This document shows, in pieces, positions 1-56,591 of a stretch of 56,591 nucleotides of DNA. How positions within the stretch are numbered: the stretch's first letter is position 1; every line of letters begins with the position of its first letter. Source of the DNA: an uncultured Mycoplasmatota bacterium (lineage in GTDB: Bacteria; Bacillota_I; Bacilli_A; RF39; UBA660); assembly GCA_948466315.1 (NCBI GenBank), contig CAOJZZ010000004.1, positions 1 to 56,591 on the forward strand. The letters are read 5' to 3'. Made by a program: the position numbers and the translations under genes. Under the pieces are notes generated by a model that saw only the letters and a list, made by a program, of their open reading frames with translations, was not told the origin of the DNA and searched no databases.

Positions 1-2
1 AT

Positions 3-1182
3 ATATCAGGAATTGACTTAATAAGCGAATATCCTACAGCAAGCATTCAAGCACCAGCAGGTTCTTATTTAATATTACCAGTAGTAACTATGAACATTTA
101 CGCAGTAATGATTGGTAATATTGAGTTTAAAAGTAGTAACAGTACATGGTATTTAAACAATTCTGAAATAAATGCCAAAATATCAGAACTTAATTTTTAT
201 AAATATGAAACCAAAGATTATGTAGAAATAGGAGAAGAATTTGAGTACACACTAGAAGTATACTTTCCTAAATATCCAACAAATGCTACCAATAAGATAT
301 TTTACATAAAAGATGTAATAGATAATGGAATAACTTTTAGTGGATTTTCATCAATAGAAGTAGAAGTGGATGAAACAAAAGTAGCAGTATTAGAAGATGG
401 GAGAATATTAGATGAAGATGAAAAAGAGCTTGGAAACATCTCTATAGAAGGTCAAGAAATGACAATAAATTTTAATGTTGATAATATTATATCTGATAGA
501 CTATATATATATTACAAAGCAAAATTAAATAATAGTGCTAGTATTGGTGTGGATAATAAAAATAAAAATACCGCAACCCTAACATACTCTAATGACCCTT
601 ATTGGTACAAATACAACAACACAAACAGTGGAAAACCTTGTTGGTACATTCGGTTTAGAAATATTTAAATATGAAAATAATAATAAAAACAAACCACTAA
701 GTGGTGCTGTATTTGAAATTTATAGAGATAAAGAATGTACTCAAAAAGTAGGAACTACAACTCCAACAAATGAACAAGGAATTGCTTATTATAAAGGACT
801 TAGTATAGATAAGTTGTATGATAATGAAGAAATTGATATTAATGGTATATATTATGTAAGTAGACAAAAAAAATATTATTTAAAAGAAATAACAAGTCCT
901 GAGGGATATGTTGTATCTAGTAAGCCAATTATGACAAAAATTGGTTATGACTATGTATCTGAATCTGGAATTTATGAAAGTGAAGCAGTACCAAATGGAG
1001 AAGGAACATCTATAGGCGAACGCGCTGGATATTATAGAATTGAAGTACCAAGCTATAAAAATATTTTATTACCAGTAACTGGTGGGGCAGGGACAATTAT
1101 TTTTACTATTATGGGCTTAATATTAATTTGCAGTTCAACCTACTACTATCTAAAATATAAAAGTAAAAGGATTAATGATTAA
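3..1182 (+). pseudogene. Gram-positive pilin/fimbrial subunit (isopeptide D2 + CnaB/SpaA domains, LPVTG anchor); 5'-partial and frameshifted near 604
   Basis: Frame is open from base 3. Motifs D.I..G.TF, NTATLTYSNDP, KPLSGAVFEIY, YYLKEITSPEGY, LPVTG + TM + basic tail. ORFs 90-668 and 592-1182 join if one extra T in CCT TAT T GGT is removed. Confidence 0.8.
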
Positions 1183-1185
1183 AAT

Positions 1186-1971
1186 ATGAAATTAGAAGTA
1201 TTACTATCAACAATTAATTTAGATAAGAAGACTCTAGATTCTATGAATATAACCAGTGATTGTATAGTGATAAATCAATGTAGTAAAAACACATATGAAG
1301 AATATAAAGATTTTAAAATATATTCTTATAACGAAAAAGGAACATCACTAAGTAGAAATAAAGCCTTAGGAAAAGCAACAGGAGATATTCTTTTATTATG
1401 TGATGATGATATAATATATAATTCAGATTATGAAACCATAATATTAGATGAATTTGAAAAAAATGAAGAAGCAGACGTAATAGTATTTAATCTTTTCTGT
1501 GAAGATAGACTACAAAAAAATATTATTAAAAATAAAAAGGTTAAATTTTATAATTGTTTAAGATATGGTAGTCCTCAAATTGCCTTTAAAAGAAGTAAAA
1601 TAGAACAAAAACAAATAAAATTTGATTTAGATTTTGGTCCAAATGCCAAATATTCTTGTGGTGAAGATACCTTATTTATTGTTACCTGTTTAAAAGAAAA
1701 ACTAAAAATATTTTCTAGTCCTAAGTTTATTGGAACCATAAAAAAAAGCCCCTCAACTTGGTTTTGTGGTTATAATGAAAAATTTTTCTTTGATAAAGGA
1801 GCTATATTTTATGCAATTAATAAAAATATTAGTTTAATACTATGTCTACAATATTTAATTAGACATAAAGAAACTTTACAAAATATAAATTTTACTAAGG
1901 CTTTAAGACTAATGATGGCTGGGATGGAAAATTATAAAATAAATATTAAAGATTACAGAGAGGTTTTATAA
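1186..1971 (+). CDS. Glycosyltransferase family 2
   Basis: SRN..L..A.GDILLLCDDD and GED motifs. Confidence 0.85.
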   Translation: MKLEVLLSTINLDKKTLDSMNITSDCIVINQCSKNTYEEYKDFKIYSYNEKGTSLSRNKALGKATGDILLLCDDDIIYNSDYETIILDEFEKNEEADVIVFNLFCEDRLQKNIIKNKKVKFYNCLRYGSPQIAFKRSKIEQKQIKFDLDFGPNAKYSCGEDTLFIVTCLKEKLKIFSSPKFIGTIKKSPSTWFCGYNEKFFFDKGAIFYAINKNISLILCLQYLIRHKETLQNINFTKALRLMMAGMENYKINIKDYREVL

Positions 1972-1972
1972 A

Positions 1973-3241
1973 ATGATAAAAAAATTAAACAATATAAATG
2001 TTATGTATATTATAATATTCATTTTTCTTTCATTCCTTAGTTCTGTTTTTTTAACATTTAGAATGATTAGTTCAAGGGTATATGCCTATACATTATATAC
2101 AACAGGAATAATTTCACTACTACTTATAATATTAAACTTTATAAAAAACAAAGAGCATCTAAAACTATGTGATATAATTATTCTTTTTCTGGCCATTCTA
2201 GCAATCATTTCCACTTGTTTTGCTAAAAATATTTCAGTAAGTATTTTTGGTTTTAGAAACTGGAATGAAGGACTACTAAGTTTGCTTACTTATTATTCTT
2301 TGTTCTCGCTTTCTACCTTTATTAAAAACAAAGACAAGGAATTTATAATGAATATGCTTTTATTTTTAGGTGTTTTTCAAGTCTTTTATGGTTTGTTTCA
2401 AGTACTTGGTATATTTGAAAGTGTGCATGATGGTACAAGATATGCAGGTGGTTTAGTTGGTAATTCTATGTTTTTTGGTACTCAAAATGTTTTATGGCTA
2501 GCCCTTTCAATAGGGTTATATAGTTTTTCTTCAAATAGAAATTATATAATATATATATTTATATTTTCACTAGGGATTTTTCTTTCTGGTTCTATGAGTG
2601 CAGTTGTAGGAACAGGAGGAGTGATTCTATCATATATAATATATTTATTATATTTAAAGTACAAAAGAAATGAAGTGAAACCTTATCTAAAAAAACTTAC
2701 AATAGTCTTAATATCTTTGTTTATAAGTCTTATTGTTGGTACTTTTATAAATCACTTATTATTTGAAGATATTAAAGAAATGATATTTCAGTTATTTAAT
2801 ATTACAGTAAACAAAGAGGTTATGGATAATTATGGGACTAATAGAATTTATATATGGAAAAACGTTTTAAAAGTAGTGCCAAAACACTTATTACATGGAG
2901 TAGGAATTGATTGTTTTGCTTATGCTTTTCCAAAAGGACTCCTTCTACCATCTTCTATTTTACTACTAGTAGATAAGGCTCATAATGAATTTTTACAAAT
3001 ACTTTTAACTCAAGGGATTTTTGCTTTACTTACTTATATATCTTTTTTATTAATCATTATTAAAAATTGTACTAAAAAATTAGTTAAGGAAAATTATATA
3101 AAAATGGCTCTATTCTTAGCCATCATTGGTTATCTTACTCAATCATGTTTTAATATAAGCGTAATTACTGTAGCACCACTATTCTATATTATATTAGGTC
3201 TAGCATATAATAGAGGTAATGATGATGAAGCCATTAGTTAG
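1973..3241 (+). CDS. O-antigen ligase/Wzy_C-like membrane protein
   Basis: Many TM segments; R.YIW...GVG...AHNEFLQ motif. Confidence 0.8.
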   Translation: MIKKLNNINVMYIIIFIFLSFLSSVFLTFRMISSRVYAYTLYTTGIISLLLIILNFIKNKEHLKLCDIIILFLAILAIISTCFAKNISVSIFGFRNWNEGLLSLLTYYSLFSLSTFIKNKDKEFIMNMLLFLGVFQVFYGLFQVLGIFESVHDGTRYAGGLVGNSMFFGTQNVLWLALSIGLYSFSSNRNYIIYIFIFSLGIFLSGSMSAVVGTGGVILSYIIYLLYLKYKRNEVKPYLKKLTIVLISLFISLIVGTFINHLLFEDIKEMIFQLFNITVNKEVMDNYGTNRIYIWKNVLKVVPKHLLHGVGIDCFAYAFPKGLLLPSSILLLVDKAHNEFLQILLTQGIFALLTYISFLLIIIKNCTKKLVKENYIKMALFLAIIGYLTQSCFNISVITVAPLFYIILGLAYNRGNDDEAIS

Positions 3242-3977
3242 TATAATAATTCCTGTATATAATGCTGCTAAGTTTTTACCTGATACTATTAATTCTATTT
3301 TAAATCAGACCTATAGAAATTGGGAAGTAATATTAGTGGATGATAAGAGTACAGATAATAGTGTAGAAATAATAGGAAAATATATAAGTAATAACATAAA
3401 ACTAATAAAGCTAGATAAAAATTATGGTCCAGGATTTGCTAGAAATAAGGGAGTAGATAGTGCTAAGGGTAAGTTAATTTGTTTTTTAGATGCTGATGAT
3501 TTATGGAAAAAAGATAAATTAGAAAAACAAGTTAATTTTACTATTACCAACAATTATCATTTCACATATACTAGTTATGTTTATTCTAATAAATTTGGTA
3601 AAGAAACCAGCTGTGTTGTCAAGGTACCATTAAAAGTTAAATATCATGATTATTTAAAAAACACTATAATAACTACTTCTACTGTTATGTTTGATATGTG
3701 TTATTTTGATAAAAAAGATCTTTATATGCCTAATTTAAAAAGAGGGGAAGATGGAGCAACTTGGTTAAGAATATTAAAAAAAATAGATTATGCCTATGGT
3801 TTAAATGAAGATTTAGCTCTTTATAGAATATCAAGAAATACTTTATCTTCTAATAAATTACTTTCTATAAAGTGTATTTGGCATTTATATAGAAAAGTAG
3901 AAAGTTTAAGTATTTTAAAAAGTACATATTATTTTATTTTCTATACATTTAATACTATTAAAAAAAGAATAGGATAA
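3219..3977 (+). CDS. Glycosyltransferase family 2 (TuaG-like)
   Basis: VSIIIPVYN, VDDKSTD, FLDADDLW, ED motifs. Confidence 0.9.
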   Translation: MMMKPLVSIIIPVYNAAKFLPDTINSILNQTYRNWEVILVDDKSTDNSVEIIGKYISNNIKLIKLDKNYGPGFARNKGVDSAKGKLICFLDADDLWKKDKLEKQVNFTITNNYHFTYTSYVYSNKFGKETSCVVKVPLKVKYHDYLKNTIITTSTVMFDMCYFDKKDLYMPNLKRGEDGATWLRILKKIDYAYGLNEDLALYRISRNTLSSNKLLSIKCIWHLYRKVESLSILKSTYYFIFYTFNTIKKRIG

Positions 3978-4159
3978 AACATTTATAATGATAAAGAATA
4001 TATAATAAGGGCAACCATAAATATGATAGCTCTTTTTTAGTATTCTAAAAAATAATATATAATAAAGTACAAGATATCAAAAAAGTATCATTCTAGTTTT
4101 TGCATTCGCTATAAATATATAGTATAATAAATACAAATACTGAAATGGTGGTAACATAA

Positions 4160-5959
4160 ATGAAACAAGAAAATATTAGAAATTTTTGTATTATAGCCCA
4201 TATTGATCATGGGAAGAGTACTTTAGCTGATCGTATATTAGAAAAAACAAAGGCCCTAGAAAAACGAGAATTAAAAGAACAGATGTTAGATTCTATGGAT
4301 ATTGAACGAGAACGTGGAATTACCATAAAATTAAATGCTGTTAGATTAACTTATAGTTATGATAATAGTGAGTATTATTTTCATCTTATTGATACCCCAG
4401 GACATGTAGATTTTTCTTATGAAGTATCAAGAAGTCTTGCAGCATGTGAAGGAGCTTTATTAGTAGTAGATGCTACTCAAGGAGTAGAAGCTCAAACTCT
4501 AGCTAATCTTTATTTAGCTCTTGATAATAATTTAACAATCATTCCAGTAATTAATAAAATAGACTTACCATCAGCTAATCCTGATAAAGTTATAAAGGAA
4601 TTAGAAGAGTTGGGTTTTAGCGAAGAAGAAATTGTTCTAACTAGTGCTAAAACAGGTGAGGGAATTGAAAAACTTCTAGAAACTATCATAAGAAAAATAC
4701 CTGCACCTGCTGGAAATAAGTCTAATAAACTACAAGCCCTTATTTTTGATAGTCTTTTTGATCCCTATAGAGGCGTAATTACTAGTATTCGTGTAGTAGA
4801 AGGAGAAGTAAAAGTAGGAGATATTATTAAAATGATGGAGACCAATGCGGTTTATGATGTTATAGGTCTTTCCATTAATACTCCTAAAGAAGAAAAAAAG
4901 ACTTCTTTAAAAGCTGGTGAAGTAGGCTATTTATATGCCTCAATCAAAAGTATTAGTGATGTTCATGTAGGGGATACTATCACTTTAGAGAGCAATTCAG
5001 CAACCAAAAAACTTCCAGGTTATAAACCTATGAAACCAATGGTTTATTGTGGACTTTACCCTATTGAATCAAGTAAATTTGAAGATTTACGTGAAGCCTT
5101 AGAAAAATTAAAATTAAATGATGCTGCCTTAGTATATGAACCAGAAACATCAAAAGCTTTAGGGTTTGGTTTTAGATGTGGTTTTTTAGGACTTTTACAT
5201 ATGGAAATTACTGAAGAACGTATAGAAAGAGAGTTTAATATCGAACTTATTGCTACATCTCCTTCTGTTGTTTATGAAGTGATTTTAACAGATGGAAGTA
5301 AAACTATAGTTGATTCTCCAACCAAGATGCCTAAAAGAGAATTAATCTCTAAAACTCTAGAACCATATGTTAAATCTAATATCTTTACACCAAGTGAATA
5401 TATCGGTCCAATAATGGAATTATGTCAAGATAAAAGAGGAACATTTTTAAATATAGATTACTTAAGTCAAGAAAGAGTAACCATAAATTATGAAATTCCT
5501 TTATCAGAAATTGTCTATGATTTTTTCGATCGTATGAAATCTTGTACTAAAGGTTATGCCTCTTTTGACTATGAAGTAATCGGTTATAAAGAAAGTAATC
5601 TCGTAAAAATGGATATTCTTCTAAATGGAGAAATAGTGGATGCCTTAAGTGTTATAGTTCATAAAGACTTTGCTTATAATAGAGGCAAAACAGTAGTAGA
5701 AAAGTTAAAAGAAATTATTCCACGACAACTCTTTGAAGTTCCCATACAAGCAGCGATTGGTACTCATGTAATTGCTCGTACAGATATAAAAGCCATGCGT
5801 AAAAACGTTTTAGCTAAATGTTATGGAGGAGATGTAAGTAGAAAGAAAAAGTTACTAGAAAAACAAAAAGAAGGTAAAAAACGTATGAAAAAAATAGGTA
5901 GCGTAGAAGTACCACAAGAAGCTTTTTTATCTATTCTTACAACGGATACTAAAAAGTAA
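4160..5959 (+). CDS. lepA: Translation elongation factor 4
   Basis: [37 protein letters not shown]. Confidence 0.98.
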
Positions 5960-7062
5960 TGATTAAACATGCATACATACATATACCATTTTGTGAAAAA
6001 ATATGTACCTATTGCGATTTTTGTAAAATGTTTTACCATGAAAAGTGGGTAAATGAGTACTTAGACCAACTAGAAAAAGAAATAAAAACTAAATATAATA
6101 ATGATACACTAGAAACAATTTATATTGGTGGAGGAACACCAAGTTGTCTCAATATAAAACAATTAGAACAATTATTAGAAATAACCACTAACTTAAAAAA
6201 AAGTACTAATTTAGAATTCACAATAGAGTGTAATTTTGAAAATACGACTAAGGAAAAATTACAGCTATTTCATAAATTCGGTGTCAATAGACTTAGTTTT
6301 GGAATAGAAACAATTAATAAAAAACAAGCTGAATTTTTAGGAAGAAATATATCTAAAAAACAAATTATAAAGATATTAAATACAGCTAAATTCATTGGTT
6401 TTACAAATATAAATGTAGATTTAATGTATGCTTTTCCCAATCAAACTATAATAGATATTAAAGAAGATTTAGAATTTTTATTTAGTCTAGATATAAATCA
6501 CATTTCTACTTATTCATTAATAATTGAGAAAAATACCAAGATTGGTCTACAAAATATTAAGTCAATTTCTGAAGACTTAGAATATGAAATGTATAACTAT
6601 ATCTGTCAAGAATTAGGTAAAAGAGGCTTTATTCATTATGAAATAAGTAATTTTGCCAAACCAAATTATAAATCAAAACATAATCTTTGTTATTGGAAAA
6701 ATAAAGAGTACTATGGTTTTGGATTAGGAGCTAGTAGTTATTTAGAAAATAAGCGAATTACCAATACAAGATCTTTAACCAAATATTTACAAGAAGAATA
6801 TATAAAAGAAGAGGAAATAATAATTAAAGAAGAACAAATAGAATATGAAATTATCTTAAATCTAAGAACAAAAGAAGGAATAAATTTAAAAAAATTTAAA
6901 AATAAATATGGAATAGAAGTAAAAGATGCATATAATTATTTTTCCCTTCTTTTACATGGTTTACTAAAAGAAGAACAGGAAAATCTTTTTATTCCAGAAG
7001 ATAAATGGTATATTAGTAACGAGATAATAGTAAAGCTTTTAGAAGGAGAAAAAGAAGTATGA
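5959..7062 (+). CDS. hemW: Radical SAM heme chaperone HemW (HemN-like)
   Basis: YIHIPFC...C.YCDF, GGGTPS, YEISNFA, HN..YW; follows lepA. Confidence 0.92.
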   Translation: MIKHAYIHIPFCEKICTYCDFCKMFYHEKWVNEYLDQLEKEIKTKYNNDTLETIYIGGGTPSCLNIKQLEQLLEITTNLKKSTNLEFTIECNFENTTKEKLQLFHKFGVNRLSFGIETINKKQAEFLGRNISKKQIIKILNTAKFIGFTNINVDLMYAFPNQTIIDIKEDLEFLFSLDINHISTYSLIIEKNTKIGLQNIKSISEDLEYEMYNYICQELGKRGFIHYEISNFAKPNYKSKHNLCYWKNKEYYGFGLGASSYLENKRITNTRSLTKYLQEEYIKEEEIIIKEEQIEYEIILNLRTKEGINLKKFKNKYGIEVKDAYNYFSLLLHGLLKEEQENLFIPEDKWYISNEIIVKLLEGEKEV

Positions 7063-7643
7063 ATAGAGAAAAAGTTTTTGAAAAAGAATTAAGTTATATA
7101 AAAAGTTCAAAGATAAAAAATGCCTGTTTAGAAATGATTAAGTTATTACCAGAGTATTTTTTTGAAGTACCAGCATCCTCAACTGGAAAATATCATCCTG
7201 AATATACTCAGGGTGAAGGTGGACTTCTTCGTCATACCAAAGCGGCAGTTAGAATAGGATATGAATTATTAAGTGATCCAAGTATTGGAGATAAATATCA
7301 AAGTGATGAAAAGGATTTAATGTTAATGGCTTTACTATTACATGATGGTCTAAAGTCTGGTTTAGAAAAAGAAAAATATACAAGATTTGATCATCCTATT
7401 TTAATGGCTGATTATATTATGGATAATGAAGAAGTTTTAGGTTTAGAGGTAGAAGAGATTGAGTTTTTAGGAGATGCTATAAAAACTCACATGGGACCAT
7501 GGACTACTGATTATAATGGGGTAGAAGTATTAGAAAAACCTAAAACAAAGTATCAAAATTTTGTCCATATGTGTGATTATCTAGCTAGTCGAAAATGTAT
7601 CTTATTACCATTTGATAGTAACAATAATATAATTGATAATTAA
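7059..7643 (+). CDS. HD-domain phosphohydrolase
   Basis: PASSTGKYHP...GGLLRHT, LLHD, HMG, CDY. Confidence 0.85.
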   Translation: MNREKVFEKELSYIKSSKIKNACLEMIKLLPEYFFEVPASSTGKYHPEYTQGEGGLLRHTKAAVRIGYELLSDPSIGDKYQSDEKDLMLMALLLHDGLKSGLEKEKYTRFDHPILMADYIMDNEEVLGLEVEEIEFLGDAIKTHMGPWTTDYNGVEVLEKPKTKYQNFVHMCDYLASRKCILLPFDSNNNIIDN

Positions 7644-7646
7644 AAT

Positions 7647-7689
7647 AAAAAATCTAGATAACTAAAATTTTAGTGGTTCTAGATTTTTG
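7647..7689. terminator. Probable bidirectional intrinsic terminator
   Basis: AAAAATCTAGA...TCTAGATTTTT inverted repeat between convergent genes. Confidence 0.6.
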
Positions 7690-7702
7690 TTATTTATAAA
7701 AA

Positions 7703-8251
7703 CTAAATAGCCCTCATTTCGTTTTCTCCCTTAAAAGGATTATTCTTATCTATGTGATCTGTAAACATAATTCCATTTAAGTGATCAATTTCATGTTGAA
7801 AAGCAATAGCTAATTCTTCTCTAGCTCTAACATGGATTTTTTTTCCATCTATATCATAAGCCTCTACTGTAACTCTAGCAAACCTTGGAACAATTCCCTC
7901 AACAGGTCTATTTACACTTAAACAACCTTCTCCCATATCAACATAAATTTTCTCTAGAGAATTACTTATAATCTTAGGATTAACCAAAACATAAGTTTCA
8001 AATTTACCTTCATCATACTCATTAACCACAACAAAATATCTTTTAGCAATCCCTAATTGTATAGCAGCAAGTCCCATTCCTGGTCGTAAATCATATTTTT
8101 CAGACAATTCTTCTATTTGACTGTTTTGTAAATATTCAATCATATCATCAATCGTTTTTTTATCATTTTCAGTAAGTGGAAAAATAACATCTTTACTCAC
8201 AGTTCTTAATCTTTTATCTTTTTCATCAAGTATATCTTTCATCTTTAACAT
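7703..8251 (-). CDS. def: Peptide deformylase
   Basis: GMGLAAIQ, EGCLS, QHEIDHLNG. Confidence 0.97.
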   Translation of the reverse strand: MLKMKDILDEKDKRLRTVSKDVIFPLTENDKKTIDDMIEYLQNSQIEELSEKYDLRPGMGLAAIQLGIAKRYFVVVNEYDEGKFETYVLVNPKIISNSLEKIYVDMGEGCLSVNRPVEGIVPRFARVTVEAYDIDGKKIHVRAREELAIAFQHEIDHLNGIMFTDHIDKNNPFKGENEMRAI

Positions 8252-8611
8252 GAAAACACCTCATTCCATTGCCTATATTTTATCAAAAAAACTGAAAAAA
8301 TAAAAGTACCTATTATTTCGAATTATATCTTATGATTCTTAGTAGTTCATAAGTGGGAATTAAATAAAGTTTAGACTCTTTTTGCAAAAAAGCCTTCTTT
8401 ATTATATATATCCATCATAATTTAAGAAAAAATGATATTTATATAAATTACCATTTTAGAATTATAATTACTTTTATTACATAAAGAAACTAAAGAATTA
8501 ACTAAACTCAAATATTATAATAGTTATCTAAAAATAATGTTAATTTTTACTCCTATATGAATATAAAAATAAAAACGTATAAGAAAACTTATACGCTCCA
8601 AACTGTTAGTA

Positions 8612-8776
8612 CTAAGCTGCCCAACGTGTACCAATAACTATAACTAAAAGAATGAATAATACTAAAATAATAGCATAAGTTGAGTTGTTATTATTTCCAC
8701 AGCAACCCATAGGATAGTATGGCATTTGGCAGTTTTGGTTAGAACAACAGTTTTGGCCACTACCATAATAATACAT
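8612..8776 (-). CDS. Small YjcZ/SscA-family sporulation membrane peptide (54 aa, not in ORF track)
   Basis: Manual translation MYYYGSGQNCCSNQNCQMPYYPMGCCGNNNNSTYAIILVLFILLVIVIGTRWAA; SD AAGGAGG; C-terminus matches the (F/Y)A.I.VLFILL.I.G signature. Confidence 0.8.
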   Translation of the reverse strand: MYYYGSGQNCCSNQNCQMPYYPMGCCGNNNNSTYAIILVLFILLVIVIGTRWAA

Positions 8777-8804
8777 AACATTGCCTCCTTTACATAATCT
8801 ACTA

Positions 8805-8831
8805 TAAAGTATGTAAATTTACAAAAAATGT
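8805..8831 (-). promoter_or_regulatory. SigK-type promoter of the YjcZ-like gene
   Basis: Minus strand AC-16 nt-CATACTTTA matches the SigK consensus AC-16/17-CATAnnnTA. Confidence 0.6.
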
Positions 8832-8911
8832 TAATAAAACTAACCTATAATAAAATAGCCATGAAAAAATTAAAAATATATGTTATATTAATAATAGAGG
8901 AGAGAATGTAA

Positions 8912-10063
8912 ATGAGAAAAATCATCAAATATTTAGATAAACCACTATTAATAATTTCTTTTTTACTATTCATTATTGGTTTAGTGATGGTTTTTTCGGC
9001 GTCTAATGTAACAGCCTATATGTCACATGCTGTAAGTCCTTATAATTATTTTATAAAACAAGGAATATTTTTAATAGCTGGTCTCATTTTCTCTATAATT
9101 ATGATTAATTTTACTACTAAAGCTTATGGAATGTTTTCTTGGGGGCTATTAATTATAACCACCATTAGTTTGATTTTTCTTCCTATCATTGGAAATGCTC
9201 AGAACCAAGCTATTAGCTGGTATGACTTAGGTTTTATAAGTATTCAGCCGAGTGAATTTATTAAAGTAATAACTATTGTCTGGCTAGCTAGTTTTTATGA
9301 AAAAAACAGCAAAAAATTAAATAGTTATGTCAAAAGTTTGTTCCCTTTAGCTATCTGTGGGATAATAGCAGCTTTAATTTTTATTCAACCCGATTTAGGA
9401 ACAACCATAATTTATTGCACTATTGTAGGAACCATCTTTTTAGCAGTACCCATAAAAAAAGAAATAAAAAATAAAACTATCTTTTCATTACTTGGGTTAG
9501 TACTATTTGCTGGATTTGCTATTATTGGAAGTGGAAAAACTCTTTTATTTGAAAGACAACTACAAAGATTTGATTTCTCAAATCCTTGTGATAAATTACT
9601 AACTACAGGAAACCAAGTATGTAATGGTTATATTGCTATTAATAATGGAGGACTAACAGGTGTTGGCTTAGGGAATTCTACTCAAAAGTATTTATATTTA
9701 CCAGAACCATATACAGATTTTATCTTTGCTATAATTATTGAAGAATTAGGAGCCATTACAGGTATAATAATTATTTTACTATATATTGTCTTGTTATATA
9801 GGATTTTATTAATTGGTAGAAATAGTCTCACTAATAGAGGAGCCATTATGTGTTATGGAGTGGCAATTTATATCTTTATTCATATAGCTGTTAATCTATT
9901 AGGACTATTTGGACTAATGCCAATGACTGGAATTCCATTGCCATTTATGAGTTATGGAGGAAGTTTTGCTATCTGTTTAATAGCATCATTAACACTAGTT
10001 CAACGTGTTAGTGTAGAAAATGGTATCATGAGTAATAAAGAAATAACAAAAATAAAAAAATAA
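8912..10063 (+). CDS. ftsW: SEDS-family peptidoglycan polymerase (FtsW/RodA)
   Basis: QPSEF.K, QPDLGT, LPEPYTDFIF, P.TGIPLPFMSYGGS. Confidence 0.85.
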   Translation: MRKIIKYLDKPLLIISFLLFIIGLVMVFSASNVTAYMSHAVSPYNYFIKQGIFLIAGLIFSIIMINFTTKAYGMFSWGLLIITTISLIFLPIIGNAQNQAISWYDLGFISIQPSEFIKVITIVWLASFYEKNSKKLNSYVKSLFPLAICGIIAALIFIQPDLGTTIIYCTIVGTIFLAVPIKKEIKNKTIFSLLGLVLFAGFAIIGSGKTLLFERQLQRFDFSNPCDKLLTTGNQVCNGYIAINNGGLTGVGLGNSTQKYLYLPEPYTDFIFAIIIEELGAITGIIIILLYIVLLYRILLIGRNSLTNRGAIMCYGVAIYIFIHIAVNLLGLFGLMPMTGIPLPFMSYGGSFAICLIASLTLVQRVSVENGIMSNKEITKIKK

Positions 10064-10163
10064 AATACTTAAAATCATTAAATAATATAACAATAGAAAA
10101 ATTTATTGACATACTGTCTTATCTAGAATACAATAAAAAGACAATTGAAGGGAGATATAATTT

Positions 10164-10628
10164 ATGTATGATATTGAAATACTTGAATCCAGTGAAATGC
10201 TAGAAAAATATAGAGATTTAGCTCAAACATACACAAAAAAATATAATCATATTGAAAAGCCATTAAAATGTTTACTAGAGCAAGGTGAAATAGAAGAAAA
10301 AATAAACTTTGGCGGAATAACTTATAGATTCAACGAAAAAAGTAAAGGTTTAATCGGAACTGCAATTAATCATATGTCAGAAGGCCGTTACAATAGAGTG
10401 ACTATGCAAAAAGCTGTTGATGGAAGTAACGTGATTTTTAATATTCATTTTGGAAAAAGTAAATATAATCATATTCTTAGACAACCAACTAATATAAGTT
10501 TAGCTCATGTAAGTTTTTCATATAATGAGAAAGATGATGAAATAAATAACTTAAAGGTAACTGATTGTAGATTAAATAAAAGCACTACTCCAAAAGAAGT
10601 TATTAATCATCAATTTACTAAAAAATAA
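10164..10628 (+). CDS. Hypothetical protein
   Basis: ORF with SD and upstream TTGACA-17-TACAAT promoter; no recognisable motif. Confidence 0.6.
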   Translation: MYDIEILESSEMLEKYRDLAQTYTKKYNHIEKPLKCLLEQGEIEEKINFGGITYRFNEKSKGLIGTAINHMSEGRYNRVTMQKAVDGSNVIFNIHFGKSKYNHILRQPTNISLAHVSFSYNEKDDEINNLKVTDCRLNKSTTPKEVINHQFTKK

Positions 10629-10918
10629 ATTATTGTATAACAAAATAATACATCTGAGAATAGTATTTCTGAGATGTGTTTTTTATTTTTTAAAACCAAA
10701 TTAAGACTAATAATAGCCGTTTTATAATGTGATATAACTATTCTTATTACATAAAGTTAATAAAATACAATAAAATATCCAACATCTCTATGTCCAACAT
10801 CTCTACTTATTGCAAAAAATAAAAAAGTATGCTACAATATAGCTTAATTTTGAGGGGATTTCCAAAAAAAGGTAAATTAATTACTTTAATAATTATTACC
10901 TAAAGGAGAAAAGATAAA

Positions 10919-12013
10919 ATGAGTGGTGTTTCAAAAAAATTTAAAAAAGACTTAGAAGAATCTATAAAAAAATCGTCAAAAGTATTTATAACAGGTCATA
11001 ATGGACCAGATTATGATTGTTTAGGATCTGCTCTTGGTCTATCTGTCTTATCTAGAAGATTTGATAAAAAGCATGCTATAGTCGTTGATGAGAATGATTT
11101 AGAAATAGACCCAACTATGAAAAAAATTTTAGATGAAAATAAAAGAAAGTATCATATTATAAATTTAGAGCAACTAAGAAGAAAAGTAGATGAAAATTCA
11201 TTATTAATCTTATCAGATGTTAATAAGGGCTATTTAACTCCTGTAGTAAAAGACTTGGATAGGTTTAAAAGAAAAATTATCATTGACCATCATGAACCAG
11301 ATAAAAATACTATTACTTCATCTGCAAGTTATATTGATCCTAGTATTTCTAGTGCTAGTGAGATTGTTACTCAAATACTAAATTGCTCTAAAACAAAATA
11401 TAGTAGTGAAATAGCTAATTATCTTTTAGCAGGTATTATTTTAGATACCAAGAGATTTGTAAAAAATACAACTCATTTCACCCTAGATATTGCTGAAAAA
11501 TTAATGCGTAATGGGGCAGATTCTGATTATGTAAACAGTTTATTTTTAACAGACTTCGCTGATGATGGTATTAGTGAATTATTAATTCATGAACCAGGAA
11601 ATACTATAGCTCAAGAATATCATCAACCACATTTATTTATTACCAGAAACGTAACATTTACAATTAATAGGATAAACCCAAATATGGTTTATCGTAAGGT
11701 AGAACTGGCTAGGGCAGCTGATAAAATGTTAAAATATAGCTTAGTTGATGCAAGTTTTGTCTTTGGAAGGTTGGCAGATGATAGCATAGCCATTTGTGCT
11801 AGAAGTAAAAGTGATGTTGATGTAGGGCATATTATGGGAATGTTAGAAAACGGTGGTGGTAATCCTGAAAATGCTGGTGGAATAGTTACTGACAAGGATA
11901 TTTTCGAAGTAGAACAAATGCTAATGAATTATACTAGTTTAGGGTTACCATCAGAAGTATCAAAAGAATTAGTAAAAGTCAAAGAAATAGGAACAAATAA
12001 AAGAAAAAGATAG
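10919..12013 (+). CDS. DHH/DHHA1 phosphoesterase (GdpP catalytic-domain/NrnA-like)
   Basis: GH..PDYD.LGS, IIDHH, GIILDT, ARS...GGG. Confidence 0.85.
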   Translation: MSGVSKKFKKDLEESIKKSSKVFITGHNGPDYDCLGSALGLSVLSRRFDKKHAIVVDENDLEIDPTMKKILDENKRKYHIINLEQLRRKVDENSLLILSDVNKGYLTPVVKDLDRFKRKIIIDHHEPDKNTITSSASYIDPSISSASEIVTQILNCSKTKYSSEIANYLLAGIILDTKRFVKNTTHFTLDIAEKLMRNGADSDYVNSLFLTDFADDGISELLIHEPGNTIAQEYHQPHLFITRNVTFTINRINPNMVYRKVELARAADKMLKYSLVDASFVFGRLADDSIAICARSKSDVDVGHIMGMLENGGGNPENAGGIVTDKDIFEVEQMLMNYTSLGLPSEVSKELVKVKEIGTNKRKR

Positions 12014-12056
12014 GATTTTTCTTTTTTTTTCGAATAATTAAATAGGAGGTGATAAT

Positions 12057-12746
12057 ATAACTTTTCAATATCGTTATAGAAAACAAATATTAATAGGAAT
12101 ATTATTAGTAATTGCAACTATAGTAAGTTGTTTTATAGTTATTTTAAATATCAAAGAAAATAAAAATCAACCTTCAAAAAATGAAGTCCTAATAGCAAAA
12201 AAACAACCCAAAAAAAATATAACGAAAACAGAAGAAAAAACTTATTATAAAGTTGATATCAAAGGAGAAATTATCAATCCTGGTATTTATTCTCTAAAAT
12301 CTAATTCTAGAGTGATTGATGTTATTGAAAAGGCTGGTGGACTAACTGATAAAGCTAATACTACTGTCCTTAATCTAAGTAAAAAAATAATTGATGAAAT
12401 GGTTATTATTGTATATAGTAACCAAGAAGTAAAAGACTTTGAAAAGACAAAAGAAAAAGAAAACCTGCTCCAAAGCAAATGCCAACAAAAAGATGAAAAC
12501 TCTCTAAAAAATGATGCTTGCGTAACAAATGATAATTCTACTAAAAAAACTGATACCAAAATTTCTCTAAATAAGGCCAGTCTAGAAGAGTTAATGACTT
12601 TACCAGGAATAGGGGAGGTAAAAGCTAAAGAAATAATTAACTATCGTACAGAAAAAGGTGAATTTAAATCCTTCGAAGAACTATTACAAATATCTGGTAT
12701 AGGTGAAAGTACTCTTGAAAAGATTAAAGCTAATCTTACACTCTAA
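12057..12746 (+). CDS. comEA: Competence DNA receptor ComEA; full frame starts at non-canonical ATA 12057
   Basis: Frame is open 85 codons upstream of the track ORF: N-terminal TM, VDIKGEI.NPG.Y (SLBB), C-terminal HhH; SD AGGAGG at 12044-12049. Confidence 0.85.
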   Translation: MTFQYRYRKQILIGILLVIATIVSCFIVILNIKENKNQPSKNEVLIAKKQPKKNITKTEEKTYYKVDIKGEIINPGIYSLKSNSRVIDVIEKAGGLTDKANTTVLNLSKKIIDEMVIIVYSNQEVKDFEKTKEKENLLQSKCQQKDENSLKNDACVTNDNSTKKTDTKISLNKASLEELMTLPGIGEVKAKEIINYRTEKGEFKSFEELLQISGIGESTLEKIKANLTL

Positions 12747-14772
12747 TTATACCTATTTTATCTTAATATTTATAGTATTATTAATTTCTCTAATACGAAT
12801 AACCCTTCCTAAAAAAAGTCACTTAATAAAAAATAATAAAACATTTACCGGTACTATAGTTAAATATAATATAGATGAGATGCGACTTTCTATGACTCTA
12901 AAAAACAAAGAAAAATTCCTTGCTAATTATTATTTTAAAAATGAAAAAGAGATGCAAAATTTTCAAAAAACTATAAAGTTAGGAGATTGCATTAAGGTAG
13001 TAGGGGAAACATCACTACCTAAACAAAATACTACTAAGAATATTTTTAATTATCAAAAATACCTGCAAAATAAAAATATCTTTTATATTATAAAAGTGGC
13101 TAAATATCAAAAAATATCTTCATCAAATAACATTTATTATAAAATAAAACAGAAATTATCTAAAAACTTAGAAAAAAACTATTATTTACAAACTCTTATT
13201 TTAGGAAACAAAGACATGATACCAGAAAAAGTAATGACTAGCTATCAAGAAAATGGTATTAGTCATATTTTAGCTATTAGCGGTATGCATATATCTATTC
13301 TTTCATATCTAATATTAAAAATAATGAAAATAATTATTCCGTCCACTAAAAAAAGTTATTTATTAACAATAGTATTATTACTATGCTACATTTCATTTGC
13401 TAATATTTCTCCTTCAATTATCAGGAGCAGTATATCTTTTATCTTGTTATCCTTTAATAAACTCTATAATCTAGAATTATCCCCCATTAAAATTTTTATC
13501 CTAGTAGTAGCACTAACTATATTAATAAATCCTTTCTTTATCTTTGATATAGGATTTTTATATTCATTTACTATAAGTTTAGCTTTGATTATAACTATTA
13601 CTAAAAAGAAAAACTATCTAAAAAACCTTCTAACAACTTCTGCCATAGCCTTTTATATTAGCATTCCCATTTCTCTTTATTATTTTTATCAAATAAACTT
13701 ATTAAGCATTATCTACAATCTTTTTTATATCCCCTTAATAAGTATTATTATTTATCCACTATCTATTATAGTCCTATTATGCCCTTATTTATTACCACTA
13801 TATAACTTCTTTACTAATATTTTAGAAATTACTTCTATTTTTCTAGATAAAATAACATTAGGTAAATTGATATTTATAAAATTACCATTTTACATTTATT
13901 TACTTGAATTTTTACTTATTCTATATAGTCTAATATGTAAAAATAAATATTTACATAAAAAGGTTTATTTATTTACCATACTAATATTACTACTACATTA
14001 TTTTTATCCCTTCTATCATCAAGAAGATTATTTAAAAGTAATTGATGTAGGACAGGGGGATTCTCTTCTTCTTCATTCAAAAACTGAAAGTATTTTAATT
14101 GATACTGGAGGAGTAGCGACTGCTAAAAAACAAAGTATTGTAACAAAAACCACTATTCCTCTTCTAAAAAGTTTAGGAATTAAGAAATTAAAATATTTAA
14201 TATTAACACATAATGATTTTGATCATATGGGAGAAGCTAAAAGTTTACTAACTAATTTCAAGGTAGAGGAAGTGCTAATTAATCAAGGTCCAATAAATAA
14301 ATTAGAAAGTGCTTTAATAAAAGAAGGTTACTTAATAAGAAAAATAAAACAAGATGAACATTTGACCTGTGGTAATATAGATTTAATACAATTAAATAAA
14401 AATATGTCAAACGAGAATGATAGTAGTCAAATATACTATGTTAAATATCAAAATATTAGTGCTTTATTAATGGGCGATGCTTCTATAAAAAGCGAAAAAG
14501 AATTATTAAAAACATACGATTTTCATCATATAAATATTTTAAAAATAGGGCATCATGGTTCAAATAGCTCGACAAGTAATGAACTATTAGCAAAAATAAA
14601 TCCCAATCTAGCCTTAATCTCAGTAGGTAAAGATAACATCTATAATCATCCCCATCAAGAGGTACTAGAAAAATTAAAAAGATATGAGATACCATACTAT
14701 CTAACTAGTGAATCAGGAACAATAACCATAGATTTAGATAGTAAAATAATAACAGAAGATAACATTGATTAG
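12703..14772 (+). CDS. comEC: Competence protein ComEC/Rec2
   Basis: GISHILAISGMH, DVGQGD, THNDFDH, GHHGS. Confidence 0.95.
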   Translation: MKVLLKRLKLILHSNYTYFILIFIVLLISLIRITLPKKSHLIKNNKTFTGTIVKYNIDEMRLSMTLKNKEKFLANYYFKNEKEMQNFQKTIKLGDCIKVVGETSLPKQNTTKNIFNYQKYLQNKNIFYIIKVAKYQKISSSNNIYYKIKQKLSKNLEKNYYLQTLILGNKDMIPEKVMTSYQENGISHILAISGMHISILSYLILKIMKIIIPSTKKSYLLTIVLLLCYISFANISPSIIRSSISFILLSFNKLYNLELSPIKIFILVVALTILINPFFIFDIGFLYSFTISLALIITITKKKNYLKNLLTTSAIAFYISIPISLYYFYQINLLSIIYNLFYIPLISIIIYPLSIIVLLCPYLLPLYNFFTNILEITSIFLDKITLGKLIFIKLPFYIYLLEFLLILYSLICKNKYLHKKVYLFTILILLLHYFYPFYHQEDYLKVIDVGQGDSLLLHSKTESILIDTGGVATAKKQSIVTKTTIPLLKSLGIKKLKYLILTHNDFDHMGEAKSLLTNFKVEEVLINQGPINKLESALIKEGYLIRKIKQDEHLTCGNIDLIQLNKNMSNENDSSQIYYVKYQNISALLMGDASIKSEKELLKTYDFHHINILKIGHHGSNSSTSNELLAKINPNLALISVGKDNIYNHPHQEVLEKLKRYEIPYYLTSESGTITIDLDSKIITEDNID

Positions 14773-14836
14773 AAAATTTAAATATAGACTTTTTAAATTA
14801 TTTTAGTTAAAATAATTAATAAGAGGTGGTACTAAG

Positions 14837-15742
14837 ATGAAAAAAGTAGAAAATATTATTAACAAATTAGATACCACAGCCTTAACTCATTCATTTCAGG
14901 ATGCTTGTAGCAACAAAGAATTCAAAAAATACATATATAACTTAGATATAAAAGAAGAAATATTAATGAAATATACCTCTAGTTTAGAAGATACTTTTGT
15001 AGAATATAAAAACTGTGCTAAATGTCACACGCTACAAAATTGTCCTAATAAGTTACCAGGTTATCAATACACACCAATAAAAGAAAAAAATATGATTACA
15101 TTTTCTTACTTTGCTTGCAAAAAAAAGCAGGTAGATTTAGAACAAAACGCTTATAAGGATAACTTAGAACTCTTTGATATGCCTAAAGAAATAGCTTTAG
15201 CCTCATTTAAAAATTTATACAAAGATGATAAAGCACGACTACCTATTATCAAATATTTTAAAGAATTCATTGATACTTATCATCAAGAAGAAAAGCCTAA
15301 AGGTATATATTTAACAGGCTCATTCGGTTCTGGAAAAACCTATTTAATAGCAGCATTATTTAATGAAATGGCTAAAAAAGGTGTAAGAAGTATTTTGATT
15401 TACTATCCAGAATTTTTAAGGAGCTTAAAGGCTTCCTTTAACACTAACTATATGGAAAAATTTAACTATGTTAAAAAAATTCCTCTATTATTATTAGATG
15501 ATATAGGTGCTGAAAACTGTAGTAATTGGGCCCGTGATGAAATACTTGGTCCCCTCCTACAGTACCGCATGGAAAGTCATTTACCAACGTTTTTCACTTC
15601 CAATCTAACTCTAGATGAATTAGAAAAATCTCTTGCCCTTACTACATCAGGAGTAGATAAAGTAAAAGCAAGAAGAATTATTGAAAGAATAAAACAACTT
15701 ACAATAACGTTGGAACTAATAAGTAAAAATAGAAGGGATTAA
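14837..15742 (+). CDS. dnaI: Primosomal helicase loader DnaI
   Basis: N-terminal Cys zinc motif, GSFGSGKT, LLDDIGAE, ARRIIERI. Confidence 0.93.
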   Translation: MKKVENIINKLDTTALTHSFQDACSNKEFKKYIYNLDIKEEILMKYTSSLEDTFVEYKNCAKCHTLQNCPNKLPGYQYTPIKEKNMITFSYFACKKKQVDLEQNAYKDNLELFDMPKEIALASFKNLYKDDKARLPIIKYFKEFIDTYHQEEKPKGIYLTGSFGSGKTYLIAALFNEMAKKGVRSILIYYPEFLRSLKASFNTNYMEKFNYVKKIPLLLLDDIGAENCSNWARDEILGPLLQYRMESHLPTFFTSNLTLDELEKSLALTTSGVDKVKARRIIERIKQLTITLELISKNRRD

Positions 15743-15747
15743 ATATT

Positions 15748-17619
15748 ATGAAGAATATTGAGAAACTATTATATAAGAGTATATATATAACAAAAGAAAC
15801 TTTGCCTATGGAAACCTTTTTATCCTATGCCAAAACAGATAGTAATAATGTGCTCAATATTCTTTTTACTCTCTTAACTAAATATTTAGAAGAAAATAAG
15901 AATGAATTAGATCCAAAATATATTAACAAAACAAATTACTATATTGAATTACTCACTAATAATGAAGAAATTGATATTAAATATTTAAAAAGGAAACTAG
16001 TAAAATTAATAGAAAAAATTTCTCTTCTAAAAGGTCAAAAACCAAGTAATAGTATGGACATATTAGAAACATTAGAAAAGCAAAGTGAAAAACTTTATCA
16101 AAAATTAGAAGATAAACAAAATTCGCCTTATGAATTTGTGCAATATTTAATAGAAAACTTAAAAGACTTTTCTTCTGTTGCATATATTTTCCAAAAAACA
16201 CCAAGGCTAATTGAAATTAAGGATCAACGAGGTGTTCCTTTATATAAAAATATAATAAACAAGTATATTAATAGTATAGAATTAGATGATGAAACAGAAA
16301 TACTATATTATACTAACCTAATACTTTTACTATTAACTCTTAAACCCTTTGTTAGTGATGAAACTAAAAGAAGAGAAGTCTTAGAAGAGATTAAGCAAAA
16401 AATAAAAATATTAACAAAAGATGCTGTTGCTAATAATAAAAAAATTAATAGTTTAAATACTGTAAAAAATGTAATTGAAGAAAGTAATCAAAAACAGGAC
16501 TCACTAAATTTAGCTACAAAATATAATATAAAAATACCATTTTCAGAACGACTAGCAAAAGAAATATCTTTTGTAGATAGTAAAGAACCTACTAATTATT
16601 GTAAACGACATACTATAAATGATACTATAATTACAATAGATAGTAAAAATACAGTAGAAATTGATGATGGATTATCATGCAAAAAATTAGATAATGGCAA
16701 TTACTTATTAGGGGTTCATATAGCTTCAGTACTAGGATATCTTTCCTACGATTCCTTTATAATAGATGAAGCTATAAAAAGAGGTAGAACTATATATCTA
16801 ATTAAAAAACAAGCGAAAGAAAAAATGAGTTCTAATGTAATTCTTATGTTACCTGAACAATTTTCCTGTAGTACAGCCTCTCTTAGAGAAGATAAACCTA
16901 AATTAACAAGAAGTTACTATTTTGAAATTACCAAAAATGGTGAAATAGTTGCCCAGCAATTCTTAAAATCTGTTATTACAATGACTAAAAATATGACTTA
17001 TAATGATATTGATCATGTATTAAAATATGGTTCAAAAAATAAAGAGATACAAGAGCTTATACTTAATCTCCAAGCTGTAACAGAAAGCCTTAGTACTAGA
17101 TATAAAAAAAGTTCTAAGAAAAAAGAAAAATCAACTGACTCACAAGAAATAGTTAATATAGCTATGACTTTAACAGGTAATAGAGTAGCCACCTTTTTTG
17201 CTAACTCAGGCTATCCTTGCGTTTATAGAGTTCAAAAGAAAAAGGATTCTCAAATTAAGGATATAAAACAACATATTAACTCAATAACAACTAGCAATAA
17301 CTTATGGAACAAAGAATTAAAAAGTATATACTATTCAATAGATAATATGCCATCTCAAGGATATTATGCCCTATCAGGAAAACATGAAGAATTAGGATTA
17401 GAACATTATTGTCATTGTACTTGTAATTTAAGAAGAGCAGCCGATATAATATTAGAACACGCCTTAGAAGTATGCTTTGACCAAGTACCAACTTATAAAG
17501 ATATTTATGCTCTAGAAACTGAGTTAACAAAACGAACAAAAGAAATTAATGCTAAAGAAAGATCGATTAATTTATTTGAACAAGAATATCAAAAAACATA
17601 TACTAAAAAAAGAAATTGA
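15748..17619 (+). CDS. RNB-domain (RNase II/R-like) protein with unrelated N-terminal half
   Basis: ITIDSKNTVEIDDG, LGVHIA, RG.TIY, H..LGLEHYCH.T..LRR..D. Confidence 0.75.
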   Translation: MKNIEKLLYKSIYITKETLPMETFLSYAKTDSNNVLNILFTLLTKYLEENKNELDPKYINKTNYYIELLTNNEEIDIKYLKRKLVKLIEKISLLKGQKPSNSMDILETLEKQSEKLYQKLEDKQNSPYEFVQYLIENLKDFSSVAYIFQKTPRLIEIKDQRGVPLYKNIINKYINSIELDDETEILYYTNLILLLLTLKPFVSDETKRREVLEEIKQKIKILTKDAVANNKKINSLNTVKNVIEESNQKQDSLNLATKYNIKIPFSERLAKEISFVDSKEPTNYCKRHTINDTIITIDSKNTVEIDDGLSCKKLDNGNYLLGVHIASVLGYLSYDSFIIDEAIKRGRTIYLIKKQAKEKMSSNVILMLPEQFSCSTASLREDKPKLTRSYYFEITKNGEIVAQQFLKSVITMTKNMTYNDIDHVLKYGSKNKEIQELILNLQAVTESLSTRYKKSSKKKEKSTDSQEIVNIAMTLTGNRVATFFANSGYPCVYRVQKKKDSQIKDIKQHINSITTSNNLWNKELKSIYYSIDNMPSQGYYALSGKHEELGLEHYCHCTCNLRRAADIILEHALEVCFDQVPTYKDIYALETELTKRTKEINAKERSINLFEQEYQKTYTKKRN

Positions 17620-17721
17620 TAAGACCACATAATACTACAAAATAATTGTTTGAGTTAGTGTAAAATTTGACAATAATTATAAATTATAGTATAATAGCAA
17701 CCAAATTTAGGGGTGGTATGT

Positions 17722-18498
17722 ATGAAAGAAGTGGATACGTCGATTATTAAAAATAAATGTATTATATCTATATCTTTGCTTTTTTTAGTAGCTGCTGTAA
17801 CTTTATTTGTAACAGAAAATATCAAAAAACAAATACCTTATGAAATAGCTTATGAATATGTAAATATTAAAGATATGGCAACTGCTAAAGTAGCAACAAA
17901 AAAAGATGATACCAATATTTTAACAACTTTAACAACAAAAAAGAGAACCACACCAATACCTGTTGAACAGATAGAACTTCCAGTAAGAAATAATACACTG
18001 CCTACCTTAGAATCACCTAAACCAATTTGGTATTTACCAGTAGAAAATGGTGTAATAACTCAATACCCAAGTTATTCCCACGCAGCTTTAGATATCACTA
18101 GTTATAGAGGTAGCGATGAGGTGATTCATCCTGTTGCTAATGGTACTATATCGGGAATCTATACTGATGGAGCAGGGGCTAAAATAGTTACTATTCATCA
18201 TTTGATAGATGGAGTAAATTATACCTCACAATACGTTCACTTATCATCATATGCACCTGATATATATGTAGGAAAACCTGTTACTATTAATGATAGTATT
18301 GGTCAAATGGGAACTACTGGTTACTCAACAGGAATTCATCTTCACATAGCAGTTTTAGATTGTACTCTATTTGATCCTAATGATAATAAATGTTCAAATT
18401 TAGGAGGCTTTTTCCGTTATGCCAGTGAAAGATATAGTCAAGGATTCTATGGGCTTGGTTCTTTAATGAATGTCCCTTACTCTTGGAATAGTAGATAA
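17722..18498 (+). CDS. M23 family peptidase, membrane anchored
   Basis: HAALD, YVHL, MGTTGYSTGIHLH. Confidence 0.9.
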   Translation: MKEVDTSIIKNKCIISISLLFLVAAVTLFVTENIKKQIPYEIAYEYVNIKDMATAKVATKKDDTNILTTLTTKKRTTPIPVEQIELPVRNNTLPTLESPKPIWYLPVENGVITQYPSYSHAALDITSYRGSDEVIHPVANGTISGIYTDGAGAKIVTIHHLIDGVNYTSQYVHLSSYAPDIYVGKPVTINDSIGQMGTTGYSTGIHLHIAVLDCTLFDPNDNKCSNLGGFFRYASERYSQGFYGLGSLMNVPYSWNSR

Positions 18499-18619
18499 TT
18501 TAAGTTTCGGTAAAATTTTTAATTGTAATAATAGTTAAAAAAGCTTATGATAAAAAAACACCTAAACTTAAGCTTTTTATACTGTATTATAAATAAAACA
18601 ATATTTTAAGGAAGATACA

Positions 18620-19246
18620 ATGGAAAAATTTATAAGAAAAATACAACTACATAATATTGAAAAATACCAAACACCTTGTCTAATTACAATGACAGGAAAA
18701 AGTGGCTCTGGAAAAACTTTACTTGCTCAACAATTATCAAGGAAATTAAAAATATTTTTATTAAGTAATGACTATATTAGAACATATTTTTTCGAAGAAC
18801 AGAAAATGACTAGAAGTCAAATAGAAAAAGAGGTTCTAAGAATCAATACAGAAAGGCTATTAAAATTAATAATTAGTCACAATTCTTTTGTATTAGACAG
18901 AGACTTCAATCAGAAAAAAGAGTTGGTACTCTCAAATAAATTTGCTAAAATATGTGGGTACATACCAATTCATATAAAAATCAATTCTTATGATATAGCT
19001 AATATCAAAAGAATACAAAATAGAAAATTAAACCACTCACAAAGAGATTTAACAATTATAGGAGATAATACCTCATATTCTAGTCCGTTTTCAGAAGCAG
19101 ATTATAAAAAAATCAATATAAGTAAACCAAGAATGGAACAAGACTTTTCATTTGATTACGTATTAGACAATTATGGACCAGAAGAAAAGTTTATAGAAGA
19201 AAGTACAAATATAATACACAGTATAAAGAAAAAATTAATAAAATAA
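18620..19246 (+). CDS. P-loop kinase/AAA_33-like protein
   Basis: Walker A GKSGSGKT, LS.DYIR. Confidence 0.7.
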   Translation: MEKFIRKIQLHNIEKYQTPCLITMTGKSGSGKTLLAQQLSRKLKIFLLSNDYIRTYFFEEQKMTRSQIEKEVLRINTERLLKLIISHNSFVLDRDFNQKKELVLSNKFAKICGYIPIHIKINSYDIANIKRIQNRKLNHSQRDLTIIGDNTSYSSPFSEADYKKINISKPRMEQDFSFDYVLDNYGPEEKFIEESTNIIHSIKKKLIK

Positions 19247-19421
19247 GAGATATACTCAAACAATGAATTTAATAAATAAATCATAATAATACCTTATTTA
19301 AAATTAAGAGGAAAACTCAGATTATATTAATATTATTAAGTAATAGTAAAATTTTGACCAAGTTCAAAAACAGTTGTCAAATATAAAAAATAATGATATA
19401 TTAAATACGTGCAAAAAATAC

Positions 19422-19620
19422 AATGACAAAGGATATGATAAGTTATCTAAATTCTAAAGAGAATTCGTGGTTGGTGTAAACGAATGAATATTTAACTTAT
19501 TACTCCCTTTAGAGTAGATTTATAAAAAGTAAATCCGGGCTACCCGTTATCTAAATTAAGTAAAACCAAGGATGGTACCGTGTAATTCACTCCTACTGTA
19601 AAATATAGTAGGAGTTTTAT
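19422..19620 (+). ncRNA. T-box riboswitch leader (Thr)
   Basis: AGAGA and GGTG.AA boxes, candidate ACT specifier, T-box AAGGATGGTACCGTG, terminator ACTCCTAC...GTAGGAGTTTT; lies upstream of thrS. Confidence 0.88.
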
Positions 19621-19680
19621 TGTGGGAAATTACTATAAGTATTTAATTAAATATAAAAATAAAACAAAGGAGAAGATATT

Positions 19681-21438
19681 ATGATAAATATAAAAGAAAA
19701 TGAAAAATTAAGTATAATGAATCACTCTTGTGCTCATCTTTTAGCACAAGCTGTAAAACATTTATATCAAAATGCTATGTTTTGGGTAGGACCTGTTATC
19801 GAAGAAGGGTTCTATTATGATATAGACTTAGGTGACAAAACAATAACAGAAGAAGACTTAATCAAGATAGAAAAAGAGATGAAAAAAATTGCCAAAGATG
19901 GCAAAAAAATCATTCGCCACGAAATTTCTAAAAAAGAAGCTAAAGAGATGTTTCAAAATGATCCTTATAAAATAGATTTAATAGAAAGAATGGATGAAAA
20001 TGATACCACAATAAGTTGCTATTCACAAGGTGACTTTACCGATCTTTGTCGTGGACCACATGTAAACTCAGTAAAAGAACTTAAATATTTTAAATTATTA
20101 AAAGTAAGTGGTGCTTATTGGAAGGGAGACTCTAAAAATAAGATGCTTCAACGCATCTATGGAATTTGTTTTGAAAACGAAAAAGATTTAGAAGAACATC
20201 TTCAACTATTAGAAGAAGCCAAAATGAGAGATCATCGTAAACTTGGTAAAGATCTTGGTATCTTTATGTTTGCTGACCTAGTAGGAAAAGGTTTGCCTAT
20301 GTGGCTACCTAATGGTTTCATAGTAAGACGTACTCTAATTGACTATATTACTGATAAAGAAATTAGTCTAGGTTATGAGCATGTTATGACACCATCTCTA
20401 GGTAATGTAGATTTATATAAAACATCAGGACATTGGGATCATTATAAAGAAGATATGTTTCCAGCTATGGAGTTAGATGATGAGGCCTATGTCTTAAGAC
20501 CGATGAATTGTCCTCACCATATGATGATATTTAGAAATAATATTCACTCTTATCGTGATTTACCAATTAGAATAGCTGAGATTGCTAATGATTTTCGTTA
20601 TGAAGCAAGTGGGGCAGTTTGTGGTATAGAAAGAACAAGAGCTTTTACTCAAAACGATTCTCATATCTTTTGTCGACCTGATCAAATAAAAGAAGAATTT
20701 AAAGCAGTTATTAACCTAATATTAGATGTTTATAAAGACTTTGGCTTTAAAGATTATAGTTTTAGACTTTCCTTAAGAGATAAAAATGATAGTGAAAAAT
20801 ATTTTGGAAATGATGAATTATGGGAAAAATCAGAACACGAATTACGTGAAGTTTTAAAAGAGTTAAAAGTTGATTATTATGAAGCAGAAGGTGAAGCAGC
20901 CTTCTACGGACCAAAATTAGATGTTCAGATTAAAAGCGCTATTGGTCATGATGTAACTCTATCAACTGTTCAACTAGATTATCAATTACCTGAAAGATTT
21001 GAATTAACTTATATTAACGAAGATGGAGAAAAAACACGTCCAGTAGTAATTCATCGAGCAATACTAGGTTCACTAGATCGTTTTATTGCCTTTTTATTAG
21101 AAGAAACAAAAGGAATACTACCAACATGGCTTGCTCCAGTTCAAGTTAAAACTATTCCAGTAAATGCTGAATTCCAAAGTGATTATGGAAAAGAGATAAC
21201 TAATTACTTAAAAGAAAATGGTATTCGTGTAGAATTAGATGATAGAAATGAAAAATTAGGCTATCGCCTAAGAGAAGCTCAAACAGCTAAAATTCCTTAT
21301 ATTTTAATTTTAGGAGATAAAGAAAAAGAAGAGTCAACAATAAGTTATCGTCTTCATGGTCAAAAAGATACTACAACGCTTCCTAAAGAAGAATTCTTAG
21401 AATTATTAAAAAAGGAAATAAATTTAAAAAATAGATAG
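19681..21438 (+). CDS. thrS: Threonine--tRNA ligase
   Basis: [35 protein letters not shown]. Confidence 0.98.
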
Positions 21439-21823
21439 ATTATAAAATTAAAATTTTATAAGAAAATAATAGTATATATATCATAATAGAGTGGTATATA
21501 TACTTTTTGTTTTTCTATAAATAGTACATTGAGATAGTTAAAAATCTATATTATTAAAAAATATTCATTTAATAGTCAAATTTTAGTCTTAGTAAAAATT
21601 ATACAGTTATAAATATAGTTGAAATTAATAAATCATAATAAATGTAAAAACCAGTCAATATATTAGTCAAAACATTATAAACTATAAAATTAAAATGTAA
21701 AAATATAATAAATCATAAAGTAGATACCTTTGTGATTTTTATTTTTTCAAATTGATTTAATAATAATTATTTTGTATTAGGTTCTATATAAAATAACCAT
21801 ATTTATAAAAGAGGAATGATTTA

Positions 21824-22870
21824 ATGGATAAGAATAATTTATATGTTAGAAAAAATATGCATTACACGACAGTAACACTTCTAGGAATTTCTATAATAAC
21901 AGCACTTGTAATTTTTGTTAGCATAGCTTATGCAGCTTTAAATGTTAGCTTAATGATATCAGGAGACTTAGAGTATGAAGCTGGTAAGGAATTATACAGT
22001 ATAATATCAAAGTCATCAAAAGGATTAGATACTAATATAGACTTTTCTGTAGCACCAACAGAAGCAACATCAGGAGTATATAAAATGAATAGTACTAATA
22101 GTGATAAATATCCAGTCTATTATTATCGAGGAATAGTAAGTAATAATAACGTAAAGTTTGCAGGGTTTTGTTGGAAAATGGTAAGAACAACATCAACAGG
22201 AGGAGTAAAGTTAATCTATAATGGCGTACCAGGAAGTGATGGAAGTTGTAATAATACAGGGACAGCAACTCAGATAGGGGAAAGTAAATTTAATAGTAGT
22301 CATGATGATACAAAATATGTAGGATACACCTATGATACAAATACTAATTCAACTGTAAAAACATATATAGATGACTGGTACTATAAAAATATGGTAAGTT
22401 ATACAGGAATGTTAGAGGATACAGAGTGGTGTAATGATAGGAGTGTATCAAGTACTGATGACTATAATATATATTATGGAGCATATGAAAGAAATTATAA
22501 TTCACATAAACCAAGTATAATATGTACAACTGCCAGTGATAAATATACAGTAAGTAGTAGCAAGGGAAATGGATTGTTAAAATATCCAGTAGCCTTACTA
22601 ACAGCAGATGAGGCAACCTTAGCAGGAAATGGAAAGCCTGGATATACTAGTAGTGGATATCTGAGTACTGGAAAAAGTTGGTGGACTTTGTCGCCTAGCA
22701 AATTCAACTACAACGACCGCGAGTTCGGCGTGGGCGGCAGTGGTGACCTGTACTACAGCGTCGTGAGTTATTCAAATGGCGTCCGACCAGCGGTTTCACT
22801 AGTGCCTAGGACTAAGGTGTCTGTAGGAAATGGGACAGTTTCTAATCCATATCAAATTATAGGAGGCTGA
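21824..22870 (+). CDS. Surface protein with C-terminal CLec-type (WW..SP...GVRP) domain; candidate DGR target, copy A
   Basis: N-terminal TM ending IAYAAL; NN.V.F.G.CW..VR; GVRPAVSL; NNC-rich 3' segment. Confidence 0.75.
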   Translation: MDKNNLYVRKNMHYTTVTLLGISIITALVIFVSIAYAALNVSLMISGDLEYEAGKELYSIISKSSKGLDTNIDFSVAPTEATSGVYKMNSTNSDKYPVYYYRGIVSNNNVKFAGFCWKMVRTTSTGGVKLIYNGVPGSDGSCNNTGTATQIGESKFNSSHDDTKYVGYTYDTNTNSTVKTYIDDWYYKNMVSYTGMLEDTEWCNDRSVSSTDDYNIYYGAYERNYNSHKPSIICTTASDKYTVSSSKGNGLLKYPVALLTADEATLAGNGKPGYTSSGYLSTGKSWWTLSPSKFNYNDREFGVGGSGDLYYSVVSYSNGVRPAVSLVPRTKVSVGNGTVSNPYQIIGG

Positions 22871-23057
22871 GTAGTTTAATACCATATCTTTTGCCTTTGC
22901 TTAAAACACACACCCCCTTCGTAGGAACAACCTATTTATATCAAATTAATGTATGCAATATGACTGTACTTTCTTAGCAAGAATAGTGGAGGTTTTATAA
23001 TATGATGAGTAAGCTTAAAAAAATAATGCCTATTTAAAAATATAATAGAAAGTATAA

Positions 23058-23465
23058 ATGTTAAAGTAAAAAGTAATAACTATAACTTTATTAATTAGTG
23101 TAATATTACTTGCCTACATTGTCCTAGGTCTTGGTAGATTCGGTATTTTATCTATTGCCTCTAGTTCTATAAGTAATACTATTAATAAAGGTGATGCAAT
23201 TATTATAGATAAAAGAAAAAAAGAATATAAAGTAAAAGATATAATTGCTTTTTCAAGAGGAGGCAAAATAATAGTACATCGAATAACTAGAGTTATTAAA
23301 AAAGACTGAAATATCTATTACAAAACTAAAGGTGATTTTAATGAAAAAGAAGATGACTTCTTTATAAACAGTAAACTAGTTATAGTCCAAGAAAAATTTA
23401 GAATACTATTTCTTGGGATACTGTCAATTACCATAAATGAACTACTCCAAAACTTCCCTATATAA
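23058..23465 (+). pseudogene. SipW/S26B-type signal peptidase I pseudogene
   Basis: Manual translation IASSSISNTINKGD...YKVKDIIAF...IVHRI...KD*NIYYKTKGDFN; in-frame stops and a decayed catalytic S(G)SM motif. Confidence 0.75.
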
Positions 23466-23861
23466 CAGCTATATACTAAGACTAAAATTAAGACAATTGA
23501 GAAAAATGGTTATTTGAAAAAAGCAATACTAAAGAATTTATTAAATAACAAGTATTACACTAATCATGGTAATACTTTTATTTTGCTCTAATATAAAGAG
23601 TTTTCTCTTATATATTCATGAATTTGTTATTGGGATTTTTAAAATAATAGGCTAATAAAAAGAGTAATTTAAACTTATAAAGTAAGTTTCAGATAAAAAA
23701 TTAATTTTATAATGCAAACTATAAAATTCTATAAAGAATAGCTTTTTAATAAATTATTTTATTTTTTATGTAAAGACATGTGTCAAATTCTAATAATTAC
23801 CTCAAAAAAATTCTCCCAAATATTTACTTTTACAAGGATTTTAGGTAATATATAGATAAGC

Positions 23862-23886
23862 AGTGGTTGATAGTGGTGAAAAGTGG
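23862..23886 (+). promoter_or_regulatory. MraZ-binding direct repeats
   Basis: Three AGTGG repeats at 10-nt period (23862, 23872, 23882) directly before mraZ. Confidence 0.8.
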
Positions 23887-23895
23887 GGGATAATT

Positions 23896-24333
23896 ATGTT
23901 TATAGGTGAATATCATCATTCTATTGATGAAAAGAACAGATTAATAATTCCTTCTAAATTCCGTGATGAACTTGGAGAAAAGTTTATTATTACTAGAGGA
24001 ATTGAGAATTGTCTTTTTGTTTATTCGATGGAATCATGGAATAAAATCACCGAAAAACTAGAAACCTTACCATTTACCAAAAAAGATGCCAGAGCTTTTG
24101 TTCGCTTCTTTCTATCAGGTGCTACTGTTGCAGAATTTGATAAGCAAGGCCGTGTTAATATTACCTCCCCATTAACAACCTATGCCAATTTAAAAAAAGA
24201 ATGTGTTATAATTGGTACAGGTGATAGGCTAGAAATATGGTCTTTAGAAGATTGGAATGCTTTTTTCGATTCTGCATCTCTCAACATGTCAGATATAGCC
24301 GAAAATTTATTTAATGAAAGTGTGAATTTATGA
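23896..24333 (+). CDS. mraZ: Division/cell-wall cluster repressor MraZ
   Basis: MFIGEYHHSIDEKNRLIIP, DKQGR. Confidence 0.97.
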   Translation: MFIGEYHHSIDEKNRLIIPSKFRDELGEKFIITRGIENCLFVYSMESWNKITEKLETLPFTKKDARAFVRFFLSGATVAEFDKQGRVNITSPLTTYANLKKECVIIGTGDRLEIWSLEDWNAFFDSASLNMSDIAENLFNESVNL

Positions 24334-25262
24334 GCGAAAAACACAAAAGTGTATTATTAGAAGAATCAATTTCTTTACTGAATCTTAAAGAAGACAGTAT
24401 AATAGTTGATTGCACACTAGGCTATGGAGGACACAGTAGTAACATCTTGGCTAGAATAAAAAAGGGGTTTTTATTCGCCTTTGACCAAGATAGTGAAGCA
24501 ATTCGGCATAGTACTAATCGCTTAAATGAGATTGGTACTAACTTCACTATCATTAAAAGTAATTTTGTCAATCTAAAAGAAGAACTACAAAAACAAAATA
24601 TCAAAGAAGTAGATGGCTTTTTATTCGATTTAGGTGTCTCATCACCTCAGTTAGATGAAGGGAAAAGAGGTTTTTCATATCATGAAGACGCAAGACTTGA
24701 TATGCGTATGGATCAAGAAAAAGAACTATCCGCATATGAGGTGGTAAACGAATATTCAAAAGAACAACTAGCCACTATTTTTTATAAATATGGGGAAGAT
24801 AAGTTTTCAAATAACATAGCTAAAAAAATAGTAGAATACCGAAAAAATAAAAACATAGAAACAACGTTAGAATTGGTAGAGATAATTAAAAGTGCTGTTC
24901 CTATGAAATTTCGTAAAGAAAAACATCCAGCAAGACAAATATTTCAAGCACTACGTATTGAAGTAAATCATGAATTAGATGTGATTGCTCCATCATTTGA
25001 AGATGCTTTGAAAATGTTAAAAATTGGTGGTAGAATAGTAGTAATAACATTTCATTCATTAGAAGATCGCATAGTTAAAAATATCTTTAAAGAAAAATGT
25101 ACTATCGACCCTAAAATAAAGGGAATGCCAAATATTCCAACAGAATATTTACCAGATTATAAATTAATAACTAATAAAGCAATTATGCCAACTGATGAGG
25201 AATTAAAAAATAATCCACGAGCAAGAAGCGCCAAACTTCGCGTTATTGAAAGGATAAAATAA
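24330..25262 (+). CDS. rsmH: 16S rRNA m4C1402 methyltransferase
   Basis: DCTLGYGGHS, DLGVSSPQLD, NNPRARSAKLR. Confidence 0.98.
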   Translation: MSEKHKSVLLEESISLLNLKEDSIIVDCTLGYGGHSSNILARIKKGFLFAFDQDSEAIRHSTNRLNEIGTNFTIIKSNFVNLKEELQKQNIKEVDGFLFDLGVSSPQLDEGKRGFSYHEDARLDMRMDQEKELSAYEVVNEYSKEQLATIFYKYGEDKFSNNIAKKIVEYRKNKNIETTLELVEIIKSAVPMKFRKEKHPARQIFQALRIEVNHELDVIAPSFEDALKMLKIGGRIVVITFHSLEDRIVKNIFKEKCTIDPKIKGMPNIPTEYLPDYKLITNKAIMPTDEELKNNPRARSAKLRVIERIK

Positions 25263-25275
25263 AGAAGGTGATAAA

Positions 25276-25575
25276 ATGAGAAAAACAAAAAAGAAACTAA
25301 AAATGTCCAAATTTGAAAAACTACTTTATACCTTAGCTTTGTTCTTGTTAGTAATATCGCCAGTTTCCATTGTTTTTTCAAAAGCCACCTTATCAAAAGT
25401 TAACTTTGAAGTAGAAAAACAAAAGAAAGAAATAGAAAAACAAGAAAAAACAAATGAAAGTCTAGCGATGGCAATTAATGAATTAGCTTCCCTAACTAAG
25501 ATTCAAGAAGTTGCAGAACAGCAAGGTTTGAGTTATAATAATAATAATATAAAAACTGTAACAGAAGATAAATAG
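25276..25575 (+). CDS. ftsL: Cell division protein FtsL
   Basis: TM + coiled coil; lies between rsmH and the PBP gene. Confidence 0.85.
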   Translation: MRKTKKKLKMSKFEKLLYTLALFLLVISPVSIVFSKATLSKVNFEVEKQKKEIEKQEKTNESLAMAINELASLTKIQEVAEQQGLSYNNNNIKTVTEDK

Positions 25576-25588
25576 GGAAGTGATTTAG

Positions 25589-27736
25589 TTGAAAAAGAAA
25601 AAGAAGAGAAATAATGTAAAATATTCTAAAGTAATTATCATATTTTCTCTTCTTTTATTTGGCATCATAATAGGAAGAGTTATCCAATTATCTACCTCTA
25701 GTGAAATAGATGGTGTTAACCTAAAGAAATTAGCTGCTAAAAGAACTACTAAAACTGAAACACTACCAGCTCAAAGAGGTAGTATTTACTCATCTAATGG
25801 TGATATCCTTGCTCAAAATGTTTCATCTTATAAATTAATAGCCTATCTAGATCCTAAAAGAACAACTAAAAAGAATAAACCTCAGCATGTAGTTGATAAA
25901 GAAAAAACAGCAGAATCTCTTTCGCCAATACTAGGGATGGAAAAAGATGAAGTTTTAAAATACTTAAACAAAGAAAATGTTTATCAGACTGAATTTGGTA
26001 GCAAAGGCAAAGGACTTAATGAATTAACAAGAAAAAAGATTGAAGATTTAAACTTACCAGGACTAGATTTTATTGAAAGTTTTAGAAGATATTATCCTAA
26101 AGGAGATTTTGCTTCTTATACCATTGGTTATGCTAAAAGTAGTGAAGAAGATTCAAATGACTTAATTGTTGGAGAAATGGGAGTAGAAAAATATTATGAT
26201 AAAATTCTAAAAGGAGAAGATGGATATATAACTTATCAAAAGGACCTGAAAGGTTACAAAATTTCTGATACTAATGTTGTAAGACATGATGCTAGTCAAG
26301 GAAAAGATATTTATCTAACTATTGATAGTAATATCCAATTTTTTGTTGAACAAGCCCTAAATAATGCTGATATTGACTATGATTTTGAATGGTTTCATAT
26401 TACTATTGCTGATGCTAAAACAGCGGCTGTCTTAGCAACCGCTACTGCTCCATCTTTTGATCCTAATAAAAGAAATATGACTAACTATTTAGATCTTTTA
26501 GTTTCATCTCCATATGAACCAGGTTCAACTATGAAAACATTTACTTATATGGCTGCTATGGAAAACGGTGTTTATGATGGAAATGAAACATATAATTCTG
26601 GTGTTTACACCACCTCAGATGGAACCCAAATAGGTGATTGGGACAGGAATGGTTGGGGAACAATAACTTTTGACAAAGGTTATGCTATGAGTAGTAATGT
26701 TGGTATCATTAATTTAATAAATCGTCATATGTCAAGTATTATGTTAAGACAATACTTTAAAAAATTAGGTTTTGGTAAAAAAACTAGAATATCCCTTCCT
26801 AATGAAGCTACAGGTAGTCTAGACTTTAAATACGAAACTGAAATATTTAATGCTGGCTTTGGGCAAAGAGTAACAACCACTCCGATTCAAAATATTCAAG
26901 CGATGACACCTTTAACTAATGATGGTATGTTATTAAGACCTTATATTGTTGAAAAAATAGTAGATCCTGATACTAAAGAGATAATTCTTCAAAATAAAAA
27001 AGATGAACAAGAACGTGTAGCTTCAAGTGCAACCATTCAGAAAATGATTCAACTAATGGATGATTGTGTCAACGGACTTGGCAATACTGGAAGCAGGTAT
27101 CGTCTAGATAGTGGTGAATTAATAGGAAAAACAGGTACTGCTCAAATCGCTAATGAAAGTGGCGGAGGTTATTTGTCAGGAGAAGCTGATATCATTTCTT
27201 CTTTCGCTGGACTCTATCCAAAAAGTAACCCCCAAATAATCATTTATGCTTCTGTAAAAAGACCAACTGCTGGTAGTCAAAAACCAATAGCCAATGCCAT
27301 TAAAGAAATTGTTGAAAATATTTCAAAATACTATGGTAATCATGATATTAAAGAAAATGTAATACCAATTACTGACTATAAATTACCAAGTTTTACTAAT
27401 AAAAAATTAGACACAGTAAAAACTACTTTAGATGCTGATGGTATGAAATATCAAATTATTGGTTCAGGTAATAAAGTAATAAAACAATCTCCTACTAAAG
27501 ATACTACAATTACCAATAAAGATACCATTTATTTAATAACCAATGACCAAGAAATAACTATTCCTAATGTAGTAGGGCTATCATCAAAAGTAGCTAAAGA
27601 CTTATTGCAAAAACTAGATGTTAAAGTAAATCTAGACGGAGTAGGCTATGTAGTAGAACAATCAATTCCAGAAGGAACAAAAATCACACCAGGTTTAGAA
27701 ATAAAATTAAACTTATCTCCAAAATTTAGTGCCTAA
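25589..27736 (+). CDS. pbpB: Class B PBP (PBP2B/FtsI) with two PASTA domains
   Basis: EPGSTMK, SSN, KTGTAQ, PASTA repeats; follows ftsL. Confidence 0.92.
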   Translation: MKKKKKRNNVKYSKVIIIFSLLLFGIIIGRVIQLSTSSEIDGVNLKKLAAKRTTKTETLPAQRGSIYSSNGDILAQNVSSYKLIAYLDPKRTTKKNKPQHVVDKEKTAESLSPILGMEKDEVLKYLNKENVYQTEFGSKGKGLNELTRKKIEDLNLPGLDFIESFRRYYPKGDFASYTIGYAKSSEEDSNDLIVGEMGVEKYYDKILKGEDGYITYQKDLKGYKISDTNVVRHDASQGKDIYLTIDSNIQFFVEQALNNADIDYDFEWFHITIADAKTAAVLATATAPSFDPNKRNMTNYLDLLVSSPYEPGSTMKTFTYMAAMENGVYDGNETYNSGVYTTSDGTQIGDWDRNGWGTITFDKGYAMSSNVGIINLINRHMSSIMLRQYFKKLGFGKKTRISLPNEATGSLDFKYETEIFNAGFGQRVTTTPIQNIQAMTPLTNDGMLLRPYIVEKIVDPDTKEIILQNKKDEQERVASSATIQKMIQLMDDCVNGLGNTGSRYRLDSGELIGKTGTAQIANESGGGYLSGEADIISSFAGLYPKSNPQIIIYASVKRPTAGSQKPIANAIKEIVENISKYYGNHDIKENVIPITDYKLPSFTNKKLDTVKTTLDADGMKYQIIGSGNKVIKQSPTKDTTITNKDTIYLITNDQEITIPNVVGLSSKVAKDLLQKLDVKVNLDGVGYVVEQSIPEGTKITPGLEIKLNLSPKFSA

Positions 27737-27746
27737 TGGAGGCTTT

Positions 27747-28637
27747 ATGAATAAAAAGATAATAACATTAATAGAGGCTATTGTAATAATAATAATCACA
27801 ATTCTATCAGTCTGTTTTAAATTTTACCCAGAATATAAAAAGACCCAAGGAAGCAGTGATTCTTTCTTAGATGTTGAAAATTATAAAGACATAGTCGAAC
27901 TATCAATAAATCAAGCCCCAAACTTTGCCTTAATTACTAATAATAACAATGAAGTAGCTTCTATTTTCTTTTTCGATGAAGCCTCTTTGTGTCTTTATAA
28001 TAAAAATATTGAAAACAACCAAATACCTACAACTATCAAAGAAATTATAAAACATCTGATTCAAAACGATTATTTAAAACAATATGATACTATAACTATA
28101 ACAAAATATAAAAATAATTCCTATCAAGATATAAAAAAAAGTATTCAAGATGAATTAACTAGATTACAACTAGATCTTACCTTAATAGAAAATGAAAATA
28201 CACTTACAGAAAAGGCTAAACAATTAGACTTAACTGGAGAAGACGATAAAACAATATTAAGACAATTAAATATATATTCCCAAGATATCATAAGAAAAAA
28301 TAAAAATAATGTTAATAAAAAAGATAATCAAACTATAACAAATAATAAAGAGAATTTAACAGAAGAAAAAGCTCAAGAGTATATAGAAAATGTTTATAAA
28401 AAAATTGCTAATTACACTAAAGAAAACAACATTATAAATCAGGAAATAACTTCTAATATTTTACCAATAACTTTAATACCAGCAGATCAGTCTGGCACTT
28501 ATTATCCTAGTGAGAAAAGTTGGTATTACATAGAAAATGGTCAAATATATGCTTATATAAATCTAAAGACACCAACTACTAACTATAGCTACTGCTATCA
28601 AGGCTCAATAAATATTTATAAAAAAGGGGAATGCTAA
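27747..28637 (+). CDS. Membrane-anchored hypothetical protein (weak RsgI-extracellular-domain resemblance)
   Basis: N-terminal TM; VELSIN.AP.FAL segment; SD GGAGG. Confidence 0.5.
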   Translation: MNKKIITLIEAIVIIIITILSVCFKFYPEYKKTQGSSDSFLDVENYKDIVELSINQAPNFALITNNNNEVASIFFFDEASLCLYNKNIENNQIPTTIKEIIKHLIQNDYLKQYDTITITKYKNNSYQDIKKSIQDELTRLQLDLTLIENENTLTEKAKQLDLTGEDDKTILRQLNIYSQDIIRKNKNNVNKKDNQTITNNKENLTEEKAQEYIENVYKKIANYTKENNIINQEITSNILPITLIPADQSGTYYPSEKSWYYIENGQIYAYINLKTPTTNYSYCYQGSINIYKKGEC

Positions 28638-29174
28638 ATGAAAACAAGAATCAATATGAGGAACTTAATTATTATAATACTTTGTATTACTATTATTTGT
28701 ATGGGGATAAGCTTTGCCTACCTTTCTGTAAAATTAGAAAAGAAAAATCAACAAAAAGAAATCTTTGACGTCTCTTTTACCAAAATTAGTAATAAAAGTC
28801 ATGTTAAGGGCGGACAAATAGCTCCTAGTGGTACTCATAGTATCACTGACCAAGGAAAAACTCTAAATATGCATCTTATTTTGAATATGCCACATGATGA
28901 ACTGGCATATACAGTCATAATAAAAAATGAAGGTACCATACCAGCTGAAATTGTAAGTATAAAAGAATTTCCCGATTTTACAAACAACATCAGTGCTGAA
29001 CAAAGTATTTTACCATTATCCATATCTCATAATGACGTAATAGGAGAAGTGCTTCAACCACAAGAAGAAATAGAATTAACAATAACAGCCATTTATAATC
29101 CTACTACCAGTATTACCTCTAAAACAATAGACTACCAATTAAGCGTTATTGCTACTACACCAAAAGAAGATTAA
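28638..29174 (+). CDS. Secreted hypothetical protein with SipW-type signal (GISFAYL)
   Basis: N-terminal TM; IKNEGTIPA beta-rich body. Confidence 0.55.
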   Translation: MKTRINMRNLIIIILCITIICMGISFAYLSVKLEKKNQQKEIFDVSFTKISNKSHVKGGQIAPSGTHSITDQGKTLNMHLILNMPHDELAYTVIIKNEGTIPAEIVSIKEFPDFTNNISAEQSILPLSISHNDVIGEVLQPQEEIELTITAIYNPTTSITSKTIDYQLSVIATTPKED

Positions 29175-29517
29175 TAATTTTTTTGTTAATAAAGTAAAGT
29201 AGAAAGGAACCTTATCTTAACAAAATTATTTAAATATTTAATATATTGAAATATATCTTATATTTATGAAGATAACTTATTTTTGTAGTTATTTAGTATA
29301 AATAAAGTTATTTTAATAGATAAATAGTTATAAAATATCATATCCATTATTAAATTATCTCTCAAAATTATAAATATCCTAAGTCCTTACTCTATAATAA
29401 ATATTAAAATAACTTTAACTAATTAATGCTCTAATATCTATTCGATACAAAAAACTACCTTCATTGACAAGTAAGCTATTTTTGATATAATTATATATAG
29501 AATAGGAGTTCAGCTTT

Positions 29518-31047
29518 ATGGATAATAAAAAAATAGAAGTATTAGATTCAAAAACAACAGAGATTAAAATAATTAATCAAGAACAAACAGAAATGCTAAC
29601 GCCACCAGCAGCACCACCTCAAATTGAAAATACTTCTTTTAACCAAAAAACAACTAACTACGAAGAACCACTTCCTAAAAAAACTTTCAAAATATCTTTA
29701 AAACAAATAATAGGTATAATTACCTGTATAGTTCTTGCTATTATCCTAATAGTAATAGGGTGTTATCTTTCTTATGTCAGCAATCCAAAGCAAATAATAA
29801 AAACATCTATAAATAATTTTGCCTTAGCCCTAAATGATTTATTCAAGAAAGACGAAGACTTAGATATGAAAGATACCTATACACTTACTTCTGACATAAA
29901 ATTAGATTTAAAAAGTAATAATACAATTAACCAAAATACTGAGCAACTTATTATTAATAATCTTCTAAAAAATCTTAGTAATACTAATAATAGTTTAGTT
30001 TACAAAAAAGATAAAAATAAAAAACAACTATACATAAATTGGGCAACTAATTATAATAATCAAGAATTACTAAATACCAAATACTTAATAAGTGATTCTA
30101 CAGAATATTATTATGTAAGTGGCTTTCTCGATAAATATGTAAATAATGGTACTAATAACTATTTTGAATCTTTAAATGAAGAAACTACCACTAAAGACAA
30201 CATCACTTATATTTATGATACTATACTAAAATCTTTACAAGAGAACTTAAAAGATGATTATTTTGAAAAATATCAAGAAACAACTTCTTTTTCTTCAAAA
30301 GATGAAAAATTAACTAAGGTTTCATTAAAATTAAATAATGAACGTCTAAAAAAAATCTCTTCTGGTATCTTAAAAGATTTAAAAAATGATTCTAAAGCTA
30401 AAGGGATATTAACTAATACAGATAAGGACTTCTTTAAGAAAAAAGACAAAGATTCTACTAAGTTTTTAGAAAAAGATGAAAATATTATTTTTAATGTTTA
30501 TACAACTAACATACTACATAAAATTAAAAAGTATGAATTAATTTATCAAAATAATACAGAAGAGACTAAAATAACCTATGAACAAGATATTGACAAAAGT
30601 CAAGGGACAATGTATATAATAGAAAATAATAAGGTTACTTATGAATTAAAAATTACTAAAGTAAATAATAAATACAAAATAAATATTTTAGATGCTAATT
30701 CTAATAACCAATTAGGAAAAATCACCTTCGAAAAAAATAACAAACGGACATCTCTATTAGTAGACTTTAGTAATAATAATAACCAAATAAATATAGATTA
30801 TGACCTAAGACTAAGTAATATAGTACCTAATAAGTCTTATGATAGTACTATGAAATTATCACTTAAGATAATAGAAAATAATACAAGTATTTTAAATGGA
30901 AGTATAAAAGCTACTAATAAAATTACTAATAAAGTAAAAATCTCAGAGGAAACACAAACATCAATTCTAGAAAGTAGTATCACAGAAGAACAAAGAAATA
31001 TATTAAACCAAAAACTAGAAAGTATTCTAAATCAGTTAACAAGCTAG
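29518..31047 (+). CDS. Membrane-anchored hypothetical protein, paralog of 34289-35725
   Basis: Single TM; shares YV.GG.N.YFE.L and SL..NLKDDYF with the paralog. Confidence 0.65.
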   Translation: MDNKKIEVLDSKTTEIKIINQEQTEMLTPPAAPPQIENTSFNQKTTNYEEPLPKKTFKISLKQIIGIITCIVLAIILIVIGCYLSYVSNPKQIIKTSINNFALALNDLFKKDEDLDMKDTYTLTSDIKLDLKSNNTINQNTEQLIINNLLKNLSNTNNSLVYKKDKNKKQLYINWATNYNNQELLNTKYLISDSTEYYYVSGFLDKYVNNGTNNYFESLNEETTTKDNITYIYDTILKSLQENLKDDYFEKYQETTSFSSKDEKLTKVSLKLNNERLKKISSGILKDLKNDSKAKGILTNTDKDFFKKKDKDSTKFLEKDENIIFNVYTTNILHKIKKYELIYQNNTEETKITYEQDIDKSQGTMYIIENNKVTYELKITKVNNKYKINILDANSNNQLGKITFEKNNKRTSLLVDFSNNNNQINIDYDLRLSNIVPNKSYDSTMKLSLKIIENNTSILNGSIKATNKITNKVKISEETQTSILESSITEEQRNILNQKLESILNQLTS

Positions 31048-31062
31048 AAAAAGGAGTAGTAT

Positions 31063-31614
31063 ATGAGTAGAGAACAAAAAAATGTCAAAAAATCCCCTAA
31101 CAAAACTAAAAATAAAAAATTAATCAAAGAAAAAACACCAAAAACAAATTCTGATAAAGTACTAATAACAGTCTTTTTCTTATTATTAATATTAGTAGTT
31201 ATCTTAGGTATAAGTGTTTTAAATGCTAAAAATAAAAATATTGATAAAATTAAAGCTAATGTTATAATACCAGTATTAGGAACTAAATTAAATAATTCTT
31301 TAAGTGTAGATATCTCTAATATGAAAAAAACAGAAGAAAAAGAATATATTTTTAAAATTGCTAACTATCGAGGAAATAAAATAAATAAAGAAAATATAGA
31401 GTATCAAATAAATTTAACTAAACCAAAAAATGTTACTTTAAAATTATATAAAAACGATAATAATACTAATCTCTTAAGTAACAAGGAAACTTTAGAAATA
31501 GGTGGAATACAATTAGAAAGGAATAAGAAAAAAGTCGATTTATATCGATTAGTCATTAAAAGTAATAAAAAGACTACCAAAGATGATAAAATAGAAATTA
31601 TAATAAAAAGTTAA
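31063..31614 (+). CDS. Membrane-anchored hypothetical protein
   Basis: SD, basic N-terminus, single TM. Confidence 0.6.
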   Translation: MSREQKNVKKSPNKTKNKKLIKEKTPKTNSDKVLITVFFLLLILVVILGISVLNAKNKNIDKIKANVIIPVLGTKLNNSLSVDISNMKKTEEKEYIFKIANYRGNKINKENIEYQINLTKPKNVTLKLYKNDNNTNLLSNKETLEIGGIQLERNKKKVDLYRLVIKSNKKTTKDDKIEIIIKS

Positions 31615-31796
31615 TATTATTTTATAATTAAAATACCAAAAAAAATACAGCCTACTAAGGATGTGTTTTTTCTATAAATAAATATTTCATAATAAAAAGG
31701 TTACCAGTTATAAGTAACCAAATCAAATGAAATTACTAATTATGTATAAATTTATATTATAATTAATATACAAGAATCAGCATGTAACAGTTCTAA

Positions 31797-32954
31797 CTAA
31801 TTATTAAATAAAACTTTTTCAGATTTATATTGTTTAATAATATAACCTATAACTAATCCAATATAAACAAAAGTAGATAAAACCATCAAACTAATATAGA
31901 AATAATTAATACGATTGGCACTAACATCAGTAAAAATCTGTGTATAGTTTATAAAAGGTATAATAGCTAATATTGTACTTGTTTTTATATTAGTTAAAAA
32001 AGCAATAATTCCTGGAAAAAAACTAATAAAAGTAATAGGTGTAAGAGCACTCTGTGCCTCTTTAAAAGTTTTAGATTTAGAAGCAATCGCTATACAAAGA
32101 CCACTTATTAATAATGAATAACAAATAATAATAAAAATTGTAATAACAATAGTAGGTATATTAGGTATTATATTAATATCTTTATAAATATCAAAAGCTC
32201 CACCTGCATAAATCAAAGAAATAATAGCTAAGATAAAACTTAAAACTCCTGTAATAACAGATGATAATGAAACACTTAAGAACTTTCCTATGATAATATC
32301 CTTACTTTTTATAGGGAAGGTAAGAAGTGTCTCTAAAGTACCTCTTTCTTTTTCTCCAGCAGTAGTATCAGTAGCTGGATAAGTAGCAGAAATAGTAATT
32401 GCCATAATTACAAATAAAAAGGCATAACTGGTAACATAACTAGCATAAAAATTATCTTCTTCTTTTCCGATTTTTTTATAATCAATAGCCAAGATATTTA
32501 AAACCTTATTACTATCAATATGAACGTTTTCTAAATAATTGTTTTGTAAATAAACTTTATATTGGTTAAGAAACTCCTCAGCTACAGTAAGAGCTAAATT
32601 ACTTTTTTCCTTATTTTGATCATAATTAATCGTATAACTATCTTTATTTTTTGTGATATACAATGAGATTTTTTCTTCTTGACATAATTTTTTTAGTTTA
32701 GAATCCTCTTCTATTTTTACTTTAATATTATTATTTTTAGCTATTTCTTTTTCGATATCCGATAATTGATAATCAAATCCAATTGTAAATACCTGGTCAA
32801 CTCCTTTACTAACATTAGAATCAAATAATGCTGACATTCCAATAACTAATAAAGGAATCATAAAAGGCACAATTAACATCATAGCTAATGACTTTTTGTC
32901 GCGAAAAACTTCTCGTAATTCCTTTTTTAATACTAAAAATGTATTATTTTTCAT
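31797..32954 (-). CDS. ABC-2 permease, NatB-like
   Basis: KKELREVFRDKK, AGEKERGTLETLL. Confidence 0.88.
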   Translation of the reverse strand: MKNNTFLVLKKELREVFRDKKSLAMMLIVPFMIPLLVIGMSALFDSNVSKGVDQVFTIGFDYQLSDIEKEIAKNNNIKVKIEEDSKLKKLCQEEKISLYITKNKDSYTINYDQNKEKSNLALTVAEEFLNQYKVYLQNNYLENVHIDSNKVLNILAIDYKKIGKEEDNFYASYVTSYAFLFVIMAITISATYPATDTTAGEKERGTLETLLTFPIKSKDIIIGKFLSVSLSSVITGVLSFILAIISLIYAGGAFDIYKDINIIPNIPTIVITIFIIICYSLLISGLCIAIASKSKTFKEAQSALTPITFISFFPGIIAFLTNIKTSTILAIIPFINYTQIFTDVSANRINYFYISLMVLSTFVYIGLVIGYIIKQYKSEKVLFNN

Positions 32955-33702
32955 TATCAACACCTCCAATTAAGAAAAAGAAACTATCTCTTAAATTAGT
33001 AGTTTTAGTTTCCTTTTTTATTTGTTCTGGAGTACCACTTTTAATAACTTTCCCCTTATTAACCATAAAAACTAAATCACAAATATTTTCAGCTTCCTCC
33101 ATATAATGAGTAGAATAAAGAATAATTTTTTTCTTTTTCTTCTCTTTTTTGATAAAATCCAAAATAATTTGACTAGAAATAATATCTAAACCACTAGTAG
33201 CTTCATCTAATATATAGTATTTTGGATTATGAATTAAACACCTAGCAATATTAACACGTTGTGCTTGTCCCGTAGATAAATTTTCAATACGATTATATAA
33301 AAAACTCTCCATTTCCAAAGTTTTTGCTATTTCTTTAATTCTTTTTTCAATATCTTCACTAGGTACTTTATAAAATTCACAACACATTTTTAAAAGTTCA
33401 TATGCTGAAATAGATTTATATATTTTAGTATTACCTGAAAGATAAGCTATTTGCTGTTTAATTTGCAATTCGTTTTTTTGATAAGACATATTATCAAAGA
33501 AAATACTACCAGAAGTTGGATTTAGAATACCTCCAATCATTCGTAAAAGTGTCGTTTTACCAGCTCCATTAGGACCTAAAATACCAATAATTTGTCCATC
33601 ATGAGCCTCGAACGAAATATCATTAACAGCAAAAAATTCATTTGTCTTTTTACCATTAACTTGTTTTATAAATTTTTTCTTAAGATTTGTAACTTTAATC
33701 AT
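32944..33702 (-). CDS. ABC ATP-binding protein, NatA-like
   Basis: GPNGAGKTT, LSTGQ, ILDE, STH; start placed at MIKV after SD. Confidence 0.9.
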   Translation of the reverse strand: MIKVTNLKKKFIKQVNGKKTNEFFAVNDISFEAHDGQIIGILGPNGAGKTTLLRMIGGILNPTSGSIFFDNMSYQKNELQIKQQIAYLSGNTKIYKSISAYELLKMCCEFYKVPSEDIEKRIKEIAKTLEMESFLYNRIENLSTGQAQRVNIARCLIHNPKYYILDEATSGLDIISSQIILDFIKKEKKKKKIILYSTHYMEEAENICDLVFMVNKGKVIKSGTPEQIKKETKTTNLRDSFFFLIGGVDNEK

Positions 33703-33764
33703 ATTTTCTCCTTTACCAAATATCAAAAATATTGTATCATAGAATAAGAAGAAGGAGAAGTGAT

Positions 33765-34118
33765 ATGTTATTAATTGAGTATAAAAAATGTTCAACTTGT
33801 AAAAAGGCTAAAAGTTATCTTATTAATCATAAATTAAAATTTACACAAAGATGCATTATAGAAGAAACACCATCCAAAGAAGAGTTAAAAAAATGGAGTG
33901 AGCATTATCAAATACCACTTAAAAAGTTTTTTAATACTAGTGGTATAAAATATCGTGAATTAAACTTAAAAGAAAAACTTCCTAATATGACAGATGCTGA
34001 AAAACTAGAGATTCTCTCATCTGATGGAATGCTTATAAAAAGGCCTATTCTAATAACAGATAGTAAGCTCTATCTTGGTTTTAAAGAACAACAATGGCAA
34101 GAATTATTACAAAATTAA
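33765..34118 (+). CDS. ArsC/Spx-family (YusI-like) protein
   Basis: CSTCKKA, FFNTSG..YREL, MLIKRPIL. Confidence 0.9.
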   Translation: MLLIEYKKCSTCKKAKSYLINHKLKFTQRCIIEETPSKEELKKWSEHYQIPLKKFFNTSGIKYRELNLKEKLPNMTDAEKLEILSSDGMLIKRPILITDSKLYLGFKEQQWQELLQN

Positions 34119-34288
34119 ATTATTATAATTAATACTTTTATAAATAATTAATTATAAGTTATTAAAACTAACTATAATATTTAAATACTTTTTGTGTAAA
34201 AAAAACATAAAATTAATAAGAAACTAAATTTATAAAAATGTTCTATTAATTTGATATAGACACTTTTATATAAAAAAGGAGTATATGT

Positions 34289-35725
34289 ATGGATACAAAA
34301 AAGAATGAAAAAGATACTAATAATTTAAAAGATAAACAAGCAAAAGAATTATCAAATGAAAAAAAACAATCTCAATCTAAAAAGGGCATAGTAACTATTG
34401 TAATAGTTATAGCAGTTATTTTAACACTAGCCTTCTCAGTCTATAAATTTTATTTTGGCAACTCTAAAAAGATAATTACTAGTTCTATGGATAGTCTTTC
34501 TGGTAGATTAGAGAGTTTCTTAAAAGATAATAATGATGATTATGACTATGGAGAAAACTATACTGCTACAAGTAAACTAACAATAGATGCCTCAAGTGAA
34601 ATTTTAGATACTCTAGCAACCACAGCTCCAGAATATGAAATGTACAATAATATAATTAAAAATTTAAAGAAATTAGACACATCTATTATAACCTCACAAA
34701 GTAAAAAAGATAAAAAAATGTTAATGAAAATAGACAGTAAATTACAAGATGAAGATATTATTAATATTAATTATTTAGTACAAAATAATAAACAATACTA
34801 CTTAATAAAAGGATTATTCGATAATTATGTTGATGGTGGAGAAAATAAATACTTTGAAAATTTAGAAGAGAGTGCCTCAACTATCGAAGATATGCAATAC
34901 GTTTATGATTTAGCATTAGAATCGCTAAAGAAAAATTTAAAAGATGACTATTTTACTAATGAAAATGAGAAAATCAAGGTAAATGAAAAAGATGTTAATG
35001 CTAGAAAAGTTATTTTAACTATTGATAATAAAGCGGCAAAAGAATTAGCTCAAGCTATTTTAAAAGACTTGAAAAAATCAAAAAAAGCTACTAAAATTTT
35101 AGAAAAAGTAAACTCTAATTTTAAAGATGCTAAAGTAGAAGACGATACAGAAATATTTGGTGACGGTGAAAAAATTTGTTATATTGCTTATGTTGACAAA
35201 CTAACTTATAAAAACTTAATGCAAAAAATAGAAGTACATAATAGTAATGAGTCTTTTGCTATTGCGCATGAAGAAACAAATAATAAAGACCAAGATTCTT
35301 TAAATATTTATGAAAATGATAATTTAATTGGAATCATAAATGTAAAAGAGAAAAAAGATGGTTTCTTATTTGAATTATTAAATGATTCTAAACAAAGTAT
35401 TGGTACTCTAAACATTTCTAAAAAAGATCAAGAAACAACTACAAAACTTGATATTGATATAGAAGGTATGAAAATCACCTTTAATATAAACAGTACTAAA
35501 AAAGAAGTGAAAAAGTCTAAAGAATATAAAGTAGAATCAAAAATGGATTTAAAAGTAGAAAGTGAAGGAAGCGAAATTATAAGTCTTAAAATGGATGTTG
35601 ATAGTGATATAGTAACAGAGGTAAATATTAAAGAAGAAATTGATAACGCTACTAGTAATTCTTCCATCAATCAAGAAAAATTACAAGAATATATTATGGA
35701 TACCTTTTTTAAATTAGCAAGTTAA
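34289..35725 (+). CDS. Membrane-anchored hypothetical protein, paralog of 29518-31047
   Basis: Single TM; motifs shared with the paralog. Confidence 0.65.
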   Translation: MDTKKNEKDTNNLKDKQAKELSNEKKQSQSKKGIVTIVIVIAVILTLAFSVYKFYFGNSKKIITSSMDSLSGRLESFLKDNNDDYDYGENYTATSKLTIDASSEILDTLATTAPEYEMYNNIIKNLKKLDTSIITSQSKKDKKMLMKIDSKLQDEDIININYLVQNNKQYYLIKGLFDNYVDGGENKYFENLEESASTIEDMQYVYDLALESLKKNLKDDYFTNENEKIKVNEKDVNARKVILTIDNKAAKELAQAILKDLKKSKKATKILEKVNSNFKDAKVEDDTEIFGDGEKICYIAYVDKLTYKNLMQKIEVHNSNESFAIAHEETNNKDQDSLNIYENDNLIGIINVKEKKDGFLFELLNDSKQSIGTLNISKKDQETTTKLDIDIEGMKITFNINSTKKEVKKSKEYKVESKMDLKVESEGSEIISLKMDVDSDIVTEVNIKEEIDNATSNSSINQEKLQEYIMDTFFKLAS

Positions 35726-36829
35726 GAAAAGTAATTCTTTATCAAGTAGTGTTGGTATACCAAAAACTATATCAAATAAATTTGTATAAGAGTGTCAAAA
35801 TGATGCTCTTTTTATTTAGAAATACTATATTAAGTCCGATTTTATCAACTATAAGAATGTTAATGTTTCACTTTTATATTTTCTAGTAATTTATTAATAA
35901 TAGTACTAAAAAATATATATTATTATACTTTCTAATATGAATACTAAAGCTTATTCTAGACTTGAAGCAAAAAAAATTAGTTAAAATTTTATTAATCAGG
36001 AAGTTATAATAACTAAGATTATGTTTTTAATTGTGATCATTCTATGCTTTGTTATTATTTTTATAAAGAACCCAAAGTATTATTGAATCTCTTTAAAAAA
36101 GACTAGTAACACTAATAAAAGTAAATCTCTTATCAACTCTAGTATTGATCTTCTAAGAATATGGCTACTTATTTTATTCCCTATAAGATAAGTAATATAA
36201 CTACTTCAATCATAACTTTTCTATTATAGGTTCAATACTAACAATAACTTATATGGTAGTAGTTCTAATTTTAGTCCATAAAAAAACGCCCCACAGACAT
36301 TTAATTTAAATTAAAATAATAATTAAAAGGTACAAAATGGTGCTTTTATTTTTATATGAATTTTTACTTATTTTTGATGATAATTTATTCATAAATGTAT
36401 CTGCTTTACGAAGATAAAGTATTAAAGTTATTTACCCTTTATTACACTAAATATACTATAATTTAACTCTTTTATCAATTGTTTTGTCGTTATAATTAAA
36501 TTTTTTTCATATTTTTTTATAAACTTTATTTAGAAACTATTTATTTAATAGTCATATTTTGGTCTTAGTAAGAATTATATAGGTATAAGTGTATTTAAAA
36601 TTAATAAAAATATAAAAATATTAAACCAGTCAATTTATTAGTCAAAATATTATAAAATATAAATTTAAAGTAAAAACTTATAAAAAATCATAAAGCAGAT
36701 ACCTTTGTGATTTTTTTTAGGCTTTATATTAATTTATTAATGCTTTTTTATCAATATAATTCTAGTTTCTATATAACTAGACAAATAACAAAAAATAATT
36801 ATTAGTTTATTTATACGAGGAATGATTTA

Positions 36830-37891
36830 ATGGAAAAAAATAATTTATATGTTAGAAAAAATATACATCATACAACAGTAACACTTTTAGTAACTTCATT
36901 AGTAGCAGTACTTGTAATTTTTATTAGTATAGGCTATTCTGCTATTAATGCTAGTTTAATGGTAACAGGAGATTTAGAGTATGAAGCAGGTGAAGAATTA
37001 TATAGTATAATAGCAAAATCTTCAAAAGGATTAGATACTAATATTGATTTTGGTGTTGTTCCTACAGCAGATACCTCAGGAGTATATAAAATGAATAGTA
37101 CCAATAGTGATAAATATCCAGTATATTATTACCGTGGAATAGTAGCTAATAATAACGTTAAATTTGCAGGCTTTTGTTGGAAGATAGTAAGAACAACAGA
37201 TACTGGTGGAATAAAACTTATTTATAATGGTACACCTAGTGATGGAAGTTGTAATAATACAGGAGAAGTAAGTCAGATAGAAAAAAGTACTTTTAATAGT
37301 TATAAAAATGAAGCTAAAGATATTAAACATTGTGGCTATACATATGATACAAATACAGATTCCACAATAAAATCCTATATAGATAACTGGTATTCTAAGA
37401 ATATGGTAAGCTATACTAGTATGTTAGAAGACACAGTATGGTGTAATGATAGAAGTATATCTAAAACATCGACTTATATTATAACTTATGGAGGCGCAGT
37501 AAGAAATTTTGAATTACCATATAGACCAAGTATAATCTGTCCAAATGCAAGTGATAGATATACAGTAAGTAGTAGTATAGGAAATGGATTATTAAAATAT
37601 CCCGTAGCGTTATTAACAGCCGATGAAGCAAAGTTAACAGGAAATCACTTTAGTGAATCATCAAGTGGATATCTTCATACTGGTTTATCGTGGTGGACAA
37701 TGACGCCTTACAACTCAAGCACCTACTTCAACTATAGTCAAATGATAGTCGTGTACTCTACTGGCTACATAAACAGTTACGACGTGTATCATTCGTACGG
37801 CGTCCGTCCAGCGTTATCTTTGAAGCTTGGAACTAGGATATCTAGTGGAGATGGGAGTTACTCCAATCCATATCAAGTTATAGGTGGATGA
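36830..37891 (+). CDS. Surface protein with C-terminal CLec-type (GVRP) domain; candidate DGR target, copy B
   Basis: Close paralog of 21824-22870; most divergent in the WW...GVRP segment, which is NNC-rich. Confidence 0.75.
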   Translation: MEKNNLYVRKNIHHTTVTLLVTSLVAVLVIFISIGYSAINASLMVTGDLEYEAGEELYSIIAKSSKGLDTNIDFGVVPTADTSGVYKMNSTNSDKYPVYYYRGIVANNNVKFAGFCWKIVRTTDTGGIKLIYNGTPSDGSCNNTGEVSQIEKSTFNSYKNEAKDIKHCGYTYDTNTDSTIKSYIDNWYSKNMVSYTSMLEDTVWCNDRSISKTSTYIITYGGAVRNFELPYRPSIICPNASDRYTVSSSIGNGLLKYPVALLTADEAKLTGNHFSESSSGYLHTGLSWWTMTPYNSSTYFNYSQMIVVYSTGYINSYDVYHSYGVRPALSLKLGTRISSGDGSYSNPYQVIGG

Positions 37892-38039
37892 TTAATCTAG
37901 TCCCACGCTTTTGACTTTCGCTTGAATCCCACGAAAACCCTTTCGTAAGGTTCAAATAAGTTAGAGAATATATAGCTAAACTGGATTTTTGATTTATTAC
38001 CCAATAATCAGTAGAACCAACTAAAAAGATTTTAATAAC

Positions 38040-38302
38040 TAATACTGAATTAACTATTATCTAAAAAATATAAAGTAAAAGATATAATTGCCTTTGCAGG
38101 AGGTGGCAAAATAATAGTACATCGAATAACTAGGGTCATTAAAAAAGATGGGAATATCTATTATAAAACTAAAGGAGACTTTAATAAAAAAGAAGATGAT
38201 TTCCTTGTAAATAGTAAATTAGTTATAGGACAGGAAAAATTTAGAATATTATTTCTTGGAATACCAGCAGTTACTATAAATAAACTTTTACAAAAACTAT
38301 AA
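38040..38302 (+). pseudogene. SipW-type signal peptidase I 3' remnant
   Basis: KKYKVKDIIAFAGGGKIIVHRITRVIKKDGNIYYKTKGDFN...; N-terminus with the catalytic Ser is absent. Confidence 0.7.
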
Positions 38303-38380
38303 TTAGTTTTTATATAATTTGGGTCATTTTAGAGATAGAGAAATATTTACATTATAGAACATTTATTATAGAACCAAGAA

Positions 38381-38410
38381 GACATGTAAAGTCTTTTTTT
38401 TTCATATACT
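38381..38410 (+). promoter_or_regulatory. SigE-type mother-cell promoter of spoVD
   Basis: GACATGT-15 nt-CATATACT versus consensus about GtCATAt-15-CATAcanT; spoVD is SigE-controlled in B. subtilis. Confidence 0.6.
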
Positions 38411-38432
38411 CTAACTAGATAGAGGTGAAAAA

Positions 38433-39476
38433 ATGTTTTTTAAAAAGATTGATGAAAGAATAAAAGTATTATTTTTAATGATGTTATTATTGTTTGCTTT
38501 AGTTGTAGGAAGAGTTTTCTACATTCAAGTTATTGATTATAAAAAGCTAAATAAATATGCATCTAATTTGTGGAGTAGAGATTTACCAATAGAAGCTAAC
38601 AGAGGATTAATTAAGGACAGAAATGGAGTCGTTTTGGCCGATAACTTAACCACAACGAGTCTTGTATTAATTCCCAATCAAATAAAGAATAAAGATAAAA
38701 CAACTAAAGAATTAGCCGAAATATTAGGTGTAACTTATGATGAGATGAAAGAACATGTTTACAAAAAAGCATCAATTGAAAGAGTTCATCCTGAAGGAAG
38801 AAGATTATCTTATGATGTAGCAGAAAAAATATCAGCTTTGGAACTACCTGGTGTATATCTTGTAAAAGAAGCTAAGAGATATTATCCTTATGGTAATATG
38901 TTATCACATAGTCTAGGTTATGTTGGTATAGATAATCAAGGTCTATCAGGATTAGAATTAAAATATGATAAATATTTAACTGGAAAAAGTGGTGCTATTA
39001 AGTATTTTTCTGACGCCAAAGGTAATAAACTAAATTTATCAGAAATTTATGTTGAGCCTCAATCAGGTATGAATATAAATTTAACCATAGATATAAATAT
39101 CCAAAAATCCATAGAACGAGAACTAGATAATATTGTAGATATGTTCTCACCAGAAATGGCATTAGCTATTGTTATGAATCCCAAAACAGGGGAAATTTTA
39201 GGTATGGGTTCACGACCTGATTATGACCCTAATAAATATAAAGATTATTCTCAAGAAATACTAAGTCGTAACTTACCAATTTGGTCTTCTTATGAACCAG
39301 GTTCAACTTTCAAAGTAGTTACAATGGCTACAGCTGTAGAAGAGAAAGTAGTAGACTTAGAAAAGGATCATTTCTATGATGGGGGTAGTGTTAATGTAGA
39401 AGGTTCGGTATTAAAATGTTGGAAGGCAGGGGGGCATGGAGAACAAACATTTCTTCAGGTATTACAAAATTCTTGT
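38433..39476 (+). CDS. spoVD: SpoVD fragment 1 of 3 (codons 1-348: TM, PBP dimerisation domain, SxxK)
   Basis: RYYPYG...GYVGIDNQGLSGLE, YEPGSTFK, CWK.GGHG.QTFLQVLQNSC; similarity stops at the SCN motif. Confidence 0.92.
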
Positions 39477-39676
39477 AACCATGGGTTGTAGCAAAAGATA
39501 CTTTATTAATAGCAAAAAATCAATCATTATAACAATATTAAAGTATCTTGTTTTTATATTGGTAATTAGTTGATTTCATTAAGTAACATAAAATCATTAT
39601 ACTAATTTTAAAATGCTTTCTAAATTAATACTTAAGATATTATCACAGATTAATCATACAACAAACTATCAAAATA

Positions 39677-39832
39677 TTGACAAAATGAATTAATTATGAT
39701 ATAATATGCCCACATAATGAAAGTACAGCAAGCATATAATATAATTGATATGAAGGTGGTGTTTTTAAATTTTACAATAATTTAAAAAAATAACATTTTT
39801 ATCTTGCAAAATTTAAATTTATAGTGTATAAT
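39677..39832 (+). promoter_or_regulatory. Two SigA-type promoters for the element-1 cargo
   Basis: TTGACA-17-TATAAT with TG extension (39677-39705); TTGCAA-17-TATAAT (39804-39832). Confidence 0.7.
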
Positions 39833-39861
39833 ATGTACACAAAAAAGGGGGATATTTAATT

Positions 39862-42800
39862 ATGAAAAGAATAAAACTAGTTGTAGCAACTATGGTTTTA
39901 TTAGGCATAGTGTCTATAACAACAGGGGTAGGCTTACAATTAAAATTATCTAAGGAGAAAAATATAATCGAAACGACTCCTTATGGCTATTTAGCATATA
40001 ACACAGAAAAATATAGATATTTGTCTGATATAGAATATATAAAAGACAAAACATCTGTTGGTTGGGGAAATATTCTATTTGATAAGAATATTAATACTAA
40101 CATTAACAATGGATTAATAACAGTAAATATAGACGGTGAGAAAAAATCGTTTATGAAAGGGGTACTTGCTCATGCTACTTCTACAGTGGTTTATGATATA
40201 AGTTCCTATAATTATGATTACTTTACAGCATATCTAGGAGTAGATGCTAGTGCTGGGAATAACGGAAACGGGGTAAAATTCTTAATTTATACATCAAAGG
40301 ATGGTGAAAATTGGGATTTACAAACAGCTGCAAAACCACCAGTATTAAAAGGAACTAGTGAATCTATCTTTGTAAAAATAGATATCAAAGAGGCAAAATA
40401 CTTAAAATTATATGCACATAATAATGGTAATGATTCATCTGATCATGCAGTTTATGCAGATGCTAAATTAATCAAAGAAGATTATGTAGAAGATACTAGT
40501 AAAGTAGATTTTATAAAAACAGTAGCAGAATATGATGAAATAATTAAAAGTAAAAATATATCAGATCAATTAGCAACAAATGAATTAACAATTCTTCAAA
40601 GAGAATTTGTTAATAGTGTGGGGTATGATTTATTACAATCTTTTGTAAAATACAATGATGAAAATAAGGAAGCTATATCATGGTTAATGAATGATGTAGA
40701 AAACTTAAGATTATATATTGTTGGTGGAAAACCAGAGGGAAGTTATATAAACTCAATTAGAGTTTTAGCAGAATTACATAGTAAATATAAAGCAGATTTT
40801 GAAAATAAAGAAGTAACAAAGTATGGAACAGTATTAGGCGATTTATACAAGAAAATGGCTATTACACTATCTTTAACACACTCAAAACAAGTAGCTTTAT
40901 GGATGCAACCAAGTGCACCAGAGAATCAATCTAATGCAGTAGATCGTTATGCAATTTATAAAAAAATGCACAAAGATGGACATTTTGTAGCATCAGAAAG
41001 CTTAGATATTACTAAGTGGTTTGAAGAGTATAGTGTTGAAGAGATGAGATTTGTATTAAATAATATTATCGATGATGAAGAAATACTATGGTTAAATGAA
41101 TATACACAAAAACAAATGGATGCTCATCCAAAAGAAACATGGAAATATTTAACACCACACCCATATATGGCATATGTATGGCCAAACTATGCAAAAGAAG
41201 AATTTCATGATCCAGCAAGAAAGAATTACTGGGATGAGAAATTCGATGGAATATTCAGTAAATATAATGTAACATATAGAAAAGGATTATATAAAGTATG
41301 GATGAACTTTAGAAATGAGTTCGGAACAGGAGCTGTATGTGGTGGAATATCAAAAACAGGATCTAACATAAGAGCAGTACATGGTATACCAGCAGCTGTC
41401 ATTGGACAACCAGGACATGCAGCAATAGTTTACTATACAAAAGATGCCCAAGGAAGAGGATATTGGGGAATCGATAACGATGTAAGTGGATGGACCCAAT
41501 CAGAAAAAAGCGAAAGAATGCTATTAGGATGGGGAAATGCTTCTTATACTAAAGGATCTTATCAAGTTGTATATATGGCATTAGCTCAAGAAGTGCTAAA
41601 CGACTATTCAACATTCGAAAAAAGTAAGGAAATGGTTTTAGTAGGACAATCTTATAAAGGCGATTTAAGAAAACAAGAAGAAGCATATAGAAAAGCATTA
41701 GAAATTCAACCATTGAATATAGATGCTTGGTACGAGTTAATAAATGTATATAATGAAAGTGAAAATAAAACAGAAGAAGATTATTATAACTTAGCAAAAG
41801 AGTTAGCAGAAGAATTAAAATACTTCCCATTACCAATGTATCAATTAACAAACTTAATTAAACCAAAATTAACAAGTGTAGAAAGCTCTTATAAATTTAC
41901 ATTATTACAAACTAGAATTTTAAAAGAAGCAAGTGTAGTACCTAATAATACAACAGACAACTATTATGTATATCAACCATCAATAACAAGAACAGAGGCA
42001 AATTACTTATTAGGAATATTAGATAGCACAATAGCATCCTTCTCATTTGATGGTGAAGATGCAGGAAAAATTGTATTATCAAGCCGCTTTGATGGAAATG
42101 GAGTACGTTGGGACTATAGCCTAGATGGCAAGAATACATGGAAAGAAGTAGCGTTTACTGCTAATGAAGAACATAAATTAAAATTAACAGAAAAAGAACT
42201 TGAAAGTATAAGCGTAGATAATGATATTTATGTACATATAGTTGGAGTAAATTACAACGAAGAAAATCTTTATAAAATAGATATAAAAGAACAAAGCTTA
42301 CCATCAACTATTTATAATAATGATTTGGAAAATAAAGTAATTGGTGCAACTGATTATATGGAATGGAAAATGGTTAGTAATGTATCAACAGCAAAATCAA
42401 AAGCAAAAGCTAAATCAAGTAATGGTTGGACATCATTTAAAGATAGTAAACCAGACTTAACTGGAGATAAAACAGTATCTGTAAGATGTGGAAAACATGG
42501 TGTTTATTTAGAAAGTGAAGCTGTAACATTAGCTTACACAAAAGACGTAGTAGATGAAAAAAGAAAATATATTTCAATAGATCATCTATCAATTCACTCA
42601 GTATCTACTCAAGCAACTGCTCAAGGAAGACATGCCAAAAACGCAATCGACGGAAATATTTATACAAATTGGCATTCTGCTTGGAATGGAAGCGATAAAG
42701 AAAAATATATTGTAATTAAATTAGATGAAGTTAAAAAATTAACAGCTTTAGAATATCTTCCATTAGATGGTGGAAATGGAAAAATCAAAAATGCAGTTAT

Positions 42801-43842
42801 CTCAGTAAGTATGGATGGTGAAAACTGGAAAGAAGTAGTATCTAGTACAAATTGGGCTTATAATATGACAACTAAAAGCGTAGACTTTGAACCAACAGAA
42901 GCACAATATATTAAAATAGTAGGTAAAGAAACACAATCAGCATCAAGCTCAAACAGCTTTATAGCAGCTAAAATGTTTAACCTATATGAAGATGCTAGCA
43001 ATAAAGTAGAAAAACCAACTGCTGAAATAGCATACAGTACTAAAGAACAAACAAATCAAAATGTAACTGTTACTTTAGTAAATCCAAGTAAAAAAATAAC
43101 AATTACTAATAATGAAGGTAAAGATACATATACCTTTACAGAAAATGGCACATTTACTTTTGAATTTATTGATGAAGCTGGTAATAAAGGTAGTGCAACT
43201 GCAACAGTTGATTGGATAAAAAAAGATGATGATTCATCTAATAAACCAGGACAAGATGATGATAACAACAATGATAACAAACCAGGTCAGGACGATGATA
43301 ACAACAATGATAATAAACCAGGACAAGATGATGATAACAACAATGATAATAAACCAGGACAAGATGATAACAAACCAGGTCAGGATGACGATAACAACAA
43401 TGATAATAAACCAGGACAAGATGATAACAAACCAGGTCAGGACGACGATAACAACAATGATAATAAACCAGGACAAGATGATAACAAACCAGGTCAGGAC
43501 GATGATAACAACAATGATAACAAACCAGGTCAGGATGATGATAACAACAATGATAACAAACCAGGTCAGGATGATAATAATAATGTTAATAAACCTATAG
43601 TAGATGATAATGGTAATACCAATACACCAAATGATACTACTAATACAAACAAGCCAACTGTAGACAATAATACAAATGGTTTAACCTCAAACAAAAATAA
43701 TTCAATTAACACAGAGGTTCCAAATACTAGTGTAGATAATGATATTTATATATATGTATTTACTATTTTAATAATCCTTATCATCTTAAGTATTACTTAC
43801 TTTTATATAAGAAAAACTAATATTAAAAAAGTTGAAAAATAG
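39862..43842 (+). CDS. Large cell-surface protein: NPCBM/NEW2, putative Cys-His catalytic core, F5/8-C (CBM32), D/N-rich stalk, VPNTS + TM anchor
   Basis: RYLSD...GWG...KGVLAHA...DHAVYADAKL; GAVCGG...QPGHAA; NAIDGN..T.WHS; C-terminal sorting-like signal. Confidence 0.8.
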   Translation: MKRIKLVVATMVLLGIVSITTGVGLQLKLSKEKNIIETTPYGYLAYNTEKYRYLSDIEYIKDKTSVGWGNILFDKNINTNINNGLITVNIDGEKKSFMKGVLAHATSTVVYDISSYNYDYFTAYLGVDASAGNNGNGVKFLIYTSKDGENWDLQTAAKPPVLKGTSESIFVKIDIKEAKYLKLYAHNNGNDSSDHAVYADAKLIKEDYVEDTSKVDFIKTVAEYDEIIKSKNISDQLATNELTILQREFVNSVGYDLLQSFVKYNDENKEAISWLMNDVENLRLYIVGGKPEGSYINSIRVLAELHSKYKADFENKEVTKYGTVLGDLYKKMAITLSLTHSKQVALWMQPSAPENQSNAVDRYAIYKKMHKDGHFVASESLDITKWFEEYSVEEMRFVLNNIIDDEEILWLNEYTQKQMDAHPKETWKYLTPHPYMAYVWPNYAKEEFHDPARKNYWDEKFDGIFSKYNVTYRKGLYKVWMNFRNEFGTGAVCGGISKTGSNIRAVHGIPAAVIGQPGHAAIVYYTKDAQGRGYWGIDNDVSGWTQSEKSERMLLGWGNASYTKGSYQVVYMALAQEVLNDYSTFEKSKEMVLVGQSYKGDLRKQEEAYRKALEIQPLNIDAWYELINVYNESENKTEEDYYNLAKELAEELKYFPLPMYQLTNLIKPKLTSVESSYKFTLLQTRILKEASVVPNNTTDNYYVYQPSITRTEANYLLGILDSTIASFSFDGEDAGKIVLSSRFDGNGVRWDYSLDGKNTWKEVAFTANEEHKLKLTEKELESISVDNDIYVHIVGVNYNEENLYKIDIKEQSLPSTIYNNDLENKVIGATDYMEWKMVSNVSTAKSKAKAKSSNGWTSFKDSKPDLTGDKTVSVRCGKHGVYLESEAVTLAYTKDVVDEKRKYISIDHLSIHSVSTQATAQGRHAKNAIDGNIYTNWHSAWNGSDKEKYIVIKLDEVKKLTALEYLPLDGGNGKIKNAVISVSMDGENWKEVVSSTNWAYNMTTKSVDFEPTEAQYIKIVGKETQSASSSNSFIAAKMFNLYEDASNKVEKPTAEIAYSTKEQTNQNVTVTLVNPSKKITITNNEGKDTYTFTENGTFTFEFIDEAGNKGSATATVDWIKKDDDSSNKPGQDDDNNNDNKPGQDDDNNNDNKPGQDDDNNNDNKPGQDDNKPGQDDDNNNDNKPGQDDNKPGQDDDNNNDNKPGQDDNKPGQDDDNNNDNKPGQDDDNNNDNKPGQDDNNNVNKPIVDDNGNTNTPNDTTNTNKPTVDNNTNGLTSNKNNSINTEVPNTSVDNDIYIYVFTILIILIILSITYFYIRKTNIKKVEK
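43240..43575 (+). repeat. Coding tandem repeat: 11 NKPGQDD units as 36-bp and 21-bp variants
   Basis: Order long-long-long-short-long-short-long-short-long-long-partial. Confidence 0.95.
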
Positions 43843-43887
43843 AATCTATTAATACTATAATGATATTAACATAATTACTAATAAAAA

Positions 43888-43928
43888 TATATCTTACTAT
43901 TTCAATATTCGAATAGTAAGATATTTTT
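43888..43928 (+). terminator. Intrinsic terminator after cargo 1
   Basis: ATATCTTACTATT...AATAGTAAGATAT + T run. Confidence 0.75.
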
Positions 43929-44023
43929 AATTTATATAAAAAATACACATTTTAAAAGAATCTAAATATTAGGTTCTAATTTTTATTATAACTTAATAGT
44001 CTTAATCAAAGGAGGAACATATT

Positions 44024-44218
44024 TTGAATATAGTTGATAAATATCATAGCTTTACTGATTCAAAAGAATTGCCTAAAGACTATTTAATTTTAAAATTAAG
44101 AATGTATTTTAATAAAGAATTATATCAAAAAAGAATTATTTCTTTTGAAATCTATAATAACATGCAAAATCTATTAATAAAAAAAATGAATAAAATAATT
44201 ATGGATAATAGAGTATAA
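44024..44218 (+). CDS. Small protein upstream of recombinase 1 (candidate recombination directionality factor)
   Basis: SD AAAGGAGG, TTG start, 64 aa, SHOCT-like ELYQKRIISFEIY. Confidence 0.65.
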   Translation: MNIVDKYHSFTDSKELPKDYLILKLRMYFNKELYQKRIISFEIYNNMQNLLIKKMNKIIMDNRV

Positions 44219-44266
44219 ATAATTAAAATATATTTTTAATATTTTAATAAAAGGGGATGAGACTCA

Positions 44267-45901
44267 ATGGATATAATAAAAGCAAGAAAGGAATTATTAC
44301 TTGGAAAAACTATATATGATATGAACTTAAGAGTAGTTGATTACGGCAGGGTATCAACAGATAAAGATAATCAAGTAAATTCCCTTACTAATCAGATTAA
44401 CTATTTTAATGAAATGATCTCTAGTATCAAAAACTGGACTCATATAAGAAGTTATAGTGATGAAGGAATAAGTGGAACGAGAGTAGAAAAAAGAGAAGAA
44501 TTTTTAAGAATGATAGAAGATGCAAGACTTGGCAAAATTGATTTAATATTAACTAAAGAAGTATCTAGATTTGCTCGTAACACTATTGATAGTATTAGTT
44601 ATACTCAGACCTTATTAAAGTATGGTGTAATAGTCTTTTTTATCTCAGATAATATAAATACTCTTTACCCTGATAGTGAATTTAGACTAACTCTTATGGC
44701 GAGTATGGCTCAAGATGAAGTTAGAAAGTTATCAGAAAGAGTTAAGTTTGGTATTAAAAGAAGTATTAAAGATAGAAAGGTAGGCGGAGGGGGACTTTAT
44801 GGTTATATAAAAAAAGATTGTAAACTAATAATAAATGAGAAAGAAGCTCCTGCTGTTAGGATGCTATATTCCTTATATTCAAGTGGAGAATATGGTTTTA
44901 AGAAAATAGGAGAAGAACTAGCAAGTAATGGTTATTACACTAAAAAGGGCAAGATTTTTAGTGATACTACTCTAAAGAAAATGTTAAATAATCCAAGATA
45001 TAAAGGTTATTATACAGCTAATATGTCAGAAGTAGAAGATTATAAAACTCATAGAAAAGTAAAAAAGCCTAAAGACGAATGGATTATCGAAAAAGATAAA
45101 AAAGGAGATGTTCCCGCTATTGTCAGCGAAGAACTATGGGAAAAAGCTAATGAAATATATAAAGAAAAAAATAATAAATGGAATAAAAACGTTTTAAATA
45201 AGGAGTATTATTTAGAAAATAGAAATTATACTTCTAAAATATTTTGTATAGAACATAAAAAAACATTTATCAGAAGTGCCAGTGGTAAAAGAAAAAACAA
45301 TCCAGTATGGCAATGTGGTGAGTATTTAAGAAACGGAATAAAGGGTTGTGCTTCTCCACGTTTATTTGAAAAAGACTTAAATAATATTTTTTCTAAAATA
45401 ATAGAAAATATTATTGATAATAAAGAAACACTTTTGAATATGATAATAAACGATTATATTACTCTAATAAAAGATAATAATACAAATAATAAGCAGTATT
45501 ATTTAAAACAAAAACTACAAGAACAACAAATATATAAAGATAAATTATTCGATATGTTTTTAAAGGAATTAATAACAGATATTGAGTTCTTAGAAAGAAA
45601 TAATAAAATATCCTCAGAAATTTCCACTATTAAAAAAACTATAAATAAATTAGAAGCTAATCAAAATTCTTTAGAGTATTATGAAAAGGAAAAATCTAAA
45701 ATAAGCAAAGAAATCTTACTCTTATTAAATATAGAAGATAATATAGGAAAATATTTTAACTTATTTATTAATAAAGTTTTAGTTAGTAAGATAAATAATA
45801 ATAGAAAAAATATTAAATTAACCATAATATTTAATTATAAATACCCTAATAAAGATGTAGAATTTATATATAACAACAAAGATATCTTAATAACAAATTA
45901 A
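44267..45901 (+). CDS. Large serine recombinase 1 (SpoIVCA-like architecture)
   Basis: YGRVST, DEGISGT, KEVSRFARN, recombinase domain, C..H...C...C zinc ribbon, coiled coil. Confidence 0.96.
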   Translation: MDIIKARKELLLGKTIYDMNLRVVDYGRVSTDKDNQVNSLTNQINYFNEMISSIKNWTHIRSYSDEGISGTRVEKREEFLRMIEDARLGKIDLILTKEVSRFARNTIDSISYTQTLLKYGVIVFFISDNINTLYPDSEFRLTLMASMAQDEVRKLSERVKFGIKRSIKDRKVGGGGLYGYIKKDCKLIINEKEAPAVRMLYSLYSSGEYGFKKIGEELASNGYYTKKGKIFSDTTLKKMLNNPRYKGYYTANMSEVEDYKTHRKVKKPKDEWIIEKDKKGDVPAIVSEELWEKANEIYKEKNNKWNKNVLNKEYYLENRNYTSKIFCIEHKKTFIRSASGKRKNNPVWQCGEYLRNGIKGCASPRLFEKDLNNIFSKIIENIIDNKETLLNMIINDYITLIKDNNTNNKQYYLKQKLQEQQIYKDKLFDMFLKELITDIEFLERNNKISSEISTIKKTINKLEANQNSLEYYEKEKSKISKEILLLLNIEDNIGKYFNLFINKVLVSKINNNRKNIKLTIIFNYKYPNKDVEFIYNNKDILITN

Positions 45902-45948
45902 AAAACGATTATTTTTTAGCTAAAAGTATCTCTTGCTTTACTCAAAGA

Positions 45949-46146
45949 AACCCAGGGTTTGTAAAATTAGGACAATTACTTGGTAAAAAACGTTTATTCT
46001 CCTACTTAGATAAGTTTGGTTTTGGTTCTAAAACTGGAATAGATTTAAATGGAGAGGGTAAAGGTATTATTTTTAATCTTGATAAAGTAGGTAATGTCGA
46101 ACTATCTACTACTGCCTTTGGTCAAGGAGTAAGTGTAACTCCTATT
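45949..46146 (+). CDS. spoVD: SpoVD fragment 2 of 3 (66 codons, no start codon; not in ORF track)
   Basis: Manual translation NPGFVKLGQLLGKKRLFSYLDKFGFGSKTGIDLNGEGKGIIFNLDKVGNVELSTTAFGQGVSVTPI. Confidence 0.93.
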
Positions 46147-46277
46147 CATCTTACTGTCTATTAAATGATACCTTTGCTCTAACGAAAGGAATAACTAGTA
46201 AATATACAAAGAAATTATAAATATATTTGGCAAGAGAATTAATTTTATAGTGTATAATTTTGTATTATTTAGGGATT

Positions 46278-46321
46278 AAATAGCAAAAACGTTTGCTATT
46301 TTTGTAATTATGTTGTATAAT
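46278..46321 (+). promoter_or_regulatory. SigA-type promoter of cargo 2 with a palindrome over the -35
   Basis: TTGCTA-17-TATAAT; AAATAGCAAA-AACG-TTTGCTATTT. Confidence 0.55.
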
Positions 46322-46347
46322 AATACCCACTTAATGAGGGGGATAGA

Positions 46348-48033
46348 ATGAAAAAGAAATTATTAGAGAAAGCAAGATCGATTATATTCTTAGGAGGACT
46401 AAGTACCTTATGTATTACAACTAGCTTATCTTCACTTTCTAAGTCACAATATAAAATAGTAAAAGAATCAAAAATAGGTACAGTATTAGAAAAAGAACCA
46501 GTACTAGCTAACTATTTTACAACTGGTGAATGGTTATCAGAAGATGCCCTACTAAGAATAAATCAAATCTGTAATATACCAGTAGCACCAGTAACAACAC
46601 CATATGATCCAAGGTATTTAGATATTTTAGGTATTAATAAAGAAAATACTAAAAAAACTTATGAAAGTTTACAAACTATTAAAGCAAATAGAAAACATCG
46701 TAATACTAAATATTATGATGAAGAAAAAGATGATATTAAATGGGAATTATTAGCTGAAGATTGTTATACAAGAAGTGTTAATTATAAAGAACCAGACAAT
46801 AATGGTATAATATTAGACCAACCATTTTCAAAAGAAGAAATAAAAGAAAAAATAGCTAATATAAAACAACTTACTCAAAATCTATGTAAAGATTTTAAAG
46901 AATTCGATATAAAGGAATTTGCCTGTACCTTAGCAGATTATAAATTCATCAAAAAATTAGACTATGTTAGTACAGCTTTAGCTTATACAACTAATGATAC
47001 TGTTACATATAATACTTTATTTACACATAGCTTGACAAAAGATGAAATAAAACCTATAGATTTGCATGAGAATTTTCATATTGCAGTAAATGGATGTAGT
47101 GATAAAAATACTGGTTTATCATCTAAAAAAAGGGGTATTAGTGTTCAAAATAAAGATGATAAAAACGTTAGTAATGATAATTTACTATGTATAGATAACT
47201 CTTCTTATAATTATAATAACAGTTATAGTTATAATTTTTTAGAAGAAATATATGCAGAGCTTTATAGTAATAGTGTTTTAAAAACAAAACAACAAAACTA
47301 TATAAATCATGATGAAATACTAAATGCTCTTCAAATAAGTTTAGGATTAAGGTCAAATTACCAAATAGATGATATTTTACAAGATTTAGTCTACCATGAC
47401 CCATTATCATTTATTAAACGTTTCCCAAGCTTTGGAGAAAGAAAGGAAGACTATGTTGTTGATAATTGTAAAATGTTAAAAGCTTATGATATCTTATTAA
47501 GTGATAAGTCACTATATAGTCAACTTCTAGAAAATTCTGATCTATCAGATATTTATAACTATGATAGTGTTAATAGTCTAGCCTTATTTGCTAGTAGTCA
47601 ATTAACTAAAAACTATTTTAATAATTTAATTGTTATGAACGAAATGCATTCAAAAGATATGGAACTAGAAGATAATTATTATATGATAAACTTATTTGAG
47701 AATACCTTAAAAAATACTTTAAAAGCTATTAAAGAAGTTAATCCAAAGTTATCAATAAGAATTAATGATACAGCATTTTATCAAACTAGAACTACTTTTT
47801 TAGGTTATTTAAGTGATAAATATAAACTTTTTCCAAAAGATGTTGAAAGTAAATACTATAGAGAATATAGTTATACAGTTCCACCAAAAGATTACCAGGG
47901 ACCATCATTTTTCGATGACAATAAAAGGTTATATTACATGACTTTATTAAAAGAAGGAGAAAATCACAATATTAAAGCACCATACAATCTACCAATAGGA
48001 ACTTCATATAAAGTCCACAAAAAAACAAAATAA
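46348..48033 (+). CDS. Secreted hypothetical protein, possible zinc metallopeptidase
   Basis: Signal-like N-terminus; HENFH (HExxH) with downstream EEIYAE. Confidence 0.6.
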   Translation: MKKKLLEKARSIIFLGGLSTLCITTSLSSLSKSQYKIVKESKIGTVLEKEPVLANYFTTGEWLSEDALLRINQICNIPVAPVTTPYDPRYLDILGINKENTKKTYESLQTIKANRKHRNTKYYDEEKDDIKWELLAEDCYTRSVNYKEPDNNGIILDQPFSKEEIKEKIANIKQLTQNLCKDFKEFDIKEFACTLADYKFIKKLDYVSTALAYTTNDTVTYNTLFTHSLTKDEIKPIDLHENFHIAVNGCSDKNTGLSSKKRGISVQNKDDKNVSNDNLLCIDNSSYNYNNSYSYNFLEEIYAELYSNSVLKTKQQNYINHDEILNALQISLGLRSNYQIDDILQDLVYHDPLSFIKRFPSFGERKEDYVVDNCKMLKAYDILLSDKSLYSQLLENSDLSDIYNYDSVNSLALFASSQLTKNYFNNLIVMNEMHSKDMELEDNYYMINLFENTLKNTLKAIKEVNPKLSIRINDTAFYQTRTTFLGYLSDKYKLFPKDVESKYYREYSYTVPPKDYQGPSFFDDNKRLYYMTLLKEGENHNIKAPYNLPIGTSYKVHKKTK

Positions 48034-48069
48034 ATTAATATGAAAAGTAATTCAGCTTATTTATATTAG

Positions 48070-48137
48070 ACTGCCTTCAAAATTTTTCGACTTTGAAGGC
48101 AGTATGAGAACTAGTAAAAGACTAGTTCTTTTTTTTG
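48070..48137 (+). terminator. Two tandem hairpins/terminator after cargo 2
   Basis: ACTGCCTTCAAA...TTTGAAGGCAGT, then AGAACTAGT-AAAAG-ACTAGTTCT + T run. Confidence 0.8.
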
Positions 48138-48253
48138 TATTCTGATAATAAACTAAAAAGAAGGGATTAATTATATAACTAAAATTACTAATAGAAAGAA
48201 ATAATTAAAATAATTTATCATATTTATAATATTGATTATAAAAGGGGAATAAT

Positions 48254-48412
48254 ATGGATTTAATAAACAAAATATCATCACGAATTATTGAATTAGAATT
48301 ACAGATAAAACTTCTAGATTATTTAAAAAGAACAGAAGAAATAGAAAGTGATATGTATGATTATCTAGTAAATAAATTACTTATAAAAATAAATCAAGAA
48401 AAGAAAAGTTAA
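48254..48412 (+). CDS. Small protein upstream of recombinase 2 (52 aa; candidate directionality factor; not in ORF track)
   Basis: SD AAAGGGG; MDLINKISSRIIELELQIKLLDYLKRTEEIESDMYDYLVNKLLIKINQEKKS. Confidence 0.65.
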   Translation: MDLINKISSRIIELELQIKLLDYLKRTEEIESDMYDYLVNKLLIKINQEKKS

Positions 48413-48450
48413 TATAGTATAAATATTTACTAAATTAGGAGGCTGATATT

Positions 48451-50079
48451 ATAGATTTATATACAGTAAGAAATAATATCCTAAAAGGAAAATCTATTCA
48501 AGAGTTAAATTTACGAGTATGCTTTTATGCTAGAGTATCAACAGAAAAAGATGAACAACTTCACTCATTAACTGCTCAAATATCTTTTTTTAAAGATTAT
48601 ATAAAAAAAATTCCTAACTGGAAATACATTGATGCCTATATAGATGAGGGAATTAGCGGAACTAGAGTAAAAAAACGTGATGCTTTTTTAAAAATGATAA
48701 ATGATGCTAAAAACAATAAATTTGATTTAATTCTTACTAAAGAAATTTCAAGGTTTTCAAGAAATACTCTAGATAGTATTAAATATACTCAAGAGTTATT
48801 AGAAAATGGAGTAGGTGTTTATTTTTTAAATGATAATATTAATACAATATTACCAGACTCTGAATTAAGATTAACTATAATGGCTAGTGTTGCCCAAGAT
48901 GAGGTTAGAAAGCTATCAGAAAGGGTTTCCTTTGGTATGAGACGCAGTATAGAAAATGGTGTTGTATTAGGCTCTTCTAATATTTATGGTTTTACTAAAG
49001 AACATGGCAAATTAATAATAGATCAAAAAGAATCTCTTATGATTAAACTAATTTTTGATAAATATGCTAATACAAATGATGGCTTATCAAAAATATCAAA
49101 AGATTTATATCTTCTCGGTTATAAAAGTAAAACAGGTAAAAGAATAGATCCAACTATATTAACAAGAATTATCAAAAACCCTAAGTACAAAGGATATTAC
49201 TGTGGTAATAAAAGTAAAATAATTGACTATCGTAACAAAAAAAAGAAAAGTCTTGACCAATCAGAATGGATAATTTATAAAGATCAAAAAAATATTCCCG
49301 CTATTATTAGTGAAGAATTATGGGAAAAGGCTAATGAAAAATTATTAAAAAGACAAAAAAGTATTAAAAACAAAGTACAAGATAAAGCAATCTTTCAAAA
49401 TAGATATACTTATTCTGGAAAATTATATTGCCATAATCATCAATTAACTTATCACAGAAATGGTGCTGGTAAAAGAAAAGAAAATCCAGTTTGGGAATGC
49501 CAAGTATATCGTAAAGAAGGATTAAAAAGTTGTAATAGCCCAAGAATATATGAAAAGGAATTAGATAAAATTTTTTATTATATATTTTCAAAAATTCTAA
49601 AAAGTAATCAAAAAATAACAGAAGATTTATTAACTGAGTGTCAAACTTATTTAAAAAATCAAAATAGTATGACAAAAATAAAAGAATTAAAAACAAAACT
49701 AGAAGAACTTGAATTAAAAAAGAAAAAATTATTAGAATTACTAATAGATGATATCATAGAAAAAAAAGAATATCAGAGCCAAATTGTTTTATTGAAAAAG
49801 AAATCAGATGAGTATAATAGAAAAATAAAAGAAATAAAAAACATTTCAAATAATAAGCATACCATTAGAAAAAAGATCACCAACCTACAAAATAGTTTTA
49901 AAAATTGTCTTCAAGATAAAGAATGTTTTAAATCATTTTTTACTGAAATAGTTGACTATATTATAGTTTGTCAAAAAGATAGTATTAATAAAAAACAATC
50001 AATTTTAAAAATAGTTCTTAAAACTGGTAATAATTTAATAGTAACCAGTAATAATTTAGGTAAGGAGTATCATTTTTGA
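48451..50079 (+). CDS. Large serine recombinase 2 (542 aa from an ATA start)
   Basis: Frame is open 81 codons upstream of the track ORF and includes catalytic YARVST and DEGISGT; SD AGGAGG 8 nt before ATA; clear paralog of recombinase 1. Confidence 0.93.
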   Translation: MDLYTVRNNILKGKSIQELNLRVCFYARVSTEKDEQLHSLTAQISFFKDYIKKIPNWKYIDAYIDEGISGTRVKKRDAFLKMINDAKNNKFDLILTKEISRFSRNTLDSIKYTQELLENGVGVYFLNDNINTILPDSELRLTIMASVAQDEVRKLSERVSFGMRRSIENGVVLGSSNIYGFTKEHGKLIIDQKESLMIKLIFDKYANTNDGLSKISKDLYLLGYKSKTGKRIDPTILTRIIKNPKYKGYYCGNKSKIIDYRNKKKKSLDQSEWIIYKDQKNIPAIISEELWEKANEKLLKRQKSIKNKVQDKAIFQNRYTYSGKLYCHNHQLTYHRNGAGKRKENPVWECQVYRKEGLKSCNSPRIYEKELDKIFYYIFSKILKSNQKITEDLLTECQTYLKNQNSMTKIKELKTKLEELELKKKKLLELLIDDIIEKKEYQSQIVLLKKKSDEYNRKIKEIKNISNNKHTIRKKITNLQNSFKNCLQDKECFKSFFTEIVDYIIVCQKDSINKKQSILKIVLKTGNNLIVTSNNLGKEYHF

Positions 50080-50089
50080 GACTACTATA

Positions 50090-50752
50090 CAGCAAGTAAC
50101 AGCTGTTTCTGCAGTAGTTAATGGTGGTTATCTATATGAGCCATATATTGTAAAAAGTATTTCAGAAAATGAAACAAATACTATTATTAAGGAAAATAAT
50201 AAAAATTTAGTTCGTAAAGTAATCAGTAGTGACACCTCAAGGATTATGCGACACGCTCTAGAAAGTGTCGTGGCTAAAGGGGGAGGAAAATCAGCCTATA
50301 TTGAAGGATATCGAATTGGTGGTAAAACAGGAACAGCCCAAAAGGTAAAAGATGGCAGATATTTAGTTGGAAATTATATTATGTCCTTTATGGCTGTAGT
50401 ACCATCAAATGATCCAGAAGCAGTATTGTACTTAGCTATAGATAATCCTAAAAATACAGCCCTTTTATCTAGTTATACAACAACTCCGATTGCTAGAAGA
50501 ATCCTTCTAGATATAATAGATGCTTTAGGAATTGAAAAACAAGAAAATGCCATGCCTAAAGACTTAGAATGGACGGATAAAGTAACTTATGAAGTTCCAA
50601 ATGTAGTAGGAAAATCAGTTGATGAAGCTAAGAAATTATTATCAAACTTTACTATTGAATACTCAGGAACAGGAGAAACTGTTGTAGAACAATCACCTAA
50701 GGCTAAAGAAAAACTAGAAGATCAAGGAACTGTAAGGCTATTATTAGAATAA
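50090..50752 (+). CDS. spoVD: SpoVD fragment 3 of 3 (220 aa; KTG motif + PASTA)
   Basis: QQVTAVSAVVNGGYLYEPYIVK... in frame with track ORF 50246; GYRIGGKTGTAQKVKDG. Confidence 0.93.
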   Translation, partial: QQVTAVSAVVNGGYLYEPYIVKSISENETNTIIKENNKNLVRKVISSDTSRIMRHALESVVAKGGGKSAYIEGYRIGGKTGTAQKVKDGRYLVGNYIMSFMAVVPSNDPEAVLYLAIDNPKNTALLSSYTTTPIARRILLDIIDALGIEKQENAMPKDLEWTDKVTYEVPNVVGKSVDEAKKLLSNFTIEYSGTGETVVEQSPKAKEKLEDQGTVRLLLE

Positions 50753-50883
50753 AAGATTTGAAAATACGAAATATTTAAATAATTTTTACGAACAAGTACT
50801 TTTTAAGTCCTAAAAAATTACTTATCAAAATAAAATTAAGTACAAAAAATAAAATATATGATACAATAATATAAGGTGATACT

Positions 50884-52635
50884 ATGAATGATACAATTGG
50901 TCAAAAAGGGGACGTTAAAGATAAAAGAAGAACACTAATAATAACTAAAGAAAATAAAAGGAAATTACAAGAATATGAAAAAGATATTAAAGCAGAAGAA
51001 CTGCATCAATTAGAAAAAAATGTGAGAAACCTTCAATATATAACATTATTAAAAGCACTACCATTGGTCTTTGCTAAAGAAGTAGTAAAAACTATTATTC
51101 CAACATCTGATGCAAAAAAAGAAATATTAGATAGCGAAGAATCACTAGACCATATAAATAGTTCCAATTTATTCAAAGATAATTATAAGTATGTAACTAA
51201 CTCTTTAGGTAATAATAAAGAACCTATAGAAAAAATTGAAGACATAGATTCTTTATTTTTGGATGATAGTGAACAAGTAGTTGAAGATATAGAGCATATT
51301 TCTCAAGAAACATTAAAAGAAGATTTGAAAGAAGAATATCTAGAACCAGTATATCAAAATAGCAATAATATAAATAGTTTCTTAAATAAAAATTATTCCT
51401 ACGATAATCAAAATTCAGAAAAGTTATCTTACAAAGGTATTGATGAAACATCATATCCAAAAAAACAAGTCACTGAAGAAAAAGCATCCCCAAAAAGATA
51501 CCAAGTCGATATAAAGAAGCAAGAACAAGACAAAATTCCTATAAAAGAAGAATTAGATGATTTCTTAGAAGATAGTTTAGCAGCAGCTAATTTAGATAAA
51601 TTAACAAATCATAAAATAATTGATGAGTATGATAAAAAATTAAAAGATATTAGGGTTGATCTAAGAAAACTAATTTTTGAATATAATACTTTATTAGATG
51701 ATGCCTCACAACTATATACTTCTAAAGAGGCTGAAAAATTATTAAATAAACTAAATGAAATTATCAAAAAAGTAGAAGAACTGAAAAAAAAATTAGAGCT
51801 TCCTGATATTGATAAGTATGATGATAATTATTTATATACTTTAGTCAGTAATTATATGGAAGAGTTCAAAAATGAGAAATTTGCAGACGAAATAAAAGAC
51901 TCTGAATTATATATAACTATTTCTAAAAAATTAGAAGAATTGGATGAAAAAAAGGATATTTTAAAAAATAAGGTGGATAGCAGAAAAGAACATTTAGAAA
52001 TGGATGAGGAGCAATTTGCAGATATTAAAGAGAAGTATTTTGATTATCAAACCTTTAATGATAGACTACTACGTTTACAACAAGAACAAGAGCAATTACT
52101 TAATGATATTAATAAAAAAATAGCTCATTCCACTAATAGCTATGAGCGTGTTGTAGTTCAAGTAAAAACTATGGAGCGTCAAAGTAGAAAATTATTACAA
52201 TTATTGGCTATGCAGATGACCATTCCTGGCGCTAGGAGTGCAAAGGCCTTAGCAGCCACTGCCTTAACATTTATGTATTTTGCTAAAAGAATGATGAAGA
52301 CAACTACTAAAACCAAAAGATACAAGGTAGTTAAAGTAACAGATTATCAAATAGAAATTGAAAATAGTATTTCTAAATTAGACGATATTGTATCACTATT
52401 AAAGAAAAGTTCAGTTCAATTAGAAACTCTAATTAAAGAATTTAAAAATAAGTATCAAGAGTACTTTGGCATACTTCCTGAATGTGATCAGTTACTTGTT
52501 AATTTAGAAAAAGTAAAAGAAAATTTAAAGGAAAAAGAGTATGAAATAGAAAAAATCAAATTAGAGCAAGAAAGAAATTTAGCAAGAAACAATGAAAAAG
52601 TAAAATTATTAACTAAAGAAGAAGAAGTAATTTGA
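50884..52635 (+). CDS. Coiled-coil hypothetical protein
   Basis: E/K/L-rich heptads; no Mur-ligase motifs. Confidence 0.65.
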   Translation: MNDTIGQKGDVKDKRRTLIITKENKRKLQEYEKDIKAEELHQLEKNVRNLQYITLLKALPLVFAKEVVKTIIPTSDAKKEILDSEESLDHINSSNLFKDNYKYVTNSLGNNKEPIEKIEDIDSLFLDDSEQVVEDIEHISQETLKEDLKEEYLEPVYQNSNNINSFLNKNYSYDNQNSEKLSYKGIDETSYPKKQVTEEKASPKRYQVDIKKQEQDKIPIKEELDDFLEDSLAAANLDKLTNHKIIDEYDKKLKDIRVDLRKLIFEYNTLLDDASQLYTSKEAEKLLNKLNEIIKKVEELKKKLELPDIDKYDDNYLYTLVSNYMEEFKNEKFADEIKDSELYITISKKLEELDEKKDILKNKVDSRKEHLEMDEEQFADIKEKYFDYQTFNDRLLRLQQEQEQLLNDINKKIAHSTNSYERVVVQVKTMERQSRKLLQLLAMQMTIPGARSAKALAATALTFMYFAKRMMKTTTKTKRYKVVKVTDYQIEIENSISKLDDIVSLLKKSSVQLETLIKEFKNKYQEYFGILPECDQLLVNLEKVKENLKEKEYEIEKIKLEQERNLARNNEKVKLLTKEEEVI

Positions 52636-52719
52636 TGAAGAATGTAAAGTTTTGTCTAAATTTCTCGGATTATTCATAATCTGATTTGATTTATGATATA
52701 ATGTTGCAAGAGAAATGGA

Positions 52720-53709
52720 GTGAAAAACATGCTATTATTAACCAAAGCCGTTTTTGCAGTAATGATTGGTTTCTTATCAGCGACCGTTTTAGGTTTGTTT
52801 TTAATACCAATATTAAAGAAAATGCGTGTTGGACAGAAAATAAGCATCTTTGTAGGAGAGTCACATCGTAAAAAAGAGGGTACTCCCACCATGGGAGGTT
52901 TAATTTTTATATTACCAACAGTTATTACAACAATAGCCCTGATATTTATGGGTAAAATTCCTTATACCTCAAACTTAGGTATTGTCTTATTGGTCTTTAT
53001 TGGTTATGCCTGTATCGGTTTTTTAGATGATTTTTTATCAATTCATAAAGGAAATAATGAAGGTCTAACGACTTATCAAAAACTATTTATGCAAGTTTTA
53101 ATTGCTATCGGTTTTTTCTATATTTATATGAAAAGTGGTGGTCAAACCTCATGGGTAGTTGGTACACTACATATTGATATAGAATTAAGTTGGCTCTATG
53201 GCTTATGTATTTTATTTATTTTAGTAGGTGCTAGTAATGCAGTAAATTTAACTGATGGAGAAGATGGTTTAGCTGGGGGGTTATCTGCTATTGCTTTTAT
53301 TGCCTTTAGTTTGATATCTCTAACTGTAGGCTTCGAAGATATTGGTATCTTTGGTCTAATATTAGTAGGTAGCTTAATGGGTTTCTTAATTTACAATACT
53401 CATCCTGCTAAAGTATTTATGGGAGATACAGGTTCTCTTGCCTTAGGTGCTGTTATGGGGGCTATTGCTATCTTGACTCATAGAGAGTTAACTTTATTAG
53501 TAGTCGCTGGTATCTTTGTAATAGAAACCTTAAGTGTTATTATTCAAACGTTTTGGGTTCAAGTATTTAAACGAAAATTGTTTTTAATGACACCACTTCA
53601 TCATCATTTCGAAAAATTAGGTTGGATAGAAACTGATATAGTAAAATTATTTTGGGTATGCGGTCTGATATTAGCAATGGCTGGAATTATCTTTGGCGTT
53701 TGGTTATAA
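52720..53709 (+). CDS. mraY: Phospho-N-acetylmuramoyl-pentapeptide transferase
   Basis: K.GTPTMGG, GFLDD, NLTDG.DGL, VFMGDTGSL, PLHHHFE. Confidence 0.97.
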   Translation: MKNMLLLTKAVFAVMIGFLSATVLGLFLIPILKKMRVGQKISIFVGESHRKKEGTPTMGGLIFILPTVITTIALIFMGKIPYTSNLGIVLLVFIGYACIGFLDDFLSIHKGNNEGLTTYQKLFMQVLIAIGFFYIYMKSGGQTSWVVGTLHIDIELSWLYGLCILFILVGASNAVNLTDGEDGLAGGLSAIAFIAFSLISLTVGFEDIGIFGLILVGSLMGFLIYNTHPAKVFMGDTGSLALGAVMGAIAILTHRELTLLVVAGIFVIETLSVIIQTFWVQVFKRKLFLMTPLHHHFEKLGWIETDIVKLFWVCGLILAMAGIIFGVWL

Positions 53710-53771
53710 TTAAAAGTTCAACAATAGTTCTTTTTTTTTTACTTAAAAATATACTTTAATAAGGTGATAAA

Positions 53772-54767
53772 ATGAGTAAAAAGATGGATAAATTATTGTT
53801 TATAGCAGTCATTATATTATCACTATTTGGTCTAGTAATGATTTACTCAGCATCCAGTATTTGGGCTGAATATAAATTTAATGATAGTTTTCATTACCTA
53901 AAATATCAAGGGGCTTTTTTAGTTATCGGAATAATGATTTTACTATTGTTTTCAAAAATAAACTATGAAGTTTATCATAATAAATCAAACACTTTACTAC
54001 TAAGTTGTATTATTCTTTTGGTATTAGTATTAATACCTGGAATTGGTAGTGTAAGAAATGGTAGTAGGTCTTGGTTTGGAATCGGTCCTTTAGGTATTCA
54101 ACCCAGCGAATTTGCGAAATTAGCAGCCATCATTTTTGCTAGTAAATATTTATCTAATAGTAATAAATTTTTAAAAAGCTACAAAGAAGGCGTATTTCCT
54201 ATTTTAGGTATTACATTACTTTTATTTGGTTTAATCATGCTACAACCAGATTTAGGAACAGGAGTAATCCTAGTAATGTCTATTGTATCTTTACTATTTA
54301 TAGCAGGTGTAAATATGAAATTTTTCTTTGAAGTAGGCTTTTTAGGAGTAATAGGAATAGTGATTTTAATTATTATTGCTCCATATCGTATGGATAGAAT
54401 TACTTCTTTTATTGATCCGTGGAGTGATGCCTTAGGTACAGGCTTTCAAATTATTCAAAGTCTTTATGCCATTGGACCAGGAGGATTATTAGGTAATGGT
54501 TTTCAAAAATCAATTCAAAAACACTTTTATTTACCAGAACCACAAACAGATTTTATTTTTTCTATTATAGCCGAAGAATTTGGTGTAGTAGGAGCATTTA
54601 TTGTTGTAGGCCTTTTTTCAATAATACTTTGGCGTGGTATTAAAATAGCCTTAAATACCAAAGATGCCTTTGCTAAATATTTATCTTTTGGTATGATTTT
54701 TCAAATGATTTTTCAAACTCTCATGAATTTAATGGTTGTTATTGGAATGATACCAGTAACAGGGTAA
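53772..54767 (+). CDS. spoVE: SpoVE (SEDS) 5' fragment, cut at PVTG; lacks the LPF.SYGGSS C-terminus
   Basis: MIYSASSIWAEYKFNDSF, QPSEFAK, GFQIIQSLYAIGPGG, YLPEPQTDFIF; TAA directly after IPVTG. Confidence 0.88.
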   Translation: MSKKMDKLLFIAVIILSLFGLVMIYSASSIWAEYKFNDSFHYLKYQGAFLVIGIMILLLFSKINYEVYHNKSNTLLLSCIILLVLVLIPGIGSVRNGSRSWFGIGPLGIQPSEFAKLAAIIFASKYLSNSNKFLKSYKEGVFPILGITLLLFGLIMLQPDLGTGVILVMSIVSLLFIAGVNMKFFFEVGFLGVIGIVILIIIAPYRMDRITSFIDPWSDALGTGFQIIQSLYAIGPGGLLGNGFQKSIQKHFYLPEPQTDFIFSIIAEEFGVVGAFIVVGLFSIILWRGIKIALNTKDAFAKYLSFGMIFQMIFQTLMNLMVVIGMIPVTG

Positions 54768-54976
54768 GTCCTGCTAAGTAACTGAAAACGACAATGAAAA
54801 TAAACCTTTATTTTATAAGGTATTTAGAGAACCTAATAAAAATATAAAAGATAAAAAATTGACAAAAAAGTAAAAGTACATTAAAATATAAAATTTTGCA
54901 GATAAAAAATGGGGGTAATTTTACCATTACTGCAAAGAAGTTGATTTGAGCAATACCAAAGATACCTCACATATTT

Positions 54977-55545
54977 TTGGAGGAAATAATGATAAGAAAA
55001 ATTGATGTAGGAAGTGTTTTTGGTACTGCCCAAAGAACTAGTTATGAATATATGAAATTACTAAAAGAAAAACATAAGGATGGACTTCACTCTTTACCTT
55101 TTGCTCATCATGAATCTAAGGTTGTTATGTATGAGTCAAATAAAATATATATTAATGGAGGAATAATTGATAATGAAATTATTACCCCTATATCTAATAG
55201 GAAATATTATAAAGAAAATTTAGATAAAATAGAAATTAGAAATAAAAACTTTTATTTTCTGTTAAAGATGATGGCTATATCTGTATATTTTATCACATGG
55301 CAAAAAATGAAAATGATATTAGTAATTCTTCTAAAAATCAATATTTTAGAAAAAGTGAAATGCAAAATTATTTTGATCCAAGAATATGGTAAATTATAAC
55401 TATAATAGAAAATAATCACAATACTAATCATAATGGTCATCCTTATCATAAGAAAAATCACGAATATAGAATAGGACATATTTTTGCTAGGAAGAAAAAT
55501 AATTGTTTGGTACATAAATATTTCTATGAAATAACCTTACTTTAA
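54977..55545 (+). pseudogene. Degraded hypothetical gene
   Basis: Protein-like sequence appears to continue in another frame after about 55250 with an internal stop. Confidence 0.35.
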
Positions 55546-55853
55546 AATCATGATTTGATAACTAATATAAAGAAGTTACCATTCAAGCAATTAGAGGTCA
55601 TTGCATGAATATATTTGATAAAAATTATAAGAAAAAAGAGAAAGATATTATAAAATTTTCCCATACTATATTATTATCAAAATTATTGCTTTTAAATTAT
55701 GAATATAATGGTAAAACTATAACAGATTTTGAAAAAATAGAATTTGAGAAATAATTTTTTGCTCATTAACTACTATATAAATAAGAGTAAAAAATGTTAT
55801 AATGTATCTAACAGACAAATAGTAAGTTTGTTGAAATGATTGGAGATGTAATT

Positions 55854-56489
55854 ATGGCTTTTGATTATAAGAAAGAATATAAGGAATTTTATATGCCTAA
55901 GAATAAACCTAGTATTGTTGAAATTCCTAAAATGAATTATATTGCAGTTAGAGGACAAGGAAATCCAAATGATGAAAATGGAGATTATAAAAATACAATA
56001 GGTTTATTATATAATGTTGCTTATACAATTAAAATGAGTTATAAAGGTACTCATAAAATAGACGGCTTTTTTGAATATGTTGTTCCTCCATTAGAGGGAT
56101 TTTGGTGGCAGGAAAATACAAAAGGAATGGATTATAATAGAAAAGATGATATGAAATTTATTTCTATAATTAGATTGCCAGATTTTGTAACAAAAGAAGA
56201 TTTTATTTGGGCTACCCAAGAAGCAACAAAGAAAAAGAAACAAGACTTTTCAAGAGTTGAATTTTTAACTTATGATGAGGGGATTTGTGTTCAATGTATG
56301 CACAATGGTAGTTATGATGATGAACCTGCTACTGTTGAATTAATGCACAAATATATGAAAGAAAATGGATATGAATTAGATATAACAGATACTAGATACC
56401 ATCACGAAATATATTTAAGTGATCCAAGAAAATGCGATGTAAGTAAATTAAAGACAGTAATAAGACATCCAATTAAAAAGATTAAATAA
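55854..56489 (+). CDS. GyrI-like small-molecule-binding protein
   Basis: DYKKEYKEFY.P, PLEGFWW, CVQCMH.GSYD.EP, HHEIYLSDPR. Confidence 0.88.
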   Translation: MAFDYKKEYKEFYMPKNKPSIVEIPKMNYIAVRGQGNPNDENGDYKNTIGLLYNVAYTIKMSYKGTHKIDGFFEYVVPPLEGFWWQENTKGMDYNRKDDMKFISIIRLPDFVTKEDFIWATQEATKKKKQDFSRVEFLTYDEGICVQCMHNGSYDDEPATVELMHKYMKENGYELDITDTRYHHEIYLSDPRKCDVSKLKTVIRHPIKKIK

Positions 56490-56522
56490 TTACAAATTAC
56501 AAGTCAATTTAGGAGAGTAAGT

Positions 56523-56591
56523 ATGAAAAGGAAAGGGTTAATTATAATTGGCATTCTCACAATATTATTAGCATTTATGGATATAAGTGGA
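56523..56591 (+). CDS. 3'-partial membrane/secreted protein
   Basis: SD AGGAG; MKRKGLIIIGILTILLAFMDISG to the window end. Confidence 0.5.
   Translation, partial: MKRKGLIIIGILTILLAFMDISG

What the first reader, a model, noticed from the sequence alone, without database searches (positions are those of the whole stretch)
38381..50752. spoVD is split in three by two tandem recombinase elements: a two-step programmed gene assembly
Seen: joining 38433-39476 + 45949-46146 + 50090-50752 gives a stop-free 634-aa class B PBP (348+66+220 aa) reading ...QNSC|NPGFVKLG...GQGVSVTPI|QQVTAVSA.... SxxK lies in piece 1, the SxN Asn codon is junction 1, and KTG lies in piece 3. All pieces are intact, each insert carries its own large serine recombinase and terminal IRs, and a SigE-type promoter precedes the gene. 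Known: skin/sigK, SPbeta/spsM, vfbin/spoVFB and gin/gerE are single inserts excised in the terminal mother cell. Inference: both excisions are needed for cortex synthesis (an AND gate), with a 198-bp 'DNA exon' between them, while the spore chromosome keeps the elements. I do not know of a described doubly interrupted spoVD, but I cannot search the literature.
Basis: partly seen in the sequence, partly recalled or inferred. Interest (0 to 1): 0.95.

Follow-up and report, generated by a model that had tools for sequence, protein, structure and literature searches.

The report
spoVD split by two recombinase elements
A spore-cortex gene (spoVD) of an uncultured mouse-gut bacterium is cut into three intact pieces by two small mobile elements, each with its own serine recombinase, and the same gene is split at the same spots in about a fifth of related species, so it probably has to be reassembled by DNA excision during sporulation.

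Summary
Pieces 38433-39476, 45949-46146 and 50090-50752 are stop-free. They match the spoVD model TIGR02214 at abutting positions 4-345, 346-411 and 412-633.

- **Inserts.** Insert 1 is 6472 bp and insert 2 is 3943 bp. Neither has phage genes. Each ends with a small conserved ORF followed by a large serine recombinase (LSR) next to the downstream gene piece, and each has imperfect terminal inverted repeats and a short shared core (AACC; CA).
- **Not an assembly error.** Contigs from two other runs, of different studies, bridge all four junctions.
- **Not a one-off.** Among the 150 best spoVD rows of 401 family genomes, 30 are interrupted, at four conserved sites; a fifth site occurs in G015, outside those rows. 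Two other genomes (G323, G171) are doubly interrupted. LSRs cluster by site.
- **Selection.** All 12 strain-level SNPs in the pieces are synonymous.
- **Empty site.** One run holds a precise empty site 2, skipping exactly 3943 bp.
- **Excision helper.** The 64-aa ORF is modelled to bind LSR1 at the coiled-coil base (0.79 against 0.00 for controls).

Mother-cell timing is not shown. No empty site 1 was seen. LSR2 has only an ATA or ATT start codon. My searches found no paper describing a spoVD-intervening element.

The parts
38433..39476 (+). spoVD piece 1 (348 aa): N-terminal membrane anchor, PBP dimerisation domain, and the start of the transpeptidase domain with STFK. It ends ...QNSC, just before the Asn codon of SxN.
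   Evidence: TIGR02214 positions 4-345, 358.6 bits
39477..45948 (+). Intervening element 1, 6472 bp, 27.1% GC. The shared core AACC lies at 39477-39480 and again at 45949-52. Imperfect inverted repeats lie at 39490-39504 and 45923-45937.
   Evidence: The same site is occupied in 18 other genomes of the 150 listed rows.
39862..43842 (+). Cargo gene: a 1326-aa surface protein with NPCBM and F5/8 type C domains, an NKPGQDD repeat tract and a C-terminal hydrophobic anchor. A 12-of-12 sigma-70-like promoter match lies at 39677-39705.
44024..44218 (+). 64-aa ORF with a TTG start: candidate recombination directionality factor (RDF) of element 1.
   Evidence: Homologues lie next to site-1 LSRs in G102, G010 and G006. 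The complex model with LSR1 residues 150-544 scored 0.79 against a best control of 0.00.
44267..45901 (+). LSR1, a 544-aa large serine recombinase with an ATG start. Its stop codon lies 47 nt before piece 2.
   Evidence: catalytic R28-V29-S30-T31 invariant; falls in the site-1 group
45949..46146 (+). spoVD piece 2 (66 aa, 198 bp), the middle 'DNA exon'.
   Evidence: TIGR02214 positions 346-411, 93.2 bits
46147..50089 (+). Intervening element 2, 3943 bp, 23.9% GC. The 2-nt shared core CA lies at 46147-48 and again at 50090-91. Imperfect inverted repeats lie at 46156-46171 and 50067-50082.
   Evidence: A joint 46146->50090 that skips 3943 bases was seen in run X6. The same site is occupied in 9 other genomes of the 150 listed rows.
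46348..48033 (+). Cargo ORF of 561 aa with an N-terminal hydrophobic segment and no Pfam or NCBIfam match. A terminator-like hairpin follows at 48106-48130.
48254..48412 (+). 52-aa ORF: candidate RDF of element 2, aligning with the 64-aa ORF family.
   Evidence: Homologues lie directly upstream of site-2 LSRs in G078, G394 and G100. Binding was not modelled for this pair.
48451..50079 (+). LSR2, 542 aa if read from ATA at 48451 (ATT at 48448; AGGAGG at 48437-48442, overlapping the TAG stop). The first ATG (48694) lies after the catalytic serine. The stop codon is 10 nt before piece 3.
   Evidence: (relatives start with ATG, GTG, GTG or TTG at the aligned codon). The ATA is unchanged in runs X14, X3 and X6.
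50090..50752 (+). spoVD piece 3 (220 aa plus stop): the rest of the transpeptidase domain with KTG, and a PASTA domain.
   Evidence: TIGR02214 positions 412-633, 218.2 bits

Best explanation
spoVD, the sporulation-specific class B penicillin-binding protein, is interrupted by two unrelated, non-phage integrative elements in an uncultured mouse-gut bacterium with a small genome. Record titles of relatives read 'uncultured Bacilli', 'Tenericutes' and 'Mycoplasma sp. CAG:877'.

What is shown:
- Each element was inserted by its own lineage of large serine recombinase at a highly conserved codon block: the Asn codon of SxN for element 1, and TPI|Q for element 2.
- Each element carries a two-gene module, a small ORF followed by an LSR, next to its right end.

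What is inferred:
- LSR1 with the 64-aa protein recombines attL1 with attR1.
- LSR2 with the 52-aa protein recombines attL2 with attR2.
- Each reaction removes a circle and restores the reading frame.
- Only a chromosome that has lost both elements encodes the 634-aa SpoVD.
- As with skin/sigK, SPbeta/spsM and gin/gerE, this most likely happens in the terminally differentiating mother cell, while the spore keeps both elements.
- The different crossover cores (within AACC; CA) and different arm repeats should keep the two reactions from cross-reacting and deleting the 198-bp middle piece.
For: 1. The three pieces are contiguous in the spoVD model and stop-free. An intact orthologue at about 86% identity (G343) scores 714.7 bits against the TIGR02214 cut-off of 688.
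2. No other spoVD-like gene was found in G000. The only other close class B PBP (25589-27736) scores best as PBP2X-like.
3. The arrangement is real. In run X14 one contig bridges junction 1L and a 10-kb contig bridges 1R, 2L and 2R. Run X3, from another study, shows the same. In total 19 runs from 11 studies hold 76-97% of the sampled words.
4. The pattern recurs. Among the 150 listed rows, 30 are interrupted (16 at site 1 only, 9 at site 2 only, 1 at site 3 only, 2 at sites 3 plus 1, 1 at site 4, and G000). Another 116 have open frames of 634 aa or more, and 4 are undetermined because of contig ends.
5. The pieces stay intact. In 68 pieces totalling 15058 codons from interrupted genomes I found one stop, in the overlap zone of G403.
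6. Selection: dN/dS of the G000 pieces against intact orthologues is 0.06-0.11, and intact-to-intact controls give 0.05-0.14. All 12 strain-level SNPs in the pieces are synonymous.
7. LSRs cluster by target site: the site-2 and site-3 clades each have 100/100 support, and the site-1 group has 88/97.
8. Run X6 holds a contig joining 46146 to 50090, skipping 3943 bases with 2 shared letters at depth 9.8, alongside the occupied form.
9. The small ORFs are conserved beside the LSRs. In the model the 64-aa protein binds LSR1 at residues 382-404 and 478-526. The score is 0.79 and the best of 3 controls is 0.00. That mark was reached by 58 of 80 solved complexes and 2 of 110 mismatched pairs. The runs agree in at least 89% of contacts and the partner pLDDT is at least 75. 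Known RDFs bind the coiled-coil base and DBD2 (PMC12286644, passages read).
10. Sporulation genes are present: SpoIVA, sigK-like and sigE-like genes, spoVE in the window, and Spo0A in 12 of 12 family relatives searched.
Against: - There is no evidence on timing or cell type.
- No empty site 1 and no circle junction was seen in the 4 runs laid.
- The empty site 2 in X6 rests on one short contig (shorter side 28 letters). It could come from a co-resident strain that never had, or has lost, element 2.
- LSR2 has only ATA or ATT as a possible start, and this is fixed in three runs.
- I recognised no sigma-E or sigma-K promoter ahead of the small ORFs or the LSRs. An 11-of-12 sigma-70-like match lies at 43832-43861, upstream of the 64-aa ORF. 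Overall, promoter-like matches are no more frequent than in shuffles: 85 found against 91.9 expected.
- dS is 0.9-1.7, near saturation, so dN/dS cannot detect a recent loss of constraint.
- G000 is only 71% complete. Spo0A was not found in it, and a second spoVD in the missing part cannot be excluded.
Confidence: 0.62

Rival explanations
1. The elements are ordinary integrative or mobilisable elements. They use spoVD only because its catalytic-motif codons are conserved and the gene is dispensable for growth. Excision would be stochastic or linked to transfer, not developmentally programmed. Carriers would sporulate poorly or only after chance loss of the elements. Frequent gain and loss would keep the fragments intact.
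For: - A 39.6-kb conjugative element with a type IV secretion coupling protein, a VirB4-like ATPase and a site-2-type LSR sits at site 2 in G012.
- Occupied and empty forms of site 2 coexist in X6.
- The cargo is adaptive-looking surface protein driven by a perfect sigma-70-like promoter.
- No sporulation-type promoter was recognised.
Against: - 30 of 150 species-level rows carry inserts, with essentially no decay of the fragments.
- All 12 strain-level SNPs in the pieces are synonymous.
- The RDF-like ORF plus LSR module is conserved even in 3-kb elements without transfer genes.
- Every described element interrupting a sporulation gene that has been tested excises during sporulation (PMC4191935, PMC5595907, PMC5025042; abstracts and passages read).
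Confidence: 0.25
2. Element 2 is locked in place because LSR2 lost its start codon. In this species spoVD would then be permanently broken and on its way to decay. Sporulation would be lost, or the cortex would be made by another PBP.
For: G000 has ATA at the codon where relatives have ATG, GTG, GTG or TTG, directly after a TAG stop. The ATA is identical in X14, X3 and X6.
Against: - The remaining 541 codons of LSR2 are open, and all 73 columns that are invariant across 16 LSRs, including the catalytic R-V-S-T, are kept.
- An AGGAGG motif lies 5-8 nt upstream of ATT and ATA.
- Three of four relatives already use weak start codons.
- The spoVD pieces show only synonymous strain variation.
- A precise empty site 2 exists in X6.
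Confidence: 0.1
3. The structure is an assembly or binning artefact: chimeric joins of spoVD fragments with mobile elements.
For: G000 is a metagenome-assembled genome of 79 contigs, 71% complete, with 3.5% contamination.
Against: - Independent contigs from runs of two different studies bridge all four junctions with 0-3 differences.
- The same junctions, at the same nucleotides, occur in dozens of other genomes.
Confidence: 0.02

Closest known systems
gin element in gerE of Bacillus cereus ATCC 10987 (PMC5595907)
   Same: It is a non-phage element inside a sporulation gene. It carries a large serine recombinase (GirC) and a small accessory factor (GirX), and excision rebuilds the reading frame.
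   Different: gin is a single 28.6-kb element with three recombinase genes, and it has been verified experimentally. Here there are two small elements (6.5 and 3.9 kb) in one gene, the target is spoVD, the host is an uncultured gut Bacilli lineage, and there are no experimental data.
skin in sigK (B. subtilis SpoIVCA; C. difficile CD1231 with RDF CD1234, PMC5025042) and SPbeta in spsM (SprA/SprB, PMC4191935, PMC5499854)
   Same: LSR and RDF logic. The element stays in the germline (spore) and is excised in the mother cell. The recombinase gene sits at one end of the element.
   Different: Those are single prophages or prophage remnants of 14-134 kb in regulatory or coat-polysaccharide genes. 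Here I found no phage genes, the target is a cortex transpeptidase, and up to two of at least five alternative sites are occupied.
Interruption elements in heterocyst nif genes (PMC4874684; Calothrix NIES-4101, PMC11249958)
   Same: Several elements can sit in one gene of a terminally differentiating cell, and each is removed by its own recombinase. Ten of 87 interrupted genes had multiple elements, and Rivularia nifD had four (PMC4874684, passage read). Serine recombinases are common among them.
   Different: A different phylum and a different developmental programme. To my searches, multiple interruption of one gene has not been reported in endospore formers.
SCCmec Ccr recombinases and XisF (best NCBIfam hits of LSR1 and LSR2)
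   Same: The LSR domain architecture is the same.
   Different: Scores of 89-128 bits are far below the family cut-offs of 375-900. These are distant relatives, not members of those families.

Membership tests
SpoVD (NCBIfam TIGR02214, equivalog) | Full-length match above the curated cut-off of 688 bits | tested here: inconclusive
   The pieces score 358.6, 93.2 and 218.2 bits at abutting profile positions. I did not submit the joined protein. An intact orthologue (G343, 86% identity to piece 1) scores 714.7 bits, above the cut-off.
SpoVD (NCBIfam TIGR02214, equivalog) | Class B PBP motifs SxxK, SxN and KTG, a C-terminal PASTA domain, and a location near mraY and spoVE | tested here: met
   STFK, SCN (split at the junction) and KTG are present. 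PASTA is present. mraY (52720-53709) and spoVE (53772-54767) lie downstream.
SpoVD (NCBIfam TIGR02214, equivalog) | Expressed in the mother cell and needed for cortex synthesis | not testable with these tools
   I saw only a conserved CATA box upstream, in 7 of 7 orthologues. The sigma-E dependence of B. subtilis spoVD is recalled, not tested here.
Large serine recombinase | Resolvase catalytic domain with the active-site Ser, plus Recombinase and zinc-ribbon domains | tested here: met
   Pfam matches for both LSRs. R-V-S-T is invariant in 16 of 16 aligned LSRs, including LSR2. LSR2 lacks a canonical start codon.
Sporulation gene-intervening element (skin, SPbeta, vfbin, gin, yin class) | Inserted in the coding sequence of a sporulation gene, with attL and attR sharing a short core, so that precise excision restores the frame | tested here: met
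   The cores are AACC and CA. The in-frame joins align without gaps to intact orthologues. The empty-site form of site 2 was seen in X6. No empty site 1 was seen.
Sporulation gene-intervening element (skin, SPbeta, vfbin, gin, yin class) | Carries its own recombinase and a recombination directionality factor | tested here: inconclusive
   LSRs are present. Small conserved ORFs lie upstream of them. The complex model supports binding of the 64-aa ORF to LSR1 (0.79 against 0.00). The 52-aa ORF with LSR2 was not modelled. There is no biochemistry.
Sporulation gene-intervening element (skin, SPbeta, vfbin, gin, yin class) | Excision is specific to sporulation and the mother cell, and the element is kept in the spore | not testable with these tools
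   No RNA runs were found, and the one raw-read run (X20) did not hold the organism: 16 reads were laid.
Prophage or prophage remnant | Phage structural, lysis or replication genes | tested here: not met
   Pfam finds only NPCBM and F5/8 type C in the 1326-aa ORF, and nothing in the 561-, 64- and 52-aa ORFs. PHROGs was not searched.

The most novel reading that the evidence does not exclude
In this uncultured, reduced-genome gut lineage spoVD serves as a soma-only landing pad. At least five distinct att sites sit on its most conserved codon blocks: SxxK, SxN, GQGV, TPI|Q and a C-terminal site. Each site is served by its own LSR clade and a shared family of small RDFs. Elements can therefore be stacked, and cortex synthesis becomes a multi-key AND gate that fires only after every resident element has left the mother-cell chromosome. 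The elements range from 3-kb minimal modules to a 40-kb conjugative element. They would use the doomed mother cell as a launch pad while riding the spore as germline.
Probability: 0.3. Interest if true: 0.85.

Novelty: new variant of a known kind. Interest (0 to 1): 0.72.

Why it matters
- **A new target gene.** Developmentally excised elements are known in sigK, spsM, spoVFB, spoVR, gerE and yabG. Here the target is a cortex-synthesis enzyme.
- **Stacking.** As far as my searches reach, this is the first sign in endospore formers that several elements can be stacked in one gene, as in heterocyst nif genes.
- **Frequency.** The state is common (30 of 150 listed species rows) in a gut lineage known only from metagenomes. 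A published survey (PMC10868615, passage read) lists spoVD among genes with 'reduced presence or complete absence' in order RF39. I recall, but did not verify, that these genomes belong to RF39. If so, split genes may contribute to that call.
- **Tools.** The sites and their site-specific LSR clades, with compact candidate RDFs, form a natural set of possibly orthogonal integrase/RDF pairs with defined att sites.

Tried and rejected
- **Mis-assembly.** Rejected. Contigs of X14 and X3 bridge every junction.
- **A second intact spoVD in G000.** None found. The genome is only 71% complete.
- **Prophage nature.** No phage domains by Pfam.
- **Sporulation promoters.** Reading the sequence upstream of the small ORFs gave only a terminator hairpin and AT-rich sequence, with no convincing sigma-E or sigma-K box. 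The sigma-70 scan is not enriched over shuffles.
- **dN/dS.** Pairwise values are low but dS is near saturation, so I do not use them as evidence about the time since insertion.
- **Raw reads.** Run X20 did not hold the organism (16 reads laid, 15 of them only partly). It says nothing about excision.
- **Odd joints.** 'Go-back' joints 50545->38534 with the letters TGA between (X14, X6), and several short-sided joints inside the elements, were not interpreted.
- **Literature.** The search spoVD + intervening element + sporulation + recombinase gave 0 papers. The search spoVD/prophage/excision/interrupted gave no relevant paper among the 25 of 320 listed. The search spoVD + attB + integrase gave 1 paper, a laboratory ICEBs1 insertion at a secondary site in B. 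subtilis spoVD with excision below 1e-4, which is not a natural element (PMC3715440, passages read). Tables in PMC4191935, PMC5595907 or the Mol Microbiol 2013 paper, which I could not read, might list other targets.
- **My error.** In some searches my 'LSR2' query started at 48453, which is out of frame by two bases. Rows for that query reflect DNA similarity read in the wrong frame and are disregarded. LSR1, piece and small-ORF rows are valid. All later work used 48451.
- **Limit of the survey.** Only the best 150 of 326 matches were listed, so the other 176 were not examined. G006, G012 and G015 (interrupted) come and lie outside those 150 rows. Eight of the 79 loci have the piece-1 match ending at residue 296-300, as at site 3. 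Most were not checked further.

Full report
**1. The observation**

In Pfam they cover Transpeptidase profile positions 2-103, 104-165 and 166-298, with PBP_dimer ahead and PASTA behind. In NCBIfam they match the spoVD equivalog TIGR02214 at positions 4-345, 346-411 and 412-633, with 358.6, 93.2 and 218.2 bits. Nothing is missing or duplicated at either join.

STFK lies in piece 1, the Asn of S-C-N is the first codon of piece 2, and KTG lies in piece 3. An intact orthologue (G343, about 86% identical) scores 714.7 bits against the cut-off of 688. The only other close class B PBP of the genome (25589-27736, after mraZ and rsmH) scores best as PBP2X-like, at 390.6 bits. mraY and spoVE follow downstream.

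**2. The two inserts**

Insert 1 (39477-45948, 6472 bp) holds:
- a 1326-aa NPCBM and F5/8-type-C surface protein behind a 12-of-12 sigma-70-like promoter match;
- a 64-aa ORF;
- LSR1, 544 aa.

Insert 2 (46147-50089, 3943 bp) holds:
- a 561-aa ORF of no known family;
- a terminator-like hairpin;
- a 52-aa ORF;
- LSR2.

All genes point the same way as spoVD. attL1 and attR1 share AACC. attL2 and attR2 share only CA. Imperfect inverted repeats lie 8-14 nt inside each end, matching in 14 of 15 and 13 of 16 bases.

LSR2 has no ATG, GTG or TTG before its catalytic serine. After a TAG stop the frame reads GAG GCT GAT ATT ATA GAT. Its relatives at the same site start with ATG (G078), GTG (G394, G100) or TTG (G012) at the codon that is ATA in G000. 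The rest of LSR2 is open, and it keeps every column that is invariant among 16 LSRs.

**3. Is it real?**

The window is a whole contig of a metagenome-assembled genome: 1.5 Mb, 79 contigs, 71% complete. Nineteen runs from 11 studies, mostly labelled mouse gut, hold 76-97% of the sampled words of 38433-48400.

- In run X14 a 2341-nt contig bridges junction 1L, and a 10013-nt contig bridges 1R, 2L and 2R.
- In run X3, from another study, contigs of 1520 and 9160 nt do the same, with 1-3 differences.
- X14 may be the source sample. X3 is independent of it.
- The ATA codon is unchanged in X14, X3 and X6.

**4. Relatives**

In 401 genomes of the same family, 324 have a piece-1 match at E <= 1e-80. 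The best 150 rows were listed. I fetched all 33 rows besides G000 with open frames under 600 aa and mapped them.

| State | Rows (of 150) |
|---|---|
| Open frame of 634 aa or more | 116 |
| Interrupted | 30 |
| Undetermined (contig ends) | 4 |

The 30 interrupted rows break down as follows:
- **Site 1 only** (after ...NSC, core AAYC): 16.
- **Site 2 only** (after ...TPI, core CA): 9. One of these (G416) shows only 13 nt of element end.
- **Site 3 only** (inside STF|K): 1 (G108).
- **Sites 3 and 1:** 2. In G323 all pieces and both LSRs lie on one contig. In G171 the second element is cut by the contig end.
- **Site 4** (C-terminal part): 1 (G403), also with an LSR.
- **Sites 1 and 2:** G000.

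Outside the 150 rows, G006 (site 1), G012 (site 2) and G015 (a fifth site in GQGV) are also interrupted.

The insert ends fall at the same nucleotide across genomes and carry family-specific arm motifs. Complete inserts range from 2.8 kb (G008) to 39.6 kb (G012). The G012 insert is a conjugative element with a TraG/VirD4-type coupling protein, a VirB4-like ATPase and an SNF2/ArdC protein.

In an LSR tree, the site-3 clade and the site-2 clade each have 100/100 support. The site-2' enzyme is sister to site 2 (92/91). The site-1 enzymes group at 88/97. Each site therefore has its own integrase lineage.

**5. Are the fragments under selection?**

Across interrupted genomes, 68 pieces (15058 codons) contain one stop, in the overlap zone of the G403 site-4 junction. 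The G000 pieces against three intact orthologues give dN/dS of 0.06-0.11, the same as intact-to-intact controls (0.05-0.14). dS is 0.9-1.7, so this mainly reflects old divergence.

The strain-level data are more telling. All 12 SNPs seen in the pieces in runs X3 and X6 (11 in piece 1, 1 in piece 3) are synonymous third-position changes. In the elements the counts of synonymous changes are 8 of 10 (cargo ORF), 2 of 3 (LSR1) and 2 of 3 (561-aa ORF).

**6. Evidence for excision**

Run X6 holds a contig that joins 46146 directly to 50090. It skips 3943 bases, has 2 letters shared by both sides, depth 9.8, and a shorter side of 28 letters. The occupied form is present as well: a contig across 2R at depth 10.1. 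This is exactly the predicted attB2.

It shows that the empty form exists in nature and that the boundaries are right. It cannot tell excision apart from a co-resident strain without element 2. No such joint was seen for element 1, and no circle junctions were seen. The one raw-read run did not contain the organism.

**7. The small ORFs**

- The 64-aa ORF has homologues next to site-1 LSRs in G102, G010 and G006.
- The 52-aa ORF has homologues directly upstream of site-2 LSRs in G078, G394 and G100. In some of them its stop codon abuts the LSR's ribosome-binding site.
- The two families align with each other.

A complex model of LSR1 residues 150-544 with the 64-aa protein, using my own alignments of 16 and 8 rows, scored 0.79. 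The best of 3 controls scored 0.00. That mark was reached by 58 of 80 solved complexes and 2 of 110 mismatched pairs. The runs agree in at least 89% of contacts, and the partner pLDDT is at least 75. The contacts lie at LSR1 residues 382-404 and 478-526.

Published work places RDFs at the junction of the coiled coil and DBD2 (PMC12286644, passages read). The SPbeta integrase-RDF structure is solved, so part of the score may reflect likeness to it. I read the small ORFs as candidate RDFs. This is modelled, not shown, and the LSR2 pair was not modelled.

**8. Can the host sporulate?**

- G000 encodes SpoIVA (365 bits).
- It has a sigK-like gene (281 bits; cut-off 298.65) and a sigE-like gene (307 bits; cut-off 348.6). 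Both are uninterrupted.
- spoVE lies in the window.
- Spo0A_C was not found in G000 but is present in 12 of 12 family relatives searched.

Record titles of close relatives read 'uncultured Bacilli bacterium', 'Mycoplasma sp. CAG:877', 'uncultured Tenericutes' and 'Candidatus Faecimonas intestinavium'. NCBI places the last in Bacilli incertae sedis. I recall that GTDB puts such genomes in order RF39, but I did not verify this. A survey of that order predicts spore formation and lists spoVD among genes with reduced presence or complete absence (PMC10868615, passage read). Split genes could contribute to that call.

**9. Mechanism and rivals**

*Shown:*
- Two site-specific LSR insertions, precise to the nucleotide.
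- Recurrence of the sites, with an integrase clade for each site.
- Intact fragments under purifying selection.
- Existence of the empty site-2 form.

*Inferred:*
- Each element is excised by its own LSR with its small partner.
- Both excisions are needed to rebuild spoVD.
- This happens in the mother cell, by analogy with skin, SPbeta, vfbin, gin and yin (PMC5025042, PMC4191935, PMC5595907, PMC10747680; abstracts and passages read).
- The different cores and arms prevent attL1 x attR2 recombination. This rests on the established 2-bp staggered cut of serine recombinases.

The main rival is ordinary mobile elements that merely park in a gene not needed for growth, with no developmental control. 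It is not excluded (0.25). A locked element 2, caused by the ATA start, gets 0.1. An assembly artefact gets 0.02.

**10. Comparison and novelty**

The kind is known: gene-intervening elements of sporulation genes. The closest single case is gin in gerE, which is non-phage and has an LSR plus a small factor. Multiple elements in one gene are known from heterocyst nif genes: 10 of 87 interrupted genes, with four elements in Rivularia nifD (PMC4874684), and nifBHDK in 13 parts in Calothrix (PMC11249958, abstract).

My searches found no natural spoVD-intervening element and no doubly interrupted sporulation gene. The only spoVD/attB paper is a laboratory ICEBs1 insertion.

I rate this a new variant of a known kind. 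The target, the multi-site hotspot on catalytic-motif codons, the stacking of elements, the minimal RDF-plus-LSR modules and the host lineage are new. The principle is not.

Noticed in passing
L021-L023 (G012:C3:712-40343): The 39.6-kb insert at spoVD site 2 is a conjugative element. It has a TraG/VirD4-type coupling protein, a VirB4-like ATPase, a 2182-aa SNF2/ArdC protein, a T2SSE ATPase, a pilin-like protein and a reverse transcriptase. Its LSR falls in the same clade as G000 LSR2.
   Followed up: partly
L024 (G010:C5) and L025 (G010:C4): Downstream of spoVD piece 1 in G010 there are two LSR genes (530 and 517 aa) with cargo: an aminotransferase, a cytidylyltransferase/oxidoreductase and a 1249-aa surface protein. 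A third LSR precedes pieces 2+3 on another contig. This may be tandem or nested elements at site 1.
   Followed up: partly
L037 (G323:C11) and L036 (G171:C6): Two other genomes have spoVD in three pieces, using site 3 (inside STF|K) plus site 1. The middle piece there is about 57 codons.
   Followed up: yes
L051 (G102:C7:9640-15363): This site-1 element has its small ORF and LSR on the strand opposite to spoVD and next to the left junction. In 12 other complete or right-end cases the LSR lies at the right end and points the same way as spoVD.
   Followed up: no
window 39677-39705 and 39862-43842: A perfect TTGACA-17-TATAAT match with an upstream TG lies ahead of the 1326-aa NPCBM/F5/8 cargo gene. 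The gene's C-terminal part holds a long NKPGQDD(NNNDN) repeat tract (about 43230-43600).
   Followed up: no
window 50545 -> 38534 (runs X14 and X6): 'Go-back' joints with the letters TGA between them were reported in two runs at depths 16.5 and 5.4. They are unexplained and may be short chance matches.
   Followed up: no
window 39480 (run X6): In X6 the contig carrying 11 synonymous SNPs in piece 1 ends at 39480, the last base of the shared AACC core. This hints at a branch in the assembly graph at site 1, although no empty-site-1 joint was reported.
   Followed up: no
G000 contigs C32, C38, C2, C59, C52: Six further serine-recombinase-like matches lie elsewhere in the genome (27-40% identity to LSR1). 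Their contexts were not examined, so other interrupted genes are possible.
   Followed up: no
L020 (G015:C4): The 3-kb element at the fifth site (in GQGV) carries a RhuM-family protein (343.8 bits) as its only cargo.
   Followed up: no
window 23863-54767: The division/cell-wall gene cluster is stretched out: mraZ, rsmH and a PBP2X-like PBP at 23.8-27.7 kb, spoVD at 38.4 kb, and mraY and spoVE at 52.7-54.8 kb. Several ORFs without family matches lie in between.
   Followed up: no

What the first reader, a model, noticed from the sequence alone, without database searches (positions are those of the whole stretch)
54745..56591. spoVE, the partner of SpoVD, is also interrupted: predicted third element
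Seen: the frame stops at IPVTG-TAA, before the universal LPF.SYGGSS segment that is intact in the ftsW at 8912. No such segment appears in the remaining 1.8 kb, which holds accessory genes. Known: SpoVD and SpoVE form the cognate bPBP-SEDS cortex synthase. Inference: a third excisable element, so both subunits need DNA rearrangement. The GATAC arm motif is not at the +19 offset here, suggesting a different recombinase.
Basis: partly seen in the sequence, partly recalled or inferred. Interest (0 to 1): 0.8.

Follow-up and report, generated by a model that had tools for sequence, protein, structure and literature searches.

The report
Recombinase element splitting sporulation gene spoVE
In an uncultured small-genome gut bacterium the spore-cortex synthase gene spoVE is cut in two by a mobile element that carries its own serine recombinase and most likely cuts itself out during spore formation to rebuild the gene: a known kind of switch in a target gene I found no report of.

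Summary
Confirmed. The SEDS gene at 53772-54767 stops at IPVTG-TAA. The window is a whole contig (C4). On contig C9 of the same genome, a 525-aa large serine recombinase (LSR) is followed 87 nt later by a start-less VTLPFLSYGGSS...K fragment.

Twenty-three further species carry the same LSR next to the same fragment, and 11 loci also show the 5' junction. Comparing these junctions places the crossover on the GG of the Gly codon, so excision restores the frame exactly.

The element is at least 15.3 kb here and 2.7-9.2 kb elsewhere. It is not a phage by Pfam. It spreads between species: element DNA is 94-96% identical where the host flank is 57-65% identical. It always carries a conserved 44-aa gene that is predicted to bind the LSR tail (ipSAE 0.73, best control 0.00).

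Excision during sporulation is inferred, not shown; the reads gave no rejoined junction. murG does not follow the fragment. The LSR is only 28% identical to the two LSRs in spoVD.

This is a new member of a known kind (skin, gin, yin). Earlier notes of this scan reported spoVE-splitting elements on other DNA.

The parts
53772..54763 (+). 5' part of the spoVE-type SEDS gene (host DNA up to and including the crossover GG)
   Evidence: PF01098 335.7 bits, positions 3-324 of 356. Best NCBIfam match is TIGR02615 spoVE at 382.4 bits, against ftsW 349.4 and rodA 273.9. It lies directly after mraY (52720-53709), as in the relatives.
54762..54763 (+). Inferred crossover dinucleotide GG (first two bases of the Gly331 codon)
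   Evidence: In 12 of 12 attL junctions, the bases left of GG vary with the host (ACA/ACG/ACC/ACT) and the base to the right is always G. In 24 of 24 attR junctions, the bases left of GG are element sequence and the base to the right varies (a 9, t 7, g 7, c 1), as a synonymous host position would.
54764..54810 (+). Element-side arm of attL (right arm of attP). It supplies the third base of the Gly codon and the TAA stop, and holds GTAACTGA at 54778-54785.
   Evidence: Conserved in 12 attL junctions. It is the inverted partner of TCAGTTAC in the element-side arm of attR on C9. The first 170-250 nt after the junction are 71-88% identical in L028, L038, L042, L043, L044 and L045.
54764..56591 (+). 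Left end (1828 nt) of the intervening element. The rest lies on contig C9:17668-31096 (13,429 nt), with an unassembled gap between.
   Evidence: Window 54765-55704 is 88-93% identical to L029 1002-2083. That is the left end of a contiguous 8.67-kb element in another species, which ends in the homologous LSR and attR. The ends of C4 and C9 share no overlap.
54977..55399 (+). 140-aa cargo ORF, a shortened copy of a 235-aa ORF in L029
   Evidence: No Pfam match for the 140-aa form. The L029 form has weak methyltransferase-like matches, TehB at E 1e-4. The DNA homology has a gap of about 96 nt.
55836..56489 (+). Cargo gene: GyrI-like small-molecule-binding protein
   Evidence: PF06445 at 73.5 bits. 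Contigs of public runs diverge at 55351, 55825 and 56504, so the cargo differs between strains.

Best explanation
The spoVE-type SEDS gene of the division/cell-wall cluster is interrupted, inside the codons for the conserved IPVTG|VTLPF motif, by a non-phage integrative element of at least 15.3 kb.

On contig C9 the element's right end carries, in the orientation of spoVE: a conserved 44-aa gene, a 525-aa large serine recombinase, an attP-type arm, and then the start-less last 31 codons of spoVE.

The recombinase is expected to pair attL (window 54762/3) with attR (C9:17666/7), cut both at the GG of the Gly codon, and rejoin them. This releases the element as a circle and recreates an uninterrupted 362-codon gene. 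I propose that the 44-aa protein is the directionality factor, binding the C-terminal region of the recombinase.

By analogy with skin, SPbeta, gin and yin, excision is most likely triggered in the terminal mother cell during sporulation. The cortex synthase gene would then be rebuilt where it is needed, while the spore keeps the element.

Shown here: the split, the two ends, the exact in-frame crossover, the element family and its fixed target, its horizontal spread, and the strict co-occurrence of the 44-aa gene with the LSR. Predicted here: binding of the 44-aa protein to the recombinase. Inferred: that excision happens, that it is tied to sporulation, and that the 44-aa protein controls direction.
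For: Anatomy. The truncated gene and the single orphan C-terminal fragment, which lies beside an LSR with Resolvase, Recombinase and Zn_ribbon_recom domains, are. Ser12 in the Y-x-R-x-S motif is invariant in 18 of 18 LSRs.

Two ends of one element. The window's element end is 88-93% identical to the left end of the contiguous L029 element. mraY lies upstream of spoVE in intact and split loci. An HI0933-like gene lies downstream of intact spoVE in L011 and of the fragment in L042, as on C9.

Family and fixed target.
- Of 29 loci from other species with an LSR at least 52% identical, 24 have the SEDS C-fragment about 90-100 nt after the LSR. The other 5 end within or at most 105 nt after the LSR gene.
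- 11 loci also hold the 5' fragment.
- None of the 49 loci with an LSR at most 38% identical has a SEDS fragment.

Crossover. Host-variable and element-constant positions meet at GG in 12 of 12 attL and 24 of 24 attR junctions. Rejoining gives Thr-Gly-Val, as in the 11 intact orthologues read.

Activity.
- The element's right end (1.7 kb) is more similar than the adjacent 400-nt host flank in 252 of 253 pairs, for example 96.1 against 64.5%.
- The LSR is more similar than the SEDS fragment in 36 of 36 pairs.
- The trees disagree: the G000 LSR pairs with L028 (96/97), while the G000 SEDS fragment groups with L042 and L046 (99/98).
A family that still moves between species must still excise.

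Partner protein.
- The profile of the 44-aa gene hits 29 loci: L027-L054 plus L057. L055 has no upstream DNA.
- It hits none of the 47 remaining loci (L056, L058-L104), whose LSRs are at most 38% identical.
- pN/pS is 0.30.
- The complex model scores 0.73 (runs 0.73, 0.71, 0.74) against a best control of 0.00. That mark was reached by 58 of 80 solved complexes and 2 of 110 mismatched pairs. The runs agree in at least 84% of their contacts, and the partner's pLDDT is at least 74. Contacts fall on LSR residues 359-399, 462-502 and 509-521.

Sporulation context.
- SpoIVA scores 689 bits in this genome and passes its cut-off in 5 of 5 other element-bearing genomes tested.
- Two sigK/sigE-type sigma genes are present.
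- In this genome, start-less fragments of YabG, two LysM proteins, a collagen-like protein and two spoVD pieces also follow LSR stop codons.

Precedent. In skin elements the recombinase gene also sits at the edge, next to the 3' fragment (passages of bioRxiv 10.1101/2022.02.25.481979). In C. difficile a small factor under sigmaE/SpoIIID control restricts excision to the mother cell (abstract of PMC5025042).
Against: - No rejoined (attB) or circular (attP) junction was seen. The MAG holds each arm and each host side only once.
- In four public runs no joint or loose end at 54762-54765 was listed. 28 loose ends were not shown, and the only raw-read run gave 20 reads.
- Because the element spreads horizontally, the intact state of both gene fragments may simply reflect recent insertion. 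The C-fragment pN/pS of 0.335 mostly measures divergence between hosts.
- The spoVE assignment is borderline. The fragment scores 382.4 against a cut-off of 448.8. Only 2 of 6 intact orthologues pass (438-450), and all 6 also pass the ftsW cut-off.
- Spo0A was not found above its cut-off in this genome, which is 71% complete.
- The closest solved relative of the catalytic domain is TnpX (E 6e-30). As I recall, TnpX excises and inserts without a directionality factor.
- No sporulation-type promoter could be assigned, and the sigma-70 scan was at chance level.
- The complex score is the model's own confidence. Integrase-RDF complexes of SPbeta are in the PDB, so likeness to them may contribute.
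Confidence: 0.66

Rival explanations
1. Plain insertional knock-out. The element is a mobile island that uses the conserved spoVE motif only as a safe landing site. It excises rarely and only for transfer, so carriers lack SpoVE, and another SEDS protein covers for it or sporulation is impaired.
For: The element has spread horizontally and recently, so the gene fragments need not have been kept by selection. Its distribution is patchy: an LSR homologue at E <= 1e-140 occurs in 19 of 401 genomes of the order sample, G000 included. The cargo is typical of selfish islands: RelB/ParE pairs in the 2.7-3.0-kb forms, and here a two-component system and an ABC ATPase. Two other SEDS genes are intact. 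No excision product was seen.
Against: LSR elements in this genome cluster in spore-related genes: spoVD twice, spoVE, yabG, two LysM genes and a collagen-like gene. That is what tolerance through mother-cell excision predicts, and a random choice of safe site does not. The element supplies an exact in-frame crossover. Every such element tested in the papers read here excises in sporulation (PMC5595907 part 1 of the text; PMC4191935, PMC6957869 and PMC10747680 passages; PMC5025042 abstract).
Confidence: 0.2
2. The element excises as proposed, but the recombinase works alone in both directions, as I recall for TnpX/TndX-type transposases. The 44-aa protein would then have another role, such as a regulator or a chaperone of the recombinase tail.
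For: The N-terminal domain is most similar to TnpX among solved structures. The 44-aa protein matches no Pfam family, no solved chain (best E 1) and no named Atlas cluster. On its own it models as one helix (residues 26-43) with a loose N-terminus.
Against: Co-occurrence with this LSR family is strict: the profile hits 29 loci, and none of the 47 with a distant LSR. The gene sits about 130-170 nt upstream of the LSR gene on the same strand. The complex prediction scores 0.73 against a best control of 0.00 (58 of 80 solved complexes and 2 of 110 mismatched pairs reach the mark). Contacts fall on the long helices after the zinc ribbon and on the C-terminal tail. According to passages of PMC10747680, models place other directionality factors on one shared region of their recombinases.
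Confidence: 0.25
3. The interrupted gene is the ordinary division FtsW of the dcw cluster, not a sporulation-specific SpoVE, and the element acts as a reversible on/off switch in growing cells.
For: Intact orthologues pass the ftsW cut-off (398-409 bits against 337.5), and only 2 of 6 pass the spoVE cut-off.
Against: The spoVE model scores best in 7 of 7 proteins tested: by 30 to 46 bits in the six intact orthologues and by 33 bits in the window fragment. The gene order pbp-spoVD...mraY-spoVE resembles, as I recall, that of Bacillus subtilis, where ftsW lies elsewhere. A separate ftsW-like gene (8912) and a rodA-like gene (C65) are intact. An essential division gene could not stay split in the germ line.
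Confidence: 0.07
4. Assembly or binning artefact: C4 and C9 come from different organisms, or the junction is chimeric.
For: The genome is a MAG (71% complete, 3.5% contamination), and the two ends lie on separate contigs with no overlap.
Against: The junction is bridged by a 3015-nt contig in an independent run. The same attL and attR occur in 11 and 23 other loci, several on single contigs that hold both ends. The flanks match the synteny of relatives. There is only one orphan fragment for the one truncated gene.
Confidence: 0.02

Closest known systems
gin, the gerE-intervening element of Bacillus cereus ATCC 10987 (recombinase GirC plus factor GirX; PMC5595907, part 1 of the text read)
   Same: A non-phage island with accessory cargo that splits a mother-cell sporulation gene. 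A serine recombinase and a small extra factor rebuild the gene.
   Different: gin is 28.6 kb with three recombinase genes and sits in gerE with a 9-bp overlap. This element has one LSR in the parts seen and sits in spoVE with a 2-bp GG crossover. Its family goes down to 2.7 kb and moves between species. I could not align it with GirC or GirX, because no tool returned those sequences.
skin elements in sigK (SpoIVCA of B. subtilis; CD1231 with the directionality factor CD1234 of C. difficile; PMC5025042 abstract; bioRxiv 10.1101/2022.02.25.481979 passages)
   Same: [quoted passage not shown] Elements of very different size share only the recombination unit. A small factor can confer the cell-type specificity.
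   Different: The target is the cortex polymerase gene, not a sigma factor gene. No phage genes were found by Pfam. Excision has not been shown here.
yin element in yabG of Clostridium botulinum V73 (PMC10747680, passages read)
   Same: An LSR element in a sporulation gene, with a candidate small directionality factor proposed from structure models.
   Different: yin is reported there as a prophage unique to one strain. This family occurs in at least 24 species, G000 and 23 loci with attR.
SPbeta prophage in spsM (SprA/SprB; PMC4191935 and PMC6957869 passages; PDB 9dxh/9dxd)
   Same: An attL - rdf - int - attR unit. SprA is the second-best solved relative of the LSR (E 6e-14 over residues 48-472).
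   Different: SPbeta is an active phage. Similarity is low, and the 44-aa protein shows no sequence likeness to any solved chain.
Tn4451/Tn4453 of clostridia (TnpX)
   Same: TnpX is the closest solved catalytic domain (2mhc, E 6e-30). These are small integrative elements moved by an LSR with a 2-bp crossover (the latter point is recalled).
   Different: As I recall, Tn4451 carries a mobilisation gene and inserts at many GA sites without a directionality factor. Here the target is one fixed codon, no Mob gene was found in the parts seen, and a conserved partner protein is present.

Membership tests
Sporulation gene-intervening element (skin / SPbeta / gin / yin kind) | Lies inside a coding sequence, leaving a 5' piece with a start and a start-less 3' piece | tested here: met
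   The 5' piece is 53772-54767, and the 3' piece is C9:17572-17667 with no start codon.
Sporulation gene-intervening element (skin / SPbeta / gin / yin kind) | The interrupted gene is a mother-cell sporulation gene | tested here: inconclusive
   The best family is TIGR02615 spoVE, at 382.4 bits against a cut-off of 448.8 for the truncated protein. Orthologues score 438-450 and 2 of 6 pass. Its place after mraY, and after spoVD, fits. Expression cannot be tested with these tools.
Sporulation gene-intervening element (skin / SPbeta / gin / yin kind) | Carries its own site-specific recombinase at the edge, next to a gene fragment | tested here: met
   The LSR gene C9:17755-19332 ends 87 nt before the 3' fragment. 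The same layout is seen in 24 of 29 related loci.
Sporulation gene-intervening element (skin / SPbeta / gin / yin kind) | Precise excision restores the reading frame | tested here: met
   Met in silico only. The GG crossover, deduced from 12 attL and 24 attR junctions, gives Thr-Gly-Val as in 11 intact orthologues. No rejoined molecule was observed.
Sporulation gene-intervening element (skin / SPbeta / gin / yin kind) | Excision is tied to sporulation (mother cell) | not testable with these tools
   Only metagenome contigs and 20 raw reads were available.
Sporulation gene-intervening element (skin / SPbeta / gin / yin kind) | A recombination directionality factor is encoded in the element | tested here: inconclusive
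   The candidate is the 44-aa gene C9:19503-19634. Its profile hits 29 loci and none of the 47 with a distant LSR. Predicted binding scores 0.73 against a best control of 0.00. Its function was not tested.
Large serine recombinase | Resolvase catalytic domain with the nucleophilic serine, a Recombinase domain and a zinc ribbon | tested here: met
   PF00239 74.5, PF07508 75.5 and PF13408 47.1 bits. Y8, R10 and S12 are invariant in 18 of 18.
Large serine recombinase | attP with inverted arms around a 2-bp crossover | tested here: met
   TCAGTTAC...GG...GTAACTGA. The crossover is inferred from comparison, not from cleavage.
SEDS glycosyltransferase (PF01098) | Full-length match including the C-terminal LPF.SYGGSS segment | tested here: not met
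   Not met for the gene as it stands in the window, which covers model positions 3-324 of 356. The missing positions 323-355 lie on C9.
Prophage | Phage structural, packaging or lysis genes | tested here: not met
   No such Pfam or NCBIfam match in the 15.3 kb seen, or in the 2.7-3.0-kb forms. PHROGs was not searched, and a gap in the element is unassembled.
Tn4451-type integrative mobilisable element | Mobilisation (Mob/relaxase) gene beside the LSR | tested here: not met
   None in the parts seen. Two other LSRs of this genome (C38, C2) are followed by Mob_Pre genes.

The most novel reading that the evidence does not exclude
In this RF39-type lineage, making a spore requires a programme of several independent DNA excisions in the mother cell. 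At least seven start-less gene pieces follow recombinase genes here. They include both subunits of the cortex synthase SpoVD-SpoVE, which three elements with unrelated recombinases split into five pieces. The elements would use the lysing mother cell as their exit: the excised circles are released and taken up by neighbouring species. That would explain element DNA that is 94-96% identical in hosts whose flanks are about 60% identical, although the smallest forms carry no transfer genes.
Probability: 0.3. Interest if true: 0.8.

Novelty: new member of a known kind. Interest (0 to 1): 0.58.

Why it matters
It adds spoVE to the short published list of sporulation genes rebuilt by DNA excision. 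The papers I read list sigK, spoVFB, spoVR, spsM, gerE and yabG. Together with the neighbouring spoVD it shows a case where both partners of one enzyme complex are split.

It also shows that uncultured RF39-type gut bacteria with 1-1.5-Mb genomes are rich in such elements, with 20 recombinase-domain hits in 1.5 Mb.

There are two practical consequences. First, presence/absence calls of sporulation genes in MAGs can miss split genes. A 2024 survey reports reduced presence or absence of spoVD in RF39 (PMC10868615, passages). Second, the family offers natural, comparatively defined attB/attP pairs, with a candidate small directionality factor, for serine-integrase engineering.

Tried and rejected
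- Reads. 18 runs from 9 studies hold the stretch, mostly mouse gut by their records. Four were laid. No joint or loose end at the junction was listed, though 28 loose ends were not shown. The raw-read run X20 gave only 20 reads. Contigs of X1 and X3 end or start at 54762-54776. A branch between occupied and empty sites would give that pattern, but so would strain variants, so I do not count it.
- Search of the MAG for a second copy of either arm or host side: none.
- Overlap between the ends of C4 and C9, or with any other contig: none.
- Sigma-70 promoter scan around the recombinase: 25 sites against 26.9 expected, and no terminators.
- Reading the conserved 60-nt block upstream of the 44-aa gene, and the spoVE upstream regions, by eye for sigmaE/sigmaK motifs: no convincing match.
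- The 44-aa protein gave nothing in Pfam, the Atlas (hypothetical clusters only, 0.80-0.84) or the PDB profile search (best E 1). The fold on its own is uninformative, so I made no fold search.
- LSR against isolated phages and plasmids: all hits at most 35% identical.
- Metagenome search for the same species with an empty site: the best hit was 83% identical, so the species was not found.
- Literature. 'intervening element' + sporulation + spoVE gave 0 papers. spoVD + 'serine recombinase' gave 0. spoVE + recombinase + sporulation + interrupted gave 3 papers; I read passages of one, which did not describe a split spoVE, and judged the other two by title and the start of the abstract only. Supplements were not read.
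- Rejected: a phage origin (no phage genes by Pfam) and an assembly chimera (see rivals).
Full report
OBSERVATION

The ORF at 53772..54767 (+) is 331 aa long and ends ...GMIPVTG, followed by TAA at 54765-54767. It is a SEDS protein: Pfam FTSW_RODA_SPOVE scores 335.7 bits but covers only positions 3-324 of 356. Its best NCBIfam model is TIGR02615 spoVE at 382.4 bits, ahead of ftsW (349.4) and rodA (273.9). This is below the spoVE cut-off of 448.8, as expected for a protein that lacks its end. The gene follows mraY (52720-53709).

The remaining 1.8 kb of the window holds no SEDS piece. It holds a 140-aa ORF, a 49-aa ORF, a GyrI-like gene and the start of another ORF. The window is the whole of contig C4 of a 1.5-Mb MAG with 79 contigs, 71% complete.

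THE OTHER HALF

A Pfam scan of the whole genome found four SEDS matches:
- the truncated gene;
- two intact paralogues, one ftsW-like at 8912 and one rodA-like on C65;
- a 32-codon orphan covering model positions 323-355 on contig C9.

Read on the minus strand, C9 carries a 525-aa large serine recombinase (LSR) with Resolvase, Recombinase and Zn_ribbon_recom domains. After 87 nt comes a frame with no start codon that reads (G)VTLPFLSYGGSSLLISMASMGILLNISKEQK-stop. A lipoprotein gene and HI0933-like flavoprotein genes follow instead.

Eleven intact orthologues from related genomes read IP(V/I)TG(V/I)TLPFLSYGGSS straight through. The two pieces therefore add up to a normal 362-codon gene.

In the 40 relatives sampled, 26 have a match of at least 50% identity. 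Of these, 25 lie in open frames of 362-405 aa. One, G012 (342 aa), proved to be split at the same GG by an element with a different arm sequence.

ONE ELEMENT, TWO CONTIGS

The ends of C4 and C9 do not overlap. Three results tie them together.
- The first 940 nt after the junction in the window are 88-93% identical to the left end of an 8.67-kb element in another species (L029). On a single contig, that element ends in the homologous LSR and the spoVE 3' piece.
- The host flanks fit. mraY lies upstream of spoVE in intact and split loci. An HI0933-like gene lies downstream of intact spoVE in L011 and of the 3' piece in L042.
- There is one truncated gene and one orphan end.

The element is therefore at least 1828 + 13,429 = 15,257 nt long, with an unassembled gap.

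Its C9 part encodes, besides the LSR:
- two XRE-type repressors;
- a histidine kinase and an OmpR-type response regulator;
- an ABC ATPase next to a 787-aa protein with no family match;
- a DUF3781 protein and several unknowns.

No phage or mobilisation gene was found.

An independent public run has a single 3015-nt contig across the left junction (X2, 54527-55825), so the junction is real.

THE FAMILY AND THE CROSSOVER

A scan of one genome per species returned 78 loci with LSR relatives. Twenty-nine of them have an LSR 52-98% identical to this one.
- In 24 of the 29, the spoVE C-terminal piece follows the LSR by about 90-100 nt.
- The other five end within, or at most 105 nt after, the LSR gene.
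- Eleven also hold the 5' piece. Nine complete elements measure 2741 to 9172 nt.
- None of the 49 loci with an LSR at most 38% identical has a SEDS piece.

Aligning the junctions places the exchange. In 12 of 12 left junctions, the Thr codon before GG varies with the host, and the base after GG is always G. A stop codon follows directly in 11 of these. In 24 of 24 right junctions, element sequence runs up to GG, and the next base varies (a 9, t 7, g 7, c 1) as a synonymous third position would.

The crossover is therefore the GG that forms the first two bases of the Gly codon. Rejoining gives Thr-Gly-Val in frame. The element-side arms carry an inverted TCAGTTAC / GTAACTGA pair, as expected for a serine-integrase attP.

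MOBILITY

The element is younger than its hosts.
- LSR proteins are more alike than the adjacent SEDS pieces in 36 of 36 pairs (means 81% and 64%; r = 0.17).
- The last 1.7 kb of the element is more alike than the next 400 nt of host DNA in 252 of 253 pairs. Examples are 96.1 against 64.5% and 95.8 against 57.4%.
- In maximum-likelihood trees, the LSR of this genome pairs with that of L028 (96/97). The SEDS piece groups with L042 and L046 (99/98), and L028 falls elsewhere.
- In a sample of the order, 19 of 401 genomes, G000 included, and 15 of 146 genera have a close LSR homologue.

The family still moves between species and always lands on the same codon. This implies working integration and excision. 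It also means that the intactness of the two gene pieces cannot be read as long-term selection; the C-piece pN/pS of 0.335 mostly reflects host divergence.

No relative above 35% identity occurs in isolated phages or plasmids.

A CONSERVED PARTNER

About 130-170 nt upstream of every LSR of the family lies a small gene. It is 44 aa here (C9:19503-19634) and 59-82 aa in the more distant branch, and the core is shared.
- Its profile hits 29 loci, L027-L054 plus L057. L055 has no upstream DNA.
- It hits none of the 47 remaining loci (L056, L058-L104), whose LSRs are at most 38% identical, and nothing else in this genome.
- It evolves as a coding sequence, with pN/pS 0.30.
- It has no Pfam, PDB or named Atlas relative.
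- Alone, it models as a C-terminal helix with a loose N-terminus.

A complex prediction with LSR residues 150-525 scored 0.73 (runs 0.73, 0.71, 0.74), against 0.00 for the best of three controls. That mark was reached by 58 of 80 solved complexes and 2 of 110 mismatched pairs. The runs agree in at least 84% of contacts, and the partner's pLDDT is at least 74. The partner contacts LSR residues 359-399, 462-502 and the tail 509-521. This supports binding but does not show it, and solved SPbeta integrase-RDF complexes exist.

I read this protein as the likely directionality factor. The rival is that the LSR acts alone. Its catalytic domain is closest to TnpX, which, as I recall, needs no such factor.

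The smallest elements (2.7-3.0 kb) consist of a RelB/ParE pair, this small gene and the LSR.

SPORULATION CONTEXT

The genome encodes SpoIVA (689 bits, above its cut-off) and two sigK/sigE-type sigma factors. Spo0A was not found above its cut-off, but the assembly is incomplete. SpoIVA passes its cut-off in 5 of 5 other element-bearing genomes tested.

A 2024 survey predicts that the order RF39 can form spores (PMC10868615, passages). Record titles of relatives (Bacilli, Tenericutes, Ca. Faecisoma) are consistent with that.

The genome has 20 recombinase-domain hits. Start-less pieces follow LSR stop codons for:
- YabG (family positions 109-280);
- two LysM proteins;
- a collagen-like protein;
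- two pieces of spoVD.

Its two LSRs are only 28% identical to the spoVE LSR.

This clustering of LSR elements in spore-related genes is the main indirect argument that they are tolerated because they leave in the mother cell.

WHAT IS NOT SHOWN

No rejoined or circular junction was seen, neither in the MAG nor in four public runs. No sporulation promoter could be assigned. The developmental timing rests on analogy with skin, SPbeta, gin and yin.

COMPARISON AND NOVELTY

The papers I read list sigK, spoVFB, spoVR, spsM, gerE and yabG as interrupted sporulation genes. My searches found no report of a split spoVE or spoVD.

Earlier notes of this scan describe LSR elements splitting spoVE-type genes in two other genomes and spoVD in another. 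I tested the claim of a family with a fixed target independently here.

Among 80 metagenome loci with this SEDS, 71 read through, 3 lacked the motif and 6 are broken at or within three codons of the same site. Only one of the 6 (L130) has this family's arm. Several recombinase families therefore seem to target this motif.

VERDICT

This is a real, well-defined spoVE-intervening element: a new member of a known kind. The anatomy is shown, and the trigger is inferred.

Noticed in passing
window 38433-39491, 45904-46161, 50081-50749: spoVD is in three pieces: TIGR02214 positions 4-348, then Transpeptidase positions 104-167, then 163-298 plus PASTA. Each later piece directly follows an LSR gene (44267-45901 and 48694-50079). 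GATAC/GTATC motifs lie about 19 nt from the junctions. The first break is inside ...NSCN|PGF...
   Followed up: partly
G000 contigs C1:19878-20408, C22:13569-14015, C52:4262-5089, C51:383-804: Start-less pieces of YabG (U57 positions 109-280), two LysM-repeat proteins and a collagen-like protein begin 1-230 nt after LSR stop codons. The genome has 20 PF07508 hits in 1.5 Mb.
   Followed up: partly
G042 (genome of L034, Clostridium sp. CAG:914) C7:30719-31927 and C7:49010-49282: spoIVA itself appears split there: model positions 1-404 and 400-492 lie about 17 kb apart on one contig.
   Followed up: no
L116, L155; L121, L127, L129; L195 (G012:C13, junction near 2790): Other elements interrupt the same SEDS motif. 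L116, L155 and G012 break at the same GG but with different arm sequences. L121, L127 and L129 break three codons later, after VTL. The site looks like a hot spot for several recombinase families.
   Followed up: partly
window 55820-55949: Summed contig depth in public runs jumps to 109-451 against about 10-30 beside it, and contigs diverge at 55825/55852. A segment of about 130 nt at the start of the GyrI-like gene is shared with many other sequences in those samples.
   Followed up: no
L046 4017-4557; L028 7021-7628; L044 6985-7630; L040 7090-7734: The smallest elements of the family (2.7-3.0 kb) carry a RelB-type antitoxin and a ParE-type toxin gene as their only cargo. The Pfam matches were obtained on the L046 pair.
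   Followed up: partly
L049 185-445 and 7225-7362; L051 7267-7353: L049 holds two copies of the small partner gene. L051 holds a second, weaker SEDS C-terminal piece 1.1 kb after the first. These may be tandem or nested elements.
   Followed up: no
window 27729-37891 and 50884-52635: About 10 kb of mostly unannotated genes lies between the intact PBP2x-like gene and spoVD. It includes an ABC transporter on the opposite strand and an Spx-like gene. A 583-aa protein with no family match sits between spoVD and mraY, where, as I recall, murE and murF usually lie.
   Followed up: no
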